Of a stretch of DNA of 64,000 nucleotides, positions 1 through 64,000 are shown in pieces. Under the pieces are notes generated by a model. The model worked only from the letters and a program-made list of their open reading frames with translations. It had not been told where the DNA came from and ran no database searches. Origin of the DNA: Candidatus Nomurabacteria bacterium GW2011_GWE1_32_28. GTDB lineage: Bacteria; Patescibacteriota; Minisyncoccia; Phycocordibacterales; UBA9973. Positions within the stretch are counted from its first letter, which is position 1. The number at the start of each line of letters is the position of its first letter. The stretch is from NCBI GenBank assembly GCA_000989515.1, contig LBOM01000001.1, forward strand, positions 61,260 through 125,259. Reading direction: 5' to 3'. The translations under genes and the position numbers were made by a program.

Positions 1-60
1 TCTTATGCACCGAATGTTGATCTTGTTCCTACTTTTGATCAATAAAATCAATAACATAAT

Positions 61-378
61 ATGTTAATGGATTTATTATTTACAAATACAGCTTATGCAA
101 GTGTTGATTCTTTTGTTCAAAATATTAATAGGGTTATTATAAATCCTATTATAGTATTTCTTTTTGCTTTGGCAGTGTTTTATTTTTTGTATGGTCTCTT
201 TCAGTTTATTTCTAATCAAGAAAATGAAGAAGCAAAGACGAAAGGCAAGAATCACATAATGTGGGGGATTGTTGGGATAGTCATAATGATGGGAGTATTT
301 ACTATTTTAGGTGTTATTATGAAGACTTTCAACATAGAAGGAATAGATCCAGAACAGGGAACTGTTCAGTTTGATTAA
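61..378 (+). CDS. small two-helix membrane protein resembling T4SS pilin (TrbC/VirB2-like)
   Basis: 105 aa with an N-terminal hydrophobic segment, a central 'SNQENEEAKTKGK' loop and a second TM helix (IMWGIVGIVIMMGVFTILGVIM). This layout is typical of TrbC/VirB2-type pilins common in reduced genomes. The call is by eye only. Confidence 0.4.
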   Translation: MLMDLLFTNTAYASVDSFVQNINRVIINPIIVFLFALAVFYFLYGLFQFISNQENEEAKTKGKNHIMWGIVGIVIMMGVFTILGVIMKTFNIEGIDPEQGTVQFD

Positions 379-464
379 TTAGATTAATGGTTTGTAGCTA
401 AATATAAAAACATAAAAGCCAGCTTATAAGCTGGCTTTTATGTTTTTATATAAATTTTTGATAC

Positions 465-1220
465 TTAAGCGTGTTTCATTGGTTCTGACATATATACTTC
501 TTCTGAACGATGAACATATCTCCATAAGAATATTATTGCCACTATTAGTATTACAAAAAATATCCATTGGACGATACCATTTGGCATAAAGCTATTTGAT
601 CCGAGTAATGCATTTGCAGTCAAGCTACCATAATTTTCATCTATATTATTTGTAGATACTGTGTTGTTTGTTTCTATAGTATTTGTATTGATTATATCAG
701 TAGTATTGTTGTTTATTGTTTTATTAGTTGTAGAAATAACAGTGTTATTTTTTATAGTGAAGATAGAAGCATTTGAATATCCTCCACCTGGTTCACCATT
801 AAAAACAGTTAAAAAGAATTTATCTTGGTTGTATACATCACTAGGATAAATATCTACCATAAGATGATTAGAATCTATAAAAATAGTCACACGGTCAGAA
901 TTATTTTTTCTAATTACTGAATTTGGAGTAAAGCCACTTCCGGTAATAATGATAGTTGTTTTGTTTCTTATTTCATCTATAGAATTTGGTTCTATGGATG
1001 AAATAGTTGGTGATGGATTATAGTTTGTTTTTTTACTAATAATATAAGGAGGATATAGACTAGATTCTATATAAGCCTTAGTTTCTGTTGGTAAAAAAAC
1101 TATTATACTAAAAACTGAAATAGCCAATATTTCTAAGGTTAAAAGTATTTTATTTGTTATTATTTTATTATTTATATTACTCATACTAATAAGTATAGCA
1201 CTTATTAATACAAAAGTCAA
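465..1220 (-). CDS. membrane-anchored surface protein with IPT/TIG-like domain and Asn/Thr-rich stalk
   Basis: 251 aa with an N-terminal signal-anchor and an IPT/TIG-like stretch (PTISSIEPNSIDEIRNKTTIIITGSGFTPNSV...GEPGGGYSNASIFTI). A long N/T-rich low-complexity region follows, then a C-terminal TM helix. Confidence 0.5.
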   Translation of the reverse strand: MTFVLISAILISMSNINNKIITNKILLTLEILAISVFSIIVFLPTETKAYIESSLYPPYIISKKTNYNPSPTISSIEPNSIDEIRNKTTIIITGSGFTPNSVIRKNNSDRVTIFIDSNHLMVDIYPSDVYNQDKFFLTVFNGEPGGGYSNASIFTIKNNTVISTTNKTINNNTTDIINTNTIETNNTVSTNNIDENYGSLTANALLGSNSFMPNGIVQWIFFVILIVAIIFLWRYVHRSEEVYMSEPMKHA

Positions 1221-1221
1221 G

Positions 1222-1303
1222 TGCTGGAGGAGGGACTCGAACCCTCAAACCTTGCGGTACTAGTTCCTAAGACTAGCGCGTATACCAATTCCGCCACTCC
1301 AGC
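1222..1303 (-). tRNA. tRNA-Leu (anticodon TAG), long variable arm
   Basis: The reverse complement gives GCTGGAG acceptor, a D-arm, anticodon loop CUUAGGA, a long variable arm, T-arm GAGGG-TTCGAGT-CCCTC and acceptor CTCCAGC plus discriminator A. Confidence 0.85.
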
Positions 1304-1342
1304 AATATGATTTAAAAAACTCAAGTTAAAAATTTTAACTTG

Positions 1343-1415
1343 TCCGCCCACCAGGGATCGAACCTGGGACATTCTCCTTAAGAGGGAGCTACTCTACCAG
1401 CTGAGTTATGGGCGG
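1343..1415 (-). tRNA. tRNA-Lys (anticodon CTT)
   Basis: The 73-nt cloverleaf on the minus strand has D-arm ACTC-AGCTGGTA-GAGT, anticodon loop CTCTTAA and T-arm CCAGG-TTCGATC-CCTGG. The acceptor is CCGCCCA/TGGGCGG, so the first pair is C1-G72. Confidence 0.8.
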
Positions 1416-1452
1416 TAAAAATAATTATCAATTATAAATCACTAATTGATTG

Positions 1453-1534
1453 TGCCCGAGGTGGGAATCGAACCCACATCCCTTGCGAGACACGATTTTA
1501 AGTCGTGCGCGTATACCAGTTCCGCCACTCGGGC
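1453..1534 (-). tRNA. tRNA-Leu (anticodon TAA), long variable arm
   Basis: Acceptor GCCCGAG/CTCGGGC with discriminator A, anticodon stem-loop CACGA-CTTAAAA-TCGTG, a long variable arm and T-arm GTGGG-TTCGATT-CCCAC. Confidence 0.85.
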
Positions 1535-1586
1535 AATTATAAAACCAACTTATCTATTATATATTTTTATTTTCAAATTACAATTG

Positions 1587-1658
1587 AGGCCTGGGGCGGA
1601 ATTGAACCGCCGCATAGAGATTTTGCAGATCTCTGCCTTACCACTTGGCTACCAGGCC
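1587..1658 (-). tRNA. tRNA-Cys (anticodon GCA)
   Basis: 72 nt with acceptor GGCCTGG/CCAGGCC and discriminator U73, which is typical of tRNA-Cys. Anticodon loop is CTGCAAA and T-arm GGCGG-TTCAATT-CCGCC. Confidence 0.85.
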
Positions 1659-1673
1659 TTAAGTTTATGAAGT

Positions 1674-1994
1674 CTAACCATTTCTGAGTAATTCGTCAAT
1701 TTTTTGTCTGTTTTTTTCTCCACGATCAATTTGTATATCTATAAAAGGGATTGTTTTTATTTGCATATTTTTCTTTAAGAAAGTGCGCAATTCTCCTCTT
1801 TTTCGTTTTGCAAAATCTAAGGCATCGTGTTCTTTTTCGTTTGGAAGAACTGTTATAAAGATAGTTGCACGTTTTAGATCAGGAGAAACATCAGAATAGG
1901 TTACTGTAATCAGAGACGTATGATTATTTTCACGTCCTAAAAATTGAGCACTTAATTCTTTTATAAAGTTTCCTACTTTTTCATTTCTTTCCAT
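1674..1994 (-). CDS. rbfA: ribosome-binding factor A
   Basis: 106 aa, similar to RbfA by eye. It lies immediately downstream of infB in the conserved infB-rbfA order. Confidence 0.75.
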   Translation of the reverse strand: MERNEKVGNFIKELSAQFLGRENNHTSLITVTYSDVSPDLKRATIFITVLPNEKEHDALDFAKRKRGELRTFLKKNMQIKTIPFIDIQIDRGEKNRQKIDELLRNG

Positions 1995-3544
1995 TATTTT
2001 TGTGTTACATTAAATGATTCTATAATATCTCCTTCTACAATTTCCATTTTTGATTCGATCATCATTCCGAATTCTGCACCTTCTTCAACTTCTTTTACTT
2101 TTACTTTACTTTTTTCTAGATTTACTATTTTACCACGTCCAATTTCAAATTCTCTTCGCATTATTTTTACTGTTTTGTTTAATACTATACGTCCTTCTAT
2201 TGTTTTTCCACCTAGTATTTGACGTTCCTTGCTTTTATTAAAAACTCTAAGAATCTTTGCTTTTCCAATTGTTTCAACTGTTTCTATTTTAGGTCTTCTT
2301 TCTTCCATTTCAGCTTCAAGCCATTCTGTCATTTTGTATATAATATCAAAAAAAGAAATAGTTATTCCTCTTTTTTCTGCTAATTCAATTGCACTTTTGT
2401 CTATCTTGACGTTAAATCCGATTACTAATATATTTTCAGATCCACTTATTGTTTTTATATCTGATTCTCCTATAGGTCCTACTCCTTTTTGTATAATCTT
2501 AAATTTAGCATTTTTACTTACAGTAGCGTTAAATTCGTAGTTTATTTTATTTATTTCTTTTTCTATCGCTTCTAGTGAACCTGAAATATCAGCTTTTAAT
2601 ATTATTGGAATTATTTTTGTATCTGTTTGTAAAAATGAATTATCTTGTTTTTGTTTATCTTGTTTGTTGTTAGAAATTTTATCTTTTTCCCAATCATTAA
2701 TATATTTTTCTACATCTTTTTTGTTTTTAAAAGATTTAAATTCTGCACCTATTTTGGGAATTTTCGAGAAGCCGATAAGACGCGCAGGAGAAGAGAAACT
2801 TGCTTCAGATATTTTTTCTCCTAAAAAGTTTTCCATAATATTTGTAGAGCAAGTACTATCTTCTACTACAATAGTCATTCCTTTGAGCAGGGTTCCATTT
2901 TTAATGATAATAGTTGCTACTATTCCACGCTTGGGATCAAGATTTGCTTCAAGTATAAAACCAGAAGCATTTTCTTCTCTATCTCCAACAAAATTTTCCA
3001 TTTCAGCAAGAATATTTATTAAAGATAATAGATCATCTATTCCTTTTCCTGTTTTAGCAGAGATTTCAACAAATGGTATTTTGCCACCATAATTTTCAAG
3101 ATATATTTCATTTTCTGCTAATTCTGTTTTTGTTTTTTCAATATTTGCATTTTCTTTATCTATTTTATTTATTGCAACTATACATGGTATTTTATTTTCA
3201 ACTATAGTTTTCCAAGCTTCAATTGTTTGTGTTTTTACACCATCTTCAGCAGAAACAATTAAAATAGCAATATCAGCAATCTGACACCCTCGTTCGCGCA
3301 TTTTTGAAAAAGATTCATGTCCTGGGGTGTCAATGAAAGTTATTTTCTTTTTTTGTTTTGTGTCTGTTTGTGTATGTATAACTTCATAAGCAGAGGTATT
3401 TTGAGTTATCCCACCTATTTCTTTCTCTACTATGTTTGTTTCTCTAATATAATCCAAAAGTGTAGATTTACCATGGTCAATATGCCCCATTATTACAACT
3501 ACTGGTGATCGTTCTATGTTTTTATTTTCATTTATTTTTTCCAT
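1994..3544 (-). CDS. infB: translation initiation factor IF-2 (short form lacking N-terminal domains)
   Basis: G-domain motifs VVVIMGHIDHGKSTLLD and DTPGHESF, then NKIDK, then the IF-2 C-terminal beta-barrel domains. The protein is 516 aa. Confidence 0.9.
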   Translation of the reverse strand: MEKINENKNIERSPVVVIMGHIDHGKSTLLDYIRETNIVEKEIGGITQNTSAYEVIHTQTDTKQKKKITFIDTPGHESFSKMRERGCQIADIAILIVSAEDGVKTQTIEAWKTIVENKIPCIVAINKIDKENANIEKTKTELAENEIYLENYGGKIPFVEISAKTGKGIDDLLSLINILAEMENFVGDREENASGFILEANLDPKRGIVATIIIKNGTLLKGMTIVVEDSTCSTNIMENFLGEKISEASFSSPARLIGFSKIPKIGAEFKSFKNKKDVEKYINDWEKDKISNNKQDKQKQDNSFLQTDTKIIPIILKADISGSLEAIEKEINKINYEFNATVSKNAKFKIIQKGVGPIGESDIKTISGSENILVIGFNVKIDKSAIELAEKRGITISFFDIIYKMTEWLEAEMEERRPKIETVETIGKAKILRVFNKSKERQILGGKTIEGRIVLNKTVKIMRREFEIGRGKIVNLEKSKVKVKEVEEGAEFGMMIESKMEIVEGDIIESFNVTQK

Positions 3545-3999
3545 TATATTTTTGCTTTATTTAAAACTTCTTTTTCTTCTGTGGTTAGTTCATATTCTGA
3601 AGTTCCATTTTTGATTGGTTTTGCAAATATACTCATTCTTTCTCTTGAATATAGACTTGAAAATACCACTCCATCACCATCTTCATTTACCATACCAACA
3701 GCAAAACTCTGATTGCTGCCTTGATCAGGAAAAGGATTGAATCGTATTGTTTCTAAACCTCTGATACTTTTTTTAAGTTTTTGATTTATGTCGACGATAT
3801 CTTTTTCTATTTTTTCTTTTGCTAATTTTAATTTTGAGATGTTTTCTTCTAATGTTTCTATATTTTCTTCTAAGTCTTTAGCTTTTTTGCCAGCAAAAAA
3901 TCTTTTTAAACGTTTTTCTGTCTTTATTATCCAAGCAAAATTTAAGAAGGTAGTAATTCCAAAAAAGATAAATAAAATTGTTTCGAGCTTTATATTCAT
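3544..3999 (-). CDS. hypothetical membrane-anchored coiled-coil protein
   Basis: 151 aa with an N-terminal TM helix and a Lys/Glu-rich predicted coiled coil. It sits where nusA usually lies upstream of infB. Confidence 0.45.
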   Translation of the reverse strand: MNIKLETILFIFFGITTFLNFAWIIKTEKRLKRFFAGKKAKDLEENIETLEENISKLKLAKEKIEKDIVDINQKLKKSIRGLETIRFNPFPDQGSNQSFAVGMVNEDGDGVVFSSLYSRERMSIFAKPIKNGTSEYELTTEEKEVLNKAKI

Positions 4000-4023
4000 A
4001 TCGTTTCAATATATACTATTTTA

Positions 4024-5184
4024 ATGGTAAAATCAAACCAAAAATTAAAGAAAATATATTTAGATTATGCTGCATCTATATCAGCAAATCCGAGTTCTCT
4101 ACATATTTTAGGAATAGAAGCTAAATTAAAACTTCAAAATGCTCGAATAGAAGTTGCTAGTTTTTTAAAAGCTAGACCTCAAGAAATAATCTTTACAAGT
4201 GGAGGAACAGAATCTAATAATCTTGCAATACAAGGAGTAATTAATAAATTTTTTGAATTAGACTTTAAATTTATTCCACATATTATTACGACAAACATAG
4301 AACATCCTTCTGTTTTGGAAACTTTTAAAATACTTAAAAAAAGAAAATTAGTAGAAGTTTCTTTTGTCTCAGTTGAAAAAAGTGGAATAGTTGATCCTAA
4401 AAAAATAAAAAAAGAAATAAAAAACAATACTATACTTATATCTGTTATGTATGCAAATAACGAAATTGGTACTATTCAACCAATAAAAGAAATTGCAAAG
4501 GAGATTAGGTATTATAAAAAATATAAAAAAAATCTTTCTATTTTTCCATTATTTCATACTGATGCCGTACAAGCAGTAAATTATTTAGATTTAAATGTAG
4601 AAAAACTCGGTGTAGATTTGCTTTCACTTTCTGGGACAAAAATAGAAGATGCAGGAAGAGTTGGTGTTTTATATAAAAAGAATTCTGTTAAAATTTCGGC
4701 AATATTTGGTGGAGGAGATCAAGAGATGGGGCTACGTCCAGGAACAGAGAATTTAAAAGAAATTTTAAAATTTTCTAATGCATTAAAATTTTTACAAAAA
4801 AATAAAGATAAAGAAAATGAAAGATTAAGTAAACTCAGAGATTATTTTATTAAAAAATTATTAAAAAGTTTTTCAAATATTATTCTTAATGGAGATTTAG
4901 AAGAAAGATTGCCAAATAATATAAATATCACTTTTTTAAAAATTCCTAGTGATTTATTGGTTATAGAACTTTCTGCAAAGGGGATTATGGTTTCTTCAAA
5001 AAGTGCTTGTAGTAGTTCTCAAAAAGGGGGTTCTTATGTCATAGAGTCTATTAATTCTGAATTAGATAAAGAAATAGGTGGAGTACGTTTCTCCTTAGGT
5101 AAAAAAACAAATAAAGCTGATATTGATTATACAATCAAAGTTTTGTTTAAAATTTTAGAAAAATTAAAAAAGTGGTATAAATAA
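4024..5184 (+). CDS. cysteine desulfurase (class V aminotransferase, IscS/NifS family)
   Basis: N-terminal IYLDYAAS, PLP-lysine region SLSGTKI and C-terminal catalytic cysteine loop SSKSACSSS. Confidence 0.75.
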   Translation: MVKSNQKLKKIYLDYAASISANPSSLHILGIEAKLKLQNARIEVASFLKARPQEIIFTSGGTESNNLAIQGVINKFFELDFKFIPHIITTNIEHPSVLETFKILKKRKLVEVSFVSVEKSGIVDPKKIKKEIKNNTILISVMYANNEIGTIQPIKEIAKEIRYYKKYKKNLSIFPLFHTDAVQAVNYLDLNVEKLGVDLLSLSGTKIEDAGRVGVLYKKNSVKISAIFGGGDQEMGLRPGTENLKEILKFSNALKFLQKNKDKENERLSKLRDYFIKKLLKSFSNIILNGDLEERLPNNINITFLKIPSDLLVIELSAKGIMVSSKSACSSSQKGGSYVIESINSELDKEIGGVRFSLGKKTNKADIDYTIKVLFKILEKLKKWYK

Positions 5185-5229
5185 TTTTACTACTGGAAAA
5201 ATACTTAACACTTGTGATATAATCTTAAA

Positions 5230-6012
5230 ATGGATGTAAAAGAATTAAATAAATCACAATTAATAATGCTTGCGATATTGCTTTCTTTCATAACTTCTAT
5301 TGCAACAGGAATAGTCACAGTAACTTTAATGCAACAAGCACCAGCATCTGTTACTGTACCTATAAATCGTGTAGTTAGGGAGACGGTTGAAAAGATAGTT
5401 CCACAAGAAGGCAATACTATTACAAACACAATCATTATAAAAGAGGAAGATTTAGTTGTGGATGCTATTTCTAAAAATCAATCAGCAGTTTTTTCTATAA
5501 CAAAAGAGATCTTAGACTTAGATGGTAAAACTACTGAAGTCGGATCTGGAAGAGGATTTGTAGTTTCTGATGATGGAATAATTGTAGCTGACAATGCTCT
5601 TGTTTCAGAAGGACAAGTTTATTATGTTAAAAACAATAGTGGAAAGTTTAAAGCAGATTTTGTTTTATCTGATGCAAGTGGATTCTCATTTCTTAAGATA
5701 GGTGCTCCACTTGATGAAAAAAACAAAATTGCTTTTTCTGTTCCAGTCTTTGGTGATTTAAGTAAAATGAAAGCAGGGCAGAAGGTTTTGATTTTAGGTA
5801 ATGTGATATCATCTTTTATGTTTGAAGGTGATAGAGATATTAATATAAATGTTACAAAATCAAATTCTGGTGGATTAGTCCTTAATCTAGATGGTGAAGC
5901 TATAGGAATAGCATTATCTGGTGATACTTTGTCTTTTAGTTCAATTGATTCTATTAGAGAAGCTCTAAAATCTAAAGACGCTACACTAAATACTGAAATA
6001 AAAACACCATAA
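5230..6012 (+). CDS. membrane-anchored trypsin-like (HtrA-family) protease homolog, possibly inactive
   Basis: N-terminal TM anchor, then a GSGRGFVVSDDGIIVADNALV stretch and SNSGGLVLNLDGEAIGIAL, which aligns to the HtrA GNSGGPLVN serine motif. The catalytic His position reads Ala and the Asp position appears lost, judged by eye. Confidence 0.5.
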   Translation: MDVKELNKSQLIMLAILLSFITSIATGIVTVTLMQQAPASVTVPINRVVRETVEKIVPQEGNTITNTIIIKEEDLVVDAISKNQSAVFSITKEILDLDGKTTEVGSGRGFVVSDDGIIVADNALVSEGQVYYVKNNSGKFKADFVLSDASGFSFLKIGAPLDEKNKIAFSVPVFGDLSKMKAGQKVLILGNVISSFMFEGDRDININVTKSNSGGLVLNLDGEAIGIALSGDTLSFSSIDSIREALKSKDATLNTEIKTP

Positions 6013-6093
6013 AATAAGTAATTACGAATTAAAAATTACGAATTACGAATTAAAATTTGAAATTAATAATTTGAAATTGAGAATTAAATATAT

Positions 6094-8802
6094 ATGCCAC
6101 CACTTAATAAATTTACAACTAAATCAAAAGATGCAATCAAAAAAGCTCATGAACTAGCTATTGAGCGTGGACAAAACCATGTATCTTCTTTGCATTTACT
6201 TGCCGCGCTTTTATTACAAGAAGAAAGTATGGTAAATTCTATTTTAGATAGATTAGAAATAGATACTATGTTTTTAACTGATTCTATTTTAGAAGCCATT
6301 GAAACTCCAGAATCTCATAGTACTCTTTCTCCTGCATATCAGATTTATCTTAATCCTGATTTAGCACAAGTGATAGAACATTCAGTAAAATTATCAGAAT
6401 ATATGAAAGATGATTTTGTTTCAACTGAACATCTTTTTATTGCTATGCTAGAAATTACTGGAGAAGCACGAGAAGTTTTGGCACGTTTTAGAATTCTCAA
6501 AGAGCCTGTCATGAAAGTATTAGAAGAGCTTCGTAGTCAAAATATTACTGATGTATCAGAACCTAAAAAATTTAGATTACTTTTAAAATATACTCGCAAC
6601 TTAACAAAACTAGCAAAAGAAGATAAATTAGATCCGGTTATAGGCCGTGATAATGAAATAATGCGTATTATACAAATTCTTTCTCGTAGGACAAAGAATA
6701 ATCCTATTTTAATAGGAGAGGCTGGAACTGGAAAGACGGCAGTAGTAGAGGGCTTAGCTGAGCGTATTGCAAAAAATAATGTTCCGGAATCTTTAAAAGA
6801 CAAAGAACTTGTTTCTCTTGATCTAGGTTCTCTTATAGCAGGTACAAAATATCGAGGAGAGTTTGAAGAAAGATTAAAGGGTATAATGAAAGAGATAGAA
6901 AGAGCTGAAGGAAAAGTTATTCTTTTTATTGACGAGATTCATACTATTGTAGGTGCTGGAGGATCAGAAGGTACGATGGATGCTTCAAATATGTTGAAGC
7001 CTGCGCTTTCTCGTGGAGAGTTGAGAGCAATAGGTGCAACTACATTAAAAGAATATCAAAAATATATTGAAAAGGATCCGGCATTAGCTCGTCGTTTTCA
7101 GCCTGTCTATATTGATGAACCAAATGTTGAAGATGCTATTACTATTCTTCGTGGACTTAAAGAGAAATATGAACTTTTTCATGGAGTACGAATTACTGAT
7201 AATGCAATAATTTCGTCAGTAAATCTTTCTACTCGTTATGTCACAAATAGATTCTTACCAGATAAAGCAGTGGATTTAATTGATGAGGCTTCTTCTTCTT
7301 TAAAAATTGCACTTGAAAATAAGCCACCTATTTTAGAAGATACACATAGAAAAATAATGCGTTTAGAGATTGAAAAGGAGGCACTTAAAAAAGAGATTGA
7401 AAATAAATCAGAAGATAGTAAAAGTACAAAAAATAGAATAAAAGAAATAGATAAAGAAATTGCAAATTTTAGTGAAAAAACAAAAGAGCTTGAATTAAAA
7501 TGGCAGAATGAAAAAGATATTGTGATTGAAATTCGTTTGATTAAAAAAGAATTAGATACTTTACGTTTATCTGCTGAAGATGCAGAAATGAAGGCTGATT
7601 TGTCTCGTGCTGCAGAAATACGTTATGGAAAAGTTCCTACTCTTAAAAAAGAATTAGAAACAAAACTTTTGCGTTTGAAAAAACTTCAAAAATCACGAAG
7701 GATTTTAAAAGAAGAAGTTACTGAAGAAGATATTGCAGAAGTCGTCGCACGTTGGACTGGTATTCCTCTTACTAAAATGTTAGAAGAAGATCGTGAAAAA
7801 CTTCAGAGAATAGAAGAAGAATTAAAAAAGAGGGTAGTAGGTCAAGATGAAGCAATAAAACGTGTTAGTGACGTAATTCGTCGTTCTCGTGCAGGAATAG
7901 GAGATCCAGAGAGACCAAGTGGATCATTTATATTCTTGGGTCCTACTGGTGTTGGTAAAACAGAACTTACAAAAGCTCTTGCTCAATTTATGTTTAATGA
8001 TGATAGTGCTCTTATAAGAGTAGATATGTCTGAGTATATGGAGAAACATTCAATATCAAAATTGATTGGTTCACCTCCTGGGTATGTTGGCTATGATGAA
8101 TCAGGACAACTTACTGAATCTGTTAGACATCGTCCATATTCTGTGATTCTTTTTGATGAGATTGAAAAAGCTCATCCTGAAATTTTTAATATGTTGCTTC
8201 AAGTAATAGATGAAGGAAGATTAACAGATGGAAAAGGTAGAGTAGTTAATTTTAAGAATACTATTATTATTCTTACTTCAAATATTGGTTCCCAATTTGT
8301 TGAGAAAATGGAATCAATTGGATTTTCTAATAATTCTGATAAAGAGAATTATAGCAACATGAAAGAAAAAGTAATGGAAGCCATGAAGGATCATTTTCGA
8401 CCAGAATTTATAAATCGATTAGATGAAATAATTATATTTGATATTTTAACAGAAGAAGCCATCAAAGAGATAGTTAATTTAAGGATAAAGGTTGTAAAAG
8501 AAAGACTCCTTGCCAAGAATATAGATTTTAAAATTTCTGATGATGCTTTGTCTTACTTAGCAAAAGAAGGATATAACCCACATTATGGTGCAAGACCACT
8601 TAATCGTTTAGTTCAGAATAAGATTTTGAATCCTGTAGCAAATTATATTATTTCTAATAGTGCAAAAGGTGGAGATACAATTTTTGTTTCTTTAAAAAAT
8701 AATGAACTTATTATTGAAACAAAAAAAGGTCATACCAAAGGACAGATAAATAAAATAAAAAGCTCAATAAATATAGATTCTAAGCTTTCAAGTAAAATTT
8801 AG
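6094..8802 (+). CDS. clpB: ATP-dependent chaperone ClpB
   Basis: 902 aa with an N-domain, two AAA+ modules ([15 protein letters not shown] and [15 protein letters not shown]) and a long coiled-coil middle domain. Confidence 0.9.
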
Positions 8803-8817
8803 ATCAATATTAAAAAT

Positions 8818-8843
8818 ACCAAGAGGAAACTCTTGGTATTTTT
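8818..8843 (+). terminator. rho-independent terminator after clpB
   Basis: Hairpin ACCAAGAG-GAAA-CTCTTGGT followed by ATTTTT. Confidence 0.7.
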
Positions 8844-9040
8844 AATATGGTGCGCTGTACTCGAGAATGTTAGAACTGAATTAATGAATTATAGGGGTGA
8901 GTTGTATATCCCCAACCTTTCTATGTGGGCAGAAAGACAAATGTGATTTTACCCCACACCCTTGTATACTATATGTTTGAGGGGCATAGATGTGAGGAAA
9001 GATCAATATCGATGACTCTTTGATAGGTACTTAGTAAAGA

Positions 9041-9931
9041 TTACTTATACCAATCTCCGGATCCAACATATTCTTTAAAGGTTTTTAATACTAGTAAGGT
9101 TACTTTACCTACTTTGCCGTTTCCAATAAAACTATTATCTACTTGTACAACAGGGGCTACTTCTTTACCGCTACTTGCAAGAAAAACTTCATCTGCTTCT
9201 AATAAAAAATCTAAGTTAAAATCTTTCTCAATTACCTCAAAATCGTCCTTGAGATTATTTACAATAACACCTCTTGCTGAACCATAAAAAACATTATTTT
9301 TAGGTGTATAAATTTTACCGTCTTTGATAACAAAAATATTACTATTAGATGTTTCAAACACTTGTTCTTCTGAATAATATAGAGGTTCAAATATACCCTT
9401 TTCTTTATTAAGATGTGCTTGTTTAATTCCTTCTATGTAATTAAAATTCTTTGCTTTAGGCACATCTCTTTTATATTTTATAGTATTTAATATAACACCC
9501 TCACTGTAGATTGTAGGATCTTTTACTTTAAATGTATCCATGAATATAATAATAGTTGGTTCACTTTTTTGATACATAGAATCAGAAACTCCACCAGAAA
9601 TATGAATCCTTATGCTTTTTTCTTTACCATCATTATTTAATTCTAATAATTTATTTACTGCTTGTTCAATTTCTGAAAAAGAAAAATTATGCCTAAGTTC
9701 TATTAATTTAGTAGATTCCATAAGTCTATCTATGTGTTCTTTTAACTTGAAAGCCCTTCCTTTGTAAGTTCTTATGTATTCAAACACACCGTATCCTCTT
9801 GAGTATCCCAAGTCTCTCGGAGAAATAAGTAACTCTTTTTCATCAACAAAGTTGCCATTTAAATATTGTTTATAGTTTTGCATATTATTTATATATAATA
9901 TATTATTACGAAATTTCTTTTCTGCATTCAA
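9041..9931 (-). CDS. class IV aminotransferase (branched-chain / D-amino-acid aminotransferase family)
   Basis: 296 aa, similar by eye to the IlvE/Dat fold-type IV PLP enzymes (GYGVFEYIRTY, EHIDRLMES). Confidence 0.65.
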   Translation of the reverse strand: MNAEKKFRNNILYINNMQNYKQYLNGNFVDEKELLISPRDLGYSRGYGVFEYIRTYKGRAFKLKEHIDRLMESTKLIELRHNFSFSEIEQAVNKLLELNNDGKEKSIRIHISGGVSDSMYQKSEPTIIIFMDTFKVKDPTIYSEGVILNTIKYKRDVPKAKNFNYIEGIKQAHLNKEKGIFEPLYYSEEQVFETSNSNIFVIKDGKIYTPKNNVFYGSARGVIVNNLKDDFEVIEKDFNLDFLLEADEVFLASSGKEVAPVVQVDNSFIGNGKVGKVTLLVLKTFKEYVGSGDWYK

Positions 9932-10583
9932 TAATTGCTTTACTAATTAACACAAAACAATCAAAAAATTCATCCAATGTAAGTTGTGAATTAATTTTAG
10001 GAACATAATCATAAAGTTTAAGTGTATACAATTTCTTTAGAATGTCCTTTTGGCTTAATTTATTAACAGAAGTATGATTGTGCTCACCCTTAAACAACAA
10101 AAGATTCCTAGAAATTCTCCAAAAATACTTTTCCAAGTATACTCTTTTTTGATCATCATCAATTTTAGAAGTAAAAAATTTATGACGTACCATTTGAAGA
10201 TGCTCAATTGTTCTAATCAACAAACTGTGTCTATACTCAAACTTACTAATTTTTGAAAATTCCTTTTTAAGTAGATTCTCACCATAAATGCAATTGCCTT
10301 TGGCTAAATATTCTAATTTAAATTCTCTTGTATAAAATGAAATTTTTTTTATTAATTCCTCGTATGTGTAGATATTAAAATCTAACTTTTCGTATTTAGT
10401 ATTTAATAGATTAAAGAAAGGCAAAAGAGACGAATTTACCTCTTTGACTACAATAATTCCATCCAAATCATTAACTTTCTTTTTATTTGAAATTGCAGAG
10501 CCATAGATTATAACAGATAAAATCTTCTTCTTATCTTTTAAATTTCTAATTTCTTTTTTTAAATTTGAAAAATCTTTTTTCAT
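9906..10583 (-). CDS. nucleotidyltransferase-domain protein
   Basis: NTase-fold motif IYGSAISNKKKVNDLDGIIV (GS...DxD). Confidence 0.55.
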   Translation of the reverse strand: MKKDFSNLKKEIRNLKDKKKILSVIIYGSAISNKKKVNDLDGIIVVKEVNSSLLPFFNLLNTKYEKLDFNIYTYEELIKKISFYTREFKLEYLAKGNCIYGENLLKKEFSKISKFEYRHSLLIRTIEHLQMVRHKFFTSKIDDDQKRVYLEKYFWRISRNLLLFKGEHNHTSVNKLSQKDILKKLYTLKLYDYVPKINSQLTLDEFFDCFVLISKAIIECRKEIS

Positions 10584-10584
10584 T

Positions 10585-11421
10585 TTATTTATTGTTAAGA
10601 TATTGAACTTCTTCCTGTAACATTTTAATCAACTCTGGGTTTTCTAAATTAGAAATATCTATAAACCCATAAGCTTCGCCTTTTAATTCTATCCCAGTTT
10701 TTAAATATTCCTCCCAAATTTTGAAAGGTAATTCTCCTTTTTGGATAATATAATTTTTATTTAAAATATTATCTGCAACAATAGTTAGACCTTTAAGCAC
10801 ATGATAAGTTAAACCATGTGCGACAATTACTATTTCAGTATTTTTTTCAAACTTTTCTGTTTTGTTGCTCATATCCAAAACAGAATTAAACATTCTTAAT
10901 AATGGCTCTTTGTAGCTTTCTCCACTTTTATTAAAAAACGATACTAACTCTGGGTATTTATAGTCACCATTTTCTAATAAAAATGGGTCACCAAATCTAT
11001 AATCCAAATTTTTATTTATAGAAAATTCGCTCAAGTAAATTTTTCCAGCTAATTTTAATCCTTCAAATACTTGACCTACTACATACTCATCAGGAAGAAT
11101 AAACTCTCCTTGGTCATTTCCATCCAAGTTACCCTCTATGTTAAATATAATTTTTATGTCATTACCTAATTTATTTTTTAGTTCTTTTGCTATTAATTTT
11201 GATGTTTGTTTAGATCTTAATTTAGAGGAAGAGATAAACAAAACAGCCTTTTTACCATTTGTTTTTATTTTTTCAACAAGAGCATTCACAATCTTAATAA
11301 GAGCCTCCTGATTGTCGGGATTTTCAATATCTAAAGGAGCATCTCTTTTCCATTTTTCAAGATCATCATATTCTTCTAAATGACCAGCGAATATAATTTT
11401 TTTATCACTTCTACTTTCCAT
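10585..11421 (-). CDS. hypothetical protein (possible histidine-phosphatase superfamily)
   Basis: 278 aa with a VIVAHGLTYHVL stretch reminiscent of the histidine phosphatase C-terminal His motif. The N-terminal RHG motif is not canonical. Confidence 0.3.
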   Translation of the reverse strand: MESRSDKKIIFAGHLEEYDDLEKWKRDAPLDIENPDNQEALIKIVNALVEKIKTNGKKAVLFISSSKLRSKQTSKLIAKELKNKLGNDIKIIFNIEGNLDGNDQGEFILPDEYVVGQVFEGLKLAGKIYLSEFSINKNLDYRFGDPFLLENGDYKYPELVSFFNKSGESYKEPLLRMFNSVLDMSNKTEKFEKNTEIVIVAHGLTYHVLKGLTIVADNILNKNYIIQKGELPFKIWEEYLKTGIELKGEAYGFIDISNLENPELIKMLQEEVQYLNNK

Positions 11422-11425
11422 AGAT

Positions 11426-11878
11426 TTATTTCACAATGATACTTTTAAACGAAGTATCGGTATTTTGTATTAATTCAATAATGGGTTTTGGTCTTACATC
11501 ATGATTATTTATATCTTCTACAGAAACTTCTATGAAATTTTCAGGTATAGCCAGTTGATAAGAATCACCGACTTCGTAAACAAAACATATTTCATGAACA
11601 TTTTCTCCATTGTTTGAATAAAAGTTTTCTAAAGTTGCTCTTAATTTCAAATCCTTTGGTGTGAATCCGAGTTCTTCTTCAACTTCACGAATTACTGCTT
11701 CTAAAGAAGACTCATTAAGCTTAACCTTGCCTCCAACAGTAAAAATATAACCCTTACTGCTTTTTTCAAACAAATAACCATTAAGACCTTTTATTAATGC
11801 TGCGACCCTAATATAAAGAGTAGTGTTTTCTAATTTGATTGATAAATCCATAGTTTTATTATAACAAAAGATATACAA
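11426..11878 (-). CDS. NUDIX hydrolase
   Basis: Nudix box GGKVKLNESSLEAVIREVEEELGF, matching Gx5Ex7REUxEExGU. Confidence 0.75.
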   Translation of the reverse strand: MYIFCYNKTMDLSIKLENTTLYIRVAALIKGLNGYLFEKSSKGYIFTVGGKVKLNESSLEAVIREVEEELGFTPKDLKLRATLENFYSNNGENVHEICFVYEVGDSYQLAIPENFIEVSVEDINNHDVRPKPIIELIQNTDTSFKSIIVK

Positions 11879-11892
11879 AAGAGTAGTTAAAT

Positions 11893-12636
11893 CTAATTAA
11901 ATTCACTAATTATTCCATTTGGGTTATATAAATAAATACTTTTTGGACCAATGACCTCAAAAGAATTATTTTTAACAATAAGAGCTACTCCTGGAGGAAT
12001 ACAAACAACATTACTATCATTACTCTCACTTAGAAATTCAAACACCTTTAATTCATCACCATCTTCAAAATGTGTCAAAAAAGAAGAACTATTTAAAATA
12101 GAGAGACCAAACTCTTCAATATATTTATGTTTTTTATTCTCTGGTAAATATTTATCTTCAATAAAAGTAGAAATCTTTTGACCAAACAAAACAGCACCAG
12201 CACTAGCACCATAAACAATTCCTCCTAGCTTTAAATACTGGATAAGCTTTTCAGTAAAGTTAGCTTTATTAAATAAATGTAATAATCTGTAAGTATTACC
12301 TCCGCCTATATACAAAGCGTCGTAATCAGAAAGAGATTCAATATTTTCCAATTTTGTGCATAAAATAAAATCTAATTTATTATTTTTATCAATTTTTAAA
12401 AATTTATCTTTTAACCATTTTAATGATTTTTTGTAGACATTCATATCTCCGCTCTTGGCGATTGGAATATATAAAATTTTAATTCGATCTTTATTTAGTA
12501 AAACATGTTCTAGGAAAAAAGTATCTATGATTTGGGTAACACTCTCCGAACCTCCTCCAGATAAAAATAAGATACTCTTATCACTATAGTCATTGTTTAA
12601 ACTGGCTATTTGTATTAAAGAATTTTTTAAATACAT
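11893..12636 (-). CDS. peptidase S51 family (dipeptidase E / cyanophycinase-like)
   Basis: DALYIGGGNTYRLL motif characteristic of the S51 family; 247 aa. Confidence 0.6.
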   Translation of the reverse strand: MYLKNSLIQIASLNNDYSDKSILFLSGGGSESVTQIIDTFFLEHVLLNKDRIKILYIPIAKSGDMNVYKKSLKWLKDKFLKIDKNNKLDFILCTKLENIESLSDYDALYIGGGNTYRLLHLFNKANFTEKLIQYLKLGGIVYGASAGAVLFGQKISTFIEDKYLPENKKHKYIEEFGLSILNSSSFLTHFEDGDELKVFEFLSESNDSNVVCIPPGVALIVKNNSFEVIGPKSIYLYNPNGIISEFN

Positions 12637-12702
12637 AAAAGTATTATATCAGTTCCAACCCATTAAGCACCAGCAAAAATAATCCTTAATAACTAAGGCT
12701 CA

Positions 12703-12810
12703 AAATTTTGTGCGCCGGGTAGGAATTTCTCTCTTTACAGGAGCAGTATACCTTTTACATATTCTTTCAGAATATAGGTAAAAGCTTTTCGAATCCTACA
12801 TGGAAGCAAG
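12703..12810 (-). pseudogene. degenerate duplicate of tRNA-Tyr 3' end (acceptor 3' strand plus T-arm split by about 62-nt insertion)
   Basis: A 21-nt exact repeat AATTTTGTGCGCCGGGTAGGA occurs at 12703-12723 and 12870-12890. The first copy resumes the T-loop/T-stem (TTCGAATCCTAC) only after a 62-nt insert. No acceptor 5' strand complement is present. Confidence 0.45.
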
Positions 12811-12847
12811 CAGTTGCTTCCACTCGGCGAGACATAAATTAAAAAGC

Positions 12848-12876
12848 TTGAGCAGAAGCTCAGCTTTTTAATTTTG
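12848..12876. terminator. hairpin plus T-run downstream of tRNA-Tyr
   Basis: AAGCTTGAGC-AGAA-GCTCAGCTT stem with T/A runs on both sides. Confidence 0.5.
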
Positions 12877-12959
12877 TGCGCCGGGTAGGATTCGAACCTA
12901 CGTAGCCCGAAGGCGACAGATTTACAGTCTGTTGTAATTGACCGCTCTACCACCGACGC
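12877..12959 (-). tRNA. tRNA-Tyr (anticodon GTA), long variable arm
   Basis: Acceptor GCGTCGG/CCGGCGC with discriminator A, D-arm GTAGAGC, anticodon loop CTGTAAA, a long variable arm and T-arm GTAGG-TTCGAAT-CCTAC. Confidence 0.85.
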
Positions 12960-13028
12960 ATTTATACAAAATAACATAAAATAATTTTTTTTGCATCTTA
13001 TTAAGGATGTTAAATTTAAAATGTATAT

Positions 13029-13619
13029 TTGTGTTATAATAGTAATATGAAACAAAAGGGATTTTTTAATATTATATTTCTTATTTTAGCAGTTATGCTT
13101 GCTAGTATAACTACGTATTTAATTTTAACTAAAAAAGTGGATGCACCTGTGAATGATAATCCAATAATACAAGAACCAACTAAAATTGGATGTGATTTTG
13201 ATAAGGACACTCGAATTAATATAATCGATACATTTATTGATGGTTGGTCAGAATTTGAAAAAAAAGTAGTACAACGTCCAGTATTAGGCTCTACCATATG
13301 GGGAAAACCAAATTACTATCAGTTTATTGGAAACAATAGAATGTTTATTAATTTTGAAGATGGGCATATAGCACTTGCTTCTGTTGTTCAATATAAATGT
13401 TATGAAGATAATGCTATGGATTTTTCTAGTTTAGAGATTTTTAATGATTTTCCATTTGACGAAATTAAATGGAATAATTTATATGGTCAATATGGTGATA
13501 AAGATTATGGTGTTTATTCTTATACAGAATCAATTTTTAAGGGTGGTGAAGTAATTAAATATAATGATTGGACAGAGGTGCCAGAGAATCTTTTTATTTT
13601 GCATCCAAAAGGGTATTAG
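13029..13619 (+). CDS. hypothetical protein with N-terminal TM anchor
   Basis: 196 aa. The likely true start is Met7 (MKQKGFF, near 13047). It has one TM helix and then an aromatic-rich soluble domain. Confidence 0.45.
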   Translation: MCYNSNMKQKGFFNIIFLILAVMLASITTYLILTKKVDAPVNDNPIIQEPTKIGCDFDKDTRINIIDTFIDGWSEFEKKVVQRPVLGSTIWGKPNYYQFIGNNRMFINFEDGHIALASVVQYKCYEDNAMDFSSLEIFNDFPFDEIKWNNLYGQYGDKDYGVYSYTESIFKGGEVIKYNDWTEVPENLFILHPKGY

Positions 13620-14113
13620 GTTTTAATTTAATATCTATTAACAACAAAAAATATGAGTTGTTGGTAGGTTTTTTGTTTATTTTTAAAAATAGTTTCGATT
13701 TAATTTCCAATAGTCTTTAATTTTAATACTTTACTTTTTTATTTAAGTATGCTATTATATTTTTATATTTAGTTCTTTATTTTTTAAATAACAAAAAGGA
13801 GGTATTTATGTTTATTACATTTTTTAGTAATTTTTCTAAAAATAAAAATAAAGGTAAAACAAGGTATGAAAAAAACCTTGAAAAAAGTATAAGAAATAAG
13901 AATAATTATTTGTTTTTTGGATGTATATTTATTCTTTTATTATTACTTTTTTTTATTTTACCCAAATTATCTTAATTTTTTTCTAGCCATTTTCTTTTTA
14001 TTAAGAAAATGGCTATTTTATTTGTTATTTTATAAAATCTATGCTATTATTATTTTAATTGAAATCAGGCCTAAAGGCTTTTTTTATTTAAATAGATAAA
14101 TTATATTAAAATT

Positions 14114-15919
14114 ATGGAAATTAGAAACATAGCAATCATCGCACACGTTGACCATGGTAAGACGACTCTTACTGATGCTTTAATGAAGCAAAATGGTGGT
14201 TTGCAAGATGAAAACATATCAATGGATTCAAATGCTCTAGAAAAAGAGCGTGGTATTACTATTTATTCAAAGAATACCTCTATCATGTATAAAGGTACTA
14301 AGATAAATATTGTAGATACTCCTGGCCATGCTGATTTCGGTTCTGAAGTAGAACGTGTATTACGTGCCGTTGATTCTGTGCTTCTTTTGGTGGATGCTGT
14401 AGAGGGCCCAATGCCACAAACAAGGTTTGTTCTTAAGAAATCTCTTGAATTGGGATTAAAACCTATCGTCGTTATAAACAAGATAGATAAACCAGCCTCT
14501 GATCCTCATCGAGTTCATGAAGAAATTTTAGAATTATTTTTTGAATTAGGTGCAAATGAAGAACAAGCAGATTTTGAAACTGTATATGCAATAGGACGTG
14601 AAGGAAAAGCATTTAAAAATCTAGATGATAAGTCAGAAGATTTGTCTCCACTTTTGGATAGAATATTAGAGAAAGTTCCTCCAGCTTCTTTAGACGAAGA
14701 TGGAAAGATGTCCGCGCAGGTTTTTAATTTAGGATATGATAATTTTTTAGGCCGTATGGCTGTCGCGAGGATTTATTCTGGAAAGATGACATCTCCTAGT
14801 CAGGTTTTTATTAAAGGAGAAAATGGAACACGAATAGGAAAAATAACTAAATTATTTGGTTTTGAAGGAATAAATAGAAAAGAAGTAAGAGAAGCAACAT
14901 CAGGAGATATTGTGCTTTTGGCTGGAATACCAGATATCTATATTGGAGAAACTATTTGTATAGATGAAAGTATAGAACAACTTCCTCATATTGCTATTGA
15001 TGAACCTACTTTGTCATTAAACTTTTTAGTAAACGATTCTCCATTTGCTGGACGAGAAGGTAAGTTTCTTACTTCTAGACAAATTAAAGAAAGACTAGAA
15101 AAAGAACTTGAGATAAATGTAGGGTTAAAGGTTGATTTTTCTCCTGATCAAGGAGATAAGATGGGTCCTAGTTTTTTCAAAGTTTATGGAAGAGGAGAGC
15201 TTCATATTGCTATTTTATTAGAAAATATGAGACGAGAAGGATTTGAAATACAAGTTTCCCAACCGGAAGTAATCATTAAAGAAAAAGATGGAGTTAAAAC
15301 AGAGCCTTATGAGGAATTAGTAATTGATGTTCCCGTTGAATTTTCTGGTGCAGTTATAGAAAAAATAAATAAGAGAAGAGGTCTTATGATAGATATGATG
15401 GAGAAACAAGGTATTGTAAGAATTGTATTTAATATACCAACACGTGGTTTATTAGGATATCGTGGTGAATTTATTATAGACACAAAAGGGGAAGGCATAA
15501 TGTCTTCTAGGGTTACAGGTTTTGAAAAATATGCAAATGAGATAAAAAAAAGAGAGTATGGTTCTATGGTTTCTATGGTAGCAGGAAAGGCAGTTTCTTT
15601 TTCACTTGCAAATCTACAAGAACGTGGTTCAATGTATATTGAACATGGTACGGAAGTATACGAAGGTATGGTTGTAGGTAATGTACTAAAAGGAGAAGAT
15701 ATGTCTGTAAATCCTATAAAAGGTAAACAGCTTACTAATATGAGAGCATCAGGTACAGATGAAACAGTTTATCTTAATCCAGCTTTTATATTGAGCATAG
15801 AACGAGGTTTGGAGGTTATGAATGGTGATGAATATTTAGAAATCACTCCAAAATCAGTCAGAATTCGTAAAAGATATTTAACAGAGCTTGATAGAGTAAA
15901 ATCACAAAGAAAAAAATAA
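14114..15919 (+). CDS. typA: translational GTPase TypA/BipA
   Basis: MEIRNIAIIAHVDHGKTTLTD, DTPGHADF, NKIDK and the BipA C-terminal domain; 601 aa. Confidence 0.9.
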   Translation: MEIRNIAIIAHVDHGKTTLTDALMKQNGGLQDENISMDSNALEKERGITIYSKNTSIMYKGTKINIVDTPGHADFGSEVERVLRAVDSVLLLVDAVEGPMPQTRFVLKKSLELGLKPIVVINKIDKPASDPHRVHEEILELFFELGANEEQADFETVYAIGREGKAFKNLDDKSEDLSPLLDRILEKVPPASLDEDGKMSAQVFNLGYDNFLGRMAVARIYSGKMTSPSQVFIKGENGTRIGKITKLFGFEGINRKEVREATSGDIVLLAGIPDIYIGETICIDESIEQLPHIAIDEPTLSLNFLVNDSPFAGREGKFLTSRQIKERLEKELEINVGLKVDFSPDQGDKMGPSFFKVYGRGELHIAILLENMRREGFEIQVSQPEVIIKEKDGVKTEPYEELVIDVPVEFSGAVIEKINKRRGLMIDMMEKQGIVRIVFNIPTRGLLGYRGEFIIDTKGEGIMSSRVTGFEKYANEIKKREYGSMVSMVAGKAVSFSLANLQERGSMYIEHGTEVYEGMVVGNVLKGEDMSVNPIKGKQLTNMRASGTDETVYLNPAFILSIERGLEVMNGDEYLEITPKSVRIRKRYLTELDRVKSQRKK

Positions 15920-15993
15920 TTCTTTTATTTGACATTAAGTCAACTAAGTGTATTATATATAGAGTATAATATTTAATATTTTTAAAAATAATT

Positions 15994-17022
15994 ATGTCAA
16001 CAATATCTTTTAAACCAAAACAAGTTACAAAAAGAATTACATCACATCTTCAGGATCGTACACGTGATGTGGTGATGAATCGTTTTGGATTGACACCTGA
16101 TTCAAAAAGTAAAACTCTTGAGGAGATTGGTAAAAAATATAACATTACAAGAGAACGTGTTCGTCAGATTGAAGACGTTGCTTTGAATTTAATAAAAAAG
16201 TCTTCTGCATACAAAGAAGAACAAGCAATATTTGAAGAACTTAAACAATTAATATATTCTTTAGGATCAATTGTTGCTGAGCATGATTTGTTGTCTCATA
16301 TTTCAAAAGATAAAAATACGCAAAATCATATTCATTTTTATTTAGAATTAGGAGATTTGTTTAAAAAACATAGAGAAGATAATCATTTTAAGACTCGATG
16401 GAGTGTTGATGATGAAATTGTTGACAAAGTACATGATTCTCTTAAAAAACTTTATTTAAGTTTAAATGATGAAGATCTTGTTTTAGAAACTGAAATGATA
16501 AAGAAGTTTTTTGATGAAATGAAAGATGTTACTGAACATTACAAAAACGAAGAGATTGCTCGAAGATGGCTTTCTATGTCTAAAACTATTTCAAAGAATC
16601 CATTAGGTGAATGGGGAAAAACAAGCTCACCAAATGTACGCACGCGTGGAGTTAAAGATTATGCTTTTCTTGTAATGAGAAAGCATGGTTCTCCTATGCA
16701 TTTTAAGGAAGTTGCAGACTCTATTTCTAAAACTTTTGGACGTAAGACTCATTATGCTACTTGTCACAATGAACTTATAAAAGATTCCAGATTTGTCTTA
16801 GTTGGGCGTGGTCTTTATGCATTATCTGAATGGGGATACAAGACAGGGATTGCTAGAGAGGTTATAAGAGATATTTTAAAAAGAGAGGGGCCACTTTCAA
16901 AGGAAGACATCGTTGAAAAAGTTATGAAAGAGAGGTATTTTAAAAAAAATACTATTTTAGTTAATCTTGTGAATCTTAAATTCTTTAAAAAGAATAAGAA
17001 TGGTCTTTATACTATAGTTTAA
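15994..17022 (+). CDS. DNA-binding protein with sigma-70 region-4-like HTH plus HARE-HTH domain
   Basis: The N-terminal LEEIGKKYNITRERVRQIEDVAL matches the sigma-70 region 4.2 pattern. The C-terminal GSPMHFKEVADSI...RFVLVGRGLYALSEWGY matches the HARE-HTH pattern. No sigma regions 2 or 3 are recognisable. Confidence 0.5.
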   Translation: MSTISFKPKQVTKRITSHLQDRTRDVVMNRFGLTPDSKSKTLEEIGKKYNITRERVRQIEDVALNLIKKSSAYKEEQAIFEELKQLIYSLGSIVAEHDLLSHISKDKNTQNHIHFYLELGDLFKKHREDNHFKTRWSVDDEIVDKVHDSLKKLYLSLNDEDLVLETEMIKKFFDEMKDVTEHYKNEEIARRWLSMSKTISKNPLGEWGKTSSPNVRTRGVKDYAFLVMRKHGSPMHFKEVADSISKTFGRKTHYATCHNELIKDSRFVLVGRGLYALSEWGYKTGIAREVIRDILKREGPLSKEDIVEKVMKERYFKKNTILVNLVNLKFFKKNKNGLYTIV

Positions 17023-17094
17023 TACTTTCTCAAAAGACATATCTTTAATAGATATGTCTTTTTTATTTACTTTATACATATTTTATATTAAAAT

Positions 17095-18477
17095 ATGTAT
17101 GATATGAATATTCTAATAAAAGAAATGAAAGAGTTTTGGTTGGTACTTGCTTTTTTGATTCTTGGTTATTTTGTTTTACAATTTGATATTGTAGCTTTTT
17201 GGGTATATAAAATATTTTTAGGACTTTTGCCTATCGTTATAACAATAACTTTGGGTATAATTACTTATTTTTTTTGGCTTCATTACATTAGAGCTAATTT
17301 TATTTCTGGTATTGATTGGGTTTTACTTGAAATAGTTCCCCCAAGAGATGTAGAAAGATCACCAAAAGCTATGGAACTTTTTATTACAAATGCTCTTTAT
17401 CATACTAGTATGAAAAGTGGACTTGAATTATATTGGCAAGGAGCAGTTTGGTTTTGGTTTTCTTTAGAAATAGCATCTATTGATGGTCAGGTTCATTTTT
17501 ATGTTCGTACTCCTACACGTACTAAGGGATTATTAGAAACTCAAATATATGCCCAATTTCCACAAGCTCAAGTGAAAGTAGTAGAAGATTATACTTTGGC
17601 TGTTGATAAGATAAGTCCTGAAAGTAAATGGAATCTTTGGGGATGTGAATTTTCTTTGCTAAAACCTGATTCTTTTCCTATAAAGACTTATGTTGATTTT
17701 GGGTTAGATAAAGATCCCAAAGAAGAATATAAAATTGATCCTATTGCTCCGGTTATAGAACTTTTTGGTTCTATCGGAAAAGGTGAACAAATGTGGATGC
17801 AGATTGTTGTAACACCTTCAAAAAAAGAATATCCTGTACATGCAGGTATCTTTACTAAAACTCATGATTGGGTAAAACAAGCAGAAATGGAATTAGATAA
17901 AATAGCAAAACCATATACAAAGATTGAACATTTTCCCGATGGTTCTATTCAAAAATCAGGACGTACTCCTGATTCAGTAAGGCCACTTATTGATGCTATA
18001 AATAGAAAAATGATGAAAGTAGGTTTTGATACTGGGATTAGGGTTTGTTATGTCGCAAAGAAGGAGGTTTTTGATATGAGCAACAGAAGAAATATTCGTC
18101 TTATCTTTCGACAATATGCTCAACCTTACATAAATCAGCTTGAACGTATCAATTCTACTCAGGCTGATGCTTTTGGGACAAATTTTCTTGCTACCTTTTT
18201 TCCATTATCTAATAAAAAAGTTATGCGTTTAGCAGACAGAATGCTTGAAGAATACAGAGAAAGAGAATTTTTCCATCCACCAATGAGACATAAAATACAC
18301 CTACCTTGGCCTATTTCTCCTGTTTTGTTTCCTAATTTTTTTCATCATCACATAAATGTCTTGAATACTGAAGAGATAGCAACATTATGGCATTTCCCTG
18401 GTCAAATATTAAAAGTTCCTACATTAGAACGCATAGAATCAAAAGAAGCATCTCCTCCTACTAATTTACCTATATAG
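17095..18477 (+). CDS. hypothetical integral membrane protein
   Basis: 460 aa with 2-3 N-terminal TM helices and a roughly 350-aa soluble domain. No recognisable motif. Confidence 0.5.
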   Translation: MYDMNILIKEMKEFWLVLAFLILGYFVLQFDIVAFWVYKIFLGLLPIVITITLGIITYFFWLHYIRANFISGIDWVLLEIVPPRDVERSPKAMELFITNALYHTSMKSGLELYWQGAVWFWFSLEIASIDGQVHFYVRTPTRTKGLLETQIYAQFPQAQVKVVEDYTLAVDKISPESKWNLWGCEFSLLKPDSFPIKTYVDFGLDKDPKEEYKIDPIAPVIELFGSIGKGEQMWMQIVVTPSKKEYPVHAGIFTKTHDWVKQAEMELDKIAKPYTKIEHFPDGSIQKSGRTPDSVRPLIDAINRKMMKVGFDTGIRVCYVAKKEVFDMSNRRNIRLIFRQYAQPYINQLERINSTQADAFGTNFLATFFPLSNKKVMRLADRMLEEYREREFFHPPMRHKIHLPWPISPVLFPNFFHHHINVLNTEEIATLWHFPGQILKVPTLERIESKEASPPTNLPI

Positions 18478-18480
18478 CAT

Positions 18481-19425
18481 ATGGAAGATTTATCATCATT
18501 AAATGATTCTGTTTCTACAGATAATAATATTTTTAAATTTAGTTCTTTTAAGAAAAAGTTTTATTATTTTCTTGTTTTTTTAATTACATTATTTGTATTT
18601 ATATATTTTTTGTTTTTTTCTATACCAAGTAATTTTCCGATAAATTATGTTTTAAATATTAAGGAAAATTCAAGTTTAAGATATACGTCTAAATATTTAC
18701 AAGAAATTAATATAATTCGTTCAAGGGTTGTTTTTGAAACTATTGTAATAATTTTAGGAGGTGAAAAATATATAACATCAGGAGATTATTTTTTTGAAAA
18801 TAAATTATCTGTTTTTAAAGTTGCTAGACGTATAGTAAAAGGAGAACGCCATATAGCACCAGTCAAGGTGACAATACCAGAAGGTTTTAATATATCTGAT
18901 ATTTCTAAACTTTTTGTTTCTAAATTACCTAATTTTAATAAAGAGAAATTTTTGTTAGAAGCAGGCCCTCAAGAAGGTTATCTTTTTCCAGATACTTATT
19001 TCTTTCTCACAACAGACAATGAAGAAGATGTATTATTACTTATGAGTAATAATTTTAAAAAAAGAATAGTGACTTTTCAATCATCAATAGCAACATCTGG
19101 CAAATCAGAAAAAGAAATTATAGTTATGGCTTCATTAATAGAAGAAGAATCTAAGGGGGATGTAGATAGAAAAATTATTTCTGGAATTTTGTGGAAGAGA
19201 ATTTCTATAGGCATGCCTCTTCAAGTAGACGCAGAACCTAACACATATAAAGTTAAAGGTTTACCACTAAATCCGATTTCTAATCCTGGAATAAAAGCAA
19301 TAGAAGCTGCGATATATCCAGAATCTTCAAATTATCTTTATTATTTACACGACAAAAATGGTAATATTCATTATGCTAGGACTTTTGAAGAACATAAGTT
19401 AAACAAGCAAAGGTATTTGAAATAA
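18481..19425 (+). CDS. mltG: endolytic murein transglycosylase MltG (YceG-like)
   Basis: N-terminal TM helix and the family signature EGYLFPDTYFF. Confidence 0.75.
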   Translation: MEDLSSLNDSVSTDNNIFKFSSFKKKFYYFLVFLITLFVFIYFLFFSIPSNFPINYVLNIKENSSLRYTSKYLQEINIIRSRVVFETIVIILGGEKYITSGDYFFENKLSVFKVARRIVKGERHIAPVKVTIPEGFNISDISKLFVSKLPNFNKEKFLLEAGPQEGYLFPDTYFFLTTDNEEDVLLLMSNNFKKRIVTFQSSIATSGKSEKEIIVMASLIEEESKGDVDRKIISGILWKRISIGMPLQVDAEPNTYKVKGLPLNPISNPGIKAIEAAIYPESSNYLYYLHDKNGNIHYARTFEEHKLNKQRYLK

Positions 19426-19443
19426 AAAATAAAAAATATAAAA

Positions 19444-19526
19444 TAGCTACTTTTTCACGACTCGCACTCTAATCTGGCGTCATTGTGTATCTTGCAGTAG
19501 CGTATGTCGAGAAAAGTACTATTTTA
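19444..19526. repeat. intergenic repeat element copy A (about 80 nt, terminal inverted repeats)
   Basis: TAGCTACTTTTTCACGACTCGCAC...AGTAGCGTATGTCGAGAAAAGTACT. It is conserved with the copies at 20097 and 21399, and the ends are inverted repeats. Confidence 0.7.
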
Positions 19527-19546
19527 AGTTTTTTATAAAAATTTAT

Positions 19547-20074
19547 ATGAAAAAACATAATTTAGCTTTTATAGATATAGAAACAACAGGACTTGATGTA
19601 ATAAATCATGAGATAATTGAAATTGGTTGTGTCATAACAACACCAAGATTAAGAGTGATTGAGAAATTTGAATTAAAAATAAAACCAGAACATATAGAAA
19701 ATGCTGATCCAGTAGCTTTAAAGATCAATCACTATAAAGAGGAAGATTGGAAGCATTCTCATTCTTTATTAGATGCTATGAAAATTCTTTCTAAAAAAGT
19801 TGAAGATTCCATTATGGTTGGACAAAATGTGTCCTTTGATTCAGGATTTTTGGAATATAACTTTTTAAAAATTGGATTAAAAAATACTATGCATTATCAT
19901 AAATTAGATACTATTTCTATCGCATGGTCTAAATTACATAATAAATCATATATTACTCATCTTTCTTTACGTGAATTATGTAAATATTTTGATATAAAAA
20001 ATGAACGTCCGCATAGTGCCTTATCGGATGCATATGCTACATATGAGCTTTACAAGAAGCTAATGAGTTTGTAG
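19547..20074 (+). CDS. DEDD-family 3'-5' exonuclease (DnaQ/epsilon-like)
   Basis: Exo I FIDIETTGLD, Exo II, and Exo III HSALSDAYAT. Confidence 0.75.
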   Translation: MKKHNLAFIDIETTGLDVINHEIIEIGCVITTPRLRVIEKFELKIKPEHIENADPVALKINHYKEEDWKHSHSLLDAMKILSKKVEDSIMVGQNVSFDSGFLEYNFLKIGLKNTMHYHKLDTISIAWSKLHNKSYITHLSLRELCKYFDIKNERPHSALSDAYATYELYKKLMSL

Positions 20075-20096
20075 AATTAAAATTTAAAATATAAAG

Positions 20097-20177
20097 TAGC
20101 TACTTTTCACGGCTCGCACTCCAACCTGATTTCATTGTCTATCTTACAGTAGCGTATACCGAAAAAAGCACTACTTT
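20097..20177. repeat. intergenic repeat element copy B
   Basis: TAGCTACTTTTCACGGCTCGCACTCCAACCTGATTTCATTGTCTATCTTACAGTAGCGTATACCGAAAAAAGCACTAC. It carries an A-T to G-C compensatory change in the terminal stem relative to copy A. Confidence 0.7.
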
Positions 20178-20192
20178 GTATTTTTAATAATT

Positions 20193-21383
20193 ATGAAAAA
20201 GAAAACAGTATTTGTAGGAATATCGGGAGGAGTAGATAGTGCTGTTTCGGCTGCATTATTGAAAGAACAAGGTTATGTTGTCATTGGAGTTTTTATACGC
20301 ACATGGCATCCAGATTTTTTAGAATGCAACGAAGAAGAAGAAAGACTTGATGCGATGCGTGTCGCAGCACATTTAGATATTCCATTTTTAACTTTTGATT
20401 TATCTGATGTGTACAAGAAAGAAGTTGCAGATTATATGATATCTGAATACAAGGCAGGCAAGACGCCAAATCCTGATGTTATGTGTAATAAAGAAGTGAA
20501 ATTTGGAGCTTTTCTTAAAAAAGCTATTTCTATGGGTGCTGATTATGTTGCTACAGGACATTATGCACAGAATTTTTTTATGAAAAATTCTGGTAAAAAA
20601 GCTTCCTTAATGTTTTTTTCACAGTCTGGCCGGGGTTCGGGGCCCCGGGGAACCGAGGACTTGATAAAAAATATTGAAGGAACTTTTTTATTTAAAGGAG
20701 TAGATACTTCTAAAGATCAAAGTTATTTTCTTTGGACATTAAAACAAAATCAACTAAATAGAATTTTATTTCCAATTGGTCATTTAAAAAAGACTGAAGT
20801 TAGAAAATTTGCTAAGAAATTTAATCTACCTGTTGCAGAGAAAAAAGATAGTCAGGGTATTTGTTTTTTAGGTGCTGTAGATTTAAAAGATTTTTTGAAA
20901 CATTATATTAAAGAAAAAAAAGGAAAAGTTTTAAATCAAGATGGAGAAGAAATAGGCTATCATGATGGTGTAGTCTTTCATACATTAGGGGAAAGACATG
21001 GTTTTGTTATTACTAAAAAAGGTTCAAAAGATGGAGCTTATTATGTAATTGATAAAGATTTAAAGAAAAATATTTTATATGTGTCACAAGATAAAAATTT
21101 TCAAAGGTCGGCCTTAAAATCTTCAAAAAGGGCCGACCTTAAGAATTTAGAAATTTTTTATTTTAAAATTAAAGATATAAACTGGATTTCTGAAATTCCA
21201 AAAGAAGACAAAGATTACACAGCTCAGATTCGTTATCATGGAGAATTTTTAGATTGTAAAATAAAATATGAAAAATCAGATATAACACAAATAATTTTTA
21301 AAAAACCTGTTTTGGTTGCATCTGGTCAATCTTGTGTAATTTATGATAAAGATATTTGTTTGGGTGGTGGTGTGGTTTTATAA
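20193..21383 (+). CDS. mnmA: tRNA-specific 2-thiouridylase MnmA, with two GC-rich in-frame insertions
   Basis: PP-loop VGISGGVDSAV with conserved Cys and catalytic regions; 396 aa. It contains GC-rich palindromic segments at 20624-20660 and 21104-21140. Confidence 0.85.
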   Translation: MKKKTVFVGISGGVDSAVSAALLKEQGYVVIGVFIRTWHPDFLECNEEEERLDAMRVAAHLDIPFLTFDLSDVYKKEVADYMISEYKAGKTPNPDVMCNKEVKFGAFLKKAISMGADYVATGHYAQNFFMKNSGKKASLMFFSQSGRGSGPRGTEDLIKNIEGTFLFKGVDTSKDQSYFLWTLKQNQLNRILFPIGHLKKTEVRKFAKKFNLPVAEKKDSQGICFLGAVDLKDFLKHYIKEKKGKVLNQDGEEIGYHDGVVFHTLGERHGFVITKKGSKDGAYYVIDKDLKKNILYVSQDKNFQRSALKSSKRADLKNLEIFYFKIKDINWISEIPKEDKDYTAQIRYHGEFLDCKIKYEKSDITQIIFKKPVLVASGQSCVIYDKDICLGGGVVL

Positions 21384-21398
21384 AAGTAAAAAACAGAA

Positions 21399-21479
21399 TA
21401 GTACTTTTTCACCACTCGCACACGAACCTGACGTCATTAATTATCTTTTAGTAGCGTATGTCGAAAAAAGTACTATTTT
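21399..21479. repeat. intergenic repeat element copy C
   Basis: TAGTACTTTTTCACCACTCGCACACGAACCTGACGTCATTAATTATCTTTTAGTAGCGTATGTCGAAAAAAGTACT with near-perfect 11-12 bp terminal inverted repeats. Confidence 0.7.
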
Positions 21480-21511
21480 GTTTTTTACTTATTGCGATGT
21501 ATAATATTTAT

Positions 21512-21991
21512 ATGGAACAATTTTTTATAGAAAATGGTGATTTTATTTTAAAATTAACAGTAGCTGTTTTGTTGGGTATGTTTATCGGTGCTGAACGTCT
21601 TTTTGTACACAAAGAAGCTGGTATGAAAACTCATGCTCTTGTTTCTATGGGTGCAGCTATTTTTATAATTATTTCTGAAACAATGGCAGAAAAATATATA
21701 AATTTATCAGGTTTTAATCCCATAATGATGGCTTCTAATATTATTGTAGGTATTGGTTTTCTTGGTGCTGGTATTATAATGTTTAGAGATTCTCATCTTT
21801 TGGGTCTTACAACAGCTGGTGGACTTTGGGTGACATCTGGTATAGGTATGGCTGCAGGGTTTGGACTTTTTAATCTTGCAATTATTTCGACTATTTTAGT
21901 ACTCTTTATTTTTATAGTTATGAATATTTTTGAAAAACCAATTAGAAAAATTTCAGAAGAAAATTTCTTAATAAAAGAAGAAGCAAAATAG
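21512..21991 (+). CDS. MgtC/SapB-family membrane protein
   Basis: The ORF-track start at 21458 (ATGTCGAAAAAAGTACT) lies inside repeat copy C. The MgtC-like N-terminus begins at MEQFFIENGDFILKLTVAVLLGMFIGAER (21512), and the motif KEAGMKTHALVSMGAAIF is present. Confidence 0.65.
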   Translation: MEQFFIENGDFILKLTVAVLLGMFIGAERLFVHKEAGMKTHALVSMGAAIFIIISETMAEKYINLSGFNPIMMASNIIVGIGFLGAGIIMFRDSHLLGLTTAGGLWVTSGIGMAAGFGLFNLAIISTILVLFIFIVMNIFEKPIRKISEENFLIKEEAK

Positions 21992-22000
21992 TTATTTTAT

Positions 22001-23740
22001 ATGGAATCAAGTGAAATTAGATCAAGATTTTTAAAATTTTTTGAAACTCGCGGACATAAAATAATTCCTTCTTCTTCCTTAGTGCCAGAAAATGACCCTT
22101 CTGTGCTTTTTAATATTGCTGGCATGCAGCCTCTCATGAAATATCTCTTAGGAGAAAAACACCCAGAAGGTAAACGTTTAGTTAATATTCAAAAATGTAT
22201 TCGAACTATTGATTTAGATGAAGTAGGAGATGCCACTCATTTAACATTTTTTGAGATGATGGGGAATTGGTCTCTTGGAGATTATTTTAAAGAAGATGCA
22301 ATAAAATGGAGTTACGAATTTTTGACAAACAAAGAAGAAGGTATTGGTCTTGATTTAAATCGTTTATATATAACTGTTTTTAGTGGAAATGATGATATTC
22401 CATGTGATACTGAATCAGTAGAAATATGGAAATCTGTTGGTATTCCTGAAAGTCGTATTTATTTTAAAAATTCTAAATCAAATTGGTGGAGTGCTGGATT
22501 AAATTCTCCAGCTGGTCCTTCTACTGAGATGTTTTATGATTTAATTGGAAATCTTGGTGATATGAATCAAGAACAATTTGAAACAGCTGAAGATGAACAA
22601 AAAGTTGTAGAAATCTGGAATGATGTTTTTATGGTGTATAAACAAGAAGATGGAAAAGTTTCTGGCGAACTTCCAAATAAAAATGTTGATACTGGCGCAG
22701 GACTTGAACGTATTACTACAGTTATACAAGGAAAAAGTAATATTTATGAAACTGATGTTTTTGTATCGGTTATGGATTTAATAAAGAAAAATTCTATAAA
22801 TTATAATGAAAAATCTGCAAGGATTATTGCTGATCACATAAGAAGTGCAATCTTTTTAATTTCTGATGGTGTTAAACCTTCGAATAAAGATCAGGGTTAT
22901 GTTCTTCGCAGGTTAATTCGTCGTGCTGTTTTTAAAATGAAAAGCTTAATGCTAAATTCTTTAGTTGGTGTTGAAATTATTAATTATTTTATTAATACTT
23001 ATTCAGATACATATGAGCAGTTAAAAAAAGTAGATATTAATTCTGTTTTTAATACTGAAGAAGAAAAATTTTTAAAAACACTTCAAGATGGAATGAAGGA
23101 ATTTGAAAAAGGAATTGATCCTTTTATACTTTTTACTACCTATGGATTTCCAATTGAATTAACTATTGAACTTTCAAATGAAAGGGGGAGTGCAATTAAT
23201 CTTGAAGATTTTAATAAAAAAATGGTAGAGCATCAGAAACTTTCTCAAACTTCTTCTGTTGGTATGTTTAAGGGTGGGTTAGCAGATGCAGGAGAAGAAA
23301 CAAAGAGATTACATACAGCCACTCATCTTATGCGTCAAGCATTGGAAGATGTTTTAGGAGAAAAAATAGTTCAAAAGGGAAGTAATATTACAGCTGAGAG
23401 ATTACGATTTGATTTTTCTTTTTCACGAAAAATGACTGATGAAGAAAAGAATAAAGTAGCAGATATTGTAAATGAAAAAATACAACTTAAACTTCCTGTA
23501 CAAAGAATAGTTATGAAAAAAGAAGAAGCTGAAAAAACAGGAGCCGTTCATATTTTTGGTGATAAATATGGAGAAGAGGTTAGTATTTATTACGTAGGAG
23601 AGACATTAGAAAGTTCTTATTCTAAAGAATTTTGCGGAGGACCTCATGTCAAAAATACTGCAGAATTAGGAGAATTCAAAATTTTAAAAGAGGAAGCTGT
23701 CTCAGCTGGTGTTCGAAGAATAAAAGCTGTACTATTTTAA
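22001..23740 (+). CDS. alaS: alanyl-tRNA synthetase, compact form lacking C-Ala domain
   Basis: Class II catalytic core (FFETRGH, QKCIRT, FFEMMGNWSLGDYFK, DTGAGLERI), tRNA-recognition region IADHIRSAIFLISDGVKPSNKDQGYVLRRLIRRAV and editing domain HTATHLMRQALEDVLG...CGGPHV. The protein ends after the editing domain at 579 aa. Confidence 0.85.
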   Translation: MESSEIRSRFLKFFETRGHKIIPSSSLVPENDPSVLFNIAGMQPLMKYLLGEKHPEGKRLVNIQKCIRTIDLDEVGDATHLTFFEMMGNWSLGDYFKEDAIKWSYEFLTNKEEGIGLDLNRLYITVFSGNDDIPCDTESVEIWKSVGIPESRIYFKNSKSNWWSAGLNSPAGPSTEMFYDLIGNLGDMNQEQFETAEDEQKVVEIWNDVFMVYKQEDGKVSGELPNKNVDTGAGLERITTVIQGKSNIYETDVFVSVMDLIKKNSINYNEKSARIIADHIRSAIFLISDGVKPSNKDQGYVLRRLIRRAVFKMKSLMLNSLVGVEIINYFINTYSDTYEQLKKVDINSVFNTEEEKFLKTLQDGMKEFEKGIDPFILFTTYGFPIELTIELSNERGSAINLEDFNKKMVEHQKLSQTSSVGMFKGGLADAGEETKRLHTATHLMRQALEDVLGEKIVQKGSNITAERLRFDFSFSRKMTDEEKNKVADIVNEKIQLKLPVQRIVMKKEEAEKTGAVHIFGDKYGEEVSIYYVGETLESSYSKEFCGGPHVKNTAELGEFKILKEEAVSAGVRRIKAVLF

Positions 23741-23774
23741 TTTTTTTGATTTTATTTATGATATAATTATATAT

Positions 23775-24950
23775 ATGGGAATCTTTTTTAAACGAAAAGA
23801 TGAAAAAGAGTTGGTACTAATTTTTGATATTAGGTCTTCTTCTGTTGGAGCTGCTATTTTTGAAGTACAAAAGATGGGAGTTCCTAAGATAATTCTATCT
23901 ATTCGTGAGCCTATAGTATTTCAAAGTGAAATTAATATTGATAATTTTTTATTTTTAACTATAAAAGCACTTGAGATTGTAGCTAGTAAGGTGTCTATTA
24001 TGAGTACAAGTAGACCCAAAAAAGTTTTTTGTATTCTTTCATCACCTTGGTATGCTTCTCAAACCAGAACCATAAAGCTTGAAAAGAACACACCTTTTGT
24101 GTTTACTTCTAAATTAGCCAATGAACTAATAAAAAAAGAGATTAGTATTTTTGAAGAAGAACATATAAAAAATTTTTCCGATACTAATAACAAAACTCGT
24201 CTTATTGAATTTAAAAATATGAAAACTTTATTAAATGGGTATCAAACTTCTGACCCGTTTAATAAAAAAACAAAGAAACTCGAGATGATTATTTTTATTT
24301 CTATTGCAGGCGATCAGATATTAAAAAAAATAGAAGAAACAATATTTAGGCATTTTCATTATAGTGATGTAAAATTTTCTTCTTTTGCTATGGCTTCTTT
24401 TGTTGTAGCACGTGATATGTTTATAGATCAAGATAGCTTTCTTTTGGTTGACATTGGCGGAGAAGTAACAGATATTTCAATGATTAAAAAAAATATATTA
24501 AATTATTCTATTTCATATCCTTTAGGATATAATTTTATTATACGTAGAATAGCAGACAGTTTAAACAGCACTTTAGACGAAGCAAAATCTTTAATCTCTC
24601 TTTATAGAGATGATCACGCAGAAGAATCTACTCAAAAAAAACTTGAACCTATTATTGGTAAATTAAAAATGGAATGGTTGAAAGGATTTCAAGAATCATT
24701 AGTTAATATTTCAAGTGATATTTCCATACCAGCGACAATTTTTATAACAGTTGACCAAGATTTAGCAGATTTTTTTTCTAAAATTATTAAAACTGAACAA
24801 TTTAATCAGTACACATTATCTGAGTCAGAATTTAAAATTATTTTTTTGGGAACCCAAACCCTTAACGATATAATTGTTTTTAAAGATAAAATATACCGTG
24901 ATCCATTTATTGCGATTGAAGCTATTTATATTAATCGTTTTATTTGTTAG
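23775..24950 (+). CDS. actin-like ATPase, PilM/FtsA-like
   Basis: The N-terminal LVLIFDIRSSSVGAAIFE resembles the PilM GxDIGSSSIK pattern. The later VDIGGEVTDISMI resembles the actin-fold DIGGGTT motif. Confidence 0.4.
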   Translation: MGIFFKRKDEKELVLIFDIRSSSVGAAIFEVQKMGVPKIILSIREPIVFQSEINIDNFLFLTIKALEIVASKVSIMSTSRPKKVFCILSSPWYASQTRTIKLEKNTPFVFTSKLANELIKKEISIFEEEHIKNFSDTNNKTRLIEFKNMKTLLNGYQTSDPFNKKTKKLEMIIFISIAGDQILKKIEETIFRHFHYSDVKFSSFAMASFVVARDMFIDQDSFLLVDIGGEVTDISMIKKNILNYSISYPLGYNFIIRRIADSLNSTLDEAKSLISLYRDDHAEESTQKKLEPIIGKLKMEWLKGFQESLVNISSDISIPATIFITVDQDLADFFSKIIKTEQFNQYTLSESEFKIIFLGTQTLNDIIVFKDKIYRDPFIAIEAIYINRFIC

Positions 24951-24959
24951 AATACATTT

Positions 24960-26237
24960 ATGGCAAGAAACTTACTTCAAGATATGGTAAAAGTTAAAAC
25001 TCCTCAAAGACTTATAAAACAAAAGTCTACTGATGATATTGAGATTTTTTTTGATAAAAATAAAGAAAAAGAAATCGTTTTTAATAAAATAAATAAAAAT
25101 AATAAAAAATCAAAATATAGATTTTATTTTATTGCATTTATCTCTGTTGTATTTCTACTTTTCGCACTTTCTTTTTTATTTTCAGGAGCAAAAATAACAA
25201 TTTCTCCTAAGATAAAGGAAATATCTATCAATGAAAATTTATCTGCTATAAAAAATTTAAATACATCAGGCTTATCTTTTGATCTTGTAGTTGTTTCTGG
25301 AGAAGAAGATAAAACAATACAAGGTGGGGAAGAAAAAGAAGTAGCTGTAGTGGCGAGAGGGACTGTTATACTTTATAATTCTTTTAGTTCTCTTTCACAG
25401 ACGCTTGATGTTGATACCAGACTAGAAGGATCAAATGGAAAAATTTATAAAACTAGTAAGAAAATAAAAATACCTGGAATGATAAAAGATAAACCAGGAA
25501 GTATTAAAGTTGATATTTATGCATCAGAAGTTGGTGAAGAATATAATAGTACGCCGATAGATTTTAAGATTTTTGGTTTTAAGGGAACAGAAAAATATTC
25601 TAAATTTTATGCTAGGTCAGAGGGAAATATAATTGGTGGATTTATAGGGAAAACACCCGTAGTTTCTTCTCTTGATAAAGTGAACATAGTAAGTGAATTA
25701 AAAGTCGCATTAGAAGAAAAGCTTCTAAAGAAGGCAATGGATCAAATTCCTAGTGGTTTCATTCTATTTAAAGATGCAGCAGTTTTAGAAATTGATGATA
25801 AAAATATTAGTTTTACGACCAATGAAGATAATATGGTATCTGTAAATGTTAAGGGCACTCTTTATGGTTTTCTTTTTAGTGAAGATAAAATAATAAAAAA
25901 AATAGCTGAAGGTGTTATAGATGAATATGATGGAGGAGAGGTTTATATACCAAATATACGAGATTTAGTTTTTTCATTAGATAATAGTAAAGATATTGAA
26001 TTTACTGATGTAAAAAATATAAGTTTCAATCTAAAAGGAATTCCTAAAATTATTTGGAAAATTGATGAGACAAAATTCATTTCAGATATTTTAAATAAAA
26101 ATAAAAAAGATTTTAATAAAATTTTACTACAATATTCTAGTATAGACTCTGCAGAATTGGTCATCCGTCCTTTTTGGAAATCTTCTTTTCCTGAAAAAAG
26201 CAAAAGTATAGAGTTGATAGTAAATTATCCTAAGTAA
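24960..26237 (+). CDS. single-pass membrane protein (possible PilN/PilO-like partner)
   Basis: 425 aa with one TM helix (FYFIAFISVVFLLFALSFLF) and a large extracytoplasmic domain. It immediately follows the actin-like ATPase. Confidence 0.3.
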   Translation: MARNLLQDMVKVKTPQRLIKQKSTDDIEIFFDKNKEKEIVFNKINKNNKKSKYRFYFIAFISVVFLLFALSFLFSGAKITISPKIKEISINENLSAIKNLNTSGLSFDLVVVSGEEDKTIQGGEEKEVAVVARGTVILYNSFSSLSQTLDVDTRLEGSNGKIYKTSKKIKIPGMIKDKPGSIKVDIYASEVGEEYNSTPIDFKIFGFKGTEKYSKFYARSEGNIIGGFIGKTPVVSSLDKVNIVSELKVALEEKLLKKAMDQIPSGFILFKDAAVLEIDDKNISFTTNEDNMVSVNVKGTLYGFLFSEDKIIKKIAEGVIDEYDGGEVYIPNIRDLVFSLDNSKDIEFTDVKNISFNLKGIPKIIWKIDETKFISDILNKNKKDFNKILLQYSSIDSAELVIRPFWKSSFPEKSKSIELIVNYPK

Positions 26238-26310
26238 GTTCAATAAAAAAGTTTATTAACATATATAATATTGACCTTTGTTTATAAATTTAGTATGATA
26301 TATTAACTTA

Positions 26311-26532
26311 ATGAGTGACCCAAAAAATGAAAAAATTCTAACAGTGAGAGGAATTATTACTGAATCATTACCCTCTACTTTGTTTAGAGTAAAGATAGAA
26401 GATGATAAAGAAATTTTGGCATATCTTGGAGGTAAAATGCGTATGCATAGAATAAAAGTTTTAATAGGAGATTCGGTTGAAGTTGTACTGGATCCTTATG
26501 GTGGAAAAGGAAGAATAATTAAAAGGTTGTAA
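26311..26532 (+). CDS. infA: translation initiation factor IF-1
   Basis: 73-aa S1-like protein, similar to IF-1 by eye. Confidence 0.85.
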   Translation: MSDPKNEKILTVRGIITESLPSTLFRVKIEDDKEILAYLGGKMRMHRIKVLIGDSVEVVLDPYGGKGRIIKRL

Positions 26533-26647
26533 TTTTTTTTATAATGGTGTATTATACTAAATATAGTTTATGAAAAGTTTTTAGTGTTAAGAAATAAGGG
26601 TTTTTTCCCTTATTTTTGTATGTTTTAATAAAGTTTAATTTATTTTT

Positions 26648-26758
26648 ATGCGAATTAGATCAACAGTTAAAAAAATATGTAGTAAATGTAAGATGGTTAA
26701 ACGTCAGAGACATTTACGTGTAATTTGTTCTAATCCTAAACATAAACAAAAACAATAA
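26648..26758 (+). CDS. rpmJ: 50S ribosomal protein L36
   Basis: A 36-aa ORF below the ORF-track cutoff, [36 protein letters not shown], in the conserved infA-rpmJ-rpsM position. Confidence 0.85.
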
Positions 26759-26761
26759 TTT

Positions 26762-27142
26762 ATGAGAATACTTGGAATAACAGTACCAGATGAAAAGAGA
26801 CTTGAAATTGCACTGACATGTCTTTTTGGTGTTGGTATATCAACTGCAAGAAAAATTTTAAAACAAGTTGATATTGATGTAGGTAAAAAAACAAAAGATT
26901 TAACTCCTGATGAGGAAAATAAGATTCGTGGAATAATCGAAGCTATGAAAATAGAAGGAAATCTAAAAAGAGAAATTTCAGGAAATATAAAAAGATTAAA
27001 GGATATTAAAACGCATAGAGGTATTAGACATATAAAAAGATTACCAGTTAGAGGTCAAAGAACAAAAACTAATTCTAGGACAGTTAGAGGAAACGTTAGA
27101 AGAACGATGGCTTCCGGTAAAAGAAAAGAGAGTAAAACTTAA
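26762..27142 (+). CDS. rpsM: 30S ribosomal protein S13
   Basis: MRILGITVPDEKRLEIALTCLFGVGISTARKIL. Confidence 0.9.
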   Translation: MRILGITVPDEKRLEIALTCLFGVGISTARKILKQVDIDVGKKTKDLTPDEENKIRGIIEAMKIEGNLKREISGNIKRLKDIKTHRGIRHIKRLPVRGQRTKTNSRTVRGNVRRTMASGKRKESKT

Positions 27143-27149
27143 ATAATTT

Positions 27150-27593
27150 ATGGGAAAGACAAAAACTACAATTAAACCAACTGATGAAGCTTTAAAAGAA
27201 ACAAAAGTAGAAGCAAAAACATCTACAATCAAAACACCTAAGAAGAAAATAACTTCTGGTATTTTGTTTATTGATGCAACCTTTAATAATACGAAAGTTT
27301 TATTTGGAGATAAGTTAGGAAATACACTATTTTGGTCAAGTGCTGGGAGTTTGGGTTTTAGAGGAGCAAAGAAGGGAACTCCATTTGCAGCTTCTAAGGT
27401 AGGAGATTTGATTGGTGAAAAAGCTGCTAATCTTGGAGTTAAGGATTCAGGTGTGGTTGTAAGAGGTGTTGGATCTGGACGTGAACCAGTAATAAGATCA
27501 TTTATGGCTCATGGTATAGAGATAACTTTTATAAAAGATGCTACACCAGTACCACATAATGGTCCAAAACCAAAAAAACCACGAAGAGTATAA
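27150..27593 (+). CDS. rpsK: 30S ribosomal protein S11
   Basis: FIDATFNNTKVLF...SSAGSLGFRGAKKGTPFAA. Confidence 0.9.
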   Translation: MGKTKTTIKPTDEALKETKVEAKTSTIKTPKKKITSGILFIDATFNNTKVLFGDKLGNTLFWSSAGSLGFRGAKKGTPFAASKVGDLIGEKAANLGVKDSGVVVRGVGSGREPVIRSFMAHGIEITFIKDATPVPHNGPKPKKPRRV

Positions 27594-27625
27594 GAATTAT
27601 CAATTATGAATTATAGATTTAAGAT

Positions 27626-28231
27626 ATGATAAGCAAACCAAAATTTAAAATAGGAAGAAGATTAGGAGCTGGGGTTTACGATAAATGTCAAACTGCAAAG
27701 TTTTCAGCTTCTTCTGGTAAGTTTGCTGGTCCTGGTGCACGTCGTCCAAAGGCATTATCAGAATATGGTGCTCAACTTATTGAAAAACAAAAAGTTCGTT
27801 TTTCTTATGGTATTACTGAGCGTCAACTTTCAAATTATGTTAAAAAAGCTTCTCTTGTAAAAGGTTCAGGTGCTGTAGAAAAATTTTATGAAAATCTTGA
27901 AACTCGTCTTGATAATATAGTTTATAGAATGGGTCTTGCACCAAGTAGGCGTGCTGCTAGACAGATGGTTTCTCATGGACATTTTATTGTAAATATTCAT
28001 AAAGTAACAATACCATCTTATGAAGTAAAAGTTGGAGATATAATAAAGATTCGTGAAGGATCTAAGGTAAAAAAGATTTTTGATAATTTAACAGAAAGAT
28101 TAAAAGATTATAATACACCTTCTTGGATTTTGTTTAATGTATCAAAAATGGAGGGGAATATCATAGCTAAACCCAAAAATACAGAGACTTTTCTTGATTT
28201 AAATGCTGTGCTTGAGTTTTATAGTCGTTAA
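27626..28231 (+). CDS. rpsD: 30S ribosomal protein S4
   Basis: 201 aa with an S4 N-terminal region and an S4 RNA-binding domain. Confidence 0.85.
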   Translation: MISKPKFKIGRRLGAGVYDKCQTAKFSASSGKFAGPGARRPKALSEYGAQLIEKQKVRFSYGITERQLSNYVKKASLVKGSGAVEKFYENLETRLDNIVYRMGLAPSRRAARQMVSHGHFIVNIHKVTIPSYEVKVGDIIKIREGSKVKKIFDNLTERLKDYNTPSWILFNVSKMEGNIIAKPKNTETFLDLNAVLEFYSR

Positions 28232-28327
28232 TTTTATTATTGATCTCCGCTATAAGCGGACAAGTATTATTAAAGTTTAAAAGTAACTTTTTCCACTCAT
28301 GATTATGGGTGAATAAAAATAAAAATT

Positions 28328-29311
28328 ATGCCTGAATATAAAATAATAATGCCTTCTAAGCCTCGTATTGTTTTAGAAGAAGATAATAAGGGAGTATTTG
28401 AGATAGATGGTTTGTATCCCGGTTATGGTCATACATTGGGTAATTCCTTAAGAAGAATTATTCTTTCTTCTTTACCAGGTGCTAGTATTACTTCTATAAA
28501 GATAGATGGTGTTTCTCATGAATTTCAAACAATGGATGGAATCAAAGAAGATGTAATTGTAATGATTTTGAATTTAAAAAAGATTCGTTTTAAAATGATA
28601 TCTGATGAACCACAGGTTGTTACTCTTTCTATAAAAGGACCAAAAGAAGTTACTGCAAATGATATAAAAGTTGGAGGACAAGTAGAAATATTAAATCCAG
28701 AACTTCATATCGTAGAAGTTACAGGTAAGGTTAATCTAGATATTGAGATGAAGATTGAGAAAGGATTGGGTTTTGTTTCAAAAGAAATTTTACAAAAAGA
28801 AAAAGTAGATATTGGTACAATTACCGTTGATGGTATATTTACTCCAATTCGTCGTGTTTCTTATGATGTTGAAAATATGCGTGTTGGAGACAATACAAAT
28901 TATAATTTATTAAGAGTATCGATAGAAACAGACGGAACACTTACTCCTCGTGAAGCATTTTTGAAATCTATAGAGATAATGATAAATCAATTAAAATCTA
29001 TTATTGATTTTAAAGAACCAGAAGAAGAAATAAAAGAAGAAAAGAAGTCTGCTTCTTTTATAGATAAAAAAGAAGAAGTCGAAAGCGAAAAGAAGTCTGA
29101 TGATTTTATCGATGTTTTGAAAACTCGTATAGACAGTCTTGATCTTTCAACTAGAACATTAAATGCTCTTAATACTGCAAATATTAGGACACTTGGTGGT
29201 CTTGCAAGAAAAAAGCGCGAAGATTTGCTTGAGGTTGAAGGTATTGGAGAAAAAGGAATAACTGAAATTAAAAAAATACTTAGTAAATTTGGGCTTAATT
29301 TGAAAGAATAA
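28328..29311 (+). CDS. rpoA: DNA-directed RNA polymerase subunit alpha
   Basis: 327 aa with an N-terminal dimerisation domain and a C-terminal alpha-CTD (LDLSTRTLNALN). Confidence 0.9.
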   Translation: MPEYKIIMPSKPRIVLEEDNKGVFEIDGLYPGYGHTLGNSLRRIILSSLPGASITSIKIDGVSHEFQTMDGIKEDVIVMILNLKKIRFKMISDEPQVVTLSIKGPKEVTANDIKVGGQVEILNPELHIVEVTGKVNLDIEMKIEKGLGFVSKEILQKEKVDIGTITVDGIFTPIRRVSYDVENMRVGDNTNYNLLRVSIETDGTLTPREAFLKSIEIMINQLKSIIDFKEPEEEIKEEKKSASFIDKKEEVESEKKSDDFIDVLKTRIDSLDLSTRTLNALNTANIRTLGGLARKKREDLLEVEGIGEKGITEIKKILSKFGLNLKE

Positions 29312-29357
29312 TAAATCAATTACGAATTAGCAATTACGAATTACGAATTAAAAAAAT

Positions 29358-29711
29358 ATGAGACATAGTAATAATAAAAGAAAATTTGGAAGAGATAAGA
29401 ATCAAAAAAAGGCTTTATTAAATTCCTTGGCACTTAATTTGATTGTGCGTGGAAAAATAAAGACGACAGAACCTAAGGCAAAAGAGCTTCGTCCATTTAT
29501 TGAAAAACTTGTAACTAAAGCAAAAAAGGGTGATATGGCAACACGAAGAATCGTTATTTCTAAACTTTCTAATCGTAGCAAGGAGGTTAAAAAACTTTTC
29601 GAAATTATTGCACCTAAATATTTAGATCAGAAGGGTGGATATACTAGAGTTTTAAAACTTGGAGCTAGGAAATCAGATGGAGCAGAGATGGCTTTAATAG
29701 AATTTGTATAA
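29358..29711 (+). CDS. rplQ: 50S ribosomal protein L17
   Basis: MRHSNNKRKFGRDKNQKKALL. Confidence 0.85.
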   Translation: MRHSNNKRKFGRDKNQKKALLNSLALNLIVRGKIKTTEPKAKELRPFIEKLVTKAKKGDMATRRIVISKLSNRSKEVKKLFEIIAPKYLDQKGGYTRVLKLGARKSDGAEMALIEFV

Positions 29712-29732
29712 TAAATTAGGTATTTTAAAAAA

Positions 29733-30101
29733 ATGAAAAAACAAGATAATAAAATTAAAGAAAAAATAATAAATGCAGAAGGAAGAACGTTGGGTAGAGT
29801 TTCTACTGAAATAGCATCTTCACTTATGGGAAAGACTAGTGCTTCATTTGAGAGGCATGTATATTCTGGTGGTCCTGTAAAAGTAATCAATGCATCAAAA
29901 ATAAAGATTACCGAGAAAAAATTAGATGAAATTTATCATACTAGATATTCTGGATACAGAGGTGGACTTAGAATATTAAAAGGAACAGAGACCAAAGAGA
30001 AAAAGGGTATGAGTGAGTTGGTAAAACTTGCAGTGTATCATATGTTGCCAGGTAATAAATTAAGAAGAGAGATGATGAAAAATTTAGTAGTTGAGGAATA
30101 A
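29733..30101 (+). CDS. rplM: 50S ribosomal protein L13
   Basis: 122 aa, similar to L13 by eye, adjacent to rpsI. Confidence 0.8.
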   Translation: MKKQDNKIKEKIINAEGRTLGRVSTEIASSLMGKTSASFERHVYSGGPVKVINASKIKITEKKLDEIYHTRYSGYRGGLRILKGTETKEKKGMSELVKLAVYHMLPGNKLRREMMKNLVVEE

Positions 30102-30106
30102 TTTTT

Positions 30107-30532
30107 ATGGAAAATAAAACAATAAAAGAAAAATATATTGAGGCAGTAGGAAGAAGAAAAACTTCAACTGCTAGAGTGCGTATTTGGAAATCAGTAAAAC
30201 ATATTTTTATTATTAATGAAAGAGATGCAAAAGAATATTTTAAAACAGAAGAAGAACGTCGTTTAATTGCAGATCCTATAATTAAAGGTTTGACCGGTGA
30301 AGAAAAAATTGATCATAAATGGAAGGTTGAAGTAAAAGTTTCAGGTGGAGGAGCCCATTCTCAAGCTGAAGCAGTACGTCATGGATTAGCTCGCGCCTTA
30401 GTTTTATCTGATATAGAACTACGTGGAAAGATGAAGACATTGGGATATCTTAAACGAGATCCTAGAGCAAAAGAACGTAGAAAATTCGGACTTAAGAAAG
30501 CTCGTAAAGCTCCTCAATGGTCTAAGCGTTAA
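30107..30532 (+). CDS. rpsI: 30S ribosomal protein S9
   Basis: GRRKTSTARVRIW ... GGGAHSQAEAVRHGLARAL ... C-terminal KRDPRAKERRKFGLKKARKAPQWSKR. Confidence 0.9.
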   Translation: MENKTIKEKYIEAVGRRKTSTARVRIWKSVKHIFIINERDAKEYFKTEEERRLIADPIIKGLTGEEKIDHKWKVEVKVSGGGAHSQAEAVRHGLARALVLSDIELRGKMKTLGYLKRDPRAKERRKFGLKKARKAPQWSKR

Positions 30533-30590
30533 AATTTATCTTTCTAAAATACCCCTTGAAAATAGGGGTATTTTTTGTTAGTATGAATAT

Positions 30591-31214
30591 ATGAAAGATA
30601 AAGAAGAAAAAGAAGATAATTTAAATGAATCTGTTGAAAATATTGAAGAAAATTCTGTTTCGTCAGATGATTCTGAAGTTCTAGAATTTGAATGGAATGT
30701 TGATGGTGAAGAAGATTTAAAGAAAACTTTAAAGAAATTTAGGGCTGATTTGAAAGAATGTAAACTTCAGAAAGAAGAATATCTAAATGGCTGGCAGAAA
30801 GAGCGTGCTGATTTTGCTAATTATCGTAAACAAGAAGATGACAGGAAAAATAATTTTTCAGAGGCAGTACGTGAACGCATCCTTACACGTTTCTTGAGTG
30901 TGTTGGATAGTTTTAATATGGCTTTTGCAAACAAAGAGTCTTGGAATAAAGTTGATGAGAATTGGCGCAAGGGAGTAGAATATATATATGCTCAATTAAA
31001 TACTGTATTTGAAGAATACGATGTAAAAGAAATTGGCATGGTGGGAGAAAATTTTGATCCAAATATTCATCAGTCTATAGATATGACAAAAACAGAAAAA
31101 AAAGAAGATAATCATAAAGTATCAGAAGTTATTCAGAAAGGTTACAAATTGGGCGACAGAGTAATTCGAGCTGCCCGAGTTAATGTTTTTGAATATAATG
31201 AAAACACAGAGTAA
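30591..31214 (+). CDS. grpE: nucleotide exchange factor GrpE
   Basis: An acidic N-terminus, a coiled coil, and the GrpE C-terminal beta domain (GENFDPNIHQSIDM...VIQKGYKLGDRVIRAARVNV). Confidence 0.8.
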   Translation: MKDKEEKEDNLNESVENIEENSVSSDDSEVLEFEWNVDGEEDLKKTLKKFRADLKECKLQKEEYLNGWQKERADFANYRKQEDDRKNNFSEAVRERILTRFLSVLDSFNMAFANKESWNKVDENWRKGVEYIYAQLNTVFEEYDVKEIGMVGENFDPNIHQSIDMTKTEKKEDNHKVSEVIQKGYKLGDRVIRAARVNVFEYNENTE

Positions 31215-32853
31215 AACATGTGAACATTGTAAAAATGAATTTACCATTAATGATGGTGAGCTTTCTTTGTATGAAAAAGTTGGTATAGAATTGCCGACTA
31301 TTTGTAATTTTTGTCGCATTAAATTACACTTGTCTTTTTGGATGTTTGGAAAATTTCGTAAAGGTAAATCAGATCTTTCGAGAAATAGTTTAATTACAGT
31401 ATTACCAGAGAAGAATAGATATCCTATTTATACATCTTCCGAATGGTATAGTGATAAATGGGAGGCTATGGATTATGGTCAAGACTATGATGGAAATAGA
31501 TCTTTTTTTGAACAATTACAAGAACTTCAAGAAAAAGTTCCTCATCCTCACCAAACTGGAGTTAAAAACACTAATTGTGATTGGTGTGATGATGTTTGGA
31601 ACTCTAAGAATTGTTATTTAGCACGTTCGATGGTAGGTTGTGAGCAATTATTTTATTCCTATAGAAACTATTTTGTTAAAAATTCTATTGATGTAGATGT
31701 TTGTTTTAATAGTGAAAAGTGCTATGACGCTGGAGAATGTCATCATTCATATAAACTTTTTTATTCTAAACATTCTCGTGATTGTATAGATTCATTCTTT
31801 TTATATGATTGTAAAAATTGTCAGGATTGTTTTATCTGTTGGAATTTACGTGGTAAATCATATTGTATAGAAAATATTCAATATTCTAGAGAAGAATATT
31901 TAGAAAAATTAAAGTCATTTAATCTTGGTTCATATAAATCAATACAAAATTATAAAAAGTATTTTGAGGAAATAGTTCAAAAAGAAGTAGTTCATAGACC
32001 AAATTTTAATTTCAAAACATATAATTCTTATGGTGATTATTTATTAAATTGTAAGAACTGTCATAATTGTAATACAATCAGTGAATCCGAAGATAGTTAT
32101 AATTGTGTTAGGGGAATTAGTCATAAATCTAATATTGACGCAAATGGTTGTTGGAATTCTGAATTATTAGGCAATTGTGCTAGTTGCATAGATGCTTATG
32201 CAGAAAAATATTGTGCCTGGTCATCTTCTCGATATTCTGAATATTTAGATTTATGTATTGAATGTGAATATTGTTTTGGTTGTGTTGGTTTAAAAAAGAA
32301 AAAATATTGTATTTTAAATAAACAATATGAAAAAGAATCCTTCGAGAAACTCAAGGCAAAGATCGTTGAAGATATGAAAAATAATGGAGAATATGGTCAA
32401 TTTTTACCATATTCTATGAGTGCTGGGCCGTTTAATTTTTCTAATAGTTTTTTATATTTTCCTGAAACTAAAAAAGAAGATATTTTAAAACTTGGTGGCT
32501 ATTGGGAAGATGTTAATGAAAGTGATATAGAGGGAGTGCCTACTAGTGAATTGCCTGATGACATAAAAGATGTGAAAGATTCTATCATAACTCAAGCATT
32601 AATCTGTTCTCTGACTGGCTGGCGTTTTAATATAGCCCAAAATGAGCTTTCTTTTTATAAAGAGAATAATATTCCACTTCCGAGATATCATTTTGATGTA
32701 CGAACAAAAAATCGTTTAAAATATTTAACAGTTTTACAAGCATATTCATATAAGTGTTTTTATTGTGAGAAAGAGGTGGAAGCCTATTATTTACCAGAAT
32801 GGAATTATCAAAAAATTGCTTGTGAAGAGTGTTATAAACAAAATATAAATTAA
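31183..32853 (+). CDS. large cysteine-rich protein, paralog 1 (multiple CxxC zinc-ribbon-like modules)
   Basis: 556 aa with about 45 Cys. N-terminal ribbon CEHC-x22-CNFC, repeated modules such as C-x2-C-x2-C-x2-C...KYCILNKQYEKE, and a C-terminal ribbon CFYC...CEEC. The start (31183 or ATG 31198) overlaps the grpE stop at 31214. Confidence 0.7.
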   Translation: MFLNIMKTQSKTCEHCKNEFTINDGELSLYEKVGIELPTICNFCRIKLHLSFWMFGKFRKGKSDLSRNSLITVLPEKNRYPIYTSSEWYSDKWEAMDYGQDYDGNRSFFEQLQELQEKVPHPHQTGVKNTNCDWCDDVWNSKNCYLARSMVGCEQLFYSYRNYFVKNSIDVDVCFNSEKCYDAGECHHSYKLFYSKHSRDCIDSFFLYDCKNCQDCFICWNLRGKSYCIENIQYSREEYLEKLKSFNLGSYKSIQNYKKYFEEIVQKEVVHRPNFNFKTYNSYGDYLLNCKNCHNCNTISESEDSYNCVRGISHKSNIDANGCWNSELLGNCASCIDAYAEKYCAWSSSRYSEYLDLCIECEYCFGCVGLKKKKYCILNKQYEKESFEKLKAKIVEDMKNNGEYGQFLPYSMSAGPFNFSNSFLYFPETKKEDILKLGGYWEDVNESDIEGVPTSELPDDIKDVKDSIITQALICSLTGWRFNIAQNELSFYKENNIPLPRYHFDVRTKNRLKYLTVLQAYSYKCFYCEKEVEAYYLPEWNYQKIACEECYKQNIN

Positions 32854-32854
32854 A

Positions 32855-32892
32855 AAGGTAGCAAACTCTGCTATAGCAGAGTTTGCTACCTT
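32855..32892. other. 17-bp perfect hairpin (AAGGTAGCAAACTCTGC-TATA-GCAGAGTTTGCTACCTT)
   Basis: It lies directly after the paralog-1 stop codon and has no trailing T-run. Confidence 0.6.
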
Positions 32893-33091
32893 GAATGATA
32901 TATGGAATACAAAGATGAAATAAAAAATATTTACCCCGTACTAATTTTTTATTTAAGTAATATAATGGTTAATATAATTAAACTAGATAAATGTTGATAA
33001 AATATGAATAAAGAGTTTAAAAATTTAGTACTGGGGTGTCAGAATCCCGAAGGAAAGCAAAGCTTCCTACGGAACAGGTTGTAAAAAAATT

Positions 33092-34864
33092 ATGGAAACT
33101 AAAACATGTCAAAATTGTAAAAACGAGTTTATCCTAGAAAAGGAAGATTTTAATTTTTATGAAAAGATAAAAGTCCCTCCTCCTACTTGGTGTCCGGAAT
33201 GTAGACTTATTCGTCGTTTAGCTTACAGAGAAGATAGAAATTTATATAAACGTATTTGTGATAATTGTAATGAAAATATAATAAGTATCTTTAGACCAGA
33301 CAGTTCAATTAAAGCTTATTGTCCAACTTGTTGGTATGGTGATAGTTGGGATGGAATAGAATATGGTAGGGATTATGATTTTTCTCGTTCATTTTTTGAA
33401 CAGTTCCATGAATTGCAAAAAATTGTACCAAACCAAGCTACTGGTTCAAAAAACTCAACGGATTGTTCTTATTCTAATAATAATATTCGTTGTAAAAATT
33501 GCACCCTTACTTTTGATGGTTTTCAATCCATAAATTGTTATAACTGCCAGACACCTCTTTTTTCAAGAGATTCTTTTGATTCTGATATAGTTGTTAATGC
33601 AGATCATGTATATGAGACATTAAATTCAACTGGTGTTTATAATACTAAATTTGCTTATTTTTCAGATGAATGCCTTGATTGTTCTTTTATCTTTAATTGC
33701 ATTGGATGTATAGATTGTTTTGGGTGTGTTAATTTAAGGAATCAAAAATATTGTATCTTTAATAAGAAATACACAAAAGAAGAATATAAAAAAGAAATAG
33801 AAAAATGGGATTTAGGAGATTATAAAATTTTAAAGAAAGCAGAAGAAAAATTTTTAGAGCTTTATTATAAAATTCCAAGACGTTTTTCTTTGATAACAAA
33901 TTCTTCTAATGTAATAGGCGATGATATAAAAAATACAAAGAATTGTAAGACTTGTTTTGCTACAAGAAATGGTATAGAAAATTGTAAGTATATATTTTTG
34001 AGCGGCTTATTATTGAAAGATAGTTATGATGTTACTTTTGGTGGAGATAATTCAGAAATTTTTTATGAAAAATCTGGAGGTATGCAATCTCAAAAATGCA
34101 TGTTTAGTAGAGCTTGTCATCATTCTAATGATGTACAATATTCGGATAAAATATATAATTGTTCTTATATTTTTGGTTGTTCAAAATTAAGGAATAAAAA
34201 ATATTGTATTTTAAATAAACAATATACAAAAGAAGAGTATAAAGAATTATTACCGAAAATTATAAAACACATGAATGATATGCCATATGTAGATAAAAAA
34301 GAAAGAATTTATAAATATGGTGAATTTTTCCCTACAGAGTTATCTCTTTTTGCATATAATGAAACATGGGCACATAAATATTTTCCTTTAACCAAAGAAG
34401 AGGTTTTGTATGAAGGTTTTAATTGGTATGATGAAAAAGATAGAAATTATAAAATAACAATGAAAACAGAAAATATACCAATTCACATAAAAGATGTGTC
34501 TGATTCAATATTAAATCAAGTAATAGAATGTGAACATAATAATAAAAATTGCAATCAACAATGCACAGGTGCTTTTAGGATATTATCTAATGAATTACAG
34601 TTTTATAGGCAGATGAATATAACACTACCTCGCTTGTGTCCAAGCTGTCGTTATGGACAACGTATAAAAAAGAAAAATCCTTTGAGATTATGGCATAGAA
34701 AATGTATGTGTAATGGAGTACAATCAAGTAATAAGGAATATAAAAATACTATAAAACATACACACGGAGATAAACCTTGCCAGAATGAATTTGAGACAGC
34801 AATAGATCCAGAGAGAAAAGAAATAGTATATTGCGAAAAGTGTTATCAAGCTGAATTTGTATAA
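33092..34864 (+). CDS. large cysteine-rich protein, paralog 2
   Basis: 590 aa, collinear with paralog 1. It shares the N-terminal CQNC...CPECR ribbon, the internal repeat KYCI(F/L)NK(K/Q)YTKEEYK and a C-terminal CxxC ribbon. Confidence 0.7.
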   Translation: METKTCQNCKNEFILEKEDFNFYEKIKVPPPTWCPECRLIRRLAYREDRNLYKRICDNCNENIISIFRPDSSIKAYCPTCWYGDSWDGIEYGRDYDFSRSFFEQFHELQKIVPNQATGSKNSTDCSYSNNNIRCKNCTLTFDGFQSINCYNCQTPLFSRDSFDSDIVVNADHVYETLNSTGVYNTKFAYFSDECLDCSFIFNCIGCIDCFGCVNLRNQKYCIFNKKYTKEEYKKEIEKWDLGDYKILKKAEEKFLELYYKIPRRFSLITNSSNVIGDDIKNTKNCKTCFATRNGIENCKYIFLSGLLLKDSYDVTFGGDNSEIFYEKSGGMQSQKCMFSRACHHSNDVQYSDKIYNCSYIFGCSKLRNKKYCILNKQYTKEEYKELLPKIIKHMNDMPYVDKKERIYKYGEFFPTELSLFAYNETWAHKYFPLTKEEVLYEGFNWYDEKDRNYKITMKTENIPIHIKDVSDSILNQVIECEHNNKNCNQQCTGAFRILSNELQFYRQMNITLPRLCPSCRYGQRIKKKNPLRLWHRKCMCNGVQSSNKEYKNTIKHTHGDKPCQNEFETAIDPERKEIVYCEKCYQAEFV

Positions 34865-35037
34865 TAAAATGAAAAAGATAAAAAATAAAATAGAATATTT
34901 AAAACAAGTTTTACCAATACTTTGGCAGACTATTAAATTTAGAGTTAAAGTATTATGGTATAAGATAAAAAATTAGCCCCCACAAGTTGAATTTGTGGGG
35001 AATTTGGAGATTTAGATTTTTGTGGTATAGTAAAAAT

Positions 35038-35059
35038 AAGGCAGAAATGCCTTTTTTTT
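35038..35059 (+). terminator. rho-independent terminator-like hairpin abutting ABC exporter start
   Basis: AAGGCA-GAAA-TGCCTT followed by TTTTTT. Confidence 0.55.
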
Positions 35060-36835
35060 ATGAAAAAAGATTATTCAAATTTACACCTTAGGTTGGTGTT
35101 AAAATATTATTGGCAAGTAATTAGGCATTTTAAATTGTCTTTTTTTACTGTTGTTATTTTTACAATAATTTTTTCAGCATTAGATATATACATACCTCTT
35201 CAATATTTAAAATTATGGAATGTTTTAAGCAATAATGATTTTGCTTTTATTGAATCTGCAAAATCTATAATTATTTTTATTTTATTTTTAAAAATAATTG
35301 GTTGGGCCATACGTAGAGTTTCAGGATTTTCTCTTGCTTATTTTGAGTCTGGAGTTATGGCAGGACTTCGTGAACAAGCTTTTTCTTATATGAGCAATCA
35401 CTCTTATTCATTTTTTGTAAATAATTTTACAGGATCATTAACTCAAAAAATAAATAAATATGCAAAATCTTTTGAAAGATTAACAGACAGGATGGCTTCT
35501 GATGGATTACCATTACTAGTAAGGGGACTAGGTGTATTTGTCGCTGTTTATACATTACTTCCTAAATATGCTTATATATTAGGAGTATTTTCTATAATAT
35601 TTTTGTTTACTGCCCTTATTTATACGAGATATAAAATTAAATATGATGTTATAGCTGCACTAGCCGATACTAAAACTACAGGAGTTTTGTCTGATTCAAT
35701 AAGTAATCATTCTTCTATTCAGATTTTTACTGGTCATTCTTATGAAAAAGAAAGGGTTAGTGAAACAATACAAGAACAAAAAAAAGCTACAGTTTTCAAC
35801 TGGTATTTATGGGAAGGACTTAGTTCTATACAAGCAGTTTATTCTGTTGCTATAGAATTTATTATTTTTTGGGTTGCCATAAAGGATTGGAGTTTGTCTA
35901 TTATTGCTTTACCTTTTATCGTTTTACTTCAGAGTTACATAATTCGTTTGATTGATAATTTGTGGAGTTTTGCTGGAATTATACGTGCATTTTATGATGG
36001 ATTTGCTGATGCTCAAGAGATGGCTCTTATTTTAGATACGCCTTATGAAATTATAGATAATAACCAAGAATCTATAAAAGACATAAAAGGAGAAGTTATT
36101 TTTGATGATGTGACTTATGTTTACAAAAATAATAATACAAAAGTATTAGATAATTTTTCTTTAACAATATCACCTGGACAGAAAATCGCAATTGTTGGTT
36201 CTTCTGGAGCAGGAAAGACAACATTTGTTCGTCTTATGATGAGATTATTTGATTTAACCTCAGGAAAGATTTTAATTGATAAAATAGACATTAGTAAAAT
36301 TACTCAACAAAATCTTCGTGAGCATATAGCTTTTGTTCCACAAGATCCTGTGCTTTTTCATCGTACCCTGATAGATAATATTCGTTATGGTAGAAGAGAT
36401 GCTACAGATGAGGAAGTCTTGATGGCTGCTCATTTAGCCCACTGTGACGATTTTATAGATCAATTACCTCAAGGCTATAATACATATGTAGGGGAAAGAG
36501 GTGTAAAACTTTCAGGTGGAGAAAGACAACGTGTAGCTATAGCTCGAGCTATACTTAAAAATGCACCGATTCTTATTCTAGATGAAGCGACATCTTCCCT
36601 AGATTCACATTCAGAATCTTTAATTCAAGATGCACTTATAAAACTTATAGGAGGGAAGACAACAATAGTAATTGCTCATAGACTTTCTACAATAAGACAA
36701 ATGGATAGAATTATAGTTCTTGAAAAAGGAAAAATTATTGAAGATGGAACACACGAAGAACTTTTAAATAAAAAAAGTGGTCTTTATAAAAAACTTTGGG
36801 ATCTTCAGGCTGGAGGTTTTAAAAATATAATCTGA
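35060..36835 (+). CDS. ABC exporter, fused permease-ATPase (MsbA/type I exporter family)
   Basis: Six-TM N-terminal domain, then an NBD with Walker A GSSGAGKTT, signature LSGGERQRVAIARA and Walker B ILILDEATS. Confidence 0.85.
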   Translation: MKKDYSNLHLRLVLKYYWQVIRHFKLSFFTVVIFTIIFSALDIYIPLQYLKLWNVLSNNDFAFIESAKSIIIFILFLKIIGWAIRRVSGFSLAYFESGVMAGLREQAFSYMSNHSYSFFVNNFTGSLTQKINKYAKSFERLTDRMASDGLPLLVRGLGVFVAVYTLLPKYAYILGVFSIIFLFTALIYTRYKIKYDVIAALADTKTTGVLSDSISNHSSIQIFTGHSYEKERVSETIQEQKKATVFNWYLWEGLSSIQAVYSVAIEFIIFWVAIKDWSLSIIALPFIVLLQSYIIRLIDNLWSFAGIIRAFYDGFADAQEMALILDTPYEIIDNNQESIKDIKGEVIFDDVTYVYKNNNTKVLDNFSLTISPGQKIAIVGSSGAGKTTFVRLMMRLFDLTSGKILIDKIDISKITQQNLREHIAFVPQDPVLFHRTLIDNIRYGRRDATDEEVLMAAHLAHCDDFIDQLPQGYNTYVGERGVKLSGGERQRVAIARAILKNAPILILDEATSSLDSHSESLIQDALIKLIGGKTTIVIAHRLSTIRQMDRIIVLEKGKIIEDGTHEELLNKKSGLYKKLWDLQAGGFKNII

Positions 36836-36920
36836 GAAAAATTGAATATCAAAAATTTTCTGGCGGACAAAACGAAGCCAGTGCCCGCAGGCGAAAACTT
36901 TTATATTAACTTTTTCTTTA

Positions 36921-37019
36921 AAAATATTAAATTTAAAAGATTTTAAGAGTCGTGTTTGTTCCCTGTCTTCACGGACTCCGAGTGCGAAGGCTTAGAAATC
37001 TTTTAAATTTAATATTTTT
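36921..37019. repeat. 23-bp perfect inverted repeat enclosing 53-nt GC-rich core, between convergent genes
   Basis: AAAATATTAAATTTAAAAGATTT at 36921-36943 pairs with AAATCTTTTAAATTTAATATTTT at 36997-37019. The core GAGTCGTG...CACGGACTC forms an inner hairpin. Confidence 0.6.
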
Positions 37020-37530
37020 TTATACTTTCTAAAAAAGCTAGTTTTGTTTCCTCATCAATTTTGTCTGTGACGATTATTATTAGTTCTGTTCCCAATTTTA
37101 AATCCTTTTTAATATTAGTAAAAAGATGTTCATAGGGTAGGGGAGAAATCCATACTGTATTTTTTATACAAGTAAAATTTGCTTTCTTTAAAAGATAACG
37201 TAATGCTTCACGTTCATTTTTTCTTTCTTCTGGAATATCTATAATTATAATTCTCCATAATCCATCCCAATTTGTAGAGACAAGAGCACTACCTCCTTCT
37301 AGTCTAATCGAGTTTAATTTGTTTTTTCCTTTTTTTGTAAGTTTTAAATAATCTTTATTATCAGATTTAAGTATTTCTATACAACCAGATTCTATCAAGT
37401 TTTTTATTGAACGTGTTAAAGCATAAGTTATTTTAGGATCTTCAGTATCCTTTATAGATTCTAATGAAATAGCTGGTTTTTCAGCTAAAATTTTAAGTAT
37501 TTTATTAGAATATTCAATTTTTCTTGACAT
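37009..37530 (-). CDS. small wHTH-containing putative transcriptional regulator with C-terminal alpha/beta domain, divergent from dnaK
   Basis: 173 aa. The N-terminal about 90 aa is winged-helix-like. The C-terminal WDGLWRIIIIDIPEERKNEREALRYLLKK...TVWIS resembles the PaaX / Cas2-like fold; this is by eye only. Confidence 0.4.
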   Translation of the reverse strand: MSRKIEYSNKILKILAEKPAISLESIKDTEDPKITYALTRSIKNLIESGCIEILKSDNKDYLKLTKKGKNKLNSIRLEGGSALVSTNWDGLWRIIIIDIPEERKNEREALRYLLKKANFTCIKNTVWISPLPYEHLFTNIKKDLKLGTELIIIVTDKIDEETKLAFLESIKKY

Positions 37531-37558
37531 ACTTATATATTATAATATATACTGTCGT

Positions 37559-37590
37559 TTGACAAGTATTTTGCGGTCACGAAATACTTG
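37559..37590. promoter_or_regulatory. dnaK promoter -35 (TTGACA) overlapped by 9-bp inverted repeat CAAGTATTT-N10-AAATACTTG (candidate operator)
   Basis: Perfect -35 hexamer at 37559-37564, with IR arms at 37563-37571 and 37582-37590. Not CIRCE. Confidence 0.5.
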
Positions 37591-37659
37591 CAAAATATTT
37601 AATTAAGGTATATTATATTAATATAATTAATAATTATTATAAATTTAACTAAGAAATAT

Positions 37660-39567
37660 ATGTCAAAAATAATAGGAATAGATTTAGGTACTACGAATTC
37701 TGCAGTCGCTTTTATTGAAGGTGGTGTGCCAAAAATAATAGAAAATGTCGAAGGTAATCGTACAACGCCTTCTGTTGTTGCAACAGCAAAAAATGGTGAT
37801 CGTATTGTTGGTCTTCTTGGAAAAAGACAAGCTGTTACAAATCCTGAAAATACAATTTCTGAAATAAAACGTTACATGGGTCATAGATTTGATGATCCAG
37901 AAGTACAAAAAGATAAACCAACAGCTCCTTTTAAAATTGAAGCTGGAGAAGATGGAGGAGTAAAAGTAAAAATGTCAGATAAATTTTTTCGTCCAGAAGA
38001 AATTTCTGCAATGCTTCTACAAAAAATAAAAGCTGATGTTGAAGCTAAATTAGGAGAAAAAATAACAGAAGCAGTTATTACTGTTCCAGCATATTTTAAT
38101 GATGCACAAAGAAAAGCAACAAAAGATGCAGGACAGATAGCAGGTCTTGATGTAAAACGTATTATAAATGAACCGACTGCTGCTGCTCTTGCTTATGGAT
38201 TTAATAAAAAGAAAAATGAAAAAATAGTTGTGTACGATTTTGGTGGAGGAACTTTTGATGTTTCTGTTCTTGAAATTGGTGATGATGTTATTGAAGTTAA
38301 ATCCACTGATGGTGATAGTCATATGGGTGGAGGTGACATTGATCGAAAAGTTATTGCTTGGATTGCGGAAGAATATAAAAAAGAATCAGGCGTTGATGTA
38401 AGAAAAGATCCACTTGCTCATCAAAGATTAAAAGAAGCAGCTGAAAAAGCAAAACATGAGCTTTCTACAACGATTGAAACAGAAATAAATATTCCATTTA
38501 TTACTTCTGATGCAAGTGGTCCAAAACATTTACTTTTAAAAATGTCTCGCGCAACTCTTGAATCTTTAGCGAAAGAATATATAGATCGTTCTATCGAAAT
38601 AACGAAAAGAGCTCTTGAAGCATCTCCATTTAAAATGAATGAGATAAATGAAATTATAATGGTTGGTGGACAAACTAGAATGCCAGCAATAGTGGAAGCA
38701 GTTAAGAATCTTTTTGGGAAAACTCCAAATATGTCCATTAATCCTGATGAAGTTGTGGCTTTAGGTGCTGCTGTGCAAGCAGGAGTGCTTGCTGGAGATG
38801 TTCGTGATGTATTATTATTGGATGTTATACCTCTTTCTCTTGGTATTGAGACACTAGGAGGAGTTGGTACAAAATTAATTGAAAGAAATACAACTATTCC
38901 GGCTTCTAAATCTCAAGTATTTTCGACTGCTGCTGATAATCAAACTTCTGTTGAGATTCACATAGTACAAGGAGAACGTCCTATGGCAACTGATAATAAA
39001 TCTCTCGGACGTTTTATTTTGGACGGAATTCCACCAGCACCTCGAGGTATGCCACAAGTGGAAGTGACCTTTGATATTGATGTAAATGGAATATTAAATG
39101 TTACAGCTAAAGATAAAGCTTCTGGTAAAGCTCAATCAATAAAAATAGAAGCAAGTTCAGGATTAAAAGAAGAAGAAATTAAAAAAATGCAAGAAGATGC
39201 TGAACTTCATGCAGATGAAGATAAAAAGAAAAGAGAAATCGTTGATATAAAAAATACAGCTGAGATAGTTATTTATACTGCAGAAAAATCATTGAAGGAT
39301 AATGAAGCAAAAATTCCATCTGATATTAAAGATAATGTGAATGCAAAGATTACTGCATTGCGTGGAGTAAAAGATGGTGCAGATGCAGATGCTATTAAAA
39401 AAGCTACAGAAGAATTATCTGCTGAAATGTCTAAAATTGGTGAAGCTATGAGTAAAGCTGGAGCTGAGACTCCTCAGGGAGGTGCACCAGAAGAACAAAA
39501 CCAAGAAGTTCGTGATGCTGAATTTAAAGAAGGAGAGAAAACTGAAGAAGAAGATCCAAAAGTATAA
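37660..39567 (+). CDS. dnaK: molecular chaperone DnaK (Hsp70)
   Basis: [23 protein letters not shown] and a C-terminal lid; 635 aa. Confidence 0.95.
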
Positions 39568-39593
39568 TTTTTTAGCGAACTTGATTTCAAGAC

Positions 39594-39632
39594 AAAACTA
39601 AAAAGCCTCTATCGAGGGGCTTTTTAGTTTTG
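39594..39632 (+). terminator. long hairpin downstream of dnaK
   Basis: CAAAACTAAAAAGCC-TCTATCGAGG-GGCTTTTTAGTTTTG. Confidence 0.55.
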
Positions 39633-39657
39633 TCAATTTCTGGTATAATTTACCTGT

Positions 39658-41799
39658 ATGGATTTGCACGAAATACCAAAAAATAAAGAAATTACATATA
39701 TTGGTAATACTTCTTATAGGGATAAAAATGTTCTTTTTGGAATAAAACGCAAAGATAGGCGTCAACATGTTTATATTCTTGGAAAGTCAGGTACAGGTAA
39801 ATCTGCATTGATGTTTAATATGATTATTCAGAATATAGAAAATGGAGATGGTGTCTGTATGGTTGATCCACATGGGGAAAATGTTGAAGATATTCTTTCT
39901 GCTATTCCTCCTCATCGCATGAAAGATGTTGTTTACTTTAATCCTGCTGATGCTGATTTTCATATTGGATTTAATGTTTTAGAACTCATTGATCCAAAAT
40001 ATAAACATCTAGTGGCTTCTGGATTGATGGGGATTTTTACTAAAATTTGGGCAAATGCATGGAGTGCTCGTATGGAATACATTTTAAATAATGCAATCTT
40101 AGCATTACTTGACACTCCTGGTTCTACGCTTTTAGGTATACCAAGAATGCTTGTAGATAAAGATTATCGTCAGAAAATAATTACCAATTTAAAAGATCCA
40201 GTTATTAAAGCTTTTTGGGTACATGAATACGAGGCTTGGCAAGATAAATTTAGAAATGAAGCCATAGCACCTATTCAAAATAAAGTCGGACAATTCCTCT
40301 CTACTTCTATTATTCGAAATATTGTAGGTCAATCTGTGAGCACTATAAATATTTTTGACATAATGAATGAAGGAAAAATTTTTCTTGTGAATGTTTCTAA
40401 AGGACGTATTGGTGAAGACAACTCGTCACTTTTGGGAGGTATGATCATTACCAAAATTCAACTTGCTGCAATGGAACGTGTACGTATTCCTGAAGATGAA
40501 AGAAAAGATTTTTATCTTTACGTAGACGAATTTCAGAATTTCGTTACTGAAGCTTTTGCTGGTATTCTATCTGAGGCTAGAAAGTATAGATTAAATCTTA
40601 CTGTTGCTCATCAATATACTGCTCAGCTTATTTCAGACAAAAATTCAAGCGTAAGAGATGCTATCTTTGGTAACGTTGGTACTATGATGGTTTTTAGAGT
40701 AGGAGCAGATGATGCAGAATTTTTAGAAAAAGAATTTGAACCAGAGTTTACCCCTCAAGATATTGTAAGTCTGCCAAATTTTAAAATATATTTGAAATTA
40801 ATGATAGATGGTGTATCTTCTCGTCCATTTTCAGCAAAAACTCTTTCACCAATGGTAAAATCTGGCAATAAAGAAATTGAAGAAGAAGTCATTAAGTCTT
40901 CTCGTGATCTTTATTGTAAATCAAAAGAAGAAGTAGAAAGAGAAATAAACGATTGGAGTGGTATGTCTATCGGTGATGATAATAACAATGGTGTTGAGAA
41001 ATTTCCTGCAAGATGTTCTCTTTGTAAAAAAGAGACAACTGTGCCATTTAAACCAGAAGCTGGTAGACCTGTGTATTGTAAAGATTGTATAGCAAAGATA
41101 AAATCAGGTGAAGTTAAGCCCATAAAAGGATCTATGCATCAGATCAAGGAAGATGAATCTAAGTTTTTTCAACCTCTAGCTGATTTAGGTATAGAATTTA
41201 AACAAAAAAATGGAAATGGAAATGTGAACATTGAAAGGTATCCAGAAAGAATTGATAAACCAATAGAAGATCACTTAGTCAAAAAAGTTTTTTCTAAAAA
41301 TACTCCAATTTTAAAACCAAAGATATTTTCTTCAATTAAAAAAGTTTTTACTAAAGCTAAGCCTATTCAAAAAGAGAATTTAGCTCTTAAAGAAATTCTT
41401 AATAAAACTCTTTCAGAAAATAAAATTTTAGATGAAAAAGAGAAAGAAGTAAAAGAAAAAAAAGTAGAACCCACTATTTCTCTTAATGAGTTAAAAAATC
41501 AAAAACCTGAATTAAAAATTAAATTGAATGATAGATCAGCTAGTTCAGAAGAAATGAATAAATTGAAAGATTTTATCTCAGATAAAATAGTACCTATAGA
41601 AGTTGAAACTTCAACTCCTCAGACAAAGGCTGATCAGCCTTTGACTGAAACCCTAACACCAATTCAAGCTCCAATACTAGAACCAGTACAAATAACAGCA
41701 ACTGAACCAGAAAAAAAAGAAGAATCAATTAAGAAGATAGATTCAATAAATAAAGTTAAAGAAGTCCCAGAAGATGTTTTGAGAAAAATCTTGGAATAA
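39658..41799 (+). CDS. soluble FtsK/HerA-superfamily ATPase resembling T4SS coupling proteins (TrwB/TraD/VirD4-like), with C-terminal CxxC-x17-CxxC zinc ribbon and Lys/Glu-rich tail
   Basis: Walker A RRQHVYILGKSGTGKS followed by MVDPHGE, as in the TrwB pattern. Walker [12 protein letters not shown], then ARKYRLNLTVAHQY. No N-terminal TM helices. Zinc ribbon CSLCKKETTVPFKPEAGRPVYCKDC. 713 aa. Confidence 0.55.
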   Translation: MDLHEIPKNKEITYIGNTSYRDKNVLFGIKRKDRRQHVYILGKSGTGKSALMFNMIIQNIENGDGVCMVDPHGENVEDILSAIPPHRMKDVVYFNPADADFHIGFNVLELIDPKYKHLVASGLMGIFTKIWANAWSARMEYILNNAILALLDTPGSTLLGIPRMLVDKDYRQKIITNLKDPVIKAFWVHEYEAWQDKFRNEAIAPIQNKVGQFLSTSIIRNIVGQSVSTINIFDIMNEGKIFLVNVSKGRIGEDNSSLLGGMIITKIQLAAMERVRIPEDERKDFYLYVDEFQNFVTEAFAGILSEARKYRLNLTVAHQYTAQLISDKNSSVRDAIFGNVGTMMVFRVGADDAEFLEKEFEPEFTPQDIVSLPNFKIYLKLMIDGVSSRPFSAKTLSPMVKSGNKEIEEEVIKSSRDLYCKSKEEVEREINDWSGMSIGDDNNNGVEKFPARCSLCKKETTVPFKPEAGRPVYCKDCIAKIKSGEVKPIKGSMHQIKEDESKFFQPLADLGIEFKQKNGNGNVNIERYPERIDKPIEDHLVKKVFSKNTPILKPKIFSSIKKVFTKAKPIQKENLALKEILNKTLSENKILDEKEKEVKEKKVEPTISLNELKNQKPELKIKLNDRSASSEEMNKLKDFISDKIVPIEVETSTPQTKADQPLTETLTPIQAPILEPVQITATEPEKKEESIKKIDSINKVKEVPEDVLRKILE

Positions 41800-41855
41800 G
41801 ACATAAAAATTCTAAGTTTAACTTATTAAAAGAAATAATAAAATAAATCATAAAA

Positions 41856-43343
41856 ATGTCAAAGCCAAATAGGGTTCAAATAATAAAATATGGTCCACCC
41901 CCACCTGAATTACCTGTATTCGGAAAAGTCAGACCTGAAGAGGTTTCTTTTATTGGACGTACAAATTATGTGGCCTCTCTTGAAGAGAAGAAATTTATTT
42001 TTGGTATTAAACGTATAGATCGCAGGCGACATCTTTATATAATTGGTAAATCTGGTGTAGGAAAAACAAAATTAATAGAACTTTTTTTAAGACAAGATAT
42101 TACTTATAATCATGGTTTGTGCCTTATTGACCCGCATGGAGATGTTGTTGATTCGATACTTGATTATATTCCAAAAGAACGTATTGAAGATGTTTGTATA
42201 ATTGATCCTTCTGATGTTGACTTTCCTGTTTCTTTTAATCCTTTAGCTAATGTTGATCCAATGTTTAAATTTCAGTTAACCCAGGGTCTCATAGAGGTAT
42301 TTCAAAAACAATTCGGAGCAAATTGGACACCACGTCTAGAGCACGTTTTTCGTTTTACTTGTCTTGCATTACTTGATTATCCTCATGCCACAATGAGAGG
42401 GATGATTTCTATGTTGACTGATAGAAATTATAGACAGAAAGTAATCGAGTATATTACTGATGATATGGTGAAAAGATTCTTCGCTATTGAATTCGCAGAT
42501 TGGTCTGAGAAATTTGATACAGATGCTATTATTCCACTTGTAAACAAATTAGGACAATTCTTGTCTGATCCATTACTACGAAATATTTTTGGACAGAAGC
42601 AAAATAAAATAGATATGGGTAAGCTTATGAATGAAGGTAAAATAATTCTTATTAATCTTTCAAAGGGGCGTCTTGGAGAGGAGAATTCTTCTTTTCTTGG
42701 TTCTATGTTTTTGACTAAAATAAAACAAGCTGGAATGGAAAGAGCAAGTATCCCTGAAAAAGATCGTACAGATTTTTATCTTTATGTTGATGAGTTTCAA
42801 AACGTAGTTACACAAACATTTGAGAATATTTTATCAGAAGCTAGAAAATATGGATTAAATTTAACCATCGCCCATCAATATGTAGGACAAATTTTACCGA
42901 AAGTTCACCAAGCTGTACTTGGTAATTGCGGTAGTATTATTACTTTTCGTGTTGGAGGAGAAGATGCAGTAAAAATGAAGCCAGAATTTGCTCCAATATT
43001 CGAAGTGAAAGATATGATTAACTTAGCTGTAGGAGAAATATTTGTTAAAATGACTATTGACGGTGAATCCTATGATCCATTTTCAGCTGAGACTTTGAGG
43101 GTTTTGCCACCTACCCATAGATCATATAGAAGTGAAATAATTGAAGCATCTCGTAGAAAGTTCTCAATATCTAAAGATGATGCACAAAAACTTATTATGG
43201 AAGAAGAAGCAACTATTATAAGAAGTACAGAAGAAAAAGCTATAATTGAAGGAAAAGGAAAGAAAAAACCAGATGAAGAAGGCGAAGAGGAAGAAAAAGA
43301 AGAAAAAATTAGTAGTTCTCAAGAAGCTGAACCTATGATATAA
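41856..43343 (+). CDS. second soluble TrwB/VirD4-like FtsK/HerA-superfamily ATPase (paralog), acidic C-terminal tail
   Basis: [19 protein letters not shown]...[32 protein letters not shown]. 495 aa. The stop is 8 nt before the dnaJ start. Confidence 0.55.
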
Positions 43344-43350
43344 TACCCTT

Positions 43351-44457
43351 ATGAGTAAAGATTATTATGAAATTTTGGGGGTAAATAAAGGGGCTTCAAA
43401 AGATGAAATCAAAAAGGCTTTTTATAAATTAGCCCATAAATATCACCCTGATAAAAAAGAGGGAGATGAAAAAAAATTCAAACAAGTGAATGAGGCTTAT
43501 CAGATTCTTTCTGATGATTCGAAACGTTCAAAATATGATCAATTTGGGTCTGGTTTTGAAAATATGGGACAAGGAGGATATAGTGGAGCATCACAAGGTG
43601 GTTTCGAAGGATTTGATTTTAGTAATTTTTCTGGGGGATTCCAGAATGGAGCTTCAGATTTTGATTTTGGGAATTTGAATGATATCTTTAGTGATTTTTT
43701 TACAGGTGGAGGAAGAGGAGGAAGAACACAAGCTAGACGTGGGCGAGATATTTCTACCGAAATACAGATTTCTTTTTCTGAGTCAATTTTTGGGACTAAT
43801 AGAAAAATTTTAATTACTAAGACTTCAAACTGTGCTACTTGTAGTGGTTCTGGTGCAAAATCTGGAACTAAGATGGAAACTTGTAAATATTGTAATGGAC
43901 AAGGAAAAGTTCGAGAAGACAAAAGAACTATTTTAGGTACTATTTCAAGTACAAAAATTTGTGAAGAATGTCTAGGCTCTGGCGAAGTACCAAAAGAAAA
44001 ATGTGAAAATTGTAAGGGAAAAGGAGTGTTGCGTCGCGAAGAAGAAATTTCTATAAATATACCAGAAGGGATAAGAGATGGAGAGATGATTAGGATGACA
44101 GGTGGTGGTGAAGCTATTTCAAAAGGAACAGCAGGTGATTTATATATTAAAATAAATGTTGCTTCACATGCAGTGTTTAAAAGAGAAGGTAATGATCTAG
44201 CAATGGATTTAGATTTGAAACTTTCCGATGCATTATTAAGTACGGAATATCCTATAGAAACTCTAGATGGACAAATAAGTGTAAAGATTCCAGAAGGTGT
44301 GTCTATAAATGAAATTCTTCGTGTTAAAGGTAAGGGTGTGCCTTCCTCAAAAAGTAGACGTGGGGATTTGTTGATTAAATTAAAAATTAAACTCCCATCA
44401 AAAATTTCCAAAAAATCTAGAGAAATTATCGAACAACTGAGAAAAGAGGGAATATAA
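43351..44457 (+). CDS. dnaJ: molecular chaperone DnaJ
   Basis: J-domain with HPD (YHPDK), a G/F-rich region, four CxxCxGxG zinc-finger repeats and C-terminal domains. Confidence 0.9.
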
Positions 44458-44462
44458 AAAAT

Positions 44463-45041
44463 ATGTTACCAGAGAATATAATTTATCTTGGAGTTTTAAT
44501 AAATTTATTATTTTCTATTCTATATATAAAAAGTATTATTTATGGAAAAACTAGGCCAAATTTAATTTCTTGGTTTGTTTGGATGTTGGCACCATTTGTT
44601 GGGACATTCTTGGCACTTAAGGCTGGAGCGGGATTTTCTGTTTTAGGTATATTTATGGCTGGTTTTGGTCCCTTTTTAGTTGTAATGGTTTCTTTGTTTA
44701 AAAAAAATGCTTTTTGGAAAATAGAACGATATGATTTAATTTGTGGATTTTTCTCTCTTTTAGCTTTATTACTTTATATAGCTACGAACAATCTTTGGAT
44801 TTCTATTCTTTTTGCGATAATCAGTGATGGATTGGCTGCGGTACCAACAATTATAAAATCTTGGAAATTCCCAGAAACTGAAAGTAGTTCGGTTTATTTA
44901 GGAGGAATCATAAATAATATTGTATCTTTATTAATTATAAAAAACTGGATTTTCTCCATATATTCTTTCAATATTTATTTTATAGTAATAAATATTATTA
45001 TAATATTTGCGATTTTTTACAAAAAGATTCTAAGAAATTAA
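44463..45041 (+). CDS. hypothetical polytopic membrane protein
   Basis: 192 aa with about 6 predicted TM helices. Confidence 0.45.
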   Translation: MLPENIIYLGVLINLLFSILYIKSIIYGKTRPNLISWFVWMLAPFVGTFLALKAGAGFSVLGIFMAGFGPFLVVMVSLFKKNAFWKIERYDLICGFFSLLALLLYIATNNLWISILFAIISDGLAAVPTIIKSWKFPETESSSVYLGGIINNIVSLLIIKNWIFSIYSFNIYFIVINIIIIFAIFYKKILRN

Positions 45042-45917
45042 TTTGTTTTTAAATTTATGAGCCATTATTTTATAACAAATTAAAGCCGCTCCAAATTCTG
45101 TTAGTGCTGACTCTTTTTGTGGTGAGACTTCTACGATGTCAGCTGCTATTAAATTTTTAGTGTTTATAATTTGAGTAATTAAATCTAATCCATAATGCCA
45201 ATCTAATCCTCCTTGTACTGGTGTGCCTGTGCCTGGCATAAAAGAAGGATCAAAACCATCAACATCTAAAGTAATATAAACTTTTTTGGTTTTTATTGAT
45301 TCTAAAATTTTATTTATAGGGGTCTCTTTACCATCACAGCCAAATACTGTTATTGTATTTTTATTATTTTGCCAATATTCATATTCATATTTTGAATATG
45401 TTCTTATTCCGACTTGCACGATAGGGAAGCCGAGTTCATGAACTCTACGCATTACACACGAATGAGCAAATTTATCTTTTTTGTTACTATAATCACTACT
45501 GTCATCTCTTAAATCTTGATGAGCATCTATTTGTAATATTGTTATTTCTTTTGGATTTTCTTTTTTTGAAATTGCTTCTAATGCCCCATAAGATACAGTG
45601 TGTTCTCCTCCGAGCATAATTATAAATTTATGATCATTATATATTTTTTCGTATTGAGTGCTTATTTTTTTTGAAGCTTCTTTTCCACCTATATTTTTTA
45701 AACCTGATATTTCTTTTTTAGCAGTTTTTATTTTTTTTGCTGGTTCACACTTTAAATCAATGTCAAAAAGTTCTAAATAGTTATCTAAGCATTCTATTAT
45801 TTTATTTGGACCTTTTGCCGTCCCGCCTAAAAAAGAAACACTGTGCTCATATGGAGCACTTAATATTACTAAGTCTGCTTCATCTACATTTTTTGTATTT
45901 ATTATTTTATCTATCAT
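45030..45917 (-). CDS. arginase/agmatinase/formiminoglutamase-family hydrolase
   Basis: Mn-binding motifs GGEHTVSYG, IDAHQDLRDD and TLDVDGFDPSFMPGTGTP. Confidence 0.7.
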   Translation of the reverse strand: MIDKIINTKNVDEADLVILSAPYEHSVSFLGGTAKGPNKIIECLDNYLELFDIDLKCEPAKKIKTAKKEISGLKNIGGKEASKKISTQYEKIYNDHKFIIMLGGEHTVSYGALEAISKKENPKEITILQIDAHQDLRDDSSDYSNKKDKFAHSCVMRRVHELGFPIVQVGIRTYSKYEYEYWQNNKNTITVFGCDGKETPINKILESIKTKKVYITLDVDGFDPSFMPGTGTPVQGGLDWHYGLDLITQIINTKNLIAADIVEVSPQKESALTEFGAALICYKIMAHKFKNKLIS

Positions 45918-45960
45918 ATTTGTTTAATATTACTAAATAATTTTATCTTTAGCAAAAAAT

Positions 45961-47316
45961 TTAGATTTTAGAAATTTTTGGTCCCTCGGAAGAATCTTTT
46001 ATTTCGTATCCTAATGAATTTATTTTATTTCTTAATTCATCTGATTTTTTGAAATCTTTATTTTTACGAACCTCTTCTCGTTCTTCAGATAATTTTATTA
46101 TTTCTTCTGGAATTATTTCTTTTTTAACATTTTCAAAATCAAGTCCTAAAACTTTATCAAAATCAAGAATTGTTGCTTTTTTATCAGCAGGGGAAAGATT
46201 AGCATCTTTTACTAAATCCCACAGAAGAGATAAAGCTCTTGGTGTATCTAGATCATCTTCTATGTATTCTTTAAACTTTTGCTGGTATTCTTTACTTATT
46301 TTACCAATATCGTTTCCAAGGTCAATATAGAGCCCATAAAGACGTTTTAACGCTATATCTGAACCCTCTAGTGCTTCCCATACAAAGTTTATTCTAGTTC
46401 TATAATTAGCCATTAAAAGCCAGAATCTATAAGAAATTGGGCTTATTCCCTTATCTTTTATATCTTTTAGAATATAGAAATTATTATATGATTTTGACAT
46501 TTTTTTCTGATCAACAAGAACCCATTCATTATGCATCCAATATTTTACAAATTGTTTTCCTGTAGCACCTTCTGATTGAGCTATTTCATTTTCATGATGT
46601 GGAAATATATTATCAACACCACCTGTATGAATATCTATTTGTTCCCCTAGATTTGTCATAGACATAGCAGAGCATTCTATATGCCAGCCAGGTCGTCCTT
46701 TCCCTAAATCAGTTTTCCAAAAAACATCTCCATCTTTTTTGTCCCATGCTTTCCAAAGTGCAAAATCTTGAATATTGTCTTTTTCATATTCATCTGTTTT
46801 TATTCTTCCAGACGCATTGTCTTTTTGTTTTTCTAAAACAAGGTGAGATAATTTACCATAGTTTTTGAATTTTTTTATATCGAAATAAATGCTATTGTCT
46901 GTACTTTTATAAGCTAAGTTTTTTTCTAATAATTTTTTTATTATATTAACCATTTGATCAATATAATCAGTTGCTTTAGTGAATTTACTTGGTTCTAGGA
47001 GATTTAGACTTTTTAGGTCTTTAAAAAATTCTTCTGTGAAAAATTCTGTAAATTCTTTAAGTGTTTTTCCTTCTTTTTGCGAATTTAAAATAGTTTTATC
47101 ATCTATATCTGTTATATTCATTATTTGTTTTACATTAAAACCTTCATACAGTAAAACACGTTTTAGAATATCTGCAAAAATGTAAGCTCTATAATTTCCA
47201 ATATGAGGATAATTATAAACAGTTGGTCCACAAGAATACATTTTGATTTCTTTTGAATCAATTGGTATGAAATCTTCTTTTTTTCTTGTGAGAGTGTTGT
47301 AAAATCTTAATGACAT
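45961..47316 (-). CDS. cysS: cysteinyl-tRNA synthetase
   Basis: HIGH (PHIGNYRAY), KMSKS and zinc-binding Cys residues. Confidence 0.9.
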   Translation of the reverse strand: MSLRFYNTLTRKKEDFIPIDSKEIKMYSCGPTVYNYPHIGNYRAYIFADILKRVLLYEGFNVKQIMNITDIDDKTILNSQKEGKTLKEFTEFFTEEFFKDLKSLNLLEPSKFTKATDYIDQMVNIIKKLLEKNLAYKSTDNSIYFDIKKFKNYGKLSHLVLEKQKDNASGRIKTDEYEKDNIQDFALWKAWDKKDGDVFWKTDLGKGRPGWHIECSAMSMTNLGEQIDIHTGGVDNIFPHHENEIAQSEGATGKQFVKYWMHNEWVLVDQKKMSKSYNNFYILKDIKDKGISPISYRFWLLMANYRTRINFVWEALEGSDIALKRLYGLYIDLGNDIGKISKEYQQKFKEYIEDDLDTPRALSLLWDLVKDANLSPADKKATILDFDKVLGLDFENVKKEIIPEEIIKLSEEREEVRKNKDFKKSDELRNKINSLGYEIKDSSEGPKISKI

Positions 47317-47327
47317 ATTTTAATTAA

Positions 47328-48383
47328 TTATGAATTGTTTTCTTGATTAAATTCATTTTTATATATTGAAATTAATGTATAGAGTAAACTAATAGAAAGT
47401 GGGCCAATAAGAATGCCTACTGGTCCCAAAAGAGCTATTCCACCCAATACAGAGAATAGAATTAAAAATGGTGGAATATTTATTTTTTTACCAAAAATAA
47501 AAGGAGCTAATAAATTATCAATCATAGCTACCAAAAAAGTAGACCATATTGCTAAACCAATTGCTTCTAATGTATGGCCTGTAGAAAATAAAAAGATTAC
47601 AGATGGTACTGAAATTAATGCAGTTCCTACTGTTGGAACAAGAGATACAATAGCTGCCAAAACACCCCAAAGTGCAGGAGTGGGAACACCAAAGACAGCA
47701 AGTCCAAATCCCATTAGTATACCTTGTATTATAGCTATAAAAATACTTCCTGTTATTACTCCTTTTATGGTTAAAAAAAGTCTTGAGATTATTTTTTGAT
47801 CATCTGTATTCGATAGTGGGCTTAAATTAATTAAAGATTTTTTCCATTCTGTGCCATCTTTTAAAAAATAAAAAATAGAAAGAAGCATCAGGAAAAAAGA
47901 TAACATTGTAGTAAGAGTTGTACTAAATATTTTTGCTATATTGTTTGATAAAAAATAAAGAAAATCTGACACTTTTTGGTTTATGTCAAAAGATATCCCT
48001 TGAGGTAATATTTTATTTATTGAGTTATCTATTGAATCAATAAAAGGTGCGACATTTCCACTATTTGTAATAGTAATATATAAATCTTGAGATTGATTAA
48101 AAACTATTATTCCTATTCCAAACAATGGACCACATATTAATATTGTGAAAAAAAATACGATAAGAAATGAAGAAAGCCAATTGGGAATATGTTTTTGGGT
48201 TAGCCATTTATGTATTGGATGTAAAACTATTGCAAAAGAAGCACCCAATACAAGAACTATCCAAAATGGACTTAAAATAAGAAAACTACCGATGAAAGTT
48301 ATAAATAATATAAGAAAAAAGAAATACCTTTCAATAATTTTTGTTTGCATTATGTATAAAATATGAAATCTTAAGATGTTCAT
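47328..48383 (-). CDS. AI-2E family transporter-like membrane protein (UPF0118)
   Basis: 351 aa with about 8 TM helices and a topology typical of PerM/AI-2E family proteins. Confidence 0.5.
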   Translation of the reverse strand: MNILRFHILYIMQTKIIERYFFFLILFITFIGSFLILSPFWIVLVLGASFAIVLHPIHKWLTQKHIPNWLSSFLIVFFFTILICGPLFGIGIIVFNQSQDLYITITNSGNVAPFIDSIDNSINKILPQGISFDINQKVSDFLYFLSNNIAKIFSTTLTTMLSFFLMLLSIFYFLKDGTEWKKSLINLSPLSNTDDQKIISRLFLTIKGVITGSIFIAIIQGILMGFGLAVFGVPTPALWGVLAAIVSLVPTVGTALISVPSVIFLFSTGHTLEAIGLAIWSTFLVAMIDNLLAPFIFGKKINIPPFLILFSVLGGIALLGPVGILIGPLSISLLYTLISIYKNEFNQENNS

Positions 48384-48491
48384 ATTTAATTTAATTTATA
48401 AAAATCTCGACTTAAATATCATTATAACCTAGATAATAAGTATAGCATAACTAATAAGTTTCTTGTTATATTTATATATCCTTTAAAATAC

Positions 48492-48845
48492 TTGCGTTTT
48501 TGGCTGATTTCGTATAATATGAGTTATATGAAATTTGCAGTTATAAAAACAGGCGGAAAACAGTATAAAGTCTCAAAAGATGAGCTTGTTTCTATTGAAA
48601 AAATAAAAGGGGAATATAAAGTAGGAGATAAGGTTTCTTTTGATAAAATTTTATTAGTTGATGATGGGAAAAATACAACCATAGGAACACCTTATATTTT
48701 AGAAGCAAAAGTAGATGCTGAAATTGTAGAAATTGGACGTACTAGAAAAGTTCTAGTTATGAAATACAAACAGAAATCTCGCTATCTACGCCGTAATGGT
48801 CATCGTCAACCATTTTTTAAAGTAAAGATTTTAGATATAAAATAA
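48492..48845 (+). CDS. rplU: 50S ribosomal protein L21
   Basis: MKFAVIKTGGKQYKVSKDELV. The true start is probably Met13 at 48528; the upstream ORF-track extension is likely artefactual. Confidence 0.85.
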   Translation: MRFWLISYNMSYMKFAVIKTGGKQYKVSKDELVSIEKIKGEYKVGDKVSFDKILLVDDGKNTTIGTPYILEAKVDAEIVEIGRTRKVLVMKYKQKSRYLRRNGHRQPFFKVKILDIK

Positions 48846-48848
48846 AAA

Positions 48849-48873
48849 AACTTCTGAATTAAGAAGTTTTTTT
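48849..48873. terminator. bidirectional terminator between rplU and recR
   Basis: AACTTCT-GAATTA-AGAAGTT flanked by A-run and T-run. Confidence 0.65.
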
Positions 48874-49486
48874 ATTGTCGATTTTTAAGAGCATTTTTTA
48901 ATGTATCGTTATCTGAGTATTCGAGTTCGGTACCTGTAGAAAGACCTTTACCAAGAGAAGATATTTTAATATTTAGAGGTTCTATTATTTCTTTAAGTTG
49001 GTTTCTTAAATAAAAATCAGTGTGATTTCCCTGAGGAGTAGAGGAAAATGCCAAGACTATTTCTTTTAATTTATTTTTTTGAGTTTCTATCTTTTTTATT
49101 AATTCCTTCATTCGTATTTTTGAATTTGTATTTTTTTCAACGATAGGTACAAGTCCTCCTAATATAAAATATTTGCCATTATAAACTTTACTTTTATGAA
49201 TACTTTCTAAGTCTGAATCTTTTTCAAGTATCATTAAAGAGGAAATATCTTTATTTTCATCTATGCAAATTTCACATTTTGTATTTTTTTTATTTTCTAA
49301 AAGGAAAAATTTAAAACATTCAGGACATTGCGATACTTCTTTTTTTAAATTTTTTATGGAGTCAGCTAAAATATCTCCATAACTTCCGTTTCTAGACATT
49401 AGAAAATATACAAAACGTTTTGCTTGTCGTTCGCCGATACCAGGGAATTCTTTAAATATTTCAGTTAGTTTTTCTATCGTGTTCAT
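48872..49486 (-). CDS. recR: recombination protein RecR
   Basis: HhH (FPGIGERQAKRFVYFL), C4 zinc finger CPECFKF...CEIC and a Toprim domain. Confidence 0.85.
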   Translation of the reverse strand: MNTIEKLTEIFKEFPGIGERQAKRFVYFLMSRNGSYGDILADSIKNLKKEVSQCPECFKFFLLENKKNTKCEICIDENKDISSLMILEKDSDLESIHKSKVYNGKYFILGGLVPIVEKNTNSKIRMKELIKKIETQKNKLKEIVLAFSSTPQGNHTDFYLRNQLKEIIEPLNIKISSLGKGLSTGTELEYSDNDTLKNALKNRQ

Positions 49487-49489
49487 TTT

Positions 49490-50890
49490 TTAAAACTCAT
49501 CTAAACTTCCTAATACTTTAGCTTGAGAAAATTCACTTATACTACTTTTTTCGAGACTCAAAAAAGTAGTAGTTTTCTCATCAAAGTAAAGATCGACTTT
49601 GCCAGTAGGGCCATTTCTGTGTTTTTCAATTAATATTTCAGCAATATTTGTTTTTTCAGATTCATCTTTTCCTTTATCTTCTCTATGAATAAACATAACA
49701 ACATCGGCGTCTTGTTCAATAGATCCTGAATCTCGAAGATCTGACAATCTTGGCTTACCTCCACGACTTTCAACTGCACGAGAAAGTTGAGAGAGTGCCA
49801 ATACTGGTACATCGAGTTCTTTTGCTAAACTTTTTAATGATCTTGAAATCTCTGTTACTTGATTGACCATGGAATCATAACTTTTTGAGGTAGTCATAAG
49901 TTGCAAGTAATCAACTACAATAAGATCAAGCCCTTTTTCCATTTTCAATCTACGAGAAAGAGCTTTCATTCGTACTATTGAATTACCTGGTTGGTCATCT
50001 ATGTATATTTTAGCTTTTGAAAGTTTGTCTAAAGAATCACGAAGTTGAGAGAAATCTTTATCAGAAGATAAATGTCCAGTACGTAGATTCCATGCATTTA
50101 CTCTTGATTGCGCAGAAAGCATCCTGTCTACTAATTGTTGCGATGACATTTCTAGCGAAAAAATTAATACTGATTTTTCATGGGTAACAGAACACATACG
50201 AGCAATATCTAGTGCTAGTGTTGTCTTACCTACAGAAGGTCTCGCTGCTAGAATAATTAAATCAGATTTTTGTAAACCAGAAAGTATGCTATCTAAATCT
50301 GCAAAACCTGTAGGTAGTCCTCGAAGTGAACCTTTGTGTTCATGCAATTTTTCGAGACGTTCCCATGCTTCAGGTAATGCATCTTTTAAATTTACAAATT
50401 TTTGACTTTTTGGAGATGAAACAACACTAAATATTTTCTTTTCTGCCATATCTAAAATATCATCCATGTGATCATCTCCTTCTTCAAAAGCAAGTTCAGA
50501 GACATAGTCTGCTGCCTCTATTAAACTTCTCAATACGTATTTTTTTTGAACTATATCTGCATAATGTTTTACATTTGTTGAAGATGGAACAACATTTACT
50601 ATTTCTGCTAGATATTGATTTCCTCCTACTCTTTCTAATAATTTCTGTTCACCTAGTTTGGTAGAAAGTGAGAGCATGTCTATTGGTTCATTTTTTAGAA
50701 ATAAATCAAGCATTGCTTGAAAAATTAATTTATTTTTTTCTACATAGAAAGAATCTGCATTTATAATATCTTCTACTTCATGTATCGCATCCTTGCGAAG
50801 CATTATAGAACCCAATACTGCTTGTTCTGATGGGATACTTTGTGGGGGGATACGTATGTTATTTTTATTTTGTTTTATCATCAAAGTCAT
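49490..50890 (-). CDS. dnaB: replicative DNA helicase DnaB
   Basis: N-terminal domain (IPPQSIPSEQAVLGSIM), Walker A ARPSVGKTT and the RecA-like C-domain. Confidence 0.9.
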   Translation of the reverse strand: MTLMIKQNKNNIRIPPQSIPSEQAVLGSIMLRKDAIHEVEDIINADSFYVEKNKLIFQAMLDLFLKNEPIDMLSLSTKLGEQKLLERVGGNQYLAEIVNVVPSSTNVKHYADIVQKKYVLRSLIEAADYVSELAFEEGDDHMDDILDMAEKKIFSVVSSPKSQKFVNLKDALPEAWERLEKLHEHKGSLRGLPTGFADLDSILSGLQKSDLIILAARPSVGKTTLALDIARMCSVTHEKSVLIFSLEMSSQQLVDRMLSAQSRVNAWNLRTGHLSSDKDFSQLRDSLDKLSKAKIYIDDQPGNSIVRMKALSRRLKMEKGLDLIVVDYLQLMTTSKSYDSMVNQVTEISRSLKSLAKELDVPVLALSQLSRAVESRGGKPRLSDLRDSGSIEQDADVVMFIHREDKGKDESEKTNIAEILIEKHRNGPTGKVDLYFDEKTTTFLSLEKSSISEFSQAKVLGSLDEF

Positions 50891-50973
50891 TCTAACATAG
50901 TAAAAAAAAAGTAAAAGTAAAAAAGTTATTAAACGTGTTATTAAAATGGGGACAAATATGGTAATATTATAGT

Positions 50974-51921
50974 ATGTCTAAAAAGGTACTATTATCAGGC
51001 GTAAAACCAACAGGAGCACCACATATTGGTAATTATTTTGGTGCGATGAAGCAATTTGTTGATTTACAGAAAGATCATTGTGGATATATTTTTATTGCTG
51101 ATTATCATGCATTAAATTTTATTCAAAATAGGGAAGAAATGCAAAAAAATATAATTGGTGTTTTGCTTGATTATTTGGCTATCGGCCTTGATCCTGAAAA
51201 ATTAATATTATTTAAACAATCAGATATTAGTGAACACACAGAACTTGCATGGATTTTTGATACTCTAACAACAATGCCATATCTTATGCGCGCACATGCA
51301 TTTAAAGACGCAGAAGCAAAAAATAAAGAAATATCTATAGGGACTTTTAATTATCCCATGCTTATGGCTGCAGATATTTTGATCTATAATCCTGATATTG
51401 TGCCAATAGGCTCTGATCAGAAACAACACGTAGAAATAGCTCGTGATACTGCAGAAAAGTTTAATCGCATTTTCGGAGAGACATTTAAATTACCAGAATC
51501 TAAGATAATAGAAGAGGTTGCAATTATTCCTGGTGTGGATGGAAAGAAAATGTCTAAAAGTTACAACAACCATATTCCTCTTTTTGCAGGATATGAAGAA
51601 ATTAAAAAATGTGTGATGAGTATCGTTACAGATTCTGGTGAAGGAATTCCAAAAAATGTTTATGCAATACATAAACTTTTTAGAAGTGAAGAAGAATTAA
51701 AAAATATTTATAAAGAAAAAGAAGGTAAATATAAAGAATTGAAAGAATTACTTATAGAAGATATTGAGAAATTTATCGCACCACTTCGAGAAAAAAGAAA
51801 AGAGTTTGAAAAAGATATTCCTAAAATCTTAGCTATTTTAAAAGCAGGTGGTGAAAAAGCAAAAAAAATAGCAGAAGAAAAAATGAAAGAAGTACGTGAG
51901 AAAATAGGTGTTAGTGTTTAA
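50974..51921 (+). CDS. trpS: tryptophanyl-tRNA synthetase
   Basis: HIGH region GVKPTGAPHIGNYFGA, KMSKS; 315 aa. Confidence 0.9.
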   Translation: MSKKVLLSGVKPTGAPHIGNYFGAMKQFVDLQKDHCGYIFIADYHALNFIQNREEMQKNIIGVLLDYLAIGLDPEKLILFKQSDISEHTELAWIFDTLTTMPYLMRAHAFKDAEAKNKEISIGTFNYPMLMAADILIYNPDIVPIGSDQKQHVEIARDTAEKFNRIFGETFKLPESKIIEEVAIIPGVDGKKMSKSYNNHIPLFAGYEEIKKCVMSIVTDSGEGIPKNVYAIHKLFRSEEELKNIYKEKEGKYKELKELLIEDIEKFIAPLREKRKEFEKDIPKILAILKAGGEKAKKIAEEKMKEVREKIGVSV

Positions 51922-52099
51922 GAGTTTTCCACAGGTGATATTGTTGTTTGTCCTATAAGTGATATAATATAAGTCCCAATATGAAAAGTTATAGAAATAT
52001 AAAGATTAATAGTTTCTCTCTTATTATCCCTATTAAAAAGGAGCTATTATTTTTGTATAAAAATCTATAATAAATAAAAAGATTAAAAAATATAAAAAT

Positions 52100-52140
52100 A
52101 AAACTGGCTCCGAATAAAATCGAAGCCAGTTTTGCGTTTT
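52100..52140 (+). terminator. terminator-like hairpin downstream of trpS
   Basis: AAAACTGGC-loop-GCCAGTTTT followed by GCGTTTT. Confidence 0.5.
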
Positions 52141-52263
52141 AGGTAAAATTTGATTCTGATGTATGTGTTGCTAATTTGGAAACTTATACACCAGCCTCAA
52201 ATTAGATAAATGTTTTTTTTGGGGGTGGATTTTGTTCATTATAAATAAAAAAGGAGTTCAATT

Positions 52264-52500
52264 ATGAAAAAATTTGATGAAGATCGTCATTTTGGTGGAG
52301 ATAGTTTTTCTTCTTCTTTAAGCAAAGAAGAAAAAGAAGATTTACTTCTTTCATTGAAGAAAAAAGAAGAAGAAGCAAATGAAGCAATGTTAGAATTAGA
52401 AGAAGTTAAAAAGGTATCTAATATGAAAAAGGATTTTGGTAATCTTGTTTCTAGTTCCTTTTTTGATTTAGACGCTGATGCTCAACTTCCAAGATATTAA
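52264..52500 (+). CDS. small acidic hypothetical protein
   Basis: 78 aa with a strong SD (AAAAGGAG) 8 nt upstream and a Glu/Lys-rich helix. Confidence 0.45.
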   Translation: MKKFDEDRHFGGDSFSSSLSKEEKEDLLLSLKKKEEEANEAMLELEEVKKVSNMKKDFGNLVSSSFFDLDADAQLPRY

Positions 52501-52564
52501 TTGGAAATTTAGTAAAAATTTTGGTTTGAAGTAATTCTCATAAGGGATTAATCAGACAATAGAT

Positions 52565-52601
52565 AAGCAGCAGTAGGGTATTCCTACTTGCTGCTTTTTT
52601 T
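52565..52601 (+). terminator. rho-independent terminator
   Basis: AAGCAGCAGTAGG-GTATTC-CTACTTGCTGCTT followed by TTTTTTT. Confidence 0.7.
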
Positions 52602-52639
52602 ATGTTTGTTTGTTAAAGGATCTGTGATATTATATTAAA

Positions 52640-52825
52640 ATAGCCTTTGAACCAGCCAACACTGGGGAGGTGAGAGAAGAAAACCATTTGGTTATTAGAA
52701 CTCTCCGTTTGCCGCGTTAAGGTTTTAATTAAGTTAAAAGTAGGGTGGTACCGCGACACAAAAATCGCCCCTGCAAATTTATCAATTAAGATAAGTTTGG
52801 AGAGGCGATTTTTGCTTTTCTAATA
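52640..52825 (+). promoter_or_regulatory. T-box riboswitch leader controlling aspS
   Basis: Canonical T-box sequence AGTAGGGTGGTACCGCGA at 52740-52757. A terminator follows: AAAATCGCC...GGCGATTTT then TGCTTTTC. An upstream Stem I-like helix carries a GAGAGA motif. Confidence 0.75.
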
Positions 52826-52836
52826 CTAAAGTAAAT

Positions 52837-54255
52837 ATGAAAAACAGAGTATATATAAAAGATTTAAAAGATAGTGTTGGTAAGGAGGTGATTATTGCTG
52901 GGTGGGTAAATATTAGACGTGATCAAGGTAAGATGGTCTTTTTTGATATGCGTGATATGACAGGTCTTATACAGTGTGTGTCGTTACCAAGTCACGCAGA
53001 AGCCACAGAAATAGCAAAAGAAATTCGTCCTGAATGGGTTTTAAAACTTACAGGTATGGTAAATAAGCGTCCAGATAAAAATATAAAATTAGATGTATTA
53101 AATGGTGATGTTGAACTTGAGGTAATAAATATTGAAATTTTAAATAAAGCAGAAACACCAGCTATCGATGTATCAACTGATGGAAATGAAATAGGAGAAG
53201 AGCATAGAATAAAATATAGATATCTTGATTTGCGTCGAGGTCGTATGCAGAAAAATATTCGTAATAGACATAAGGTTGTAAAATTTATTCGTGATTATTT
53301 AGATAAAGAAAATTTTACAGAGATAGAAACTCCAATACTTTCAAAATCAACAGCTGAAGGAGCTCGAGATTTTATTGTACCTTCTAGGCTAGATAAAGGT
53401 AAATTTTATGCACTTCCTCAAGCTCCACAACAATATAAACAGCTTTTAATGGCTGGAGGAATGGAAAAATATTTTCAAATGGCAAAATGTATGCGTGATG
53501 AAGATTTACGAGGAGATCGTCAACCAGAATTTACACAACTTGATATGGAAATGAGTTTTGTTGATCGTGAAGATGTAATGAATTTAAATGAAGCTTTGTT
53601 GATAGAAATTATTCAAAAACTTTATCCAGAAAAAGAAATTCAAGAGATTCCATTTCCAAGAATTACTTACAAAGATGCAATAGAAAAATATGGTAATGAT
53701 AGACCAGACTTTCGAAAAGATAAAGATAATAAGAATTTGTTAGCTTTTTGTTGGGTTATTGATTTTCCTTTCTTTGAGAAAACTAGTGATGATAACAATC
53801 CACAAGCAGAAGGTGAATGGACTTTTACACACAATCCTTTTTCTGCAGCACAGCCACAATTTCATGAAGATTTATTAAATAAAAGAAATATTCCAAATAT
53901 TCTTACGAATCAATATGATATTGTTTTGAATGGTTTTGAGATAGGTGGTGGATCTATAAGGAATCATGAGCCAGAAGCACTTTTGGCTGTTTATCACATT
54001 ATGGGAGTTAAAAAAGAAGAAGTAGAAAAGACTTTATTTTATATGCTTGATGCATTTAGATCAGGCACTCCTCCACATGGTGGTATTGCTTGGGGTTTTG
54101 ATAGATTAATGATGTTGTTAGAAAATGAACCAAATATCAGAGAAGTGATGGCATTTCCTAAAAATGGTGAAGGCAAAGATCTAATGATGAATTCACCTTC
54201 TGAAGTATCAGAAAAACAATTGAAAGAACTAGGTATAAAACTTGGAAATAATTAA
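52837..54255 (+). CDS. aspS: aspartyl-tRNA synthetase (compact form)
   Basis: N-terminal OB fold, class II motif 2 FRDEDLRGDRQPEFTQLDME and motif 3 PPHGGIAWGFDRLMMLL; 472 aa. Confidence 0.85.
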   Translation: MKNRVYIKDLKDSVGKEVIIAGWVNIRRDQGKMVFFDMRDMTGLIQCVSLPSHAEATEIAKEIRPEWVLKLTGMVNKRPDKNIKLDVLNGDVELEVINIEILNKAETPAIDVSTDGNEIGEEHRIKYRYLDLRRGRMQKNIRNRHKVVKFIRDYLDKENFTEIETPILSKSTAEGARDFIVPSRLDKGKFYALPQAPQQYKQLLMAGGMEKYFQMAKCMRDEDLRGDRQPEFTQLDMEMSFVDREDVMNLNEALLIEIIQKLYPEKEIQEIPFPRITYKDAIEKYGNDRPDFRKDKDNKNLLAFCWVIDFPFFEKTSDDNNPQAEGEWTFTHNPFSAAQPQFHEDLLNKRNIPNILTNQYDIVLNGFEIGGGSIRNHEPEALLAVYHIMGVKKEEVEKTLFYMLDAFRSGTPPHGGIAWGFDRLMMLLENEPNIREVMAFPKNGEGKDLMMNSPSEVSEKQLKELGIKLGNN

Positions 54256-54833
54256 AAATTAAATTTTCCTTCAGAGATTATCTCTTCTATATTTTTTCTA
54301 TGACTAGGTTTTTCACGTATTTGTAAAGCTTCTGGTAAGTCTTCTATTTTTCCAGGTTTTCCGACTGCTATTATTATTTCTATTTCATAATCATCAGGAA
54401 TAGAAAGTTCATTTTTAGCAAGTGAATAATCAAATCCACCAATACCATGTGTGATTAGTCCTATGGTTGTTGCCTGTAGTGCGAGATTTTCCCAAGCAGA
54501 ACCAGTATCGAAAGAATGACTTTTTGATGGAGTTCCATTATCAAAATTTTTCTTAGAAATTACCACGACAAGAACAGAAGCATTTTTAGACCAACTTTTA
54601 TTATAATCTACAAGAAAAGATAAAAATTTGTCAAAATTGGGTGTATTTTTATATGCATAAATGAATCTCCAAGGTTGAGCATTCATAGAAGAAGGAGCCC
54701 AACGTGCAGCTTCAAAAAGAGTCATAATTTCTTCTTCTATTATTTTTTCTCCAGACATAGCACGAGGAGAAAAACGATTTAAAAATATATCATTTATTGG
54801 ATATTTTGTTGTTCTATTGTTTATTGTTTTCAT
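54252..54833 (-). CDS. nitroreductase-family protein
   Basis: RFSPRAMSGEKI...EAARWAPSSMNAQPWRFIY. Confidence 0.7.
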   Translation of the reverse strand: MKTINNRTTKYPINDIFLNRFSPRAMSGEKIIEEEIMTLFEAARWAPSSMNAQPWRFIYAYKNTPNFDKFLSFLVDYNKSWSKNASVLVVVISKKNFDNGTPSKSHSFDTGSAWENLALQATTIGLITHGIGGFDYSLAKNELSIPDDYEIEIIIAVGKPGKIEDLPEALQIREKPSHRKNIEEIISEGKFNF

Positions 54834-54903
54834 CCTTTGATTATAGCACTGTTGTTAATAGTTTTTTCAAGGGATTAATTTTGAGAAAATTAAAAATAAT
54901 TAA

Positions 54904-55302
54904 TTACGAACTCAAAGACAATCCTTTCTTAAGTTTAGAAGAATTGTGATGATGATTTGAATTTAATTTTTTAGAAGTATTTGATATTCTGGATAAAATT
55001 AAACGATATCCACCAGGTGGACCTTTGAGCCATTTTGATATTCTTGCAATAGTCGTAGAAGAAAGACCTGTATCTTCAATAATCGTATTATATTGGACAT
55101 CTTGAGAGAGAAGGGATGCAGCTTCTAGTCTATTAGAAAATTCTTTTATTTCTTTTTCAGTCATAAGATCACGTAGAAATCGTCTAGTTTCATCTGCATT
55201 TTTTAAAGCCAAGATAGCTTTTATTAATTGTATTTTTTCTTTTGTTTCCCAATTGATTTCTTTCATATAATCTACTTTAGTAAAGTAAAGTACTTTAGTC
55301 AA
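54904..55302 (-). CDS. YerC/YecD-family TrpR-like DNA-binding protein
   Basis: FLRDLMTEKEIKEFSNRLEAASLL...TGLSSTTIARISKWLKGPPGGYRLILSRI matches the YerC/YecD pattern. Confidence 0.65.
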   Translation of the reverse strand: MTKVLYFTKVDYMKEINWETKEKIQLIKAILALKNADETRRFLRDLMTEKEIKEFSNRLEAASLLSQDVQYNTIIEDTGLSSTTIARISKWLKGPPGGYRLILSRISNTSKKLNSNHHHNSSKLKKGLSLSS

Positions 55303-55397
55303 GTAAAGTAGAGTAGTAAATGTGGATAACTTTATCCAACTAAAGTAGACAGTTTTGTAATTTTTGAATTTTTTTTAAAAAAGTATATAGTATATAT

Positions 55398-56789
55398 ATG
55401 AAAATAACTTTTAAACAAAAAAATAATGATATAAAAGGGGACGTACTTTTTGTATCTATTGATTCTAAAAATAAAGACGAAACTATAAAAGAAAATGGTA
55501 AAAAGACTCTCTATTTAAAATGTGATGAATTAGAGAAAATGAATTTAAGAAAGCTTTTTTTACTTGTGCGTAAAATGATAATAATGGCAAAAAGTTCTAA
55601 GGCTGAAAAAGTTGCTTTTGATTTTAACGATTTTAAATTTAAAAATATAGAATTAACAGATGTAGAGTTAGCAGAAATAATAGGTACACAACTTGATTTT
55701 GCAAATTATGAATTTGTGAAATACAAAACTCCAACGAAAGAAGAATTTGGTTTTATTAAAGAGATTATTATTTTAGGAACTAATAAAGAAATAGAAAAAG
55801 CAATCTTAAAAGGTCATATTATTACAGATGAAGTAAATAAAACTCGTTCACTTTCAAATACACCAGGTGGAGATATGACACCGCATATTCTTGCAAAATG
55901 TGCTAAAGATGCAGTCAAAGGTTTGCCAGTTAAGGTTATTGTATTAGGAGAAAAAGAAATGGAAAAGCAAAAGATGCAGGCAATACTTTCTGTAGGGAGG
56001 GGAAGTGATGAAGAATCTAAGTTTATTATTATGGAATATATGGCTGGAAAAAAGGGAGAAAAGCCAATTGTGCTCGTAGGTAAAGGAGTTACTTTTGATT
56101 CAGGGGGACTTAATTTAAAGCCATCAGGCTCAATGACTGGTATGAATATGGATATGTCGGGTGGAGCAGCTGTAATACATGTACTTACACTTGCAGCAAA
56201 AATGAAATTAAGGAAAAATATTATTGCTCTAATACCTTCGGTTGAGAATTTTGTTTCAGGTAAAAGTTATCGTCCAGGAGATGTTATACGTTCTATGTCA
56301 GGACAAACAATTGAGATTTTAAACACTGATGCTGAGGGAAGAGTAATATTGGCAGATGCTTTGACTTATTCTCAAAAATATAATCCAGAAGTTGTTATTG
56401 ATGTAGCTACACTAACAGGAGCAGCATGTGTTGCACTAGGTGAAAGAGCGTCAGCTATTTTTACCAATGATGATGAATTATCAAAGACACTCGAAAAAAT
56501 AGGTGAACAGACTGGAGACTATGTTTGGAGACTTCCAATGTGGGAAGAATATGAAAATGAAATAAAAGGAATTCTTGGTGATTGGACAAATATTCATAAT
56601 AAAGATTCGAGATATGGAGGAGCTACTTATGGAGCTATTTTCTTATATCAATTTATTAAAGGTTATAAATGGGCTCATATAGATATGGCACCACGTATGA
56701 CTTCAATGACTGGCGAATATTTAGCTCCAGGCGCACTCGGTACGCCCGTAAGACTTTTGTATAAATTTATTGAGGGATATAAAAATTAA
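55398..56789 (+). CDS. pepA: leucyl aminopeptidase (M17)
   Basis: M17 signature NTDAEGRV and metal ligands (VGKGVTFDSGG). Confidence 0.85.
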   Translation: MKITFKQKNNDIKGDVLFVSIDSKNKDETIKENGKKTLYLKCDELEKMNLRKLFLLVRKMIIMAKSSKAEKVAFDFNDFKFKNIELTDVELAEIIGTQLDFANYEFVKYKTPTKEEFGFIKEIIILGTNKEIEKAILKGHIITDEVNKTRSLSNTPGGDMTPHILAKCAKDAVKGLPVKVIVLGEKEMEKQKMQAILSVGRGSDEESKFIIMEYMAGKKGEKPIVLVGKGVTFDSGGLNLKPSGSMTGMNMDMSGGAAVIHVLTLAAKMKLRKNIIALIPSVENFVSGKSYRPGDVIRSMSGQTIEILNTDAEGRVILADALTYSQKYNPEVVIDVATLTGAACVALGERASAIFTNDDELSKTLEKIGEQTGDYVWRLPMWEEYENEIKGILGDWTNIHNKDSRYGGATYGAIFLYQFIKGYKWAHIDMAPRMTSMTGEYLAPGALGTPVRLLYKFIEGYKN

Positions 56790-57342
56790 ATATTTTCGTA
56801 TTTTATTTTTTATGAATATAAAAAATGTCTCAAAAAATAAATTAATTACTGTAAATGATAAAATGCAGAAAGGCTATAAGTATGAACTTTTAGAACCTAT
56901 GGGTAAAAATTTTCAGGAAAACTTTAAGCCAGACCTAACTCCAAAGCAAATGCTTAAGCTTGGAGTTTTTGGGGGAAAATATATGACTGATTGCAAGAAA
57001 GAATTTCCTAAAGATTGGTTTACTTATGCAAAACTTTCAAGTATAAAACATGATCCAAAACTAAATTATTTTAGAGTTAATGCTAGTCAGTCTTTATCTA
57101 TTTGGAGAAAAAAAGAATGGATAAATAAGAAGCATGATCCAAGGGGTTGGTTTCAATGGTATTGTAGATATTATATGGGTAGAAGAATTCCCGAAGAAGA
57201 CATAAGGCAAATAAAAAGATGGAAAGCCATAAATCGTCACATCGCTCAAATATCAAAAAATTGTAGACCTAAGGATTTATTTTGTAGAAGAGTTCAGCGC
57301 CAAGCTGTTCTTCATTGGGCTTACGATAGTAGAAATATATAA
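56770..57342 (+). CDS. hypothetical protein (Trp/Tyr/Arg-rich C-terminal motif)
   Basis: 190 aa with a conserved-looking GWFQWYCRYYMGRRIPEEDIRQIKRWKAINRH stretch. No family assigned. Confidence 0.4.
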   Translation: MRDIKIKYFRILFFMNIKNVSKNKLITVNDKMQKGYKYELLEPMGKNFQENFKPDLTPKQMLKLGVFGGKYMTDCKKEFPKDWFTYAKLSSIKHDPKLNYFRVNASQSLSIWRKKEWINKKHDPRGWFQWYCRYYMGRRIPEEDIRQIKRWKAINRHIAQISKNCRPKDLFCRRVQRQAVLHWAYDSRNI

Positions 57343-57344
57343 TT

Positions 57345-58562
57345 TTATATTGCTTCAACTGACTCTATGTTTATATGATTATGGGGCGTAATATTTTTAT
57401 ATGTTTTGGAAACAAAAATAAACGTTATAGATATTATTATTCCAGCTAATACATATGGCAAGCTAGCTGATACTACATATACAGCTCCTCCTACTAGTGG
57501 TCCTATTATCATTGATAAAGACATTATGGAAGCAAGTATTCCCATCATTTCACCCTGTCTGTTTTTATCAGAAAAACCTATTATTTGGCTATTCATAACT
57601 ACTCTTAATGTAGAGTGTCCAAATGCTGTGATTATAAGTCCGAACATAAAAGCAAATTTATAAGGTAGAGCCATTACAAAATATCCTAAAGCAAAAGGTA
57701 CTAAAAGATATACCATTAAAAAAGATTCTTTAAAATATTTTAGCCATACTTTTCGAAGAAAAAATGCTTGGTTGATAGAAATAATTATTCCAGTCAAGGT
57801 CATAAGAAAACCAGATGCTACTACTGTCCAAGAAAATACTTTTGTAATATACAAAGCGAATATAGATTGATTTAAAGATACAGCAATACCAAAGAAAAGC
57901 CATGCAAGATAAAATGGTAAAACTTTTTTATTTTTAAATGCTTTCATTATAGGTGAAAATGGATTAAGAGAAATTTTATCTGTTGTATTTTTATTATGAT
58001 TTGTTTCTGGTAAAAAGAAATATGCCAATATTGTATTTATTGTCGCGAGTATTCCGACTATAATAAAAGGCATTTTTATACTGATACCAGACAATACTCC
58101 ACCCACTAATGGCCCTATTATAAAAGCTATTCCAAAGATGGCACCTATTAATCCGAGATTGTGTGATCTTTCTTTGTCATCTTTTGAAATATCTACAAGA
58201 TAATTTTGGGCAGTAGAAATATTTCCAGCAGCAGCACCATCTATTATTCTTCCTAAGAAAAGACCCCATATCGTTTTTGAAAAAGCAAATATTATCCAAC
58301 CAATAGCTGAAGAAATTAAACTTATAAGAAGTACTGGCCTACGTCCTTTTCTATCAGAGATCATTCCTAGTATTGGAGCACTAAAAAATGCAAAAAGAGA
58401 AAAAACAGCAAAAAGTAAAGTTACCACTATGTCTGGTACATCAAATGATTCTACATAATATGGAAGAATAGGTATGATGAGTCCTATTCCGAGTACATCT
58501 AAAAATACTGTGAATAGTATAATTATCTTAGGTGAAATATTAAATTTATTTTTTTCTCTCAT
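57345..58562 (-). CDS. MFS transporter (drug-efflux-like)
   Basis: 12 TM helices and MFS motif A GMISDRKGRRPVLL. Confidence 0.8.
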   Translation of the reverse strand: MREKNKFNISPKIIILFTVFLDVLGIGLIIPILPYYVESFDVPDIVVTLLFAVFSLFAFFSAPILGMISDRKGRRPVLLISLISSAIGWIIFAFSKTIWGLFLGRIIDGAAAGNISTAQNYLVDISKDDKERSHNLGLIGAIFGIAFIIGPLVGGVLSGISIKMPFIIVGILATINTILAYFFLPETNHNKNTTDKISLNPFSPIMKAFKNKKVLPFYLAWLFFGIAVSLNQSIFALYITKVFSWTVVASGFLMTLTGIIISINQAFFLRKVWLKYFKESFLMVYLLVPFALGYFVMALPYKFAFMFGLIITAFGHSTLRVVMNSQIIGFSDKNRQGEMMGILASIMSLSMIIGPLVGGAVYVVSASLPYVLAGIIISITFIFVSKTYKNITPHNHINIESVEAI

Positions 58563-58644
58563 ATATATACTCTAGCATAATTTTTTTTATTTTTTACTTG
58601 AAAGCTTTCAATTTAAGCAAAAATAGGTTATTCTAGATAGTTCA

Positions 58645-60138
58645 ATGGCGAAAGATGAAGTAATTTTAAGATTTGATAAAGTTTCATTTGAATATGGACA
58701 CAATAAACCAATTTTAGATGATGTTTCTTTTCCACTTCGACGTGGAGCAAAGATAACAATAATGGGACAAAATGGTGCTGGAAAAAGTACTATTTTTGGA
58801 CTTATTACTGGAATCTTAAATCCTGAATCAGGTACAATAGTAAGAAATAATAAGCTAACCATAGCTACAGCAAAACAAGTTATGGCAAGAGGTGATTTGA
58901 CTTTAACTATCCGTGAATTCTTTGAGAAGTCTTTTCTTGAAAATGGTATTACTAAAAAAGTCTATGATATAGATCCACGCATTGATGATGTTTTAGAAGT
59001 TGTAAATTTAAAAGGTCATGCCAAACTTCATGATAGAATATTAAAAACATTCTCTGGTGGACAGCTTGCTCGTATACTACTAGCAGGAGCACTTATTCAA
59101 GATCCAGATTTACTTTTATTGGATGAGCCGACAAATAATCTAGACCATGCAGGTATTACTCACCTTACAGATTTTTTAACAAAATATAAAAAGACAGTTG
59201 TTGTTATTTCCCACGATGCAGAATTTCTCAATGCTTTTACGGATGGTGTTCTTTATTTAGATATTTATACACGTAAAGTTGAACAATATGTAGGTAACTA
59301 TAAGAATGTGTTAAAAGATATTACTGCACGAGTAGAAAAAGAAAATATGAAAAATGCTCAGCTTGCGAAAGAGATTCAGGCAAAAAAAGATCAAGCAAAT
59401 GTTTTTGCACACAAGGGTGGACAGCTTCGTCTTGTAGCAAAACGTATGCGTGAAAAAGCAGAGGAACTTGAAGATGATATGGTGGATGTAAGAAAGGAAG
59501 ATAAAACTATTAAGAATTTTACTATTCCTGTTCAAGAAGATATCAATGGAGATATTATTACGATAGATTCTTTTACGACGATGAATGCAAAGAATGGAAA
59601 AATTGTAAAACATAAAGCAAGTATAAAAATGAAGAAGAATCAGCATTTACTTTTGAAAGGTCCGAATGGCATCGGTAAAAGTACATTACTAGAACATCTT
59701 GCAAACAATACAGCTGAAGGTGCGAAGATTCTTGATGGTATACGTATTGGTTATTATAGACAAGATTTTTCAACTTTGAATTTTGAACATACTGTGTATG
59801 AATCTCTTGCAAGTGCGATGCTTGCTGGAGGAGTACCCTTAAATGAAGAACGTATGAGAGCTACAGCTGCTAGTTTTTTGATTACAGGAGAAATGATACG
59901 TACAAAAATAGGAAGCTTGTCTGAAGGTCAAAAAGGACTTGTTTCTTTTGCTAGACTTGTCTTAGAGCGACCTGGATTACTCATTCTTGATGAGCCTACA
60001 AATCATATAAATTTTAGACATATTCCTGTTATTGCAGAAGCTATCAATGAATATAAAGGTGCATTAATATTTGTATCTCACTTACCAGAATTTGTTGCTA
60101 AAATTCGAATAGATGAGACTCTCGATTTGGGAAAATAA
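58645..60138 (+). CDS. ABC-F family ATPase (tandem NBDs, no TM domain)
   Basis: Two Walker A sites (GQNGAGKST, GPNGIGKST) and two signatures (FSGGQLARILLAGAL, LSEGQKGLVSFARL). The interdomain linker is typical of EttA/Uup-like proteins. Confidence 0.8.
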   Translation: MAKDEVILRFDKVSFEYGHNKPILDDVSFPLRRGAKITIMGQNGAGKSTIFGLITGILNPESGTIVRNNKLTIATAKQVMARGDLTLTIREFFEKSFLENGITKKVYDIDPRIDDVLEVVNLKGHAKLHDRILKTFSGGQLARILLAGALIQDPDLLLLDEPTNNLDHAGITHLTDFLTKYKKTVVVISHDAEFLNAFTDGVLYLDIYTRKVEQYVGNYKNVLKDITARVEKENMKNAQLAKEIQAKKDQANVFAHKGGQLRLVAKRMREKAEELEDDMVDVRKEDKTIKNFTIPVQEDINGDIITIDSFTTMNAKNGKIVKHKASIKMKKNQHLLLKGPNGIGKSTLLEHLANNTAEGAKILDGIRIGYYRQDFSTLNFEHTVYESLASAMLAGGVPLNEERMRATAASFLITGEMIRTKIGSLSEGQKGLVSFARLVLERPGLLILDEPTNHINFRHIPVIAEAINEYKGALIFVSHLPEFVAKIRIDETLDLGK

Positions 60139-60373
60139 AAAAAACCTAGAAAGAAAGTTTTTAAGGGGTTTTGAGCGCGACGGCGTGAAAACTTCAGAAT
60201 TTTTTAAGCTTCAAAAAATTTGTACCGACAAAAATTTTACTTTTTAGGTTTTTTTAAAAAACTCTTACTTGGCATAACTTTTAAAAAACCACACATAAAA
60301 ATCTGCTGATTTTTTGCTATGCTCGGCTCGTCAGCCTGTGCAATGCTTTTTAAAAAGTACGCCTGCGATGAGT

Positions 60374-60402
60374 TTCTTGTTATTTTTCTAAGGTGCTATA
60401 AT
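60374..60402 (+). promoter_or_regulatory. sigma-70-type promoter with extended -10 (TGcTATAAT)
   Basis: -35-like TTCTTG with a 17-nt spacer, and TGCTATAAT at 60394-60402, about 35 nt upstream of the SPFH gene. Confidence 0.55.
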
Positions 60403-60437
60403 GAGAAGAGTATATTATTAGCTTAACAAAAAATTTT

Positions 60438-61190
60438 ATGCAATTTTATTATTATCTTGTTATTTTATTAGTTTTAGTATTTTCTAGTGTTCGTCAGATA
60501 AATCAATACGAAAGGGGAATTAAATTTACCTTTGGTAAGTTTGCTGGGATAATGGAGCCTGGATGGAGAATAGTCTGGCCTATTATTCAGAGTTATCAAA
60601 AAGTAGATGTTAGAATAAAAGCTGTAGATGTTCCTGATCAAAATACTATCACTAAAGATAATGTGACCGTTAAAGTCAATGCTGTTATTTATTATAAAGT
60701 TAGTGATGCTGAAAAAGCTATCATTGAAGTGGAAGATTTTAGATATGCTATATCTCAATATGCTCAGACGACTATGAGAAATATTGTAGGTGAGGTCACC
60801 TTGGATGAATTACTCTCTAGTAGAGAAAAAATTGCAGATAGAATCAGAGAAATTGTTGACATAGAAACAGATGCTTGGGGTTTGAAAGTAAATAATGTTG
60901 AACTTAAAGATGTCAGCCTACCTGCAGATATGGAAAGAACTATCGGTAAACAAGCAGAAGCTGAAAGAGAGAAAAGAGCAGTCATAATTAATTCAGAAGG
61001 AGAGCTTGCTGCATCTGAAAACATATCAAAGGCAGCACGCATGCTTGCTGCTTCACCAGGAGCTCTTCATTTAAGAACTCTTCAATCAATAAATGACATG
61101 TCTTCTGATCAGAGTAATACTGTTGTTTATATGTTGCCAATAGAAGCTCTTCATGCATTAGAAGGCTTTGCAAATTTAAAAAAGAAATAA
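60438..61190 (+). CDS. SPFH/band-7 (stomatin-like) membrane protein
   Basis: N-terminal TM helix and an SPFH domain with a coiled coil (RTIGKQAEAEREKRAVII). Confidence 0.8.
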   Translation: MQFYYYLVILLVLVFSSVRQINQYERGIKFTFGKFAGIMEPGWRIVWPIIQSYQKVDVRIKAVDVPDQNTITKDNVTVKVNAVIYYKVSDAEKAIIEVEDFRYAISQYAQTTMRNIVGEVTLDELLSSREKIADRIREIVDIETDAWGLKVNNVELKDVSLPADMERTIGKQAEAEREKRAVIINSEGELAASENISKAARMLAASPGALHLRTLQSINDMSSDQSNTVVYMLPIEALHALEGFANLKKK

Positions 61191-61246
61191 ATAAATGAAT
61201 GAATTAGAACAAATAAAAAAAGATATAGAGGAAATAAAAGAAAGGA

Positions 61247-61438
61247 ATGTTCGAGTTGAAAAAGATAAAGCTTGGGAGACAAGGTAAGAGTAAAAGACAA
61301 GAAGATCATCTTGAATTTGCTTTATTTACCAAGGAAGAATTTATGAAAGAGAAAAAGATTTATCCAGTTGCATTAAAGAAACAAATATTAAAGTGGTTAA
61401 AAGATAAAAAAATATTTTGGGTTAGTCAAATTAATTAA
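61247..61438 (+). CDS. small basic hypothetical protein
   Basis: 63 aa, Lys-rich, directly upstream of the zeta-toxin-family gene. Confidence 0.3.
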   Translation: MFELKKIKLGRQGKSKRQEDHLEFALFTKEEFMKEKKIYPVALKKQILKWLKDKKIFWVSQIN

Positions 61439-61478
61439 ATAAAAGTTTTAAAATGTATGGGTATGTTATAATCATTAT

Positions 61479-62189
61479 ATGACAGAGGAAGAAATTGAAG
61501 TGAAGAAACAAGCGGAAAAATTTGCTCGTGATAATAAAAAAAATATAGCAAAAGAATTAACTGATCAAAAAATATTTCCTCCAGATGAATTTCCTGTATC
61601 AGTTTTTATGGCAGGTTCTCCAGGAGCAGGAAAAACTGAATCTTCAAAAAATCTTATTGAAAAACTTACTAAAGATAAACATTGCGTTTTACGTATTGAT
61701 CCAGATGAACTAAGGCCGAAATTTAAAGAATACAATGGAACAAATTCGGATCTTTTTATTGGAGCTGCTTCTATTGTTGTTGAAAAAATTCAAGACCTTG
61801 CACTAAAGAATAAACAAAGTTTTATATTTGATGGAACATTATCTAAGTTGGATATTTCTAGGAATAACATAATTAGATCTTTAGATAAAAAAAGATTTGT
61901 ACAAATTGTGTATGTTTATCAGTCACCTCTACAAGCATGGAATTTTGTAAAGGCTCGAGAAATTAAAGACGGCAGAAAAGTTCCGAAGGATGCTTTTATT
62001 GAAGAATATTTTTTGGCTAGAGAAAATGTTAACAAATTAAAGAAAGAATTTGATAATTCTATTAAAGTTGATCTTGTTGTTAAAAATATAGATGGTACTG
62101 ATTTTAGTTATAGAGAGAATGTTGATATAATTGACAATTATATAATGGAAAAGTATACTAAAGATGTATTAAAAACTTTAATTGTTTAG
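61479..62189 (+). CDS. zeta-toxin-family P-loop kinase
   Basis: Walker A FMAGSPGAGKTESS, substrate motif VLRIDPDELR (zeta VIDNDTFK) and DGTLSKLD (zeta EGTGRT). Confidence 0.55.
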   Translation: MTEEEIEVKKQAEKFARDNKKNIAKELTDQKIFPPDEFPVSVFMAGSPGAGKTESSKNLIEKLTKDKHCVLRIDPDELRPKFKEYNGTNSDLFIGAASIVVEKIQDLALKNKQSFIFDGTLSKLDISRNNIIRSLDKKRFVQIVYVYQSPLQAWNFVKAREIKDGRKVPKDAFIEEYFLARENVNKLKKEFDNSIKVDLVVKNIDGTDFSYRENVDIIDNYIMEKYTKDVLKTLIV

Positions 62190-62464
62190 TTATATTTTAA
62201 TAAAATATGTTAAAAATAAAAGATAAAAAATCAAAAGATGATGATAAATCAAGCACCTTTTCTAAGTTTTTTAGAAATGCTTCTTCTGGAGAAAAAAAGA
62301 GGGTATTTTTAGATGTTGCTAAAAAAGCAAGTAAAAAACAGTTTGAAGTTATAAAAGATACTAGTTTTGCTCGATAAAAAGATAACTTCCTTAATCTATT
62401 TTAAAGTAATATGCAAAAGATTCATATTGTAAATAACCTGCAAGATAAATAAGTTTTTAAATAA

Positions 62465-62839
62465 GTGAAAAAGAATTTAAAAACAAAAACAAAAAAAGAA
62501 ATTAAAGTTGAGAAGATACTAAAAACTTTTAAATTTAAAAGTAGGGTTATTGTTTGGAAAAATGGAATAGAAAAAGAAGATGATAGTGGAGCTTGGCGGT
62601 TTGCTCGAGTTCCAGAAAAAATGTCGGCTGAGATTAAGAAAATGCAAAAAGAGAATCTTCGACGTGGCTGGGGTGCTATTTATGCTAAAGCTAAGATAGG
62701 AAAAAGTGAATGGGTGACTTCTATTTTTCCAGATAGGTATTCTCCTACATATATTTTGCCACTTAAAAAACAAATTCGTTATGAAGAGAATCTTTATGAT
62801 GGTATAGACATAATAGTCACAATAGGAATCTGGTTTTAA
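62465..62839 (+). CDS. DUF1905-family protein
   Basis: GAWRFARVPEKMSAEIKK...RRGWGAIYAKAKIGKSEWVTSIFPDRYSPTYILPLKKQIR matches the DUF1905 pattern. Confidence 0.55.
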   Translation: MKKNLKTKTKKEIKVEKILKTFKFKSRVIVWKNGIEKEDDSGAWRFARVPEKMSAEIKKMQKENLRRGWGAIYAKAKIGKSEWVTSIFPDRYSPTYILPLKKQIRYEENLYDGIDIIVTIGIWF

Positions 62840-62882
62840 ATTTAAGATAATTAAATAGGGGATATAAATAAAAAAGCTTCGT

Positions 62883-62918
62883 TAGTCCTTGGGAGATCCT
62901 AACGAAGCAAAATATGGG
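62883..62918 (+). other. 10-bp perfect hairpin GCTTCGTTAG-N13-CTAACGAAGC
   Basis: It lies downstream of the DUF1905 gene and could be a terminator stem; the U-run is 10 nt further on. Confidence 0.4.
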
Positions 62919-63067
62919 GTCTTTTTTAGATAGCTTGATTATTCCATGTTTAGGTTGGAGAGGAACCTAAAGAACAATCTACTAAAAGAAAGTATAGCAT
63001 ACTCTGTCTAATTTGTCAAGTAGTATAAAAAGAGTGATATGGTATTATAAAAATATAATTAAATAGT

Positions 63068-63174
63068 GTTATATCAAGAGTGGTGGTAGAGAATTGGCTC
63101 AAAGACCCCACAGCAACCCACAAATGGGTGCTAATTCCAACCTGTATTATTAAATTAATACTAGGAAAGATAGG
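63068..63174 (+). promoter_or_regulatory. SAM-I (S-box) riboswitch aptamer upstream of metK
   Basis: TTATATCAAGAGTGGTGGTAGAGAATTGGCTCAAAGACCCCACAGCAACC...GGGTGCTAATTCC...GAAAGATAGG matches the SAM-I consensus in P1, the kink-turn, GCAACC, GGUGCUAAUUCC and GAAAGAU. Confidence 0.85.
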
Positions 63175-63194
63175 TTTGTGTTTAGTCTACGCAG

Positions 63195-63230
63195 AAAATC
63201 TTTCCTTATTTATGAGGATTTTTTATTTTT
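63195..63230 (+). terminator. SAM-I expression-platform terminator
   Basis: AAAATCTTTCCT-TATTTATG-AGGATTTT followed by TTTTATTTTT. The ATCTTTCC segment can alternatively pair with the aptamer GGAAAGAT as an antiterminator. Confidence 0.65.
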
Positions 63231-63232
63231 AT

Positions 63233-64000
63233 ATGATTAAAACAGCAGAATTTGTAAGCCCTAAACACCCAGATAAGATTTGTGATTTAATTGCAGATAG
63301 TCTTTTGGATTTATATTTACAAGGTGATAAAAATAGTAGAGTCGCAATAGAAGTAATGGGTGGACATAATTTAATAATAATAAATGGTGAGGTAACTTCA
63401 AAAATAAAAATAGATATTGAAAAGATTGTGCGAGATATAGTAGGTGAAGATTATAAAGTGATTTCTAATATAGTTTTACAAAGTCCTGAAATAGCACATG
63501 GAGTAGATGCTGGTGGAGCAGGTGATCAGGGAATAATGAAAGGTTATGCTACAAGTGAGACGAATACTTTTATGCCTCTTGAATATGAATTGGCAAGAAG
63601 TTTATGTCAAAAAATTTTTAAAGTATATCCTTATGATGGAAAAACACAAGTGACGATAGATGGAGATAAGGTCATTACTGTTGTAGCTAGTTTCCAAAAT
63701 ACAAAAAATGATAAATTATTGGAACTTGTAAAAAGTATTATAAAAGCTGACGAATATCTGATTAATCCAGCTGGTGAATGGATTCAAGGAGGATTTGATT
63801 CAGATACGGGACTTTCTGGTAGAAAACTCATAGTAGACAATTATGGTCCTGAAATAAATATTGGTGGTGGTTCTTTTTCTGGGAAAGATTATACAAAAGT
63901 AGATAGATCTGGAGCATATATAGCACGCAAGATAGCTGTCGATTTGTTGAAGAAATATAATGCAAAAGAAGTATATACAAAATTAGCTTATGCTATAGGT
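63233..64000 (+). CDS. metK: S-adenosylmethionine synthetase (5' partial, runs off window)
   Basis: MIKTAEFVSPKHPDKICDLIADSLLD...GAGDQGIM... Confidence 0.85.
   Translation, partial: MIKTAEFVSPKHPDKICDLIADSLLDLYLQGDKNSRVAIEVMGGHNLIIINGEVTSKIKIDIEKIVRDIVGEDYKVISNIVLQSPEIAHGVDAGGAGDQGIMKGYATSETNTFMPLEYELARSLCQKIFKVYPYDGKTQVTIDGDKVITVVASFQNTKNDKLLELVKSIIKADEYLINPAGEWIQGGFDSDTGLSGRKLIVDNYGPEINIGGGSFSGKDYTKVDRSGAYIARKIAVDLLKKYNAKEVYTKLAYAIG

Follow-up and report, generated by a model that had tools for sequence, protein, structure and literature searches.

A probable palindromic mobile repeat family of Nomurabacteria/Paceibacteria (CPR), lying between genes and in frame within housekeeping enzymes

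The repeats closest to the family described here are the RPE, palindromic repeats of Rickettsia that lie both between genes and in frame within them (Ogata et al. 2000; PMC10969869, PMC3184786). As these accounts summarise them, RPE are palindromes of ~105-150 bp in a small, AT-rich, reduced genome, situated between genes as well as in frame in unrelated housekeeping ORFs, where each family encodes a conserved peptide and the host proteins accommodate the insertions in their variable regions, with no transposase known; in all these traits the present element is like them. The extragenic REPINs have conserved termini (REP 16-mers) and a variable spacer and are moved by RAYTs; in common with the present element they have two inverted halves in a long hairpin, hairpin-keeping compensatory changes, vertical inheritance over long times and an intermediate proposed to be a single-strand hairpin (PMC3116915). 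The SPRITE, BOX, RUP (Streptococcus pneumoniae), Correia and ERIC repeats are likewise co-transcribed, stable hairpins of ~100-150 bp, the SPRITE (~105 bp) being terminator-like and some of these families being fused in frame to ORFs (PMC3184786, PMC10969869).

The repeats found in the window, that is, the whole 64 kb stretch of DNA that was analysed, are read here, with a probability of about 0.6, as members of a non-autonomous palindromic mobile repeat family of Nomurabacteria/Paceibacteria (CPR), RPE-like and partly REPIN-like; its hosts are uncultured bacteria of groundwater. The CPR genomes are tiny, tightly packed and usually thought to be repeat-poor, and the literature searched gave no account of such elements in CPR, Patescibacteria or Parcubacteria. 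The preliminary description of this DNA had reported three repeat copies, and they stand on the + strand at the places it gave. An nhmmer profile built from the three copies found only these three in the 64 kb window (E 1e-25 to 3e-28), the next match lying at E>1, while the covariance model gave ~100 bits to each of them versus <=35 bits to anything else, and the matches to the element motif in the window exceeded those in shuffled sequences. The copies, named A, B and C, are all co-oriented and are pairwise 73-80% identical over the element. They and their neighbours are arranged as follows.

18481..19425, + strand: YceG/MltG-like gene, upstream of copy A (PF02618, 1e-55)
19429..19536, + strand: copy A, full hairpin (108 nt), between the YceG stop (19425) and the exonuclease start (19547); 101.5 bits
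19450..19516, + strand: core of copy A, with the left collar CTTTTTCACGAC-TCGCAC-TCT-AAT-CTG, the apical module iii (GCGTCATTGTGTATCTTGCAGTA) and the right collar GCGTATGTCGAGAAAAG
19547..20074, + strand: RNase T/DnaQ-like 3'-5' exonuclease gene, between copies A and B
20082..20188, + strand: copy B, full hairpin (about 107 nt), between the exonuclease stop (20074) and the MnmA start (20193); 100.9 bits
20103-20168, + strand: core of copy B
20193..21383, + strand: mnmA (tRNA 2-thiouridylase), between copies B and C
21384..21490, + strand: copy C, full hairpin (107 nt), directly after the MnmA stop (21383); 97.5 bits
21404-21470, + strand: core of copy C
21500..21505, + strand: TATAAT hexamer, 6 nt upstream of the MgtC ATG, a putative promoter element
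21512..21991, + strand: mgtC-family gene, downstream of copy C, with the conserved start ATGGAACAATTTTTT at 21512, as in relatives

The unit turned out to be larger than the ~80 nt first proposed, its real size being 105-108 nt, and the inverted repeats, put at about 12-17 bp, are arms of 26-33 nt that reach outward into the supposed flanks (in copy C they are of 26 nt and 96% complementary). The spacing changes with them: in place of 15-20 nt after a stop codon and 16-33 nt before the next start, the distances are 3, 7 and 0 nt and 10, 4 and 21 nt, respectively, and the copies occupy nearly the entire spacers between YceG, the RNase T-like exonuclease, MnmA and MgtC. The ATG at 21458, inside copy C, is a false MgtC start, and the element is in this way a source of assembly and annotation artefacts. 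At the same site, TTATAA stands to the left of copy C and TATAAT to its right, a possible TATAA duplication that is indistinguishable from a re-created -10 box; in the relatives, the same TATAAT hexamer overlaps the MnmA stop codon.

The element is composed of AT-rich outer arms, a near-invariant asymmetric collar and an exchangeable apical module, with a median unit length of 105 nt in the family, and as a single strand it forms one long, imperfect hairpin. The collar, CTTTTTCACGGC-TCGCAC..AACCTG / GCGTATGCCGAAAAAAG, contains one bulge and two internal loops, with the geometry of a 2x1 loop, a 4-bp helix (CGGC/GCCG) and a 1x3 loop on opposite strands. Conservation is concentrated in an internal block. 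Variability is highest in the columns of the 18 outermost pairs, and the outer arms vary between copies with strong covariation: both-side changes were found at 24 of the 29 stem pairs in 89 copies (378 such cells), and none of 500 shuffles reached the observed values. The compensatory change that had been noted between copies A and B (CGAC/GTCG in the former, CGGC/CCG in the latter) is therefore real and one among many. The stem pairing is Watson-Crick, and among ~1166 stem pairs the excess of G:U expected as a sign of RNA pairing was looked for and not found, the G:T mismatches (12) being fewer than the A:C ones (30). The z-scores of the fold lie between -3.4 and -6.3 overall (RNA -4.4 to -6.2, DNA -3.4 to -5.8), and the DNA strand also folds into the structure of the element. 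No common structure was seen in the three apical modules. Module iii, the one of the window copies, has a 55-nt core and an in-frame TAG, and it is intergenic in 10/10 copies, whereas the other modules are coding in 38/82 (Fisher p 0.005). The arms themselves resemble the ordinary post-gene AT-rich palindromes of the genome.

At least 94 further copies were recovered from public metagenomes and MAGs, every one of them in Nomurabacteria/Paceibacteria. The metagenome scan gave 89 stretches with the element and 92 unique copies, the scan of genome contigs showed full copies in two other Paceibacteria MAGs, and the covariance model R1 recovered 94 sense-strand copies at >=82 bits from 84 loci totalling 720 kb, of which 5/94 break the original search pattern. 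In viral contigs, the first search pattern produced 9 chance matches with no real copy and the second produced 0. The element was unmatched in Rfam at the gathering score in the window and in 11 loci with modules i and ii, and at E up to 10 the 2-kb region gave only chance miRNA-like hairpin matches. The Rfam matches in the searched loci were restricted to tRNAs, a tmRNA and a SAM riboswitch.

A large part of the family is translated. Inside long ORFs lie 37-38 of the 92 copies (~40%), all in the same frame and open throughout the element, and their host proteins are MnmA, Tgt, LeuRS, MurI (Asp/Glu racemase) and a SAM methyltransferase. The in-frame insert of 35 codons is always read ..LLFHGSHSNLNVVxExNIAYAEKS.. 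and falls in variable loops of these housekeeping enzymes; the predicted insert peptide, e.g. LFHGSHSNLNVV..., would be joined to the LeuRS, MnmA or Tgt flanks. In the mnmA of relatives, the same element is present in frame at two loop sites, both of which are length-variable in the alignments, and the insert peptide is present in 9/120 of the closest MnmA clusters. The AlphaFold2 model of the MnmA of L018 (P0183) is poor, with a mean pLDDT of 56, and over the two inserts (about 130-155 and 297-321) the value stays under 50. The profile of the insert peptide matched just 3 tiny ORFs, from a word index that yielded only 92 candidates. The preliminary description had regarded the occurrence of the element in coding sequence of relatives as speaking against it; such in-frame copies do occur, and the element is thereby reclassified, not abolished. 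The 105-bp palindromes have colonised both gene ends and the coding sequences for LeuRS, MnmA, Tgt and MurI, which are essential enzymes of translation and of the cell wall. Consequently, a second, independent case of the 'protein-coding palindrome', known mainly from Rickettsia, is presented by an unrelated reduced-genome lineage, and the element accounts for segments of variable length in CPR proteins and for small ORFs that are called spuriously.

The sites are occupied unevenly among the relatives. Copy A has orthologous copies at the same site in L001, L056, L058 and L109, and the site of copy B is occupied in L049, while the copy closest to B is that of site A in L058 (90%). The window sites A, B and C are empty in L014, L018 and L020, and L001 is empty at B and C; at site C, L001, L014 and L018 have a 7-nt spacer only, and the relatives without the element at the window junctions have genes that overlap or are 4-10 nt apart. 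For MurI, L043 is empty, L024 and L046 carry exactly 105 nt more there, and in L030 the core is inverted in place. Subfamilies exist, and arms are common to neighbouring insertion sites: the same arm sequences occur at two LeuRS sites and a neighbouring methyltransferase site, others at two MnmA sites, and five different sites are crowded into 3 kb around mnmA (Poisson p about 2e-6). Between L047 and L051 the arms are nearly identical and the apical modules differ. A target-duplication origin of the outer arms, as an inverted copy of the target suggested by L047 versus L043, was rejected, because the arms are homologous to those of L024 and L046 and are common to different sites. It was also considered whether the intergenic copies are former C-terminal in-frame insertions that acquired later stops, and this was rejected, since the upstream ORFs are out of phase with the element frame.

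The orientation of the copies follows that of the genes in 26/27 tandem intergenic copies and 37/38 coding copies. The core begins 19-41 nt after a co-oriented upstream stop in nearly all intergenic copies, the intergenic sites include 13 convergent versus 4 divergent, and a TATAAT-like box is located 6-8 nt before the ATG in at least 11/28 downstream genes. Stop codons alone fail to explain the orientation, because the core is open on its reverse strand too. Replication-strand bias as its cause is disfavoured (binomial versus 75% leading-strand genes, p 0.004-0.02), and the GC skew mainly reflects coding-strand bias. In orthologous copies, the identity of the collar is 91-92% at the positions which the search pattern does not fix, versus 57-61% for the host genes at synonymous third positions; copy A and its orthologue in L001 are 89% identical, and the synonymous sites of the adjacent gene 69%. 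Such a constraint on the collar is more typical of functional sequence than of decaying selfish DNA, unless the copies are continually refreshed.

Under the mobile repeat reading, the element would be copied as a folded single strand, with a putative trans-acting enzyme reading the invariant asymmetric collar, so that the outer arms would need only to pair. Their complementarity might be kept by the hairpin requirement, by quasi-palindrome template switching between the arms, or by both, and probably not by selection on the mRNA fold. The copies would ride in host transcripts; there the hairpin (~-30 kcal/mol), placed where an upstream cistron ends, may incidentally cause termination or make the RNA more stable. 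What is observed is that the copies persist either flush against stop codons or in frame within enzyme loops. Of the readings suggested at the outset, the MITE-like mobile repeat comes nearest, the repeat being dispersed, multi-copy, divided into subfamilies and present or absent at orthologous sites; it is no classical MITE, the termini being variable and the interior conserved. The evidence counted against mobility includes the low copy number, the age of the window copies (20-27% mutual divergence), the gene-following orientation and the conservation of the collar above synonymous sites, and no transposition intermediate or within-population polymorphic allele was seen, which is counted in the same direction. 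In ~1 Mb of flanks, no recurrent transposase, recombinase or other neighbouring gene was found. When all ORFs of the loci bearing the element were clustered, nothing came out except housekeeping genes (of the hosts and the neighbourhood), a LAGLIDADG-like HTH protein, Xer and the RAYT-like genes, the last three never adjoining the copies. The invariant collar, the covarying arms and the strict orientation make together a defined substrate for finding the enzyme or an RNA-binding factor.

Among the described systems, the likeness to RPE is one of functional class, as judged by description (a hairpin palindrome of ~100-150 bp with stop-free in-frame copies in unrelated genes and with intergenic copies), and membership in RPE-1 to RPE-8 is not claimed. 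The CPR element differs from RPE by its occurrence in another phylum, a lower copy number, the invariant internal collar with fast-covarying outer arms and an exchangeable apical module, and the strict co-orientation with transcription that extends to the intergenic copies. In contrast to REPINs, the conserved and the variable parts are reversed, and the RAYT-like genes of related genomes carry different REPs. The SPRITE, BOX, RUP, Correia and ERIC families have conserved terminal repeats, several of them with defined target duplications or cognate insertion sequences, whereas the CPR element has variable termini and does not fit the canonical terminator pattern. The attC sites of integrons are imperfect hairpins recognised by structure, with the R''/R' boxes RYYYAAC / GTTRRRY. 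They are similar to the element in the unpaired strand-marking bases, the variable centre, the position directly after the stop codons of cassettes and the gene-wise orientation. However, on inspection the R''/L''...L'/R' boxes are absent from the element alignment, the neighbours are syntenic housekeeping genes and not cassettes, copies lie inside ORFs, and no integrase was seen among the neighbours; the attC-like reading was set aside by inspection.

The foremost rival of the mobile repeat reading, which we regard as unlikely though deserving of weight, is that of a cis-acting RNA hairpin which serves the host as a terminator, in 3'-end protection or in RNase III-type processing, with a secondary spread, as a domesticated 'mobile terminator' similar to SPRITE. 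The position just past co-oriented stops, the excess of convergent over divergent sites, the placement between a gene end and the next promoter-like TATAAT box, the orientation strictly that of transcription, the conservation in excess of synonymous sites and the likeness of the arms to ordinary post-gene palindromes are all in agreement with it. A terminator or stabiliser hairpin, also suggested from the start, is retained as a possible side effect of the intergenic copies, which follow stops and often precede a -10-like box. However, termination cannot be the reason for which the element exists, because ~40% of the copies are inside ORFs, here those of essential genes, and the same junctions in relatives manage without it. 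Nor does termination explain the orientation bias, because a symmetric stem would work in either orientation. The scan with the intrinsic terminator consensus (a GC-rich stem and a short loop followed by a U tract) called none of the three window copies: the loop/core is of ~45 nt versus the required 3-8 nt, and the T-rich tract itself forms pairs with the A-rich arm. The scarcity of G:U pairs relative to A:C mismatches and the structural unlikeness of the apical modules argue against this rival as well. The element nevertheless allows a test of hairpin repeats as terminators in a group where transcription signals are essentially unstudied.

It may also be supposed, though doubtfully, that the element is more than tolerated selfish DNA, being a persistent, structure-specific module whose function is read on the transcribed strand, with a CPR-specific factor recognising the collar in mRNA or in displaced non-template DNA. 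If so, the role in mRNA would be processing, termination or decay control, and that in DNA a new hairpin-dependent, transcription-coupled transposition or recombination. Such a module would jointly explain the co-orientation, the above-synonymous conservation and the exchange of apical modules, despite the translation in essential enzymes.

A classical MITE, i.e., a deletion derivative of an insertion sequence moved by the transposase of the latter via conserved TIRs and with target-site duplication, would conform with the small size, the inverted-repeat ends, the lack of enzyme coding capacity, the number of copies and the presence/absence polymorphism, and yet it is quite improbable. The termini are the least conserved and are subfamily-specific, with the conserved sequence internal; no consistent target-site duplication was seen in the AT-rich flanks, the filled MurI site exceeding the empty one by a net gain of exactly 105 nt; 1 Mb of flanks contains no insertion sequence whose ends match; and the random orientation of insertion was not observed. 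The REPIN-RAYT system, in which a REP-associated tyrosine (Y1/HUH) transposase encoded by a single-copy gene would mobilise the hairpin as a REP doublet, is a very unlikely source too. The long, persistent and vertically inherited hairpin with compensatory changes is as in REPINs (PMC3116915), and RAYT-like genes (weak PF01797 / NF047646 matches) are present in seven related loci; however, each of these genes is flanked by its own short GC-rich REP hairpins unrelated to the element, none adjoins a copy, the window has none, and the ends vary while the inner collar is conserved, with 40% of the copies intragenic.

A structured non-coding RNA or a riboswitch-like leader regulating the downstream genes, put forward earlier as a shared 5'-UTR regulatory RNA, has in its favour a covarying helix, conserved internal sequence and an intergenic position in the window. 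It is largely refuted, since the genes downstream bear no relation to one another (exonuclease, mnmA, mgtC, prfB-like and others), the element lies close against the upstream stop and not the downstream start, the orthologous leaders and spacers of relatives are without it, many copies elsewhere are translated in frame, Rfam gave no match and the apical part lacks structural conservation. A hairpin intervening sequence, in which the collar as a relaxed bulge-helix-bulge would be cut by an endonuclease and the RNA religated by RtcB, is scarcely credible and was set aside by inspection, for only the collar geometry accords with it, while all 37-38 coding copies keep the frame open, which would be needless under splicing, and the stop-bearing module iii, tolerable under splicing, is never in ORFs. 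As to the spread of the repeats, the density of the family is roughly one copy per 80-100 kb, and one 598-kb contig (Ga0265297_10000035) carries six separate element stretches.

The three repeats of the preliminary description were recovered on the + strand at the reported places by both a profile search and a covariance model, in a CPR/Patescibacteria MAG of ~29% G+C, while their size had been underestimated. The inverted repeats run further outward than first described, with arms of 26-33 nt, and each unit is therefore a hairpin of 105-108 nt:

Copy A, 19429-19536, + strand, YceG / RNase T-like exonuclease spacer (site A)
Copy B, 20082-20188, + strand, RNase T-like exonuclease / MnmA spacer (site B)
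Copy C, 21384-21490, + strand, MnmA / MgtC spacer (site C)

A profile built from the copies, which are 73-80% identical pairwise, matched only these three in the 64 kb (E 1e-25 to 3e-28), and the covariance model gave ~100 bits to each of them versus at most 35 bits to all else. The spacers among the four genes are almost wholly occupied by the element, copies A, B and C beginning 3, 7 and 0 nt after the upstream stop codon and finishing 10, 4 and 21 nt short of the following start, with the MgtC start taken at 21512, as in relatives. The longest-ORF call for mgtC begins at ATG 21458, inside copy C, adding 21458-21511 before the conserved start 21512, and the protein database also holds small ORFs called over intergenic copies (P0121-P0123, 36-71 aa); thus, the element causes annotation artefacts.

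When one genome per species was scanned with an exact pattern, two further Paceibacteria MAGs proved to carry full copies, L001 at the orthologous YceG/exonuclease junction and L002 between a tRNA and another gene, the latter with arms of wholly different sequence and yet a perfect 26-bp stem. A looser pattern yielded 89 stretches of metagenome contigs with 92 unique copies, and the covariance model of the family, R1, 94 sense-strand copies at ≥82 bits in 720 kb of loci, five of which break the search pattern, so the pattern does not cover the whole family. Every match originated from groundwater or aquifer CPR contigs, the pattern search of viral contigs gave no copies, and one 598-kb contig accounts for six stretches, hence a density of roughly one copy per 80-100 kb. 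Read from the alignment of family copies (A3), the element consists, from outside to inside, of outer arms (~18 bp, the left A-rich and the right T-rich, with the sequence varying by subfamily), a near-invariant collar (left CTTTTTC-AC-GGC-T-CGC-AC..AAC-YTG, right GCG-TAT-GCC-G-AAAAAAG), which is asymmetric because its pairing comprises a 2x1 loop, a 4-bp helix, a 1x3 loop and a CGC/GCG helix, and an apical module (~24 nt), of which three or more unrelated versions exist:

Apical module i, AATGTGGTTNACGAANCTAATATT
Apical module ii, GAAACAATAAAAGAATCTACCGTT
Apical module iii, ACGTCATTAAGTATCTTNNAGTA, the type carried by the window copies

No structure shared among the apical modules was found, and the element has no match in Rfam. 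Both sides have changed in 24 of the 29 stem pairs (378 double-change cells), values reached in none of 500 shuffles and far above those of the slid controls. The outer arms pair in the Watson-Crick manner, with ~1166 standard pairs, 12 G:T and 30 A:C, and this rarity of G:T relative to A:C is the opposite of what is expected under selection on a sense RNA fold.

The first hint of a coding location came from locus L018, where the three spacers lack the element but two copies lie in frame within mnmA. Within long ORFs there are 37-38 of the 92 copies, every one in a single frame (..LLFHGSHSNLNVVxExNIAYAEKS..), in the genes of MnmA (two sites), LeuRS (two sites), Tgt, the Asp/Glu racemase MurI and a SAM-dependent methyltransferase; the insert peptide is present in 9 of the 120 closest MnmA protein clusters. 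Filled MurI is longer than the empty one of L043 by exactly 35 codons (105 nt), and the arms of coding copies avoid TAA and TAG (e.g., AAAGCAG in place of AAATAG). Module iii, with its in-frame TAG and 55-nt core, is intergenic in all ten unique copies, against 38 coding copies among the 82 with other modules (p 0.005). At the empty MurI site of L043 (~9545-9565), a small hairpin, AAAGAC-GATA-GTCTTT, stands exactly at the position of the relatives' element and may be either the scar of a deletion or a favoured target. The window's own mnmA (20193-21383) carries two other in-frame palindromic inserts, 20594-20690 and ~21093-21150, one with 25-nt AT-rich arms flanking a GC-rich apex (GGCCGGGGTTCGGGGCCCCGGGGAACC) and the other reading AAGGTCGGCC...GGGCCGACCTT; they occupy the same two loop sites as the element in relatives, so that these protein loops seem to be shared by several hairpin families.

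The element is absent from sites A, B and C in L014, L018 and L020, and from B and C in L001, the genes at such junctions overlapping, standing 4-10 nt apart or having an unrelated hairpin in the spacer; at site C the entire 107-nt palindrome is extra to the relatives' 7-nt spacer. In MurI of L030 the core has been inverted in place. L047 and L051, with MurI proteins 92% identical, have the same arms and different apical modules. Neighbouring sites have arm sequences in common, as seen for the two MnmA sites and for the pair of LeuRS sites with the adjacent methyltransferase, the yceG-exonuclease-mnmA-mgtC neighbourhood has five distinct insertion sites in 3 kb (p ~2e-6), and window copy B is 90% identical to another genome's site-A copy versus 80% to its site-B orthologue. 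Taken together, these findings demonstrate DNA-level copying, conversion and inversion.

The most likely reading, with a probability of about 0.6, takes the element as a palindromic mobile repeat, non-autonomous and propagating in the form of a folded single strand. The asymmetric collar would be the recognition module for a putative enzyme, and the outer arms would need pairing alone. Quasi-palindrome template switching is established in E. coli, and similar templated correction between arms may keep them perfect without RNA-level selection. Survival of a copy would depend on the site tolerating either a stop-free insert of 35 codons or a hairpin behind a stop codon; should transcripts be affected, termination or RNA stabilisation would be a plausible by-product. 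Among known elements, the Rickettsia palindromic elements come closest; 105-146 bp long, they occur between genes as well as in frame within housekeeping genes (PMC10969869, PMC3184786). REPINs resemble the element in the hairpin with compensatory changes and in long persistence, and the SPRITE and Correia-type repeats in co-transcription and terminator-like behaviour. Apart from one matching 2026 preprint, left out of account here, the literature searches turned up no description of elements of this kind in CPR bacteria.

A host-serving RNA hairpin or terminator, the strongest rival although improbable, draws on orientation, conservation and position, three features that do not suit simple junk DNA. 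The element follows the local gene in all but one of the 27 copies between tandem genes and all but one of the 38 coding copies, also in loci where most genes run the opposite way, and a replication-strand cause is disfavoured (p 0.004-0.02); an open frame exists on the reverse strand of the core too, and the upstream ORFs are out of phase with the element frame. Between orthologous copies, collar identity is 91-92% at positions unfixed by the search pattern, versus 57-61% at synonymous third positions of the host genes, and copy A and its L001 orthologue are 89% identical to each other, versus 69% at the neighbouring synonymous sites. Intergenic copies close against the upstream stop codon, convergent sites exceed divergent ones (13 vs 4), and a TATAAT-like box lies 6-8 nt before the ATG in at least 11 of 28 downstream genes, the same box recurring at the relatives' mgtC junction; the placement is thus that expected of a terminator. 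However, a terminator consensus scan did not call it, and the intragenic copies, the few G:U pairs, the lack of a common apical fold and the relatives that dispense with it contradict this rival.

The interpretation in the preliminary description is supported in part; a classical MITE is very unlikely, as the termini are variable and neither a duplication nor a parent insertion sequence was found. About as unlikely is a REPIN-RAYT system, where the conserved and variable parts are in the reverse arrangement and RAYT-like genes of related genomes have their own GC-rich REPs. The proposed regulatory leader or ncRNA is contradicted, and it and the still less probable spliced hairpin are very improbable given element-free orthologous junctions, in-frame coding copies and the confinement of stop-bearing module iii to spacers.

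The RAYT-like Y1 transposase genes of related Paceibacteria each have a genome-specific short GC-rich REP hairpin on both sides, suggesting that CPR genomes contain genuine REP/RAYT systems:

L020, 7045-7707
L027, 899-1531
L035, 7989-8660
L070, 7525-7956
L085, 3612-4049
L095, 7099-7722
L110, 2292-2846

In many genes, a TATAAT or TAGAAT hexamer ends 6-8 nt before the ATG without a Shine-Dalgarno sequence (window 21500-21512; L039, L053, L059, L071, L081, L089, L101, L104, L110, L002; the mnmA-mgtC junction of L014, L018 and L001, where the -10 box and the mnmA stop codon overlap), suggesting that leaderless mRNAs may be common in these Nomurabacteria. A hairpin at 36920-37019, between convergent genes, has perfect 24-bp AT-rich arms and a 52-nt core, reading TCGCACTCGGA on the minus strand versus the family's TCGCACTCGAA; its covariance-model score is only 21 bits, which leaves either a very distant relationship or none. 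A second repeat family of ~100 nt (GTTTTTAAGGGGTTT.GAG...TTTTTTAAGCTTCAAAAAAT...) occurs once in the window (60150-60245) and in L014 (10545-10650), there at the exonuclease/mnmA junction, where gene calling turns it into an N-terminal extension of MnmA. At five places in the window a gene end is immediately followed by a perfect AT-rich palindrome (18-26 bp, loop of 0-4 nt; 402-451, 8807-8848, 32855-32892, 39591-39634, 48841-48876); these palindromes look like the genome's ordinary post-gene hairpins, and their arms are similar to the outer arms of the element (15-35 bits in the covariance model). Rfam matches in the window were:

63068-63176, SAM riboswitch (51.9 bits)
1222-1658, cluster of four tRNA genes
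12877-12959, one further tRNA

Follow-up and report, generated by a model that had tools for sequence, protein, structure and literature searches.

A short PaaX-like protein and a conserved 30-bp palindrome as the predicted regulator and operator of dnaK in Paceibacteria

The window, by which we mean the whole 64-kb stretch of DNA that was analyzed, encodes a PaaX-like protein next to dnaK that very probably regulates the DnaK chaperone system as a dedicated factor not described before: the two genes and a 30-bp palindrome between them are found together in well over a hundred related ultra-small CPR/Paceibacteria bacteria. The reading that we favor, and think probable, is that this 173-residue protein is the transcription factor of the dnaK gene and acts as a dimeric, autoregulated repressor, with an operator that reaches over the -35 boxes of two promoters placed back to back, its own and that of dnaK.

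The two genes are divergent and separated by 129 bp (Table 1), in agreement with the initial annotation, which had placed a 173-residue ORF divergent from dnaK at about 130 bp. The same annotation had called the regulator novel. This does not hold for the protein, which NCBI and JGI already annotate as a PaaX family regulator; the new element is the link of a PaaX-like protein to dnaK. The genes around the regulator comprise dnaK, an ABC transporter, grpE and ribosomal genes, and no paa genes are found nearby. Given the hairpin that follows dnaK as a likely terminator, dnaK would be monocistronic in the window.

Table 1 Features of the regulator–dnaK locus, in window coordinates
Feature	Position	Strand	Basis or detail
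Regulator gene, 173 aa	37009..37530	-	ORF, ATG start; short PaaX-superfamily protein
Cas2-like (PaaX_M) domain, residues 86-171	37018..37275	-	Pfam; presumed dimerization module
Region with recognition helix (~residues 32-48) and wing (residues 51-64)	37297..37530	-	AlphaFold2 secondary structure
Predicted regulator promoter	37537..37565	-	-35 TTGTCA (37565-37560), N17, -10 TAATAT (37542-37537), 6 nt, ATG at 37530
Alternative or additional dnaK promoter (putative), TTGACA-N18-AATACT	37559..37588	+	10/12 matches
30-bp palindromic predicted operator, ACAAGTATTT-TGCGGTCACG-AAATACTTGC	37562..37591	.	Arms and centre
Predicted main dnaK promoter	37588..37616	+	-35 TTGCAA, N17, -10 TATTAT
dnaK (Hsp70), proposed target gene	37660..39567	+	ORF; Pfam HSP70 match
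Hairpin, 20-bp stem, directly 3' of dnaK; likely terminator	39591..39634	+	

The AlphaFold2 model of the regulator (pLDDT 83.8) consists of a winged helix (residues 2–78) and a ferredoxin-like domain with the order β-α-β-β-α-β-α (residues 92–171). Pfam PaaX_M (PF20803), the central Cas2-like domain of PaaX, matches residues 86–161 with an E value of 2.2e-18 (66.6 bits against a cut-off of 24), and the match recurs in all 36 diverse family members. In a Foldseek comparison with the PDB the best matches were E. coli PaaX (8a39), Rv0674 (3kfw) and a Jannaschia protein (3l09), the alignment to 8a39 covering ~180 columns. These data bear out the initial annotation, which had judged the N-terminus to be winged-helix-like and the C-terminal half to resemble the PaaX/Cas2-like fold. 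No MerR family match was obtained for the regulator and no HrcA match either, PaaX_M being matched instead. The winged-helix region gives weak matches to HxlR, MarR and DUF4364, and the family profile, run against PDB sequences, returned weak HxlR/MarR matches only and no PaaX chain at E ≤ 1; the kinship with PaaX is visible only via Pfam and fold comparison. Within the close family, Y36, R40, S41, K43 and the residues S56-D57-N58 at the tip of the wing do not vary, and the mean pairwise identity is 0.87 in the Cas2-like domain versus 0.67 in the winged helix.

PaaX (8a39, 3l09), known as the phenylacetate repressor of E. coli and Pseudomonas, is the best structural neighbor of the regulator, and in both proteins an N-terminal winged helix, evident for the regulator at the level of the fold, is followed by the PF20803 Cas2-like domain. 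The regulator, however, has 173 residues versus about 300–316 in PaaX and ends right after the Cas2-like domain, so that the C-terminal helical domain with which PaaX binds phenylacetyl-CoA is absent. Among the 36 family members, neither the Pfam PaaX N-terminal model nor PaaX_C gave a match (families at E ≤ 0.01), and the regulator scores 29.6 bits against the TIGR02277 equivalog, whose cut-off is 264.55. We therefore rejected an assignment of the regulator as a PaaX ortholog (TIGR02277/COG3327): the TIGR02277 score is far below its cut-off, PaaX_C is missing and there are no paa genes. The operators differ as well, both in sequence and in spacing, the one predicted here being ACAAGTATTT-N10-AAATACTTGT and that of PaaX TGATTC-N27-GAATCA (PMC9493321).

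A Cas2-like domain might also belong to an active nuclease or toxin of the Cas2/VapD type, in which case the gene would be part of a defense or addiction module and not a regulator. Weak CRISPR_Cas2 matches in 5 of the 36 family members fit such a role, as does an Asp closing strand 1 (D98) that the close family keeps. Several homologs have Asn in place of D98, however, the surroundings hold neither cas genes nor a CRISPR array or an antitoxin-like partner, PaaX uses its Cas2-like domain to dimerize, and the strict synteny with chaperone genes would be hard to explain, which makes a nuclease or toxin extremely improbable.

The intergenic region holds a perfect 9-bp inverted repeat, CAAGTATTT-N10-AAATACTTG, at 37563–37590 (arms at 37563–71 and 37582–90, no mismatches), exactly as the initial annotation had reported. 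The repeat extends to 14-nt arms with 86% complementarity, and the size given for it applies only to the arms, since the conserved element is one of 30 bp rather than 9 + 9, with CGGTCACG as its centre. The arm motif AAWACTTGYNAA occurs nowhere in the 64-kb window except in the two arms. When up to 3 mismatches are allowed, the window contains a single further match to the repeat, at 11046, which is at chance level (mean of 0.25 in shuffles), and a 38-column position weight matrix derived from the relatives' sites gives 53.9 bits at the operator, while no other position in the window exceeds -6.4 bits. The initial annotation had proposed a search for more sites at clpB and grpE. The matrix scan covered both genes in the window (clpB at 6094, grpE at 30591), and neither has a copy. 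In the window the regulator thus appears to act locally, with no demonstrated heat-shock regulon, clpB and grpE being without a site.

The palindrome is kept in relatives. It was found in 78 of 80 species-level relatives, once per locus, and the two loci that do not show it are both cut at the 5' end of the regulator gene. The dnaK genes of the related loci are 74–94% identical to that of the window. In 75 of the 77 scorable loci (75 of the 80 species-representative genomes) dnaK lies across the palindrome, upstream of the regulator on the opposite strand, and in 65 loci the start codons of the two genes are no more than 350 nt apart. The proposal that a small winged-helix regulator is tied to dnaK through a palindrome in their shared promoter region is therefore supported by the presence of pair and site in 75 of 77 genomes. 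Seven columns of the operator alignment show no variation and ten reach at least 90% conservation, the spacers being otherwise A+T-rich.

A metagenome-wide scan yielded 93 sites of at least 26 bits, and none lies further than 1.5 kb from the regulator gene and/or dnaK: both genes are seen at 78 sites and only one at the other 15, because the contig ends there. The half-site AAWACTTG[TC]NA, searched for in 216 loci, returned known sites and coincidences in coding sequence only. We discarded 25 metagenome pattern matches without a site of at least 15 bits, together with loci L142 and L190, as chance occurrences, mostly within coding sequence and in organisms of higher G+C content.

The regulator's binding to the palindrome is predicted from these patterns, and the site might instead be bound by another factor, such as an unrecognized HrcA-like repressor, with the PaaX-like gene as a mere conserved neighbor. 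This would not account for a site that occurs only beside the regulator gene/dnaK pair (93 of 93 sites) and at a fixed spacing to the regulator start codon, nor for a site centre that diverges in step with the winged helix of the regulator; the palindrome is also unrelated in sequence to CIRCE, HAIR and the CtsR boxes. We hold binding by another factor to be highly improbable.

The divergence of the centre emerges from six homologs with 31–43% identity to the regulator (P0127, P0128, P0135, P0136, P0304 and P0289), all of which are encoded divergently from grpE-(x)-dnaK(-dnaJ). Their sites keep the arms, while the centre changes alongside the winged helix. This joint change is visible only against the distant clades. 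In the close clade the recognition helix and the operator centre are both nearly invariant and a comparison of the two is thus uninformative. Weaker sites also precede further chaperone genes, namely a dnaJ gene separated from dnaK in L047 (23.6 bits) and clpB in L179 (19.8 bits), the latter overlapping TTGTCA-N16-TATAAT. The predicted targets of the family are accordingly dnaK, grpE-dnaK-dnaJ, one dnaJ and one clpB.

On the regulator side, the predicted promoter has its -35 hexamer TTGTCA partly over the left end of the operator. In 38 loci the spacing is the same, and their consensus reads TTGT.a-N17-TAatAT-N6-ATG; the distance from the palindrome centre to the regulator ATG is 46 nt in 38 of the 78 loci, with a conserved -10 element 6 nt before the ATG. 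The regulator mRNA is predicted to be leaderless, and the conserved spacing of -10 and ATG suggests leaderless mRNAs for regulator, grpE and dnaJ, which, if true, would bear on translation start in Paceibacteria.

On the dnaK side, the -35 hexamer TTGCAA of the predicted main promoter overlaps the right end of the operator. Among the 78 loci, 44 have T[TA]GNN[AT] at the end of the palindrome and TAnnnT 16–18 nt further on, many loci with a perfect TATAAT. The initial annotation had taken a TTGACA hexamer over the repeat as the -35 box of dnaK. The hexamer is indeed present, at 37559–37564 on the plus strand, and in the alternative promoter to which it could belong (Table 1) the operator core would fall within the spacer. 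The assignment to dnaK is probably wrong, however, as the plus-strand TTGACA is more likely the regulator's -35 seen from the other strand: its complement TTGTCA fits the conserved regulator promoter, and TTGCAA-N17-TATTAT is the better promoter for dnaK. With this better promoter at the other end of the palindrome, the operator would overlap two -35 boxes and not one. Transcription of dnaK would then begin near 37623, as against about 37595 for the alternative promoter, and that of the regulator at the A of its ATG (37530). Promoter-like matches are common in a genome of 32% G+C, and 13 such sites were found versus 5.8 expected. In the compact loci of group b the dnaK ATG is only 41 nt from the palindrome centre, and the model of outward-facing promoters thus cannot hold there.

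Promoter function (a -35 TTGNCA and a -10-like AATACT) could lie behind part of the conservation of the arms, and the whole palindrome might chiefly reflect two divergent promoters that overlap, each strand with a -35 and a -10 in symmetrical placement, the neighboring protein having another target or role. Each arm combines a TTGNCA with an AATACT on the opposite strand, at a spacing of 18 nt, and it is the arms that survive in distant relatives. A promoter footprint, however, leaves unexplained why the centre CGYGGTCRCG is G+C-rich and invariant when the genome is A+T-rich. It also has to contend with the confinement of the arm motif to this one place in the 64 kb, with copies of a half-site plus centre that recur upstream of dnaJ and clpB, and with a winged-helix gene that is always attached. 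We regard it as decidedly unlikely.

The palindrome could further be a hairpin between the genes, in RNA or DNA, serving as thermometer, attenuator or terminator. A fold of 11–15 bp can form, and as RNA it has -16.9 kcal/mol with a z score of -1.9. Across the alignment, however, 81.7% of cells pair compared to 81.5% in shuffles, double changes number 14 where 28.6 are expected, and many natural variants break the pairing on one side only. The element is also located upstream of the best promoter on either side and far from the ribosome-binding region of dnaK, and Rfam has no match to it. On the Rfam result, the fold z score and the covariation count we rejected an RNA reading, and we see next to no chance for a hairpin of any kind. 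The lack of compensatory changes between the two halves argues instead for a protein-binding site.

The same protein and site could also work in the opposite direction, with the regulator activating dnaK and its own gene from a position beside and in part on the -35 boxes, either by recruiting RNA polymerase or by a MerR-like reshaping of an 18-bp spacer. The palindrome centre is ~46 bp upstream of both predicted starts, which is between the positions of class I and class II activators, and TTGACA-N18-AATACT has an over-long spacer, inside which the site lies, and a weak -10. Against this, HrcA, HspR and CtsR, the known regulators of this type that are devoted to the dnaK operon, are all repressors. 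Moreover, the dnaK side of many relatives carries -35/-10 pairs close to consensus (TTGTCA/TTGCTA-N17-TATAAT), and promoters of this kind need no activator, which favors a repressor. Repression is favored, too, by PaaX, the characterized relative, which is itself a dimeric, autoregulated repressor that recognizes inverted repeats in divergent promoter regions and acts as a competitor of RNA polymerase (PMC9493321). We consider activation unlikely.

In the repressor model, the regulator would dimerize, presumably via the Cas2-like domain as in PaaX, and its two winged helices would read the arms ACAAGTWTTT/AAAWACTTGT and, in this lineage, also the G+C-rich centre CGYG-GT-CRCG. The palindrome would sit between outward-facing promoters, its ends over the -35 hexamers of the regulator and of dnaK, and the protein, once bound, would deny RNA polymerase access to both promoters, resulting in negative autoregulation and repression of dnaK. 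Proteotoxic or heat stress would then release the regulator and induce both genes. The analysis itself shows the fold, the site and its uniqueness, the conservation of the site together with the gene pair, and the absence of RNA-type covariation, whereas DNA binding by the regulator, repression over activation and the inducing signal are inferred. The way in which the signal is sensed is a guess; intrinsic thermolability or titration by DnaK and unfolded proteins is more likely than a CoA thioester, because the regulator is without the effector domain of PaaX.

The regulator invites comparison with HrcA, a winged-helix repressor that heads grpE-dnaK-dnaJ and has a 9-N9-9 palindrome at the promoter. 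HrcA has ~340 residues with C-terminal domains of its own, needs GroEL for activity and usually also controls groESL. The distant homologs of the regulator hold the position of HrcA at grpE-dnaK-dnaJ, but divergently, and the two proteins have no relationship in sequence or fold. At up to 3 mismatches, no CIRCE element (TTAGCACTC-N9-GAGTGCTAA) was found in the 64-kb window, upholding the initial annotation on its absence at dnaK, or in 1.74 Mb of related loci. Motif scans of the same 1.74 Mb for hrcA and groEL were also negative, which says little as these loci are dnaK-centred. The regulator may replace HrcA, as the initial annotation had proposed.

HspR, found in Actinobacteria, Helicobacter and Deinococcus, serves the dnaK operon, and sometimes clpB, as an autoregulated and dedicated repressor that acts at an inverted repeat in the promoter. 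This MerR-type protein, which has DnaK as its co-repressor, is encoded inside the dnaK operon at a downstream position. The small regulon is a feature that HspR shares with the regulator, and co-repression by DnaK is a possible model for sensing; however, the regulator is neither of MerR type nor encoded inside the dnaK operon. The window contains no HAIR element (CTTGAGT-N7-ACTCAAG, up to 3 mismatches) and no tandem CtsR heptad (RGTCAAA-N4-RGTCAAA, up to 2 mismatches).

More tentatively, the family may constitute a heat-shock repressor of the Paceibacteria (Minisyncoccia), of a further class structurally unrelated to HrcA, HspR, CtsR and RheA, that arose from a PaaX-type regulator by loss of the ligand domain and took the place of HrcA/CIRCE at grpE-dnaK-dnaJ. 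Stress might then be sensed by its unusually conserved Cas2-like domain, in the form of a thermolabile dimer or through a role as client or partner of DnaK that closes a chaperone-titration loop. We put this forward as a possibility and think it rather doubtful as a whole. The control of dnaK is among the most conserved bacterial circuits, and, should the regulator control dnaK as favored here, this circuit would have been built anew on another protein family in a lineage with reduced genomes; the PaaX fold, for its part, would work as a minimal two-domain regulator without a CoA-binding domain. A literature search returned nothing that links PaaX-type proteins to dnaK or deals with the regulation of chaperone genes in the Paceibacteria phylum, and no described set of transcription factor, operator and targets in Paceibacteria was found in the literature searched. 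The present system offers a testable CPR regulator, with protein, 30-bp site, two promoters and target set all predicted. The Paceibacteria (Minisyncoccia) account for much of the candidate phyla radiation.

Homologs of the regulator form 1423 clusters at 90% identity, and the broader PaaX_M family of ~180–200 residues comprises 3044 cluster representatives at 50% identity. Paralogs with at most 30% identity are not located beside dnaK: P0165 follows dnaX and P0149 adjoins genes for an HTH_3 protein and a sigma factor, while the contigs of the very distant P0147 and P0150 are too short to show context. The dnaK-linked clade is one branch of this family of short PaaX_M proteins. The same two-domain layout is seen in M. 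tuberculosis Rv0674 (3kfw), the second-best structural match to the regulator.

The gene for the regulator begins 129 bp from dnaK on the opposite strand, in agreement with the divergent 173-residue frame that the initial annotation had placed ~130 bp away, and both the TTGACA hexamer and the N10 inverted repeat that it described are present, the latter without a mismatch. The repeat widens, imperfectly, to arms of 14 nt and forms the core of a palindrome, hereafter the operator. With a weight matrix built from the sites of relatives, the window operator scored 53.9 bits and the runner-up position in the 64 kb −6.4, and within the window the arm motif AAWACTTGYNAA is confined to the two operator arms. 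The hairpin that follows dnaK is likely a two-way terminator, and dnaK therefore looks monocistronic.

Coordinates of the regulator–dnaK features and of predicted promoters in the window
Feature	Position	Strand	Details
Regulator ORF	37009–37530	minus	173 aa
dnaK	37660–39567	plus	
Inverted repeat	37563–37590		CAAGTATTT-N10-AAATACTTG; zero mismatches
TTGACA hexamer	37559–37564	plus	
Palindrome (operator)	37562–37591		ACAAGTATTT-TGCGGTCACG-AAATACTTGC; 30 bp; core is the N10 inverted repeat
Hairpin	39591–39634		GACAAAACTAAAAAGCCTCT-ATCG-AGGGGCTTTTTAGTTTTGTC; 20-bp stem; directly 3′ of dnaK
Predicted regulator promoter	−35, 37565–37560; −10, 37542–37537	minus	TTGTCA, 17-nt spacer, TAATAT, 6 nt, ATG
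Predicted dnaK promoter	37588–37616		TTGCAA-N17-TATTAT
Predicted grpE promoter	30556–30593		TTGAAA (30556), N17, TAGTAT (30579), ATG (30591)
Predicted dnaJ promoter	43316–43353		TTCTCA-N17-TATAAT; TG before −10

The identical protein is present in many assemblies under the NCBI name “PaaX family transcriptional regulator” (Candidatus Nomurabacteria bacterium), which places the window among the Paceibacteria, within the candidate phyla radiation. Residues 86–161 match the PaaX central Cas2-like domain in Pfam (66.6 bits, cut-off 24), and the N-terminal half gives weak winged-helix matches to DUF4364, MarR and HxlR. An AlphaFold2 model computed from a 36-sequence alignment (mean pLDDT 83.8) contains a winged helix, whose recognition helix covers residues ~32–48 and whose beta wing covers 51–64, and a β-α-β-β-α-β-α domain spanning residues 92–171. 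Foldseek ranked E. coli W PaaX (8a39) first in the PDB, followed by Rv0674 (3kfw) and a Jannaschia PaaX-like protein (3l09), with MarR proteins and one Cas2 lower down. Thus, the fold assigned by eye, a winged helix joined to a PaaX/Cas2-like half, was correct. The regulator is not a PaaX orthologue: its TIGR02277 score is 29.6 bits, below the cut-off of 264.55; unlike PaaX, which has a C-terminal effector domain, the protein ends where that domain would start, and none of 36 diverse relatives matches the Pfam PaaX N- or C-terminal models. PaaX is a repressor that is released by phenylacetyl-CoA and recognizes TGATTC-N27-GAATCA (PMC9493321). The Cas2-like domain is better conserved than the DNA-binding domain (mean pairwise identity 0.87 versus 0.67 within the close family; 0.50 versus 0.34 across a wide set), which hints that it may have a role beyond holding the dimer together.

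With each species represented by one genome (GTDB representatives), scanning returned at least 136 relatives, of which the best 80 were taken. dnaK is found upstream, on the other strand, in 75 of these best 80 loci; in four of the remaining five the contig extends <900 nt in that direction, and two of the five (L068 and L080) are truncated within the regulator gene. Conservation of the repeat in relatives, on which the earlier proposal had been made to depend, was evident, with the palindrome found in 78 of the 80 loci and in a single copy per locus, L047 excepted. Where both flanks of the site are complete (77 loci), dnaK lies across it from the regulator in 75. From start codon to start codon, the distance is at most 350 nt in 65 loci and at most 600 nt in 69. 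The stable gene order is rpsI, grpE, variable inserted genes, the regulator (other strand) and dnaK.

Two other gene families recur in this neighborhood. Two paralogous proteins rich in Cys, 556 and 590 residues long (31183–32853 and 33092–34864), which contain many CxxC pairs and have no Pfam match, recur in variable number around the grpE/dnaK cluster of relatives. The interval between dnaK and dnaJ encodes a pair of paralogous ATPases similar to type IV coupling proteins (39658–41799 and 41856–43343); both match TrwB_AAD_bind, DUF87 and TraG-D_C, the first also carrying a treble-clef zinc finger. The same genes are found 3′ of dnaK in many related genomes, and no other conjugation genes are nearby.

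Aligning 79 sites gave seven columns without any variation and a further ten conserved at ≥90%; a G+C-rich centre, CGYG-GT/AC-CRCG, stands within A+T-rich surroundings. Scanning a metagenome collection with ACAARTWWTTNGYGRYCRCNAAA returned at least 120 stretches. Among the matches listed, 93 contain a full site (≥26 bits), each with the regulator and/or dnaK ≤1.5 kb away (both genes in 78, and only one, with the contig ending, in 15). Another 25 of the listed stretches have no site ≥15 bits and are chance matches, mostly in coding sequence of higher-G+C organisms. Three of those listed score 15–26 bits; two (L142 and L190) lie within coding sequence and are likewise chance matches, and the third is L179. 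In one locus, L014, the main operator is 120 nt from the regulator start and a weaker second palindrome, TCAAGTATAA-N9-AAAAACTTGC (1260–1310), lies directly upstream of that start.

An inverted repeat of this kind could also be a selected RNA stem. Over 14 symmetric pairs of the 79-site alignment, standard pairs filled 81.7% of cells versus 81.5% in shuffled controls, and double (compensatory) changes were rarer than expected (14 versus 28.6); the RNA fold is unremarkable and Rfam gave no match to the operator. These data reject an RNA stem. Because its halves drift independently round the consensus and one arm is degenerate in many sites, we take the operator to behave as a palindromic protein-binding site.

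In 38 of 78 loci exactly 46 nt separate the palindrome centre from the regulator start codon, with the regulator-side consensus TTGT.a-N17-TAatAT-N6-ATG, which fits a leaderless mRNA that would start at the A of the ATG. grpE and dnaJ each have a sigma-70-like promoter in which the −10 is again followed by exactly 6 nt and the ATG, and this common layout suggests that leaderless mRNAs may be frequent in this organism. On the dnaK side, the last bases of the palindrome supply a −35-like hexamer followed 16–18 nt on by TAnnnT in 44 of 78 loci, with a perfect TATAAT in many. The two predicted promoters are thus back to back, with the operator between them and overlapping both −35 boxes. The repeat does overlap TTGACA, as the initial annotation had noted; rather than the dnaK −35, the hexamer is more probably the regulator's −35 seen from the complementary strand. 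TTGACA-N18-AATACT may still serve dnaK as a second promoter, with the operator centre within its spacer. In compact “group b” loci just 41 nt separate the dnaK ATG from the palindrome centre, so that the outward dnaK promoter is inapplicable there. Under either promoter, a protein bound at the site would cover core promoter elements of both genes. Elsewhere in the window, a 342-residue protein (15994–17022) combines an N-terminal sigma-70 region 4 with HARE-HTH, an unusual architecture for a sigma-like factor.

The initial annotation had suggested looking for further sites, at clpB and grpE among others. No operator copy was found in the window at clpB (6094–8802, Pfam-confirmed) or grpE (30591), the site being unique there. 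In the related locus L047, where dnaJ is split from dnaK, a second copy (2349–2386, 23.6 bits) lies just upstream of dnaJ and overlaps a TTGAAA-N17-TAAAAT promoter. In L179, a low-G+C contig, a 19.8-bit copy made up of centre and right arm (3396–3433) overlaps TTGTCA-N16-TATAAT; the clpB that follows 80 nt on shares 64% identity with that of the window. These weaker copies point to what would be the same functional class of targets. Neither hrcA nor CIRCE was found in the window or in 1.74 Mb of fetched, dnaK-centred loci, and hrcA is absent from its usual place ahead of grpE in every locus examined. An intergenic repeat, AATTACGAATTA, has the same triple arrangement at 6020–6052 (upstream of clpB) and 29318–29350 (between rpoA and rplQ), with a one-mismatch copy at 27602–27613 between rpsK and rpsD. 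Its seven matches in the window, versus 1.4 expected, were reached by no shuffle; this repeat may be a further operator or a small element repeated between genes.

The best-supported reading is that the regulator would form a dimer, repress its own gene and serve as a dedicated repressor of the DnaK system. We favor repression because the promoters of dnaK come close to consensus and because both PaaX and the known dnaK-operon regulators of this type act as repressors. The regulator lacks the ligand-binding domain of PaaX; reasonable guesses at the inducing signal are that the protein itself is heat-labile or that, as with HspR, DnaK and unfolded proteins titrate it. The protein family is already labelled PaaX-like in databases, and the logic, a local repressor at a divergent promoter, is ordinary. 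The literature searched contained no description of the dnaK pairing, operator or promoter layout; what is new is the family, its PaaX origin and its target.

Homologues are numerous, with 18, 848 and 3044 clusters among 1.84 billion cluster representatives at E ≤ 1e-30, 1e-10 and 1e-3, respectively, and members mostly of 180–200 residues. All six homologues looked up at 31–43% identity are divergent from grpE-dnaK, usually with dnaJ next, a position corresponding to that of hrcA in Firmicutes. In these homologues the arms are kept (GACAAGTTTTTC-N8-GAAAAACTTGTC in L216, ACAAGTTTTT-N10-AAATACTTGT in L082), and the operator centre and recognition-helix residues both differ. Paralogues ≤30% identical do not adjoin chaperone genes, so that the dnaK-linked proteins form a single branch within a wider family of short PaaX_M regulators. 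In the locus L085, repeats of CATTCAGAATGAC type (3560–3800) have enlarged the regulator-grpE spacer to 584 bp; they resemble a small repeat element that has inserted, and one operator arm is left at each promoter.

Follow-up and report, generated by a model that had tools for sequence, protein, structure and literature searches.

Paralogous TrwB/VirD4-type ATPases between dnaK and dnaJ in a Nomurabacteria genome: probable detached motors of a DUF8128-linked translocase

The T4SS coupling proteins (T4CPs), represented by TrwB of R388, VirD4/Cag-beta, DotL and TrsK of pGO1, have an N-terminal transmembrane (TM) domain that anchors the hexamer, and their genes are linked to those of T4SS and relaxases. 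VirB4 proteins, such as TrwK of R388 and the split TrsD and TrsE of pGO1, are encoded in VirB3/VirB6/VirB8 neighbourhoods. Patescibacteria account for much of bacterial diversity and are host-dependent, and their exchange of DNA and protein with hosts is little understood; an ATPase that is VirD4-like, present at about two per genome, located away from T4SS genes and conserved to the same degree as Hsp70 readily suggests itself as a candidate for such exchange. That patescibacterial T4CP homologues lie away from virB4 is already known: the 2025 report by Quinonero-Coronel et al. counts 5,713 VirD4-like homologues across 2,918 Patescibacteria genomes, of which just 148 are near virB4, and states that 'exaptation cannot be ruled out' (PMC12102498).

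Here we analyse a window of 64,000 nucleotides (the whole stretch of DNA considered) from Candidatus Nomurabacteria bacterium GW2011_GWE1_32_28, in which two such genes, P1 and P2, stand between dnaK and dnaJ. The homologues of the 2025 report are almost certainly the same proteins as P1 and P2, since both sets match VirD4 profiles, occur about twice per genome and are rarely near virB4; the part of that report on which we draw does not describe a DUF8128 partner, its fusion/split pattern, the synteny with HTH and secDF genes, a division into two subtypes or relatives in phages (PMC12102498). Three leads, namely a membrane partner with a predicted VirB4-NTD fold that is either fused or split, a conserved HTH neighbour, and relatives in jumbo and SPO1-like phages, provide this ATPase family with an architecture that can be tested and are relevant to how VirB4 and coupling proteins diverged.

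Family and features of P1 and P2

37660-39567, dnaK, upstream flank of P1
39658..41799, + strand, P1, T4CP-like motor ATPase of 713 aa (ORF and Pfam)
41856..43343, + strand, P2, paralogous T4CP-like motor ATPase of 495 aa (ORF and Pfam)
43351-44457, dnaJ, starting 7 nt past the P2 stop codon

P1 and P2 are paralogous TrwB/VirD4-type P-loop ATPases with a full set of catalytic motifs, and are 45% identical across 427 aa (E 3e-136). P1 has a core (residues ~1-440) with the Walker A region RRQHVYILGKSGTGKS followed by Walker B and then ARKYRLNLTVAHQY, a treble-clef zinc ribbon (residues 448-480, nt 40999-41097) and a charged, low-complexity tail of ~225 aa (residues 490-713; 19% K+R, 18% D+E). 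The ribbon is matched by zf_Tbcl_2 over residues 448-480 with E 1e-12, above the Pfam gathering threshold, and P1 also by TIGR04272 (CxxC-x17-CxxC). In P2 the Walker A and Walker B motifs and the downstream ARKY/AHQ-type box are all intact, and the acidic C-terminal tail (35% D+E) finishes in E-A-E-P-M-I, with an E-P-[LM]-I tip kept in loci L001-L018 and L035 of the 80 patescibacterial loci that we surveyed, having found them with a six-sequence alignment. Neither protein has a TM helix by Kyte-Doolittle hydropathy (maximum 19-residue mean 1.1). The first-pass annotation had reported these motifs in both proteins, the lack of TM helices, the zinc ribbon and charged tail of the first protein and the acidic tail of the second; all motifs that it quoted were found, and the hydropathy, the zf_Tbcl_2 match and the tail compositions agree with it.

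Comparisons by sequence, profile and fold place P1 and P2 nearest to T4CPs. TrwB_AAD_bind, DUF87 and TraG-D_C score above their Pfam gathering thresholds in both proteins, and T4SS-DNA_transf passes in P1 only, with P2 at 19.3 bits against a 20.1-bit cutoff. A tblastn search with TrwB as query matches P1 at E 9e-7 over 327 aa; the PDB sequence search returns TrwB (4.6e-7), DotL (7.7e-6) and HerA (7e-4); hhalign yields 92.5% for TrwB, 94.5% for pGO1 TrsK, 89.5% for pGO1 TrsE/VirB4 and 29% for TrwK; and TIGR00929 (VirB4_CagE) reaches only E 0.0056. With an AF2 model of P2 (pLDDT 67, 75-93 in the core, poor at residues 340-410), Foldseek ranks TrwB first (E 2.4e-8), then Cag-beta and DotL, with HerA and VirB4 lower. 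In the model, residues 135-260 form a confident all-helical insertion that separates the Walker A strand from the Walker B strand, where it would correspond in position to the all-alpha domain of T4CPs. GKSGxGK[ST], hhhhDEF, ARKY and AHQ align with GATGTGKS, IDEL, GRKAG and GLQ of TrwB, as do the Arg-finger and Gln-sensor positions of P2, so that Walker A context, DE Walker B, Arg finger and Gln sensor are all features in common with T4CPs; the catalytic motifs are complete in every full-length ATPase ORF of the 80 loci. The original description of both proteins as TrwB/VirD4-like is borne out by Pfam, NCBIfam, the PDB search, Foldseek and hhalign alike. Since the P1/P2 motor scores higher against T4CPs than against VirB4, it does not classify as a VirB4-type motor. 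Unlike canonical T4CPs, however, P1 and P2 lack a TM domain at the N-terminus, P1 bears a zinc ribbon, and genes of this type are core-chromosomal, number about two per genome and are as conserved as dnaK.

That P1 and P2 could instead be repair or defence helicases of the HerA type, HerA-NurA-like or MADS-type (mad8), is barely credible. DUF87/HerA Pfam matches, a PADLOC mad8 match at E 1e-14, several weak HerA models and the HerA structures in the Foldseek list point that way, but T4CPs outscore HerA in every comparison, and no NurA, Sir2, DUF4297 or other defence partner was found in the window or the related loci. The first annotation had itself taken a best match to HerA-NurA helicases beside a nuclease as the outcome that would speak against its assignment; HerA ranks below T4CPs and no nuclease adjoins P1 or P2. 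The genes lie in a core-genome setting of housekeeping genes with GC content native to the genome, their conservation is very high (P1 core 86-90% identical in relatives whose DnaK is 81-88% identical), and their conserved partner is DUF8128. With mad8 and weak HerA matches unaccompanied by partner genes, we rejected a HerA-NurA or defence identity.

The dnaK/dnaJ setting

39591..39634, + strand, intrinsic-terminator-like hairpin ending the dnaK unit (20-bp stem, T run, -33 kcal/mol)
39641..39649, + strand, TGGTATAAT, extended -10-like box 8 nt before the P1 start codon (consensus match only)

The earlier statement that the ATPase genes are inserted between dnaK and dnaJ is correct as to position, but this is no simple insertion into one chaperone operon: the hairpin and the TGnTATAAT box come between dnaK and P1. 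Hairpins of differing sequence follow dnaK at the equivalent place in loci L001, L003 and L006, and TGnTATAAT-like boxes also occur in L003 and L006. From its sequence, the TGGTATAAT box is a candidate promoter of P1-P2, and possibly of dnaJ as well. With a gap of only 7 nt to dnaJ, P2 may be co-transcribed with it in this genome; across six genomes the gap ranges from 7 to 118 nt.

These short gaps, the ATPase position between dnaK and dnaJ that 4-7 close relatives share with the window, and the location of dnaK-dnaJ 2-3.5 kb upstream of a SigHARE-DUF8128-ATPase cluster in L025 and L079 are what could be cited for P1 and P2 as ATPase partners of DnaK/DnaJ that deliver or remodel substrates and sit in the chaperone operon for co-regulation. 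We consider this highly improbable. In L025 and L079 dnaK and dnaJ are adjacent without ATPases between them. Moreover, dnaK and/or dnaJ adjoin the ATPases in just 7 of the 80 loci, all close Nomurabacteria-type with P2 at least 82% identical, and are no longer beside them in L007-L018, where P2 is 70-78% identical. The content of the dnaK-dnaJ interval varies even in close relatives (C3cys copies, an ABC gene), the dnaK terminator is conserved in position, and the operator-like inverted repeat of the dnaK promoter is unique to it, being absent upstream of P1, P2 and dnaJ where it was searched for. The location of P1 and P2 between dnaK and dnaJ is, as part of the explanation that we favour below, probably a lineage-specific rearrangement. 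The initial proposal that the position is functionally meaningful does not hold, with linkage in 7/80 loci, a terminator of dnaK's own and no shared operator; unlinking in relatives, which that proposal had named as evidence against itself, is what the gene-neighbourhood survey of the 80 loci revealed. We therefore rejected membership of a DnaK/DnaJ chaperone operon on the grounds of linkage, terminator and dnaK-only operator repeat, and the tempting chaperone link of P1 and P2 is removed as unsupported.

DUF8128, its HTH neighbour and phage relatives

15994..17022, + strand, sigma-70 region 4 and HARE-HTH protein of 342 aa (Pfam), directly upstream of the DUF8128 gene
17095..18477, + strand, DUF8128 (PF26449) membrane protein of 460 aa, 22 kb upstream of P1/P2

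An ATPase of this kind accompanies DUF8128 in ~61 of the 80 patescibacterial loci, as a fusion in 17 and as a neighbour in ~44, with the ATPase immediately downstream. The N-terminal extension of the fused homologues is the counterpart of the window ORF 17095-18477, and PF26449 is the precomputed assignment of the identical protein and of nearly all listed homologues of this ORF. P1 represents the subtype most often found directly behind DUF8128 in other Patescibacteria. The DUF8128 protein of the window is predicted to have two N-terminal TM helices and an alpha/beta domain, with a PPxNLP motif at its C-terminus, a linker motif also present at the P2 N-terminus; by a crude hydropathy test, 39 of 45 stand-alone and 7 of 16 fused DUF8128 proteins have the TM anchor. 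Structure prediction with divergent homologue sequences gave a model in which the TM hairpin is followed by a domain resembling the VirB4 N-terminal domain. Sequence similarity of DUF8128 to TrwK/VirB4, pGO1 TrsD or any PDB chain was not found, and the match to EccE/EccC of type VII secretion, of which no other ESX components are present, is much weaker than that to VirB4. A VirB4-NTD-like fold joined to a motor is a mark of VirB4 and is predicted here as well, the likeness being structural only and the aligned region of TrwK deduced; canonical T4CPs, in contrast, have no such module fused to them or partnering them.

The description of P1 and P2 as soluble holds for the two proteins themselves, which lack TM helices, but not for most of the family, in which DUF8128 is fused or adjacent in about three-quarters of relatives, usually with an N-terminal TM segment. 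Because of this association in ~61/80 loci and the gene pair at 15994-18477 of the window, P1 and P2 most likely represent motor halves that have become separated from a translocase docked at the membrane. In 48 of the 80 loci DUF8128 immediately follows a sigma-r4/HARE-HTH homologue, a frequent gene order in relatives being secD-secF-[sigma-r4/HARE-HTH]-DUF8128-ATPase; in the window the DUF8128 gene, though separate from P1/P2, keeps this usual neighbour, and homologues of secDF, orf188 and CutA, neighbours in relatives, are absent from the window. The HTH protein may serve the system as a DNA-binding adaptor or as its regulator, and its synteny, like that of secDF, may reflect inherited gene order rather than function. 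No papers on DUF8128/PF26449, or on HARE-HTH in Patescibacteria, came up in a literature search, and the DUF8128 partnership of these ATPases appears to be undescribed so far.

Phage proteins have the same architecture. P1 is matched by phrog_5156 (positions 375-805, E 8e-63), whose phage homologues are fusions of a DUF8128-like and a T4CP-like part, as in the fused patescibacterial proteins. Bacillus phage G gp156 (hhalign 98.4%) adjoins a VirB4/TraG-type ATPase, and the gene of SPO1-like CampHawk is immediately followed by Replic_Relax, with a ParM-like gene on its other side beyond four small ORFs. The phage homologues differ from the patescibacterial proteins in being phage-encoded, only 22-27% identical and without a TM hairpin; for gp156, the absence of a TM anchor comes from the crude hydropathy test.

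A proposed translocase, its channel and its substrate

On this evidence P1 and P2 are probably detached cytoplasmic motors of a chromosomal, Patescibacteria-wide translocase of the VirB4/T4CP kind (FtsK-HerA superfamily). P1 and/or P2 would form ATP-driven hexameric rings, like TrwB and VirB4; DUF8128 would be their docking partner, probably supplying their membrane anchor in trans; and the rings, docked on its cytoplasmic domain at the membrane, would push substrate toward a membrane channel. By analogy, the zinc ribbon and tail of P1, and the acidic tail and E-P-M-I tip of P2, could be docking sites for adaptors or substrates: the TraD tail binds TraM and the DotL tail binds IcmS/W, and we take the C-terminal tails of P1 and P2 to resemble these adaptor-binding tails. 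Against this translocase stand the 22 kb that separate the P1/P2 genes from the DUF8128 gene in the window, the lack of a TM anchor in some DUF8128 proteins, and the reported non-essentiality of the T4CP homologue in Southlakia epibionticum (PMC12102498).

DNA or nucleoprotein is the most likely substrate, at somewhat under an even chance, and is favoured because of the conserved HTH neighbour and of phage relatives encoded beside a VirB4-like ATPase or a replication-relaxation protein; protein fed to a patescibacterial T4SS is the main alternative, with a smaller though substantial chance. P1 and P2 could also be an FtsK/SpoIIIE-like pump for chromosome segregation or DNA uptake that works without any T4SS and uses the sigma-r4/HARE-HTH protein as DNA-recognition module. 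This overlaps with the translocase that we favour, only the channel used being different, and is in line with the common ATPase superfamily, the highly conserved core-genome genes, the conserved HTH neighbour, the envelope and division genes nearby in relatives (ftsW, murG, mraY, secDF) and the ParM-like and Replic_Relax genes near the SPO1-like phage homologue. It is nevertheless improbable: a KOPS-reading gamma domain was not detected, Saccharibacteria achieve competence through ComEC and type IV pili (PMC12857230), and ftsK is annotated in Saccharibacteria (TM7x; PMC10768705), which weakens the idea that CPR lack FtsK and that P1/P2 replace it.

The link to virB4 or relaxase genes that characterizes T4CPs was not found for P1 and P2. 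Queries with TrwK, TrwM, TrwC, VirB11, phage G gp155 and Replic_Relax in tblastn, which could miss divergent VirB4s, had no match in the window and a single VirB11-like one within 8 kb at the 80 loci; no VirB4, VirB3 or relaxase appeared in either, nor is any other T4SS gene or a VirB3/VirB6/VirB8 neighbourhood present around P1 and P2. This counts against their being bona fide coupling proteins of a patescibacterial T4SS encoded elsewhere, near the origin, that pass protein effectors to a VirB4/VirB6 channel with DUF8128 as adaptor, a role that we regard as doubtful; the Cys-rich C3cys proteins, which are multi-copy, would be possible effectors. T4CPs are, on the other hand, often encoded away from virB4, and a VirD4-like component is listed in reviews for the Saccharibacteria T4SS (PMC12102498; PMC12857230); the VirB4-NTD-like fold predicted for DUF8128 could dock where VirB4 docks. 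In Southlakia epibionticum, however, the T4SS is essential and the T4CP homologue is reported to be non-essential (PMC12102498).

Beyond the translocase itself, we tentatively propose that DUF8128, the T4CP-like ATPase(s) and the sigma-r4/HARE-HTH protein constitute an unrecognised core-genome translocation machine of Patescibacteria, in which a VirB4-type N-module is combined with a coupling-type motor. The machine, to which proteins of large Bacillus phages are related, would be independent of canonical T4SS and would make up a third lineage next to those of VirB4 and VirD4; its cargo across the membrane might be DNA or nucleoprotein, and its P2 subtype would be specialised for C3cys proteins. 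Of the 28 loci with a P2-type ATPase, 18 have C3cys genes beside it, whereas the 52 P1-only loci have none beside theirs, an association that favours the T4SS-coupling role but may be phylogenetic confounding. The C3cys proteins have no recognisable secretion signal, again contrary to that role, and no NCBIfam or PDB match; they show a weak zf_Tbcl Pfam match and a marginal PHROG match. A CxxC-x17/18-CxxC ribbon is common to C3cys proteins and P1, and 39 of the 60 P1-type ORFs in related loci have the zinc ribbon.

Family assignment of the tandem ATPases

Two tandem open reading frames, P1 and P2, lie between dnaK and dnaJ exactly where the first-pass annotation had placed them, in a window of uniform G+C content from a Candidatus Nomurabacteria (Patescibacteria/CPR) genome (~30% G+C):

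37660-39567, forward strand: dnaK, upstream flank of P1
39658-41799, forward strand: P1, ORF of 713 aa
41856-43343, forward strand: P2, ORF of 495 aa
43351-44457, forward strand: dnaJ, downstream flank of P2

The two proteins (45% identity across 427 aa) are, judged by sequence, paralogues, and P2 matches a protein of Ca. Nomurabacteria GW2011_GWE1_32_28 at 100% identity. Both pass the Pfam thresholds for TrwB_AAD_bind, DUF87 and TraG-D_C; that for T4SS-DNA_transf is passed by P1 alone, P2 staying just under the cutoff. The Walker A, Walker B, arginine-finger and glutamine-sensor positions of TrwB, a type IV coupling protein (T4CP), are all kept on alignment, and both Walker motifs are intact in every full-length ATPase ORF of 80 related loci. 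Other features described at first pass were borne out: hydropathy revealed no hydrophobic (transmembrane, TM) segment in either ATPase, P1 residues 448-480 form a treble-clef zinc ribbon (zf_Tbcl_2, TIGR04272), and both tails are charged.

TrwB was the sole match in PDB searches with single sequences, and with the family profile it led (4.6e-7) over DotL (7.7e-6) and HerA (7e-4). Foldseek with the AlphaFold model of P2 (pLDDT 67 overall, 75-93 for core residues 60-330, the C-terminal part of the NBD being poor) placed TrwB first (2.4e-8), the T4CPs Cag-beta and DotL next, and HerA and VirB4 lower. In hhalign comparisons the ATPase family scored 94.5% across 316 columns with the T4CP TrsK of pGO1 and 92.5% with TrwB, versus 89.5% and 29% with the VirB4 proteins TrsE (pGO1) and TrwK respectively. 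T4CPs thus rank first in every sequence, profile and fold comparison made, in agreement with the TrwB/VirD4 kinship claimed earlier, and we assign P1 and P2 to T4CP-like ATPases with high confidence. A HerA-NurA reading, or one in defence, fails: T4CPs outrank HerA, neither a nuclease nor a defence partner accompanies the pair, and PADLOC returned an isolated mad8 match and nothing more.

DUF8128 as genetic partner of the motor

An all-protein homologue search (5,581 clusters at E<1e-30) revealed many ATPase homologues with an N-terminal extension of 250-400 aa, some with a TM helix. The window itself encodes a homologue of this extension as a stand-alone ORF (tblastn E 1.8e-40), which belongs to DUF8128 (PF26449) and follows a gene that we call SigHARE:

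15994-17022, forward strand: SigHARE, 342 aa, sigma-70 region 4 and HARE-HTH domain
17095-18477: stand-alone DUF8128 protein

The HARE-HTH domain also occurs in RNA polymerase delta. One genome per species was scanned for relatives, and the best 80 of >580 loci found, each with <=8 kb of flank, were analysed. Among these, DUF8128 and the ATPase share one ORF in 17 and are neighbours (gap <=200 nt) in ~37; in ~7 a single small TM protein, orf188, stands between them. Over a longer stretch the conserved order runs secD-secF-SigHARE-DUF8128-ATPase(s), followed at a greater distance by mnmA and alaS; a SigHARE homologue directly precedes DUF8128 in 48/80 patescibacterial loci, often after secD-secF. 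The window retains SigHARE, DUF8128, mnmA and alaS in this order, only the ATPases being displaced. Most stand-alone DUF8128 proteins have a C-terminal PPxNLP motif, with a few residues still following it in some P2-type loci. P2 itself starts with a linker motif matching such an end; the split points therefore differ slightly within one linker. DUF8128 is, with high confidence, a conserved genetic partner of the ATPases.

The confident AlphaFold model of DUF8128 (37 sequences; pLDDT 80, pTM 0.79) predicts two long hydrophobic N-terminal helices and an alpha/beta domain, and Foldseek with it independently ranked TrwK chains first, with no detectable sequence-level similarity to TrwK, pGO1 TrsD or any PDB chain. 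With moderate confidence, then, the modelled fold points to a docking module like the VirB4 N-terminal domain. Given this TrwK-like fold and the T4CP-like motor, the fused relatives would have the domain order of VirB4 with a motor nearer to T4CPs. Splitting of a VirB4-type protein has a precedent in pGO1, where trsD, described in PMC12102498 as remotely homologous to the N-terminal portion of VirB4, lies directly upstream of the virB4 gene. A TM segment was detected in 39/45 stand-alone and 7/16 fused DUF8128 proteins, and membrane anchoring is therefore common, not universal.

P1-type ATPases directly follow DUF8128 in most CPR lineages, often with a CxxC-x15-20-CxxC ribbon. The P2 type, which occurs in Paceibacteria-like genomes and, fused, in Abawaca-/Peregrinibacteria-like ones, has a conserved C-terminal tip (E-P-[LM]-I or F-x-x-P-[IV]-V). 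Several genomes (L019, L024, L026) carry DUF8128-(orf188)-P2-P1 or DUF8128-P1-P2 in one array, consistent with two motors on one shared platform or a hetero-oligomer. Close relatives share 86-90% identity in the ATPase cores, against 81-88% in DnaK, a conservation unusual for a T4CP-like protein.

In six loci (L008:2840-3406 and equivalents in L011-L013, L024 and L026) DUF8128 is separated from a P2-type ATPase by orf188, a small protein of ~180 aa with an N-terminal TM segment. It belongs to no Pfam or NCBIfam family, and the window lacks a homologue of it. Some distant ATPase homologues of ~1,200 aa (P0144, P0188, P0255; P0144 is of high-G+C type sequence) carry two ATPase modules in tandem on a single polypeptide, a covalent form of the tandem-paralogue layout. 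Several P2-like cluster representatives (P0165, P0171, P0181, P0218) have degenerate Walker A or Walker B motifs, as in GQKNIGKS, YLDSLEN and YVNNFNH, and one paralogue may be catalytically inactive in some lineages.

The chaperone neighbourhood

Among the best 80 of >580 loci, only L001-L006 and L009 have dnaK and/or dnaJ next to the ATPases; these seven are close relatives (P2 82-88% identical), among which the dnaK-to-dnaJ block itself differs by extra Cys-rich genes, an ABC gene and spacers of several kb. Both genes are absent beside the ATPases in loci at 70-78% P2 identity. A terminator hairpin (20-bp stem) closes dnaK in the window, with a TGGTATAAT box after it; L001, L003 and L006 have hairpins of other sequences at the same place. 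Upstream of dnaK are:

37009-37530, reverse strand: PaaX-like regulator (PaaX_M domain), divergent from dnaK
37558-37595: perfect inverted repeat CAAGTATTT-N10-AAATACTTG over the dnaK promoter region, without a second copy in the window

With linkage confined to seven loci of close relatives, a terminator after dnaK and a unique promoter repeat, the functional tie to DnaK/DnaJ proposed at first pass is therefore not sustained: across the best 80 loci the pair is unlinked from dnaK/dnaJ outside these close relatives, and the chaperone context of P1 and P2 is incidental. Since adjoining dnaK and dnaJ lie 2-3.5 kb upstream of the conserved DUF8128-ATPase cluster in L025 and L079, the Nomurabacteria arrangement suggests local reshuffling of an old neighbourhood.

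The PaaX-like regulator is also paired with dnaK in L001, L003 and L006 and, with the repeat, may provide non-HrcA heat-shock control. Extended -10-like boxes (TGnTATAAT; consensus matches only) at 39641-39649 and 43336-43344 end 6-8 nt ahead of the P1 and dnaJ start codons, a spacing that may point to mRNAs with no leader or a very short one.

Phage relatives, earlier reports and candidate cargo

The PHROG family phrog_5156 covers both the DUF8128 and ATPase parts, and two large Bacillus phages carry fused DUF8128-like and T4CP-like proteins:

90859-93336: gp156 of Bacillus phage G (L083), 825 aa
93497-96217: homologue in the SPO1-like phage CampHawk (L084), 906 aa

The N-terminal half of gp156 is DUF8128-like (hhalign 98.4%, E 1e-14), and its gene adjoins that of gp155, a VirB4/TraG-P-loop ATPase. 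The 906-aa homologue of SPO1-like phages has a Replic_Relax (PF13814) gene immediately downstream and, on its upstream side, a ParM-like gene from which four small ORFs separate it. These phage homologues are annotated as hypothetical or, wrongly, as MsbA-like. Because of the phage contexts and the conserved HTH neighbour in CPR we lean towards DNA or nucleoprotein as substrate, our confidence in any particular substrate for P1 and P2 being low. In the window and the 80 loci, tblastn, which may miss very divergent genes, found no VirB4, VirB3, relaxase or Replic_Relax.

Quinonero-Coronel et al. 2025 (PMC12102498) report 5,713 VirD4-like homologues in 2,918 Patescibacteria genomes, only 148 of them near virB4, and a Southlakia epibionticum homologue that is non-essential, which the T4SS itself is not; in the authors' words, exaptation "cannot be ruled out". 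That such genes exist was therefore already known, but neither the consulted passages of that paper nor full-text searches of the literature yielded anything on DUF8128, on its fused and split arrangements with the ATPase, on the synteny or on relatives in phages. The most likely reading of P1 and P2 is that they are motor halves of a putative split, membrane-docked VirB4/T4CP-like translocase that would be a core feature of Patescibacteria.

The window also encodes two paralogous Cys-rich proteins (C3cys):

31183-32853, forward strand: C3cys, 556 aa
33092-34864, forward strand: C3cys, 590 aa

Members of this family have 22-48 Cys each. The two proteins combine a treble-clef zinc finger (zf_Tbcl) at the N-terminus with a CxxC-x17/18-CxxC ribbon at the C-terminus that resembles the one in P1; neither NCBIfam nor PDB gave a match, and those in Pfam (zf_Tbcl) and PHROG were weak. 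The P2-type motor may have C3cys proteins as its clients or cargo, or their distribution may be a lineage effect: 50 copies, the paralogues 30-50% identical, are spread over 18 of the 28 loci with a P2-type ATPase (10 in L015, 7-8 in L020), and none occurs in the 52 P1-only loci.
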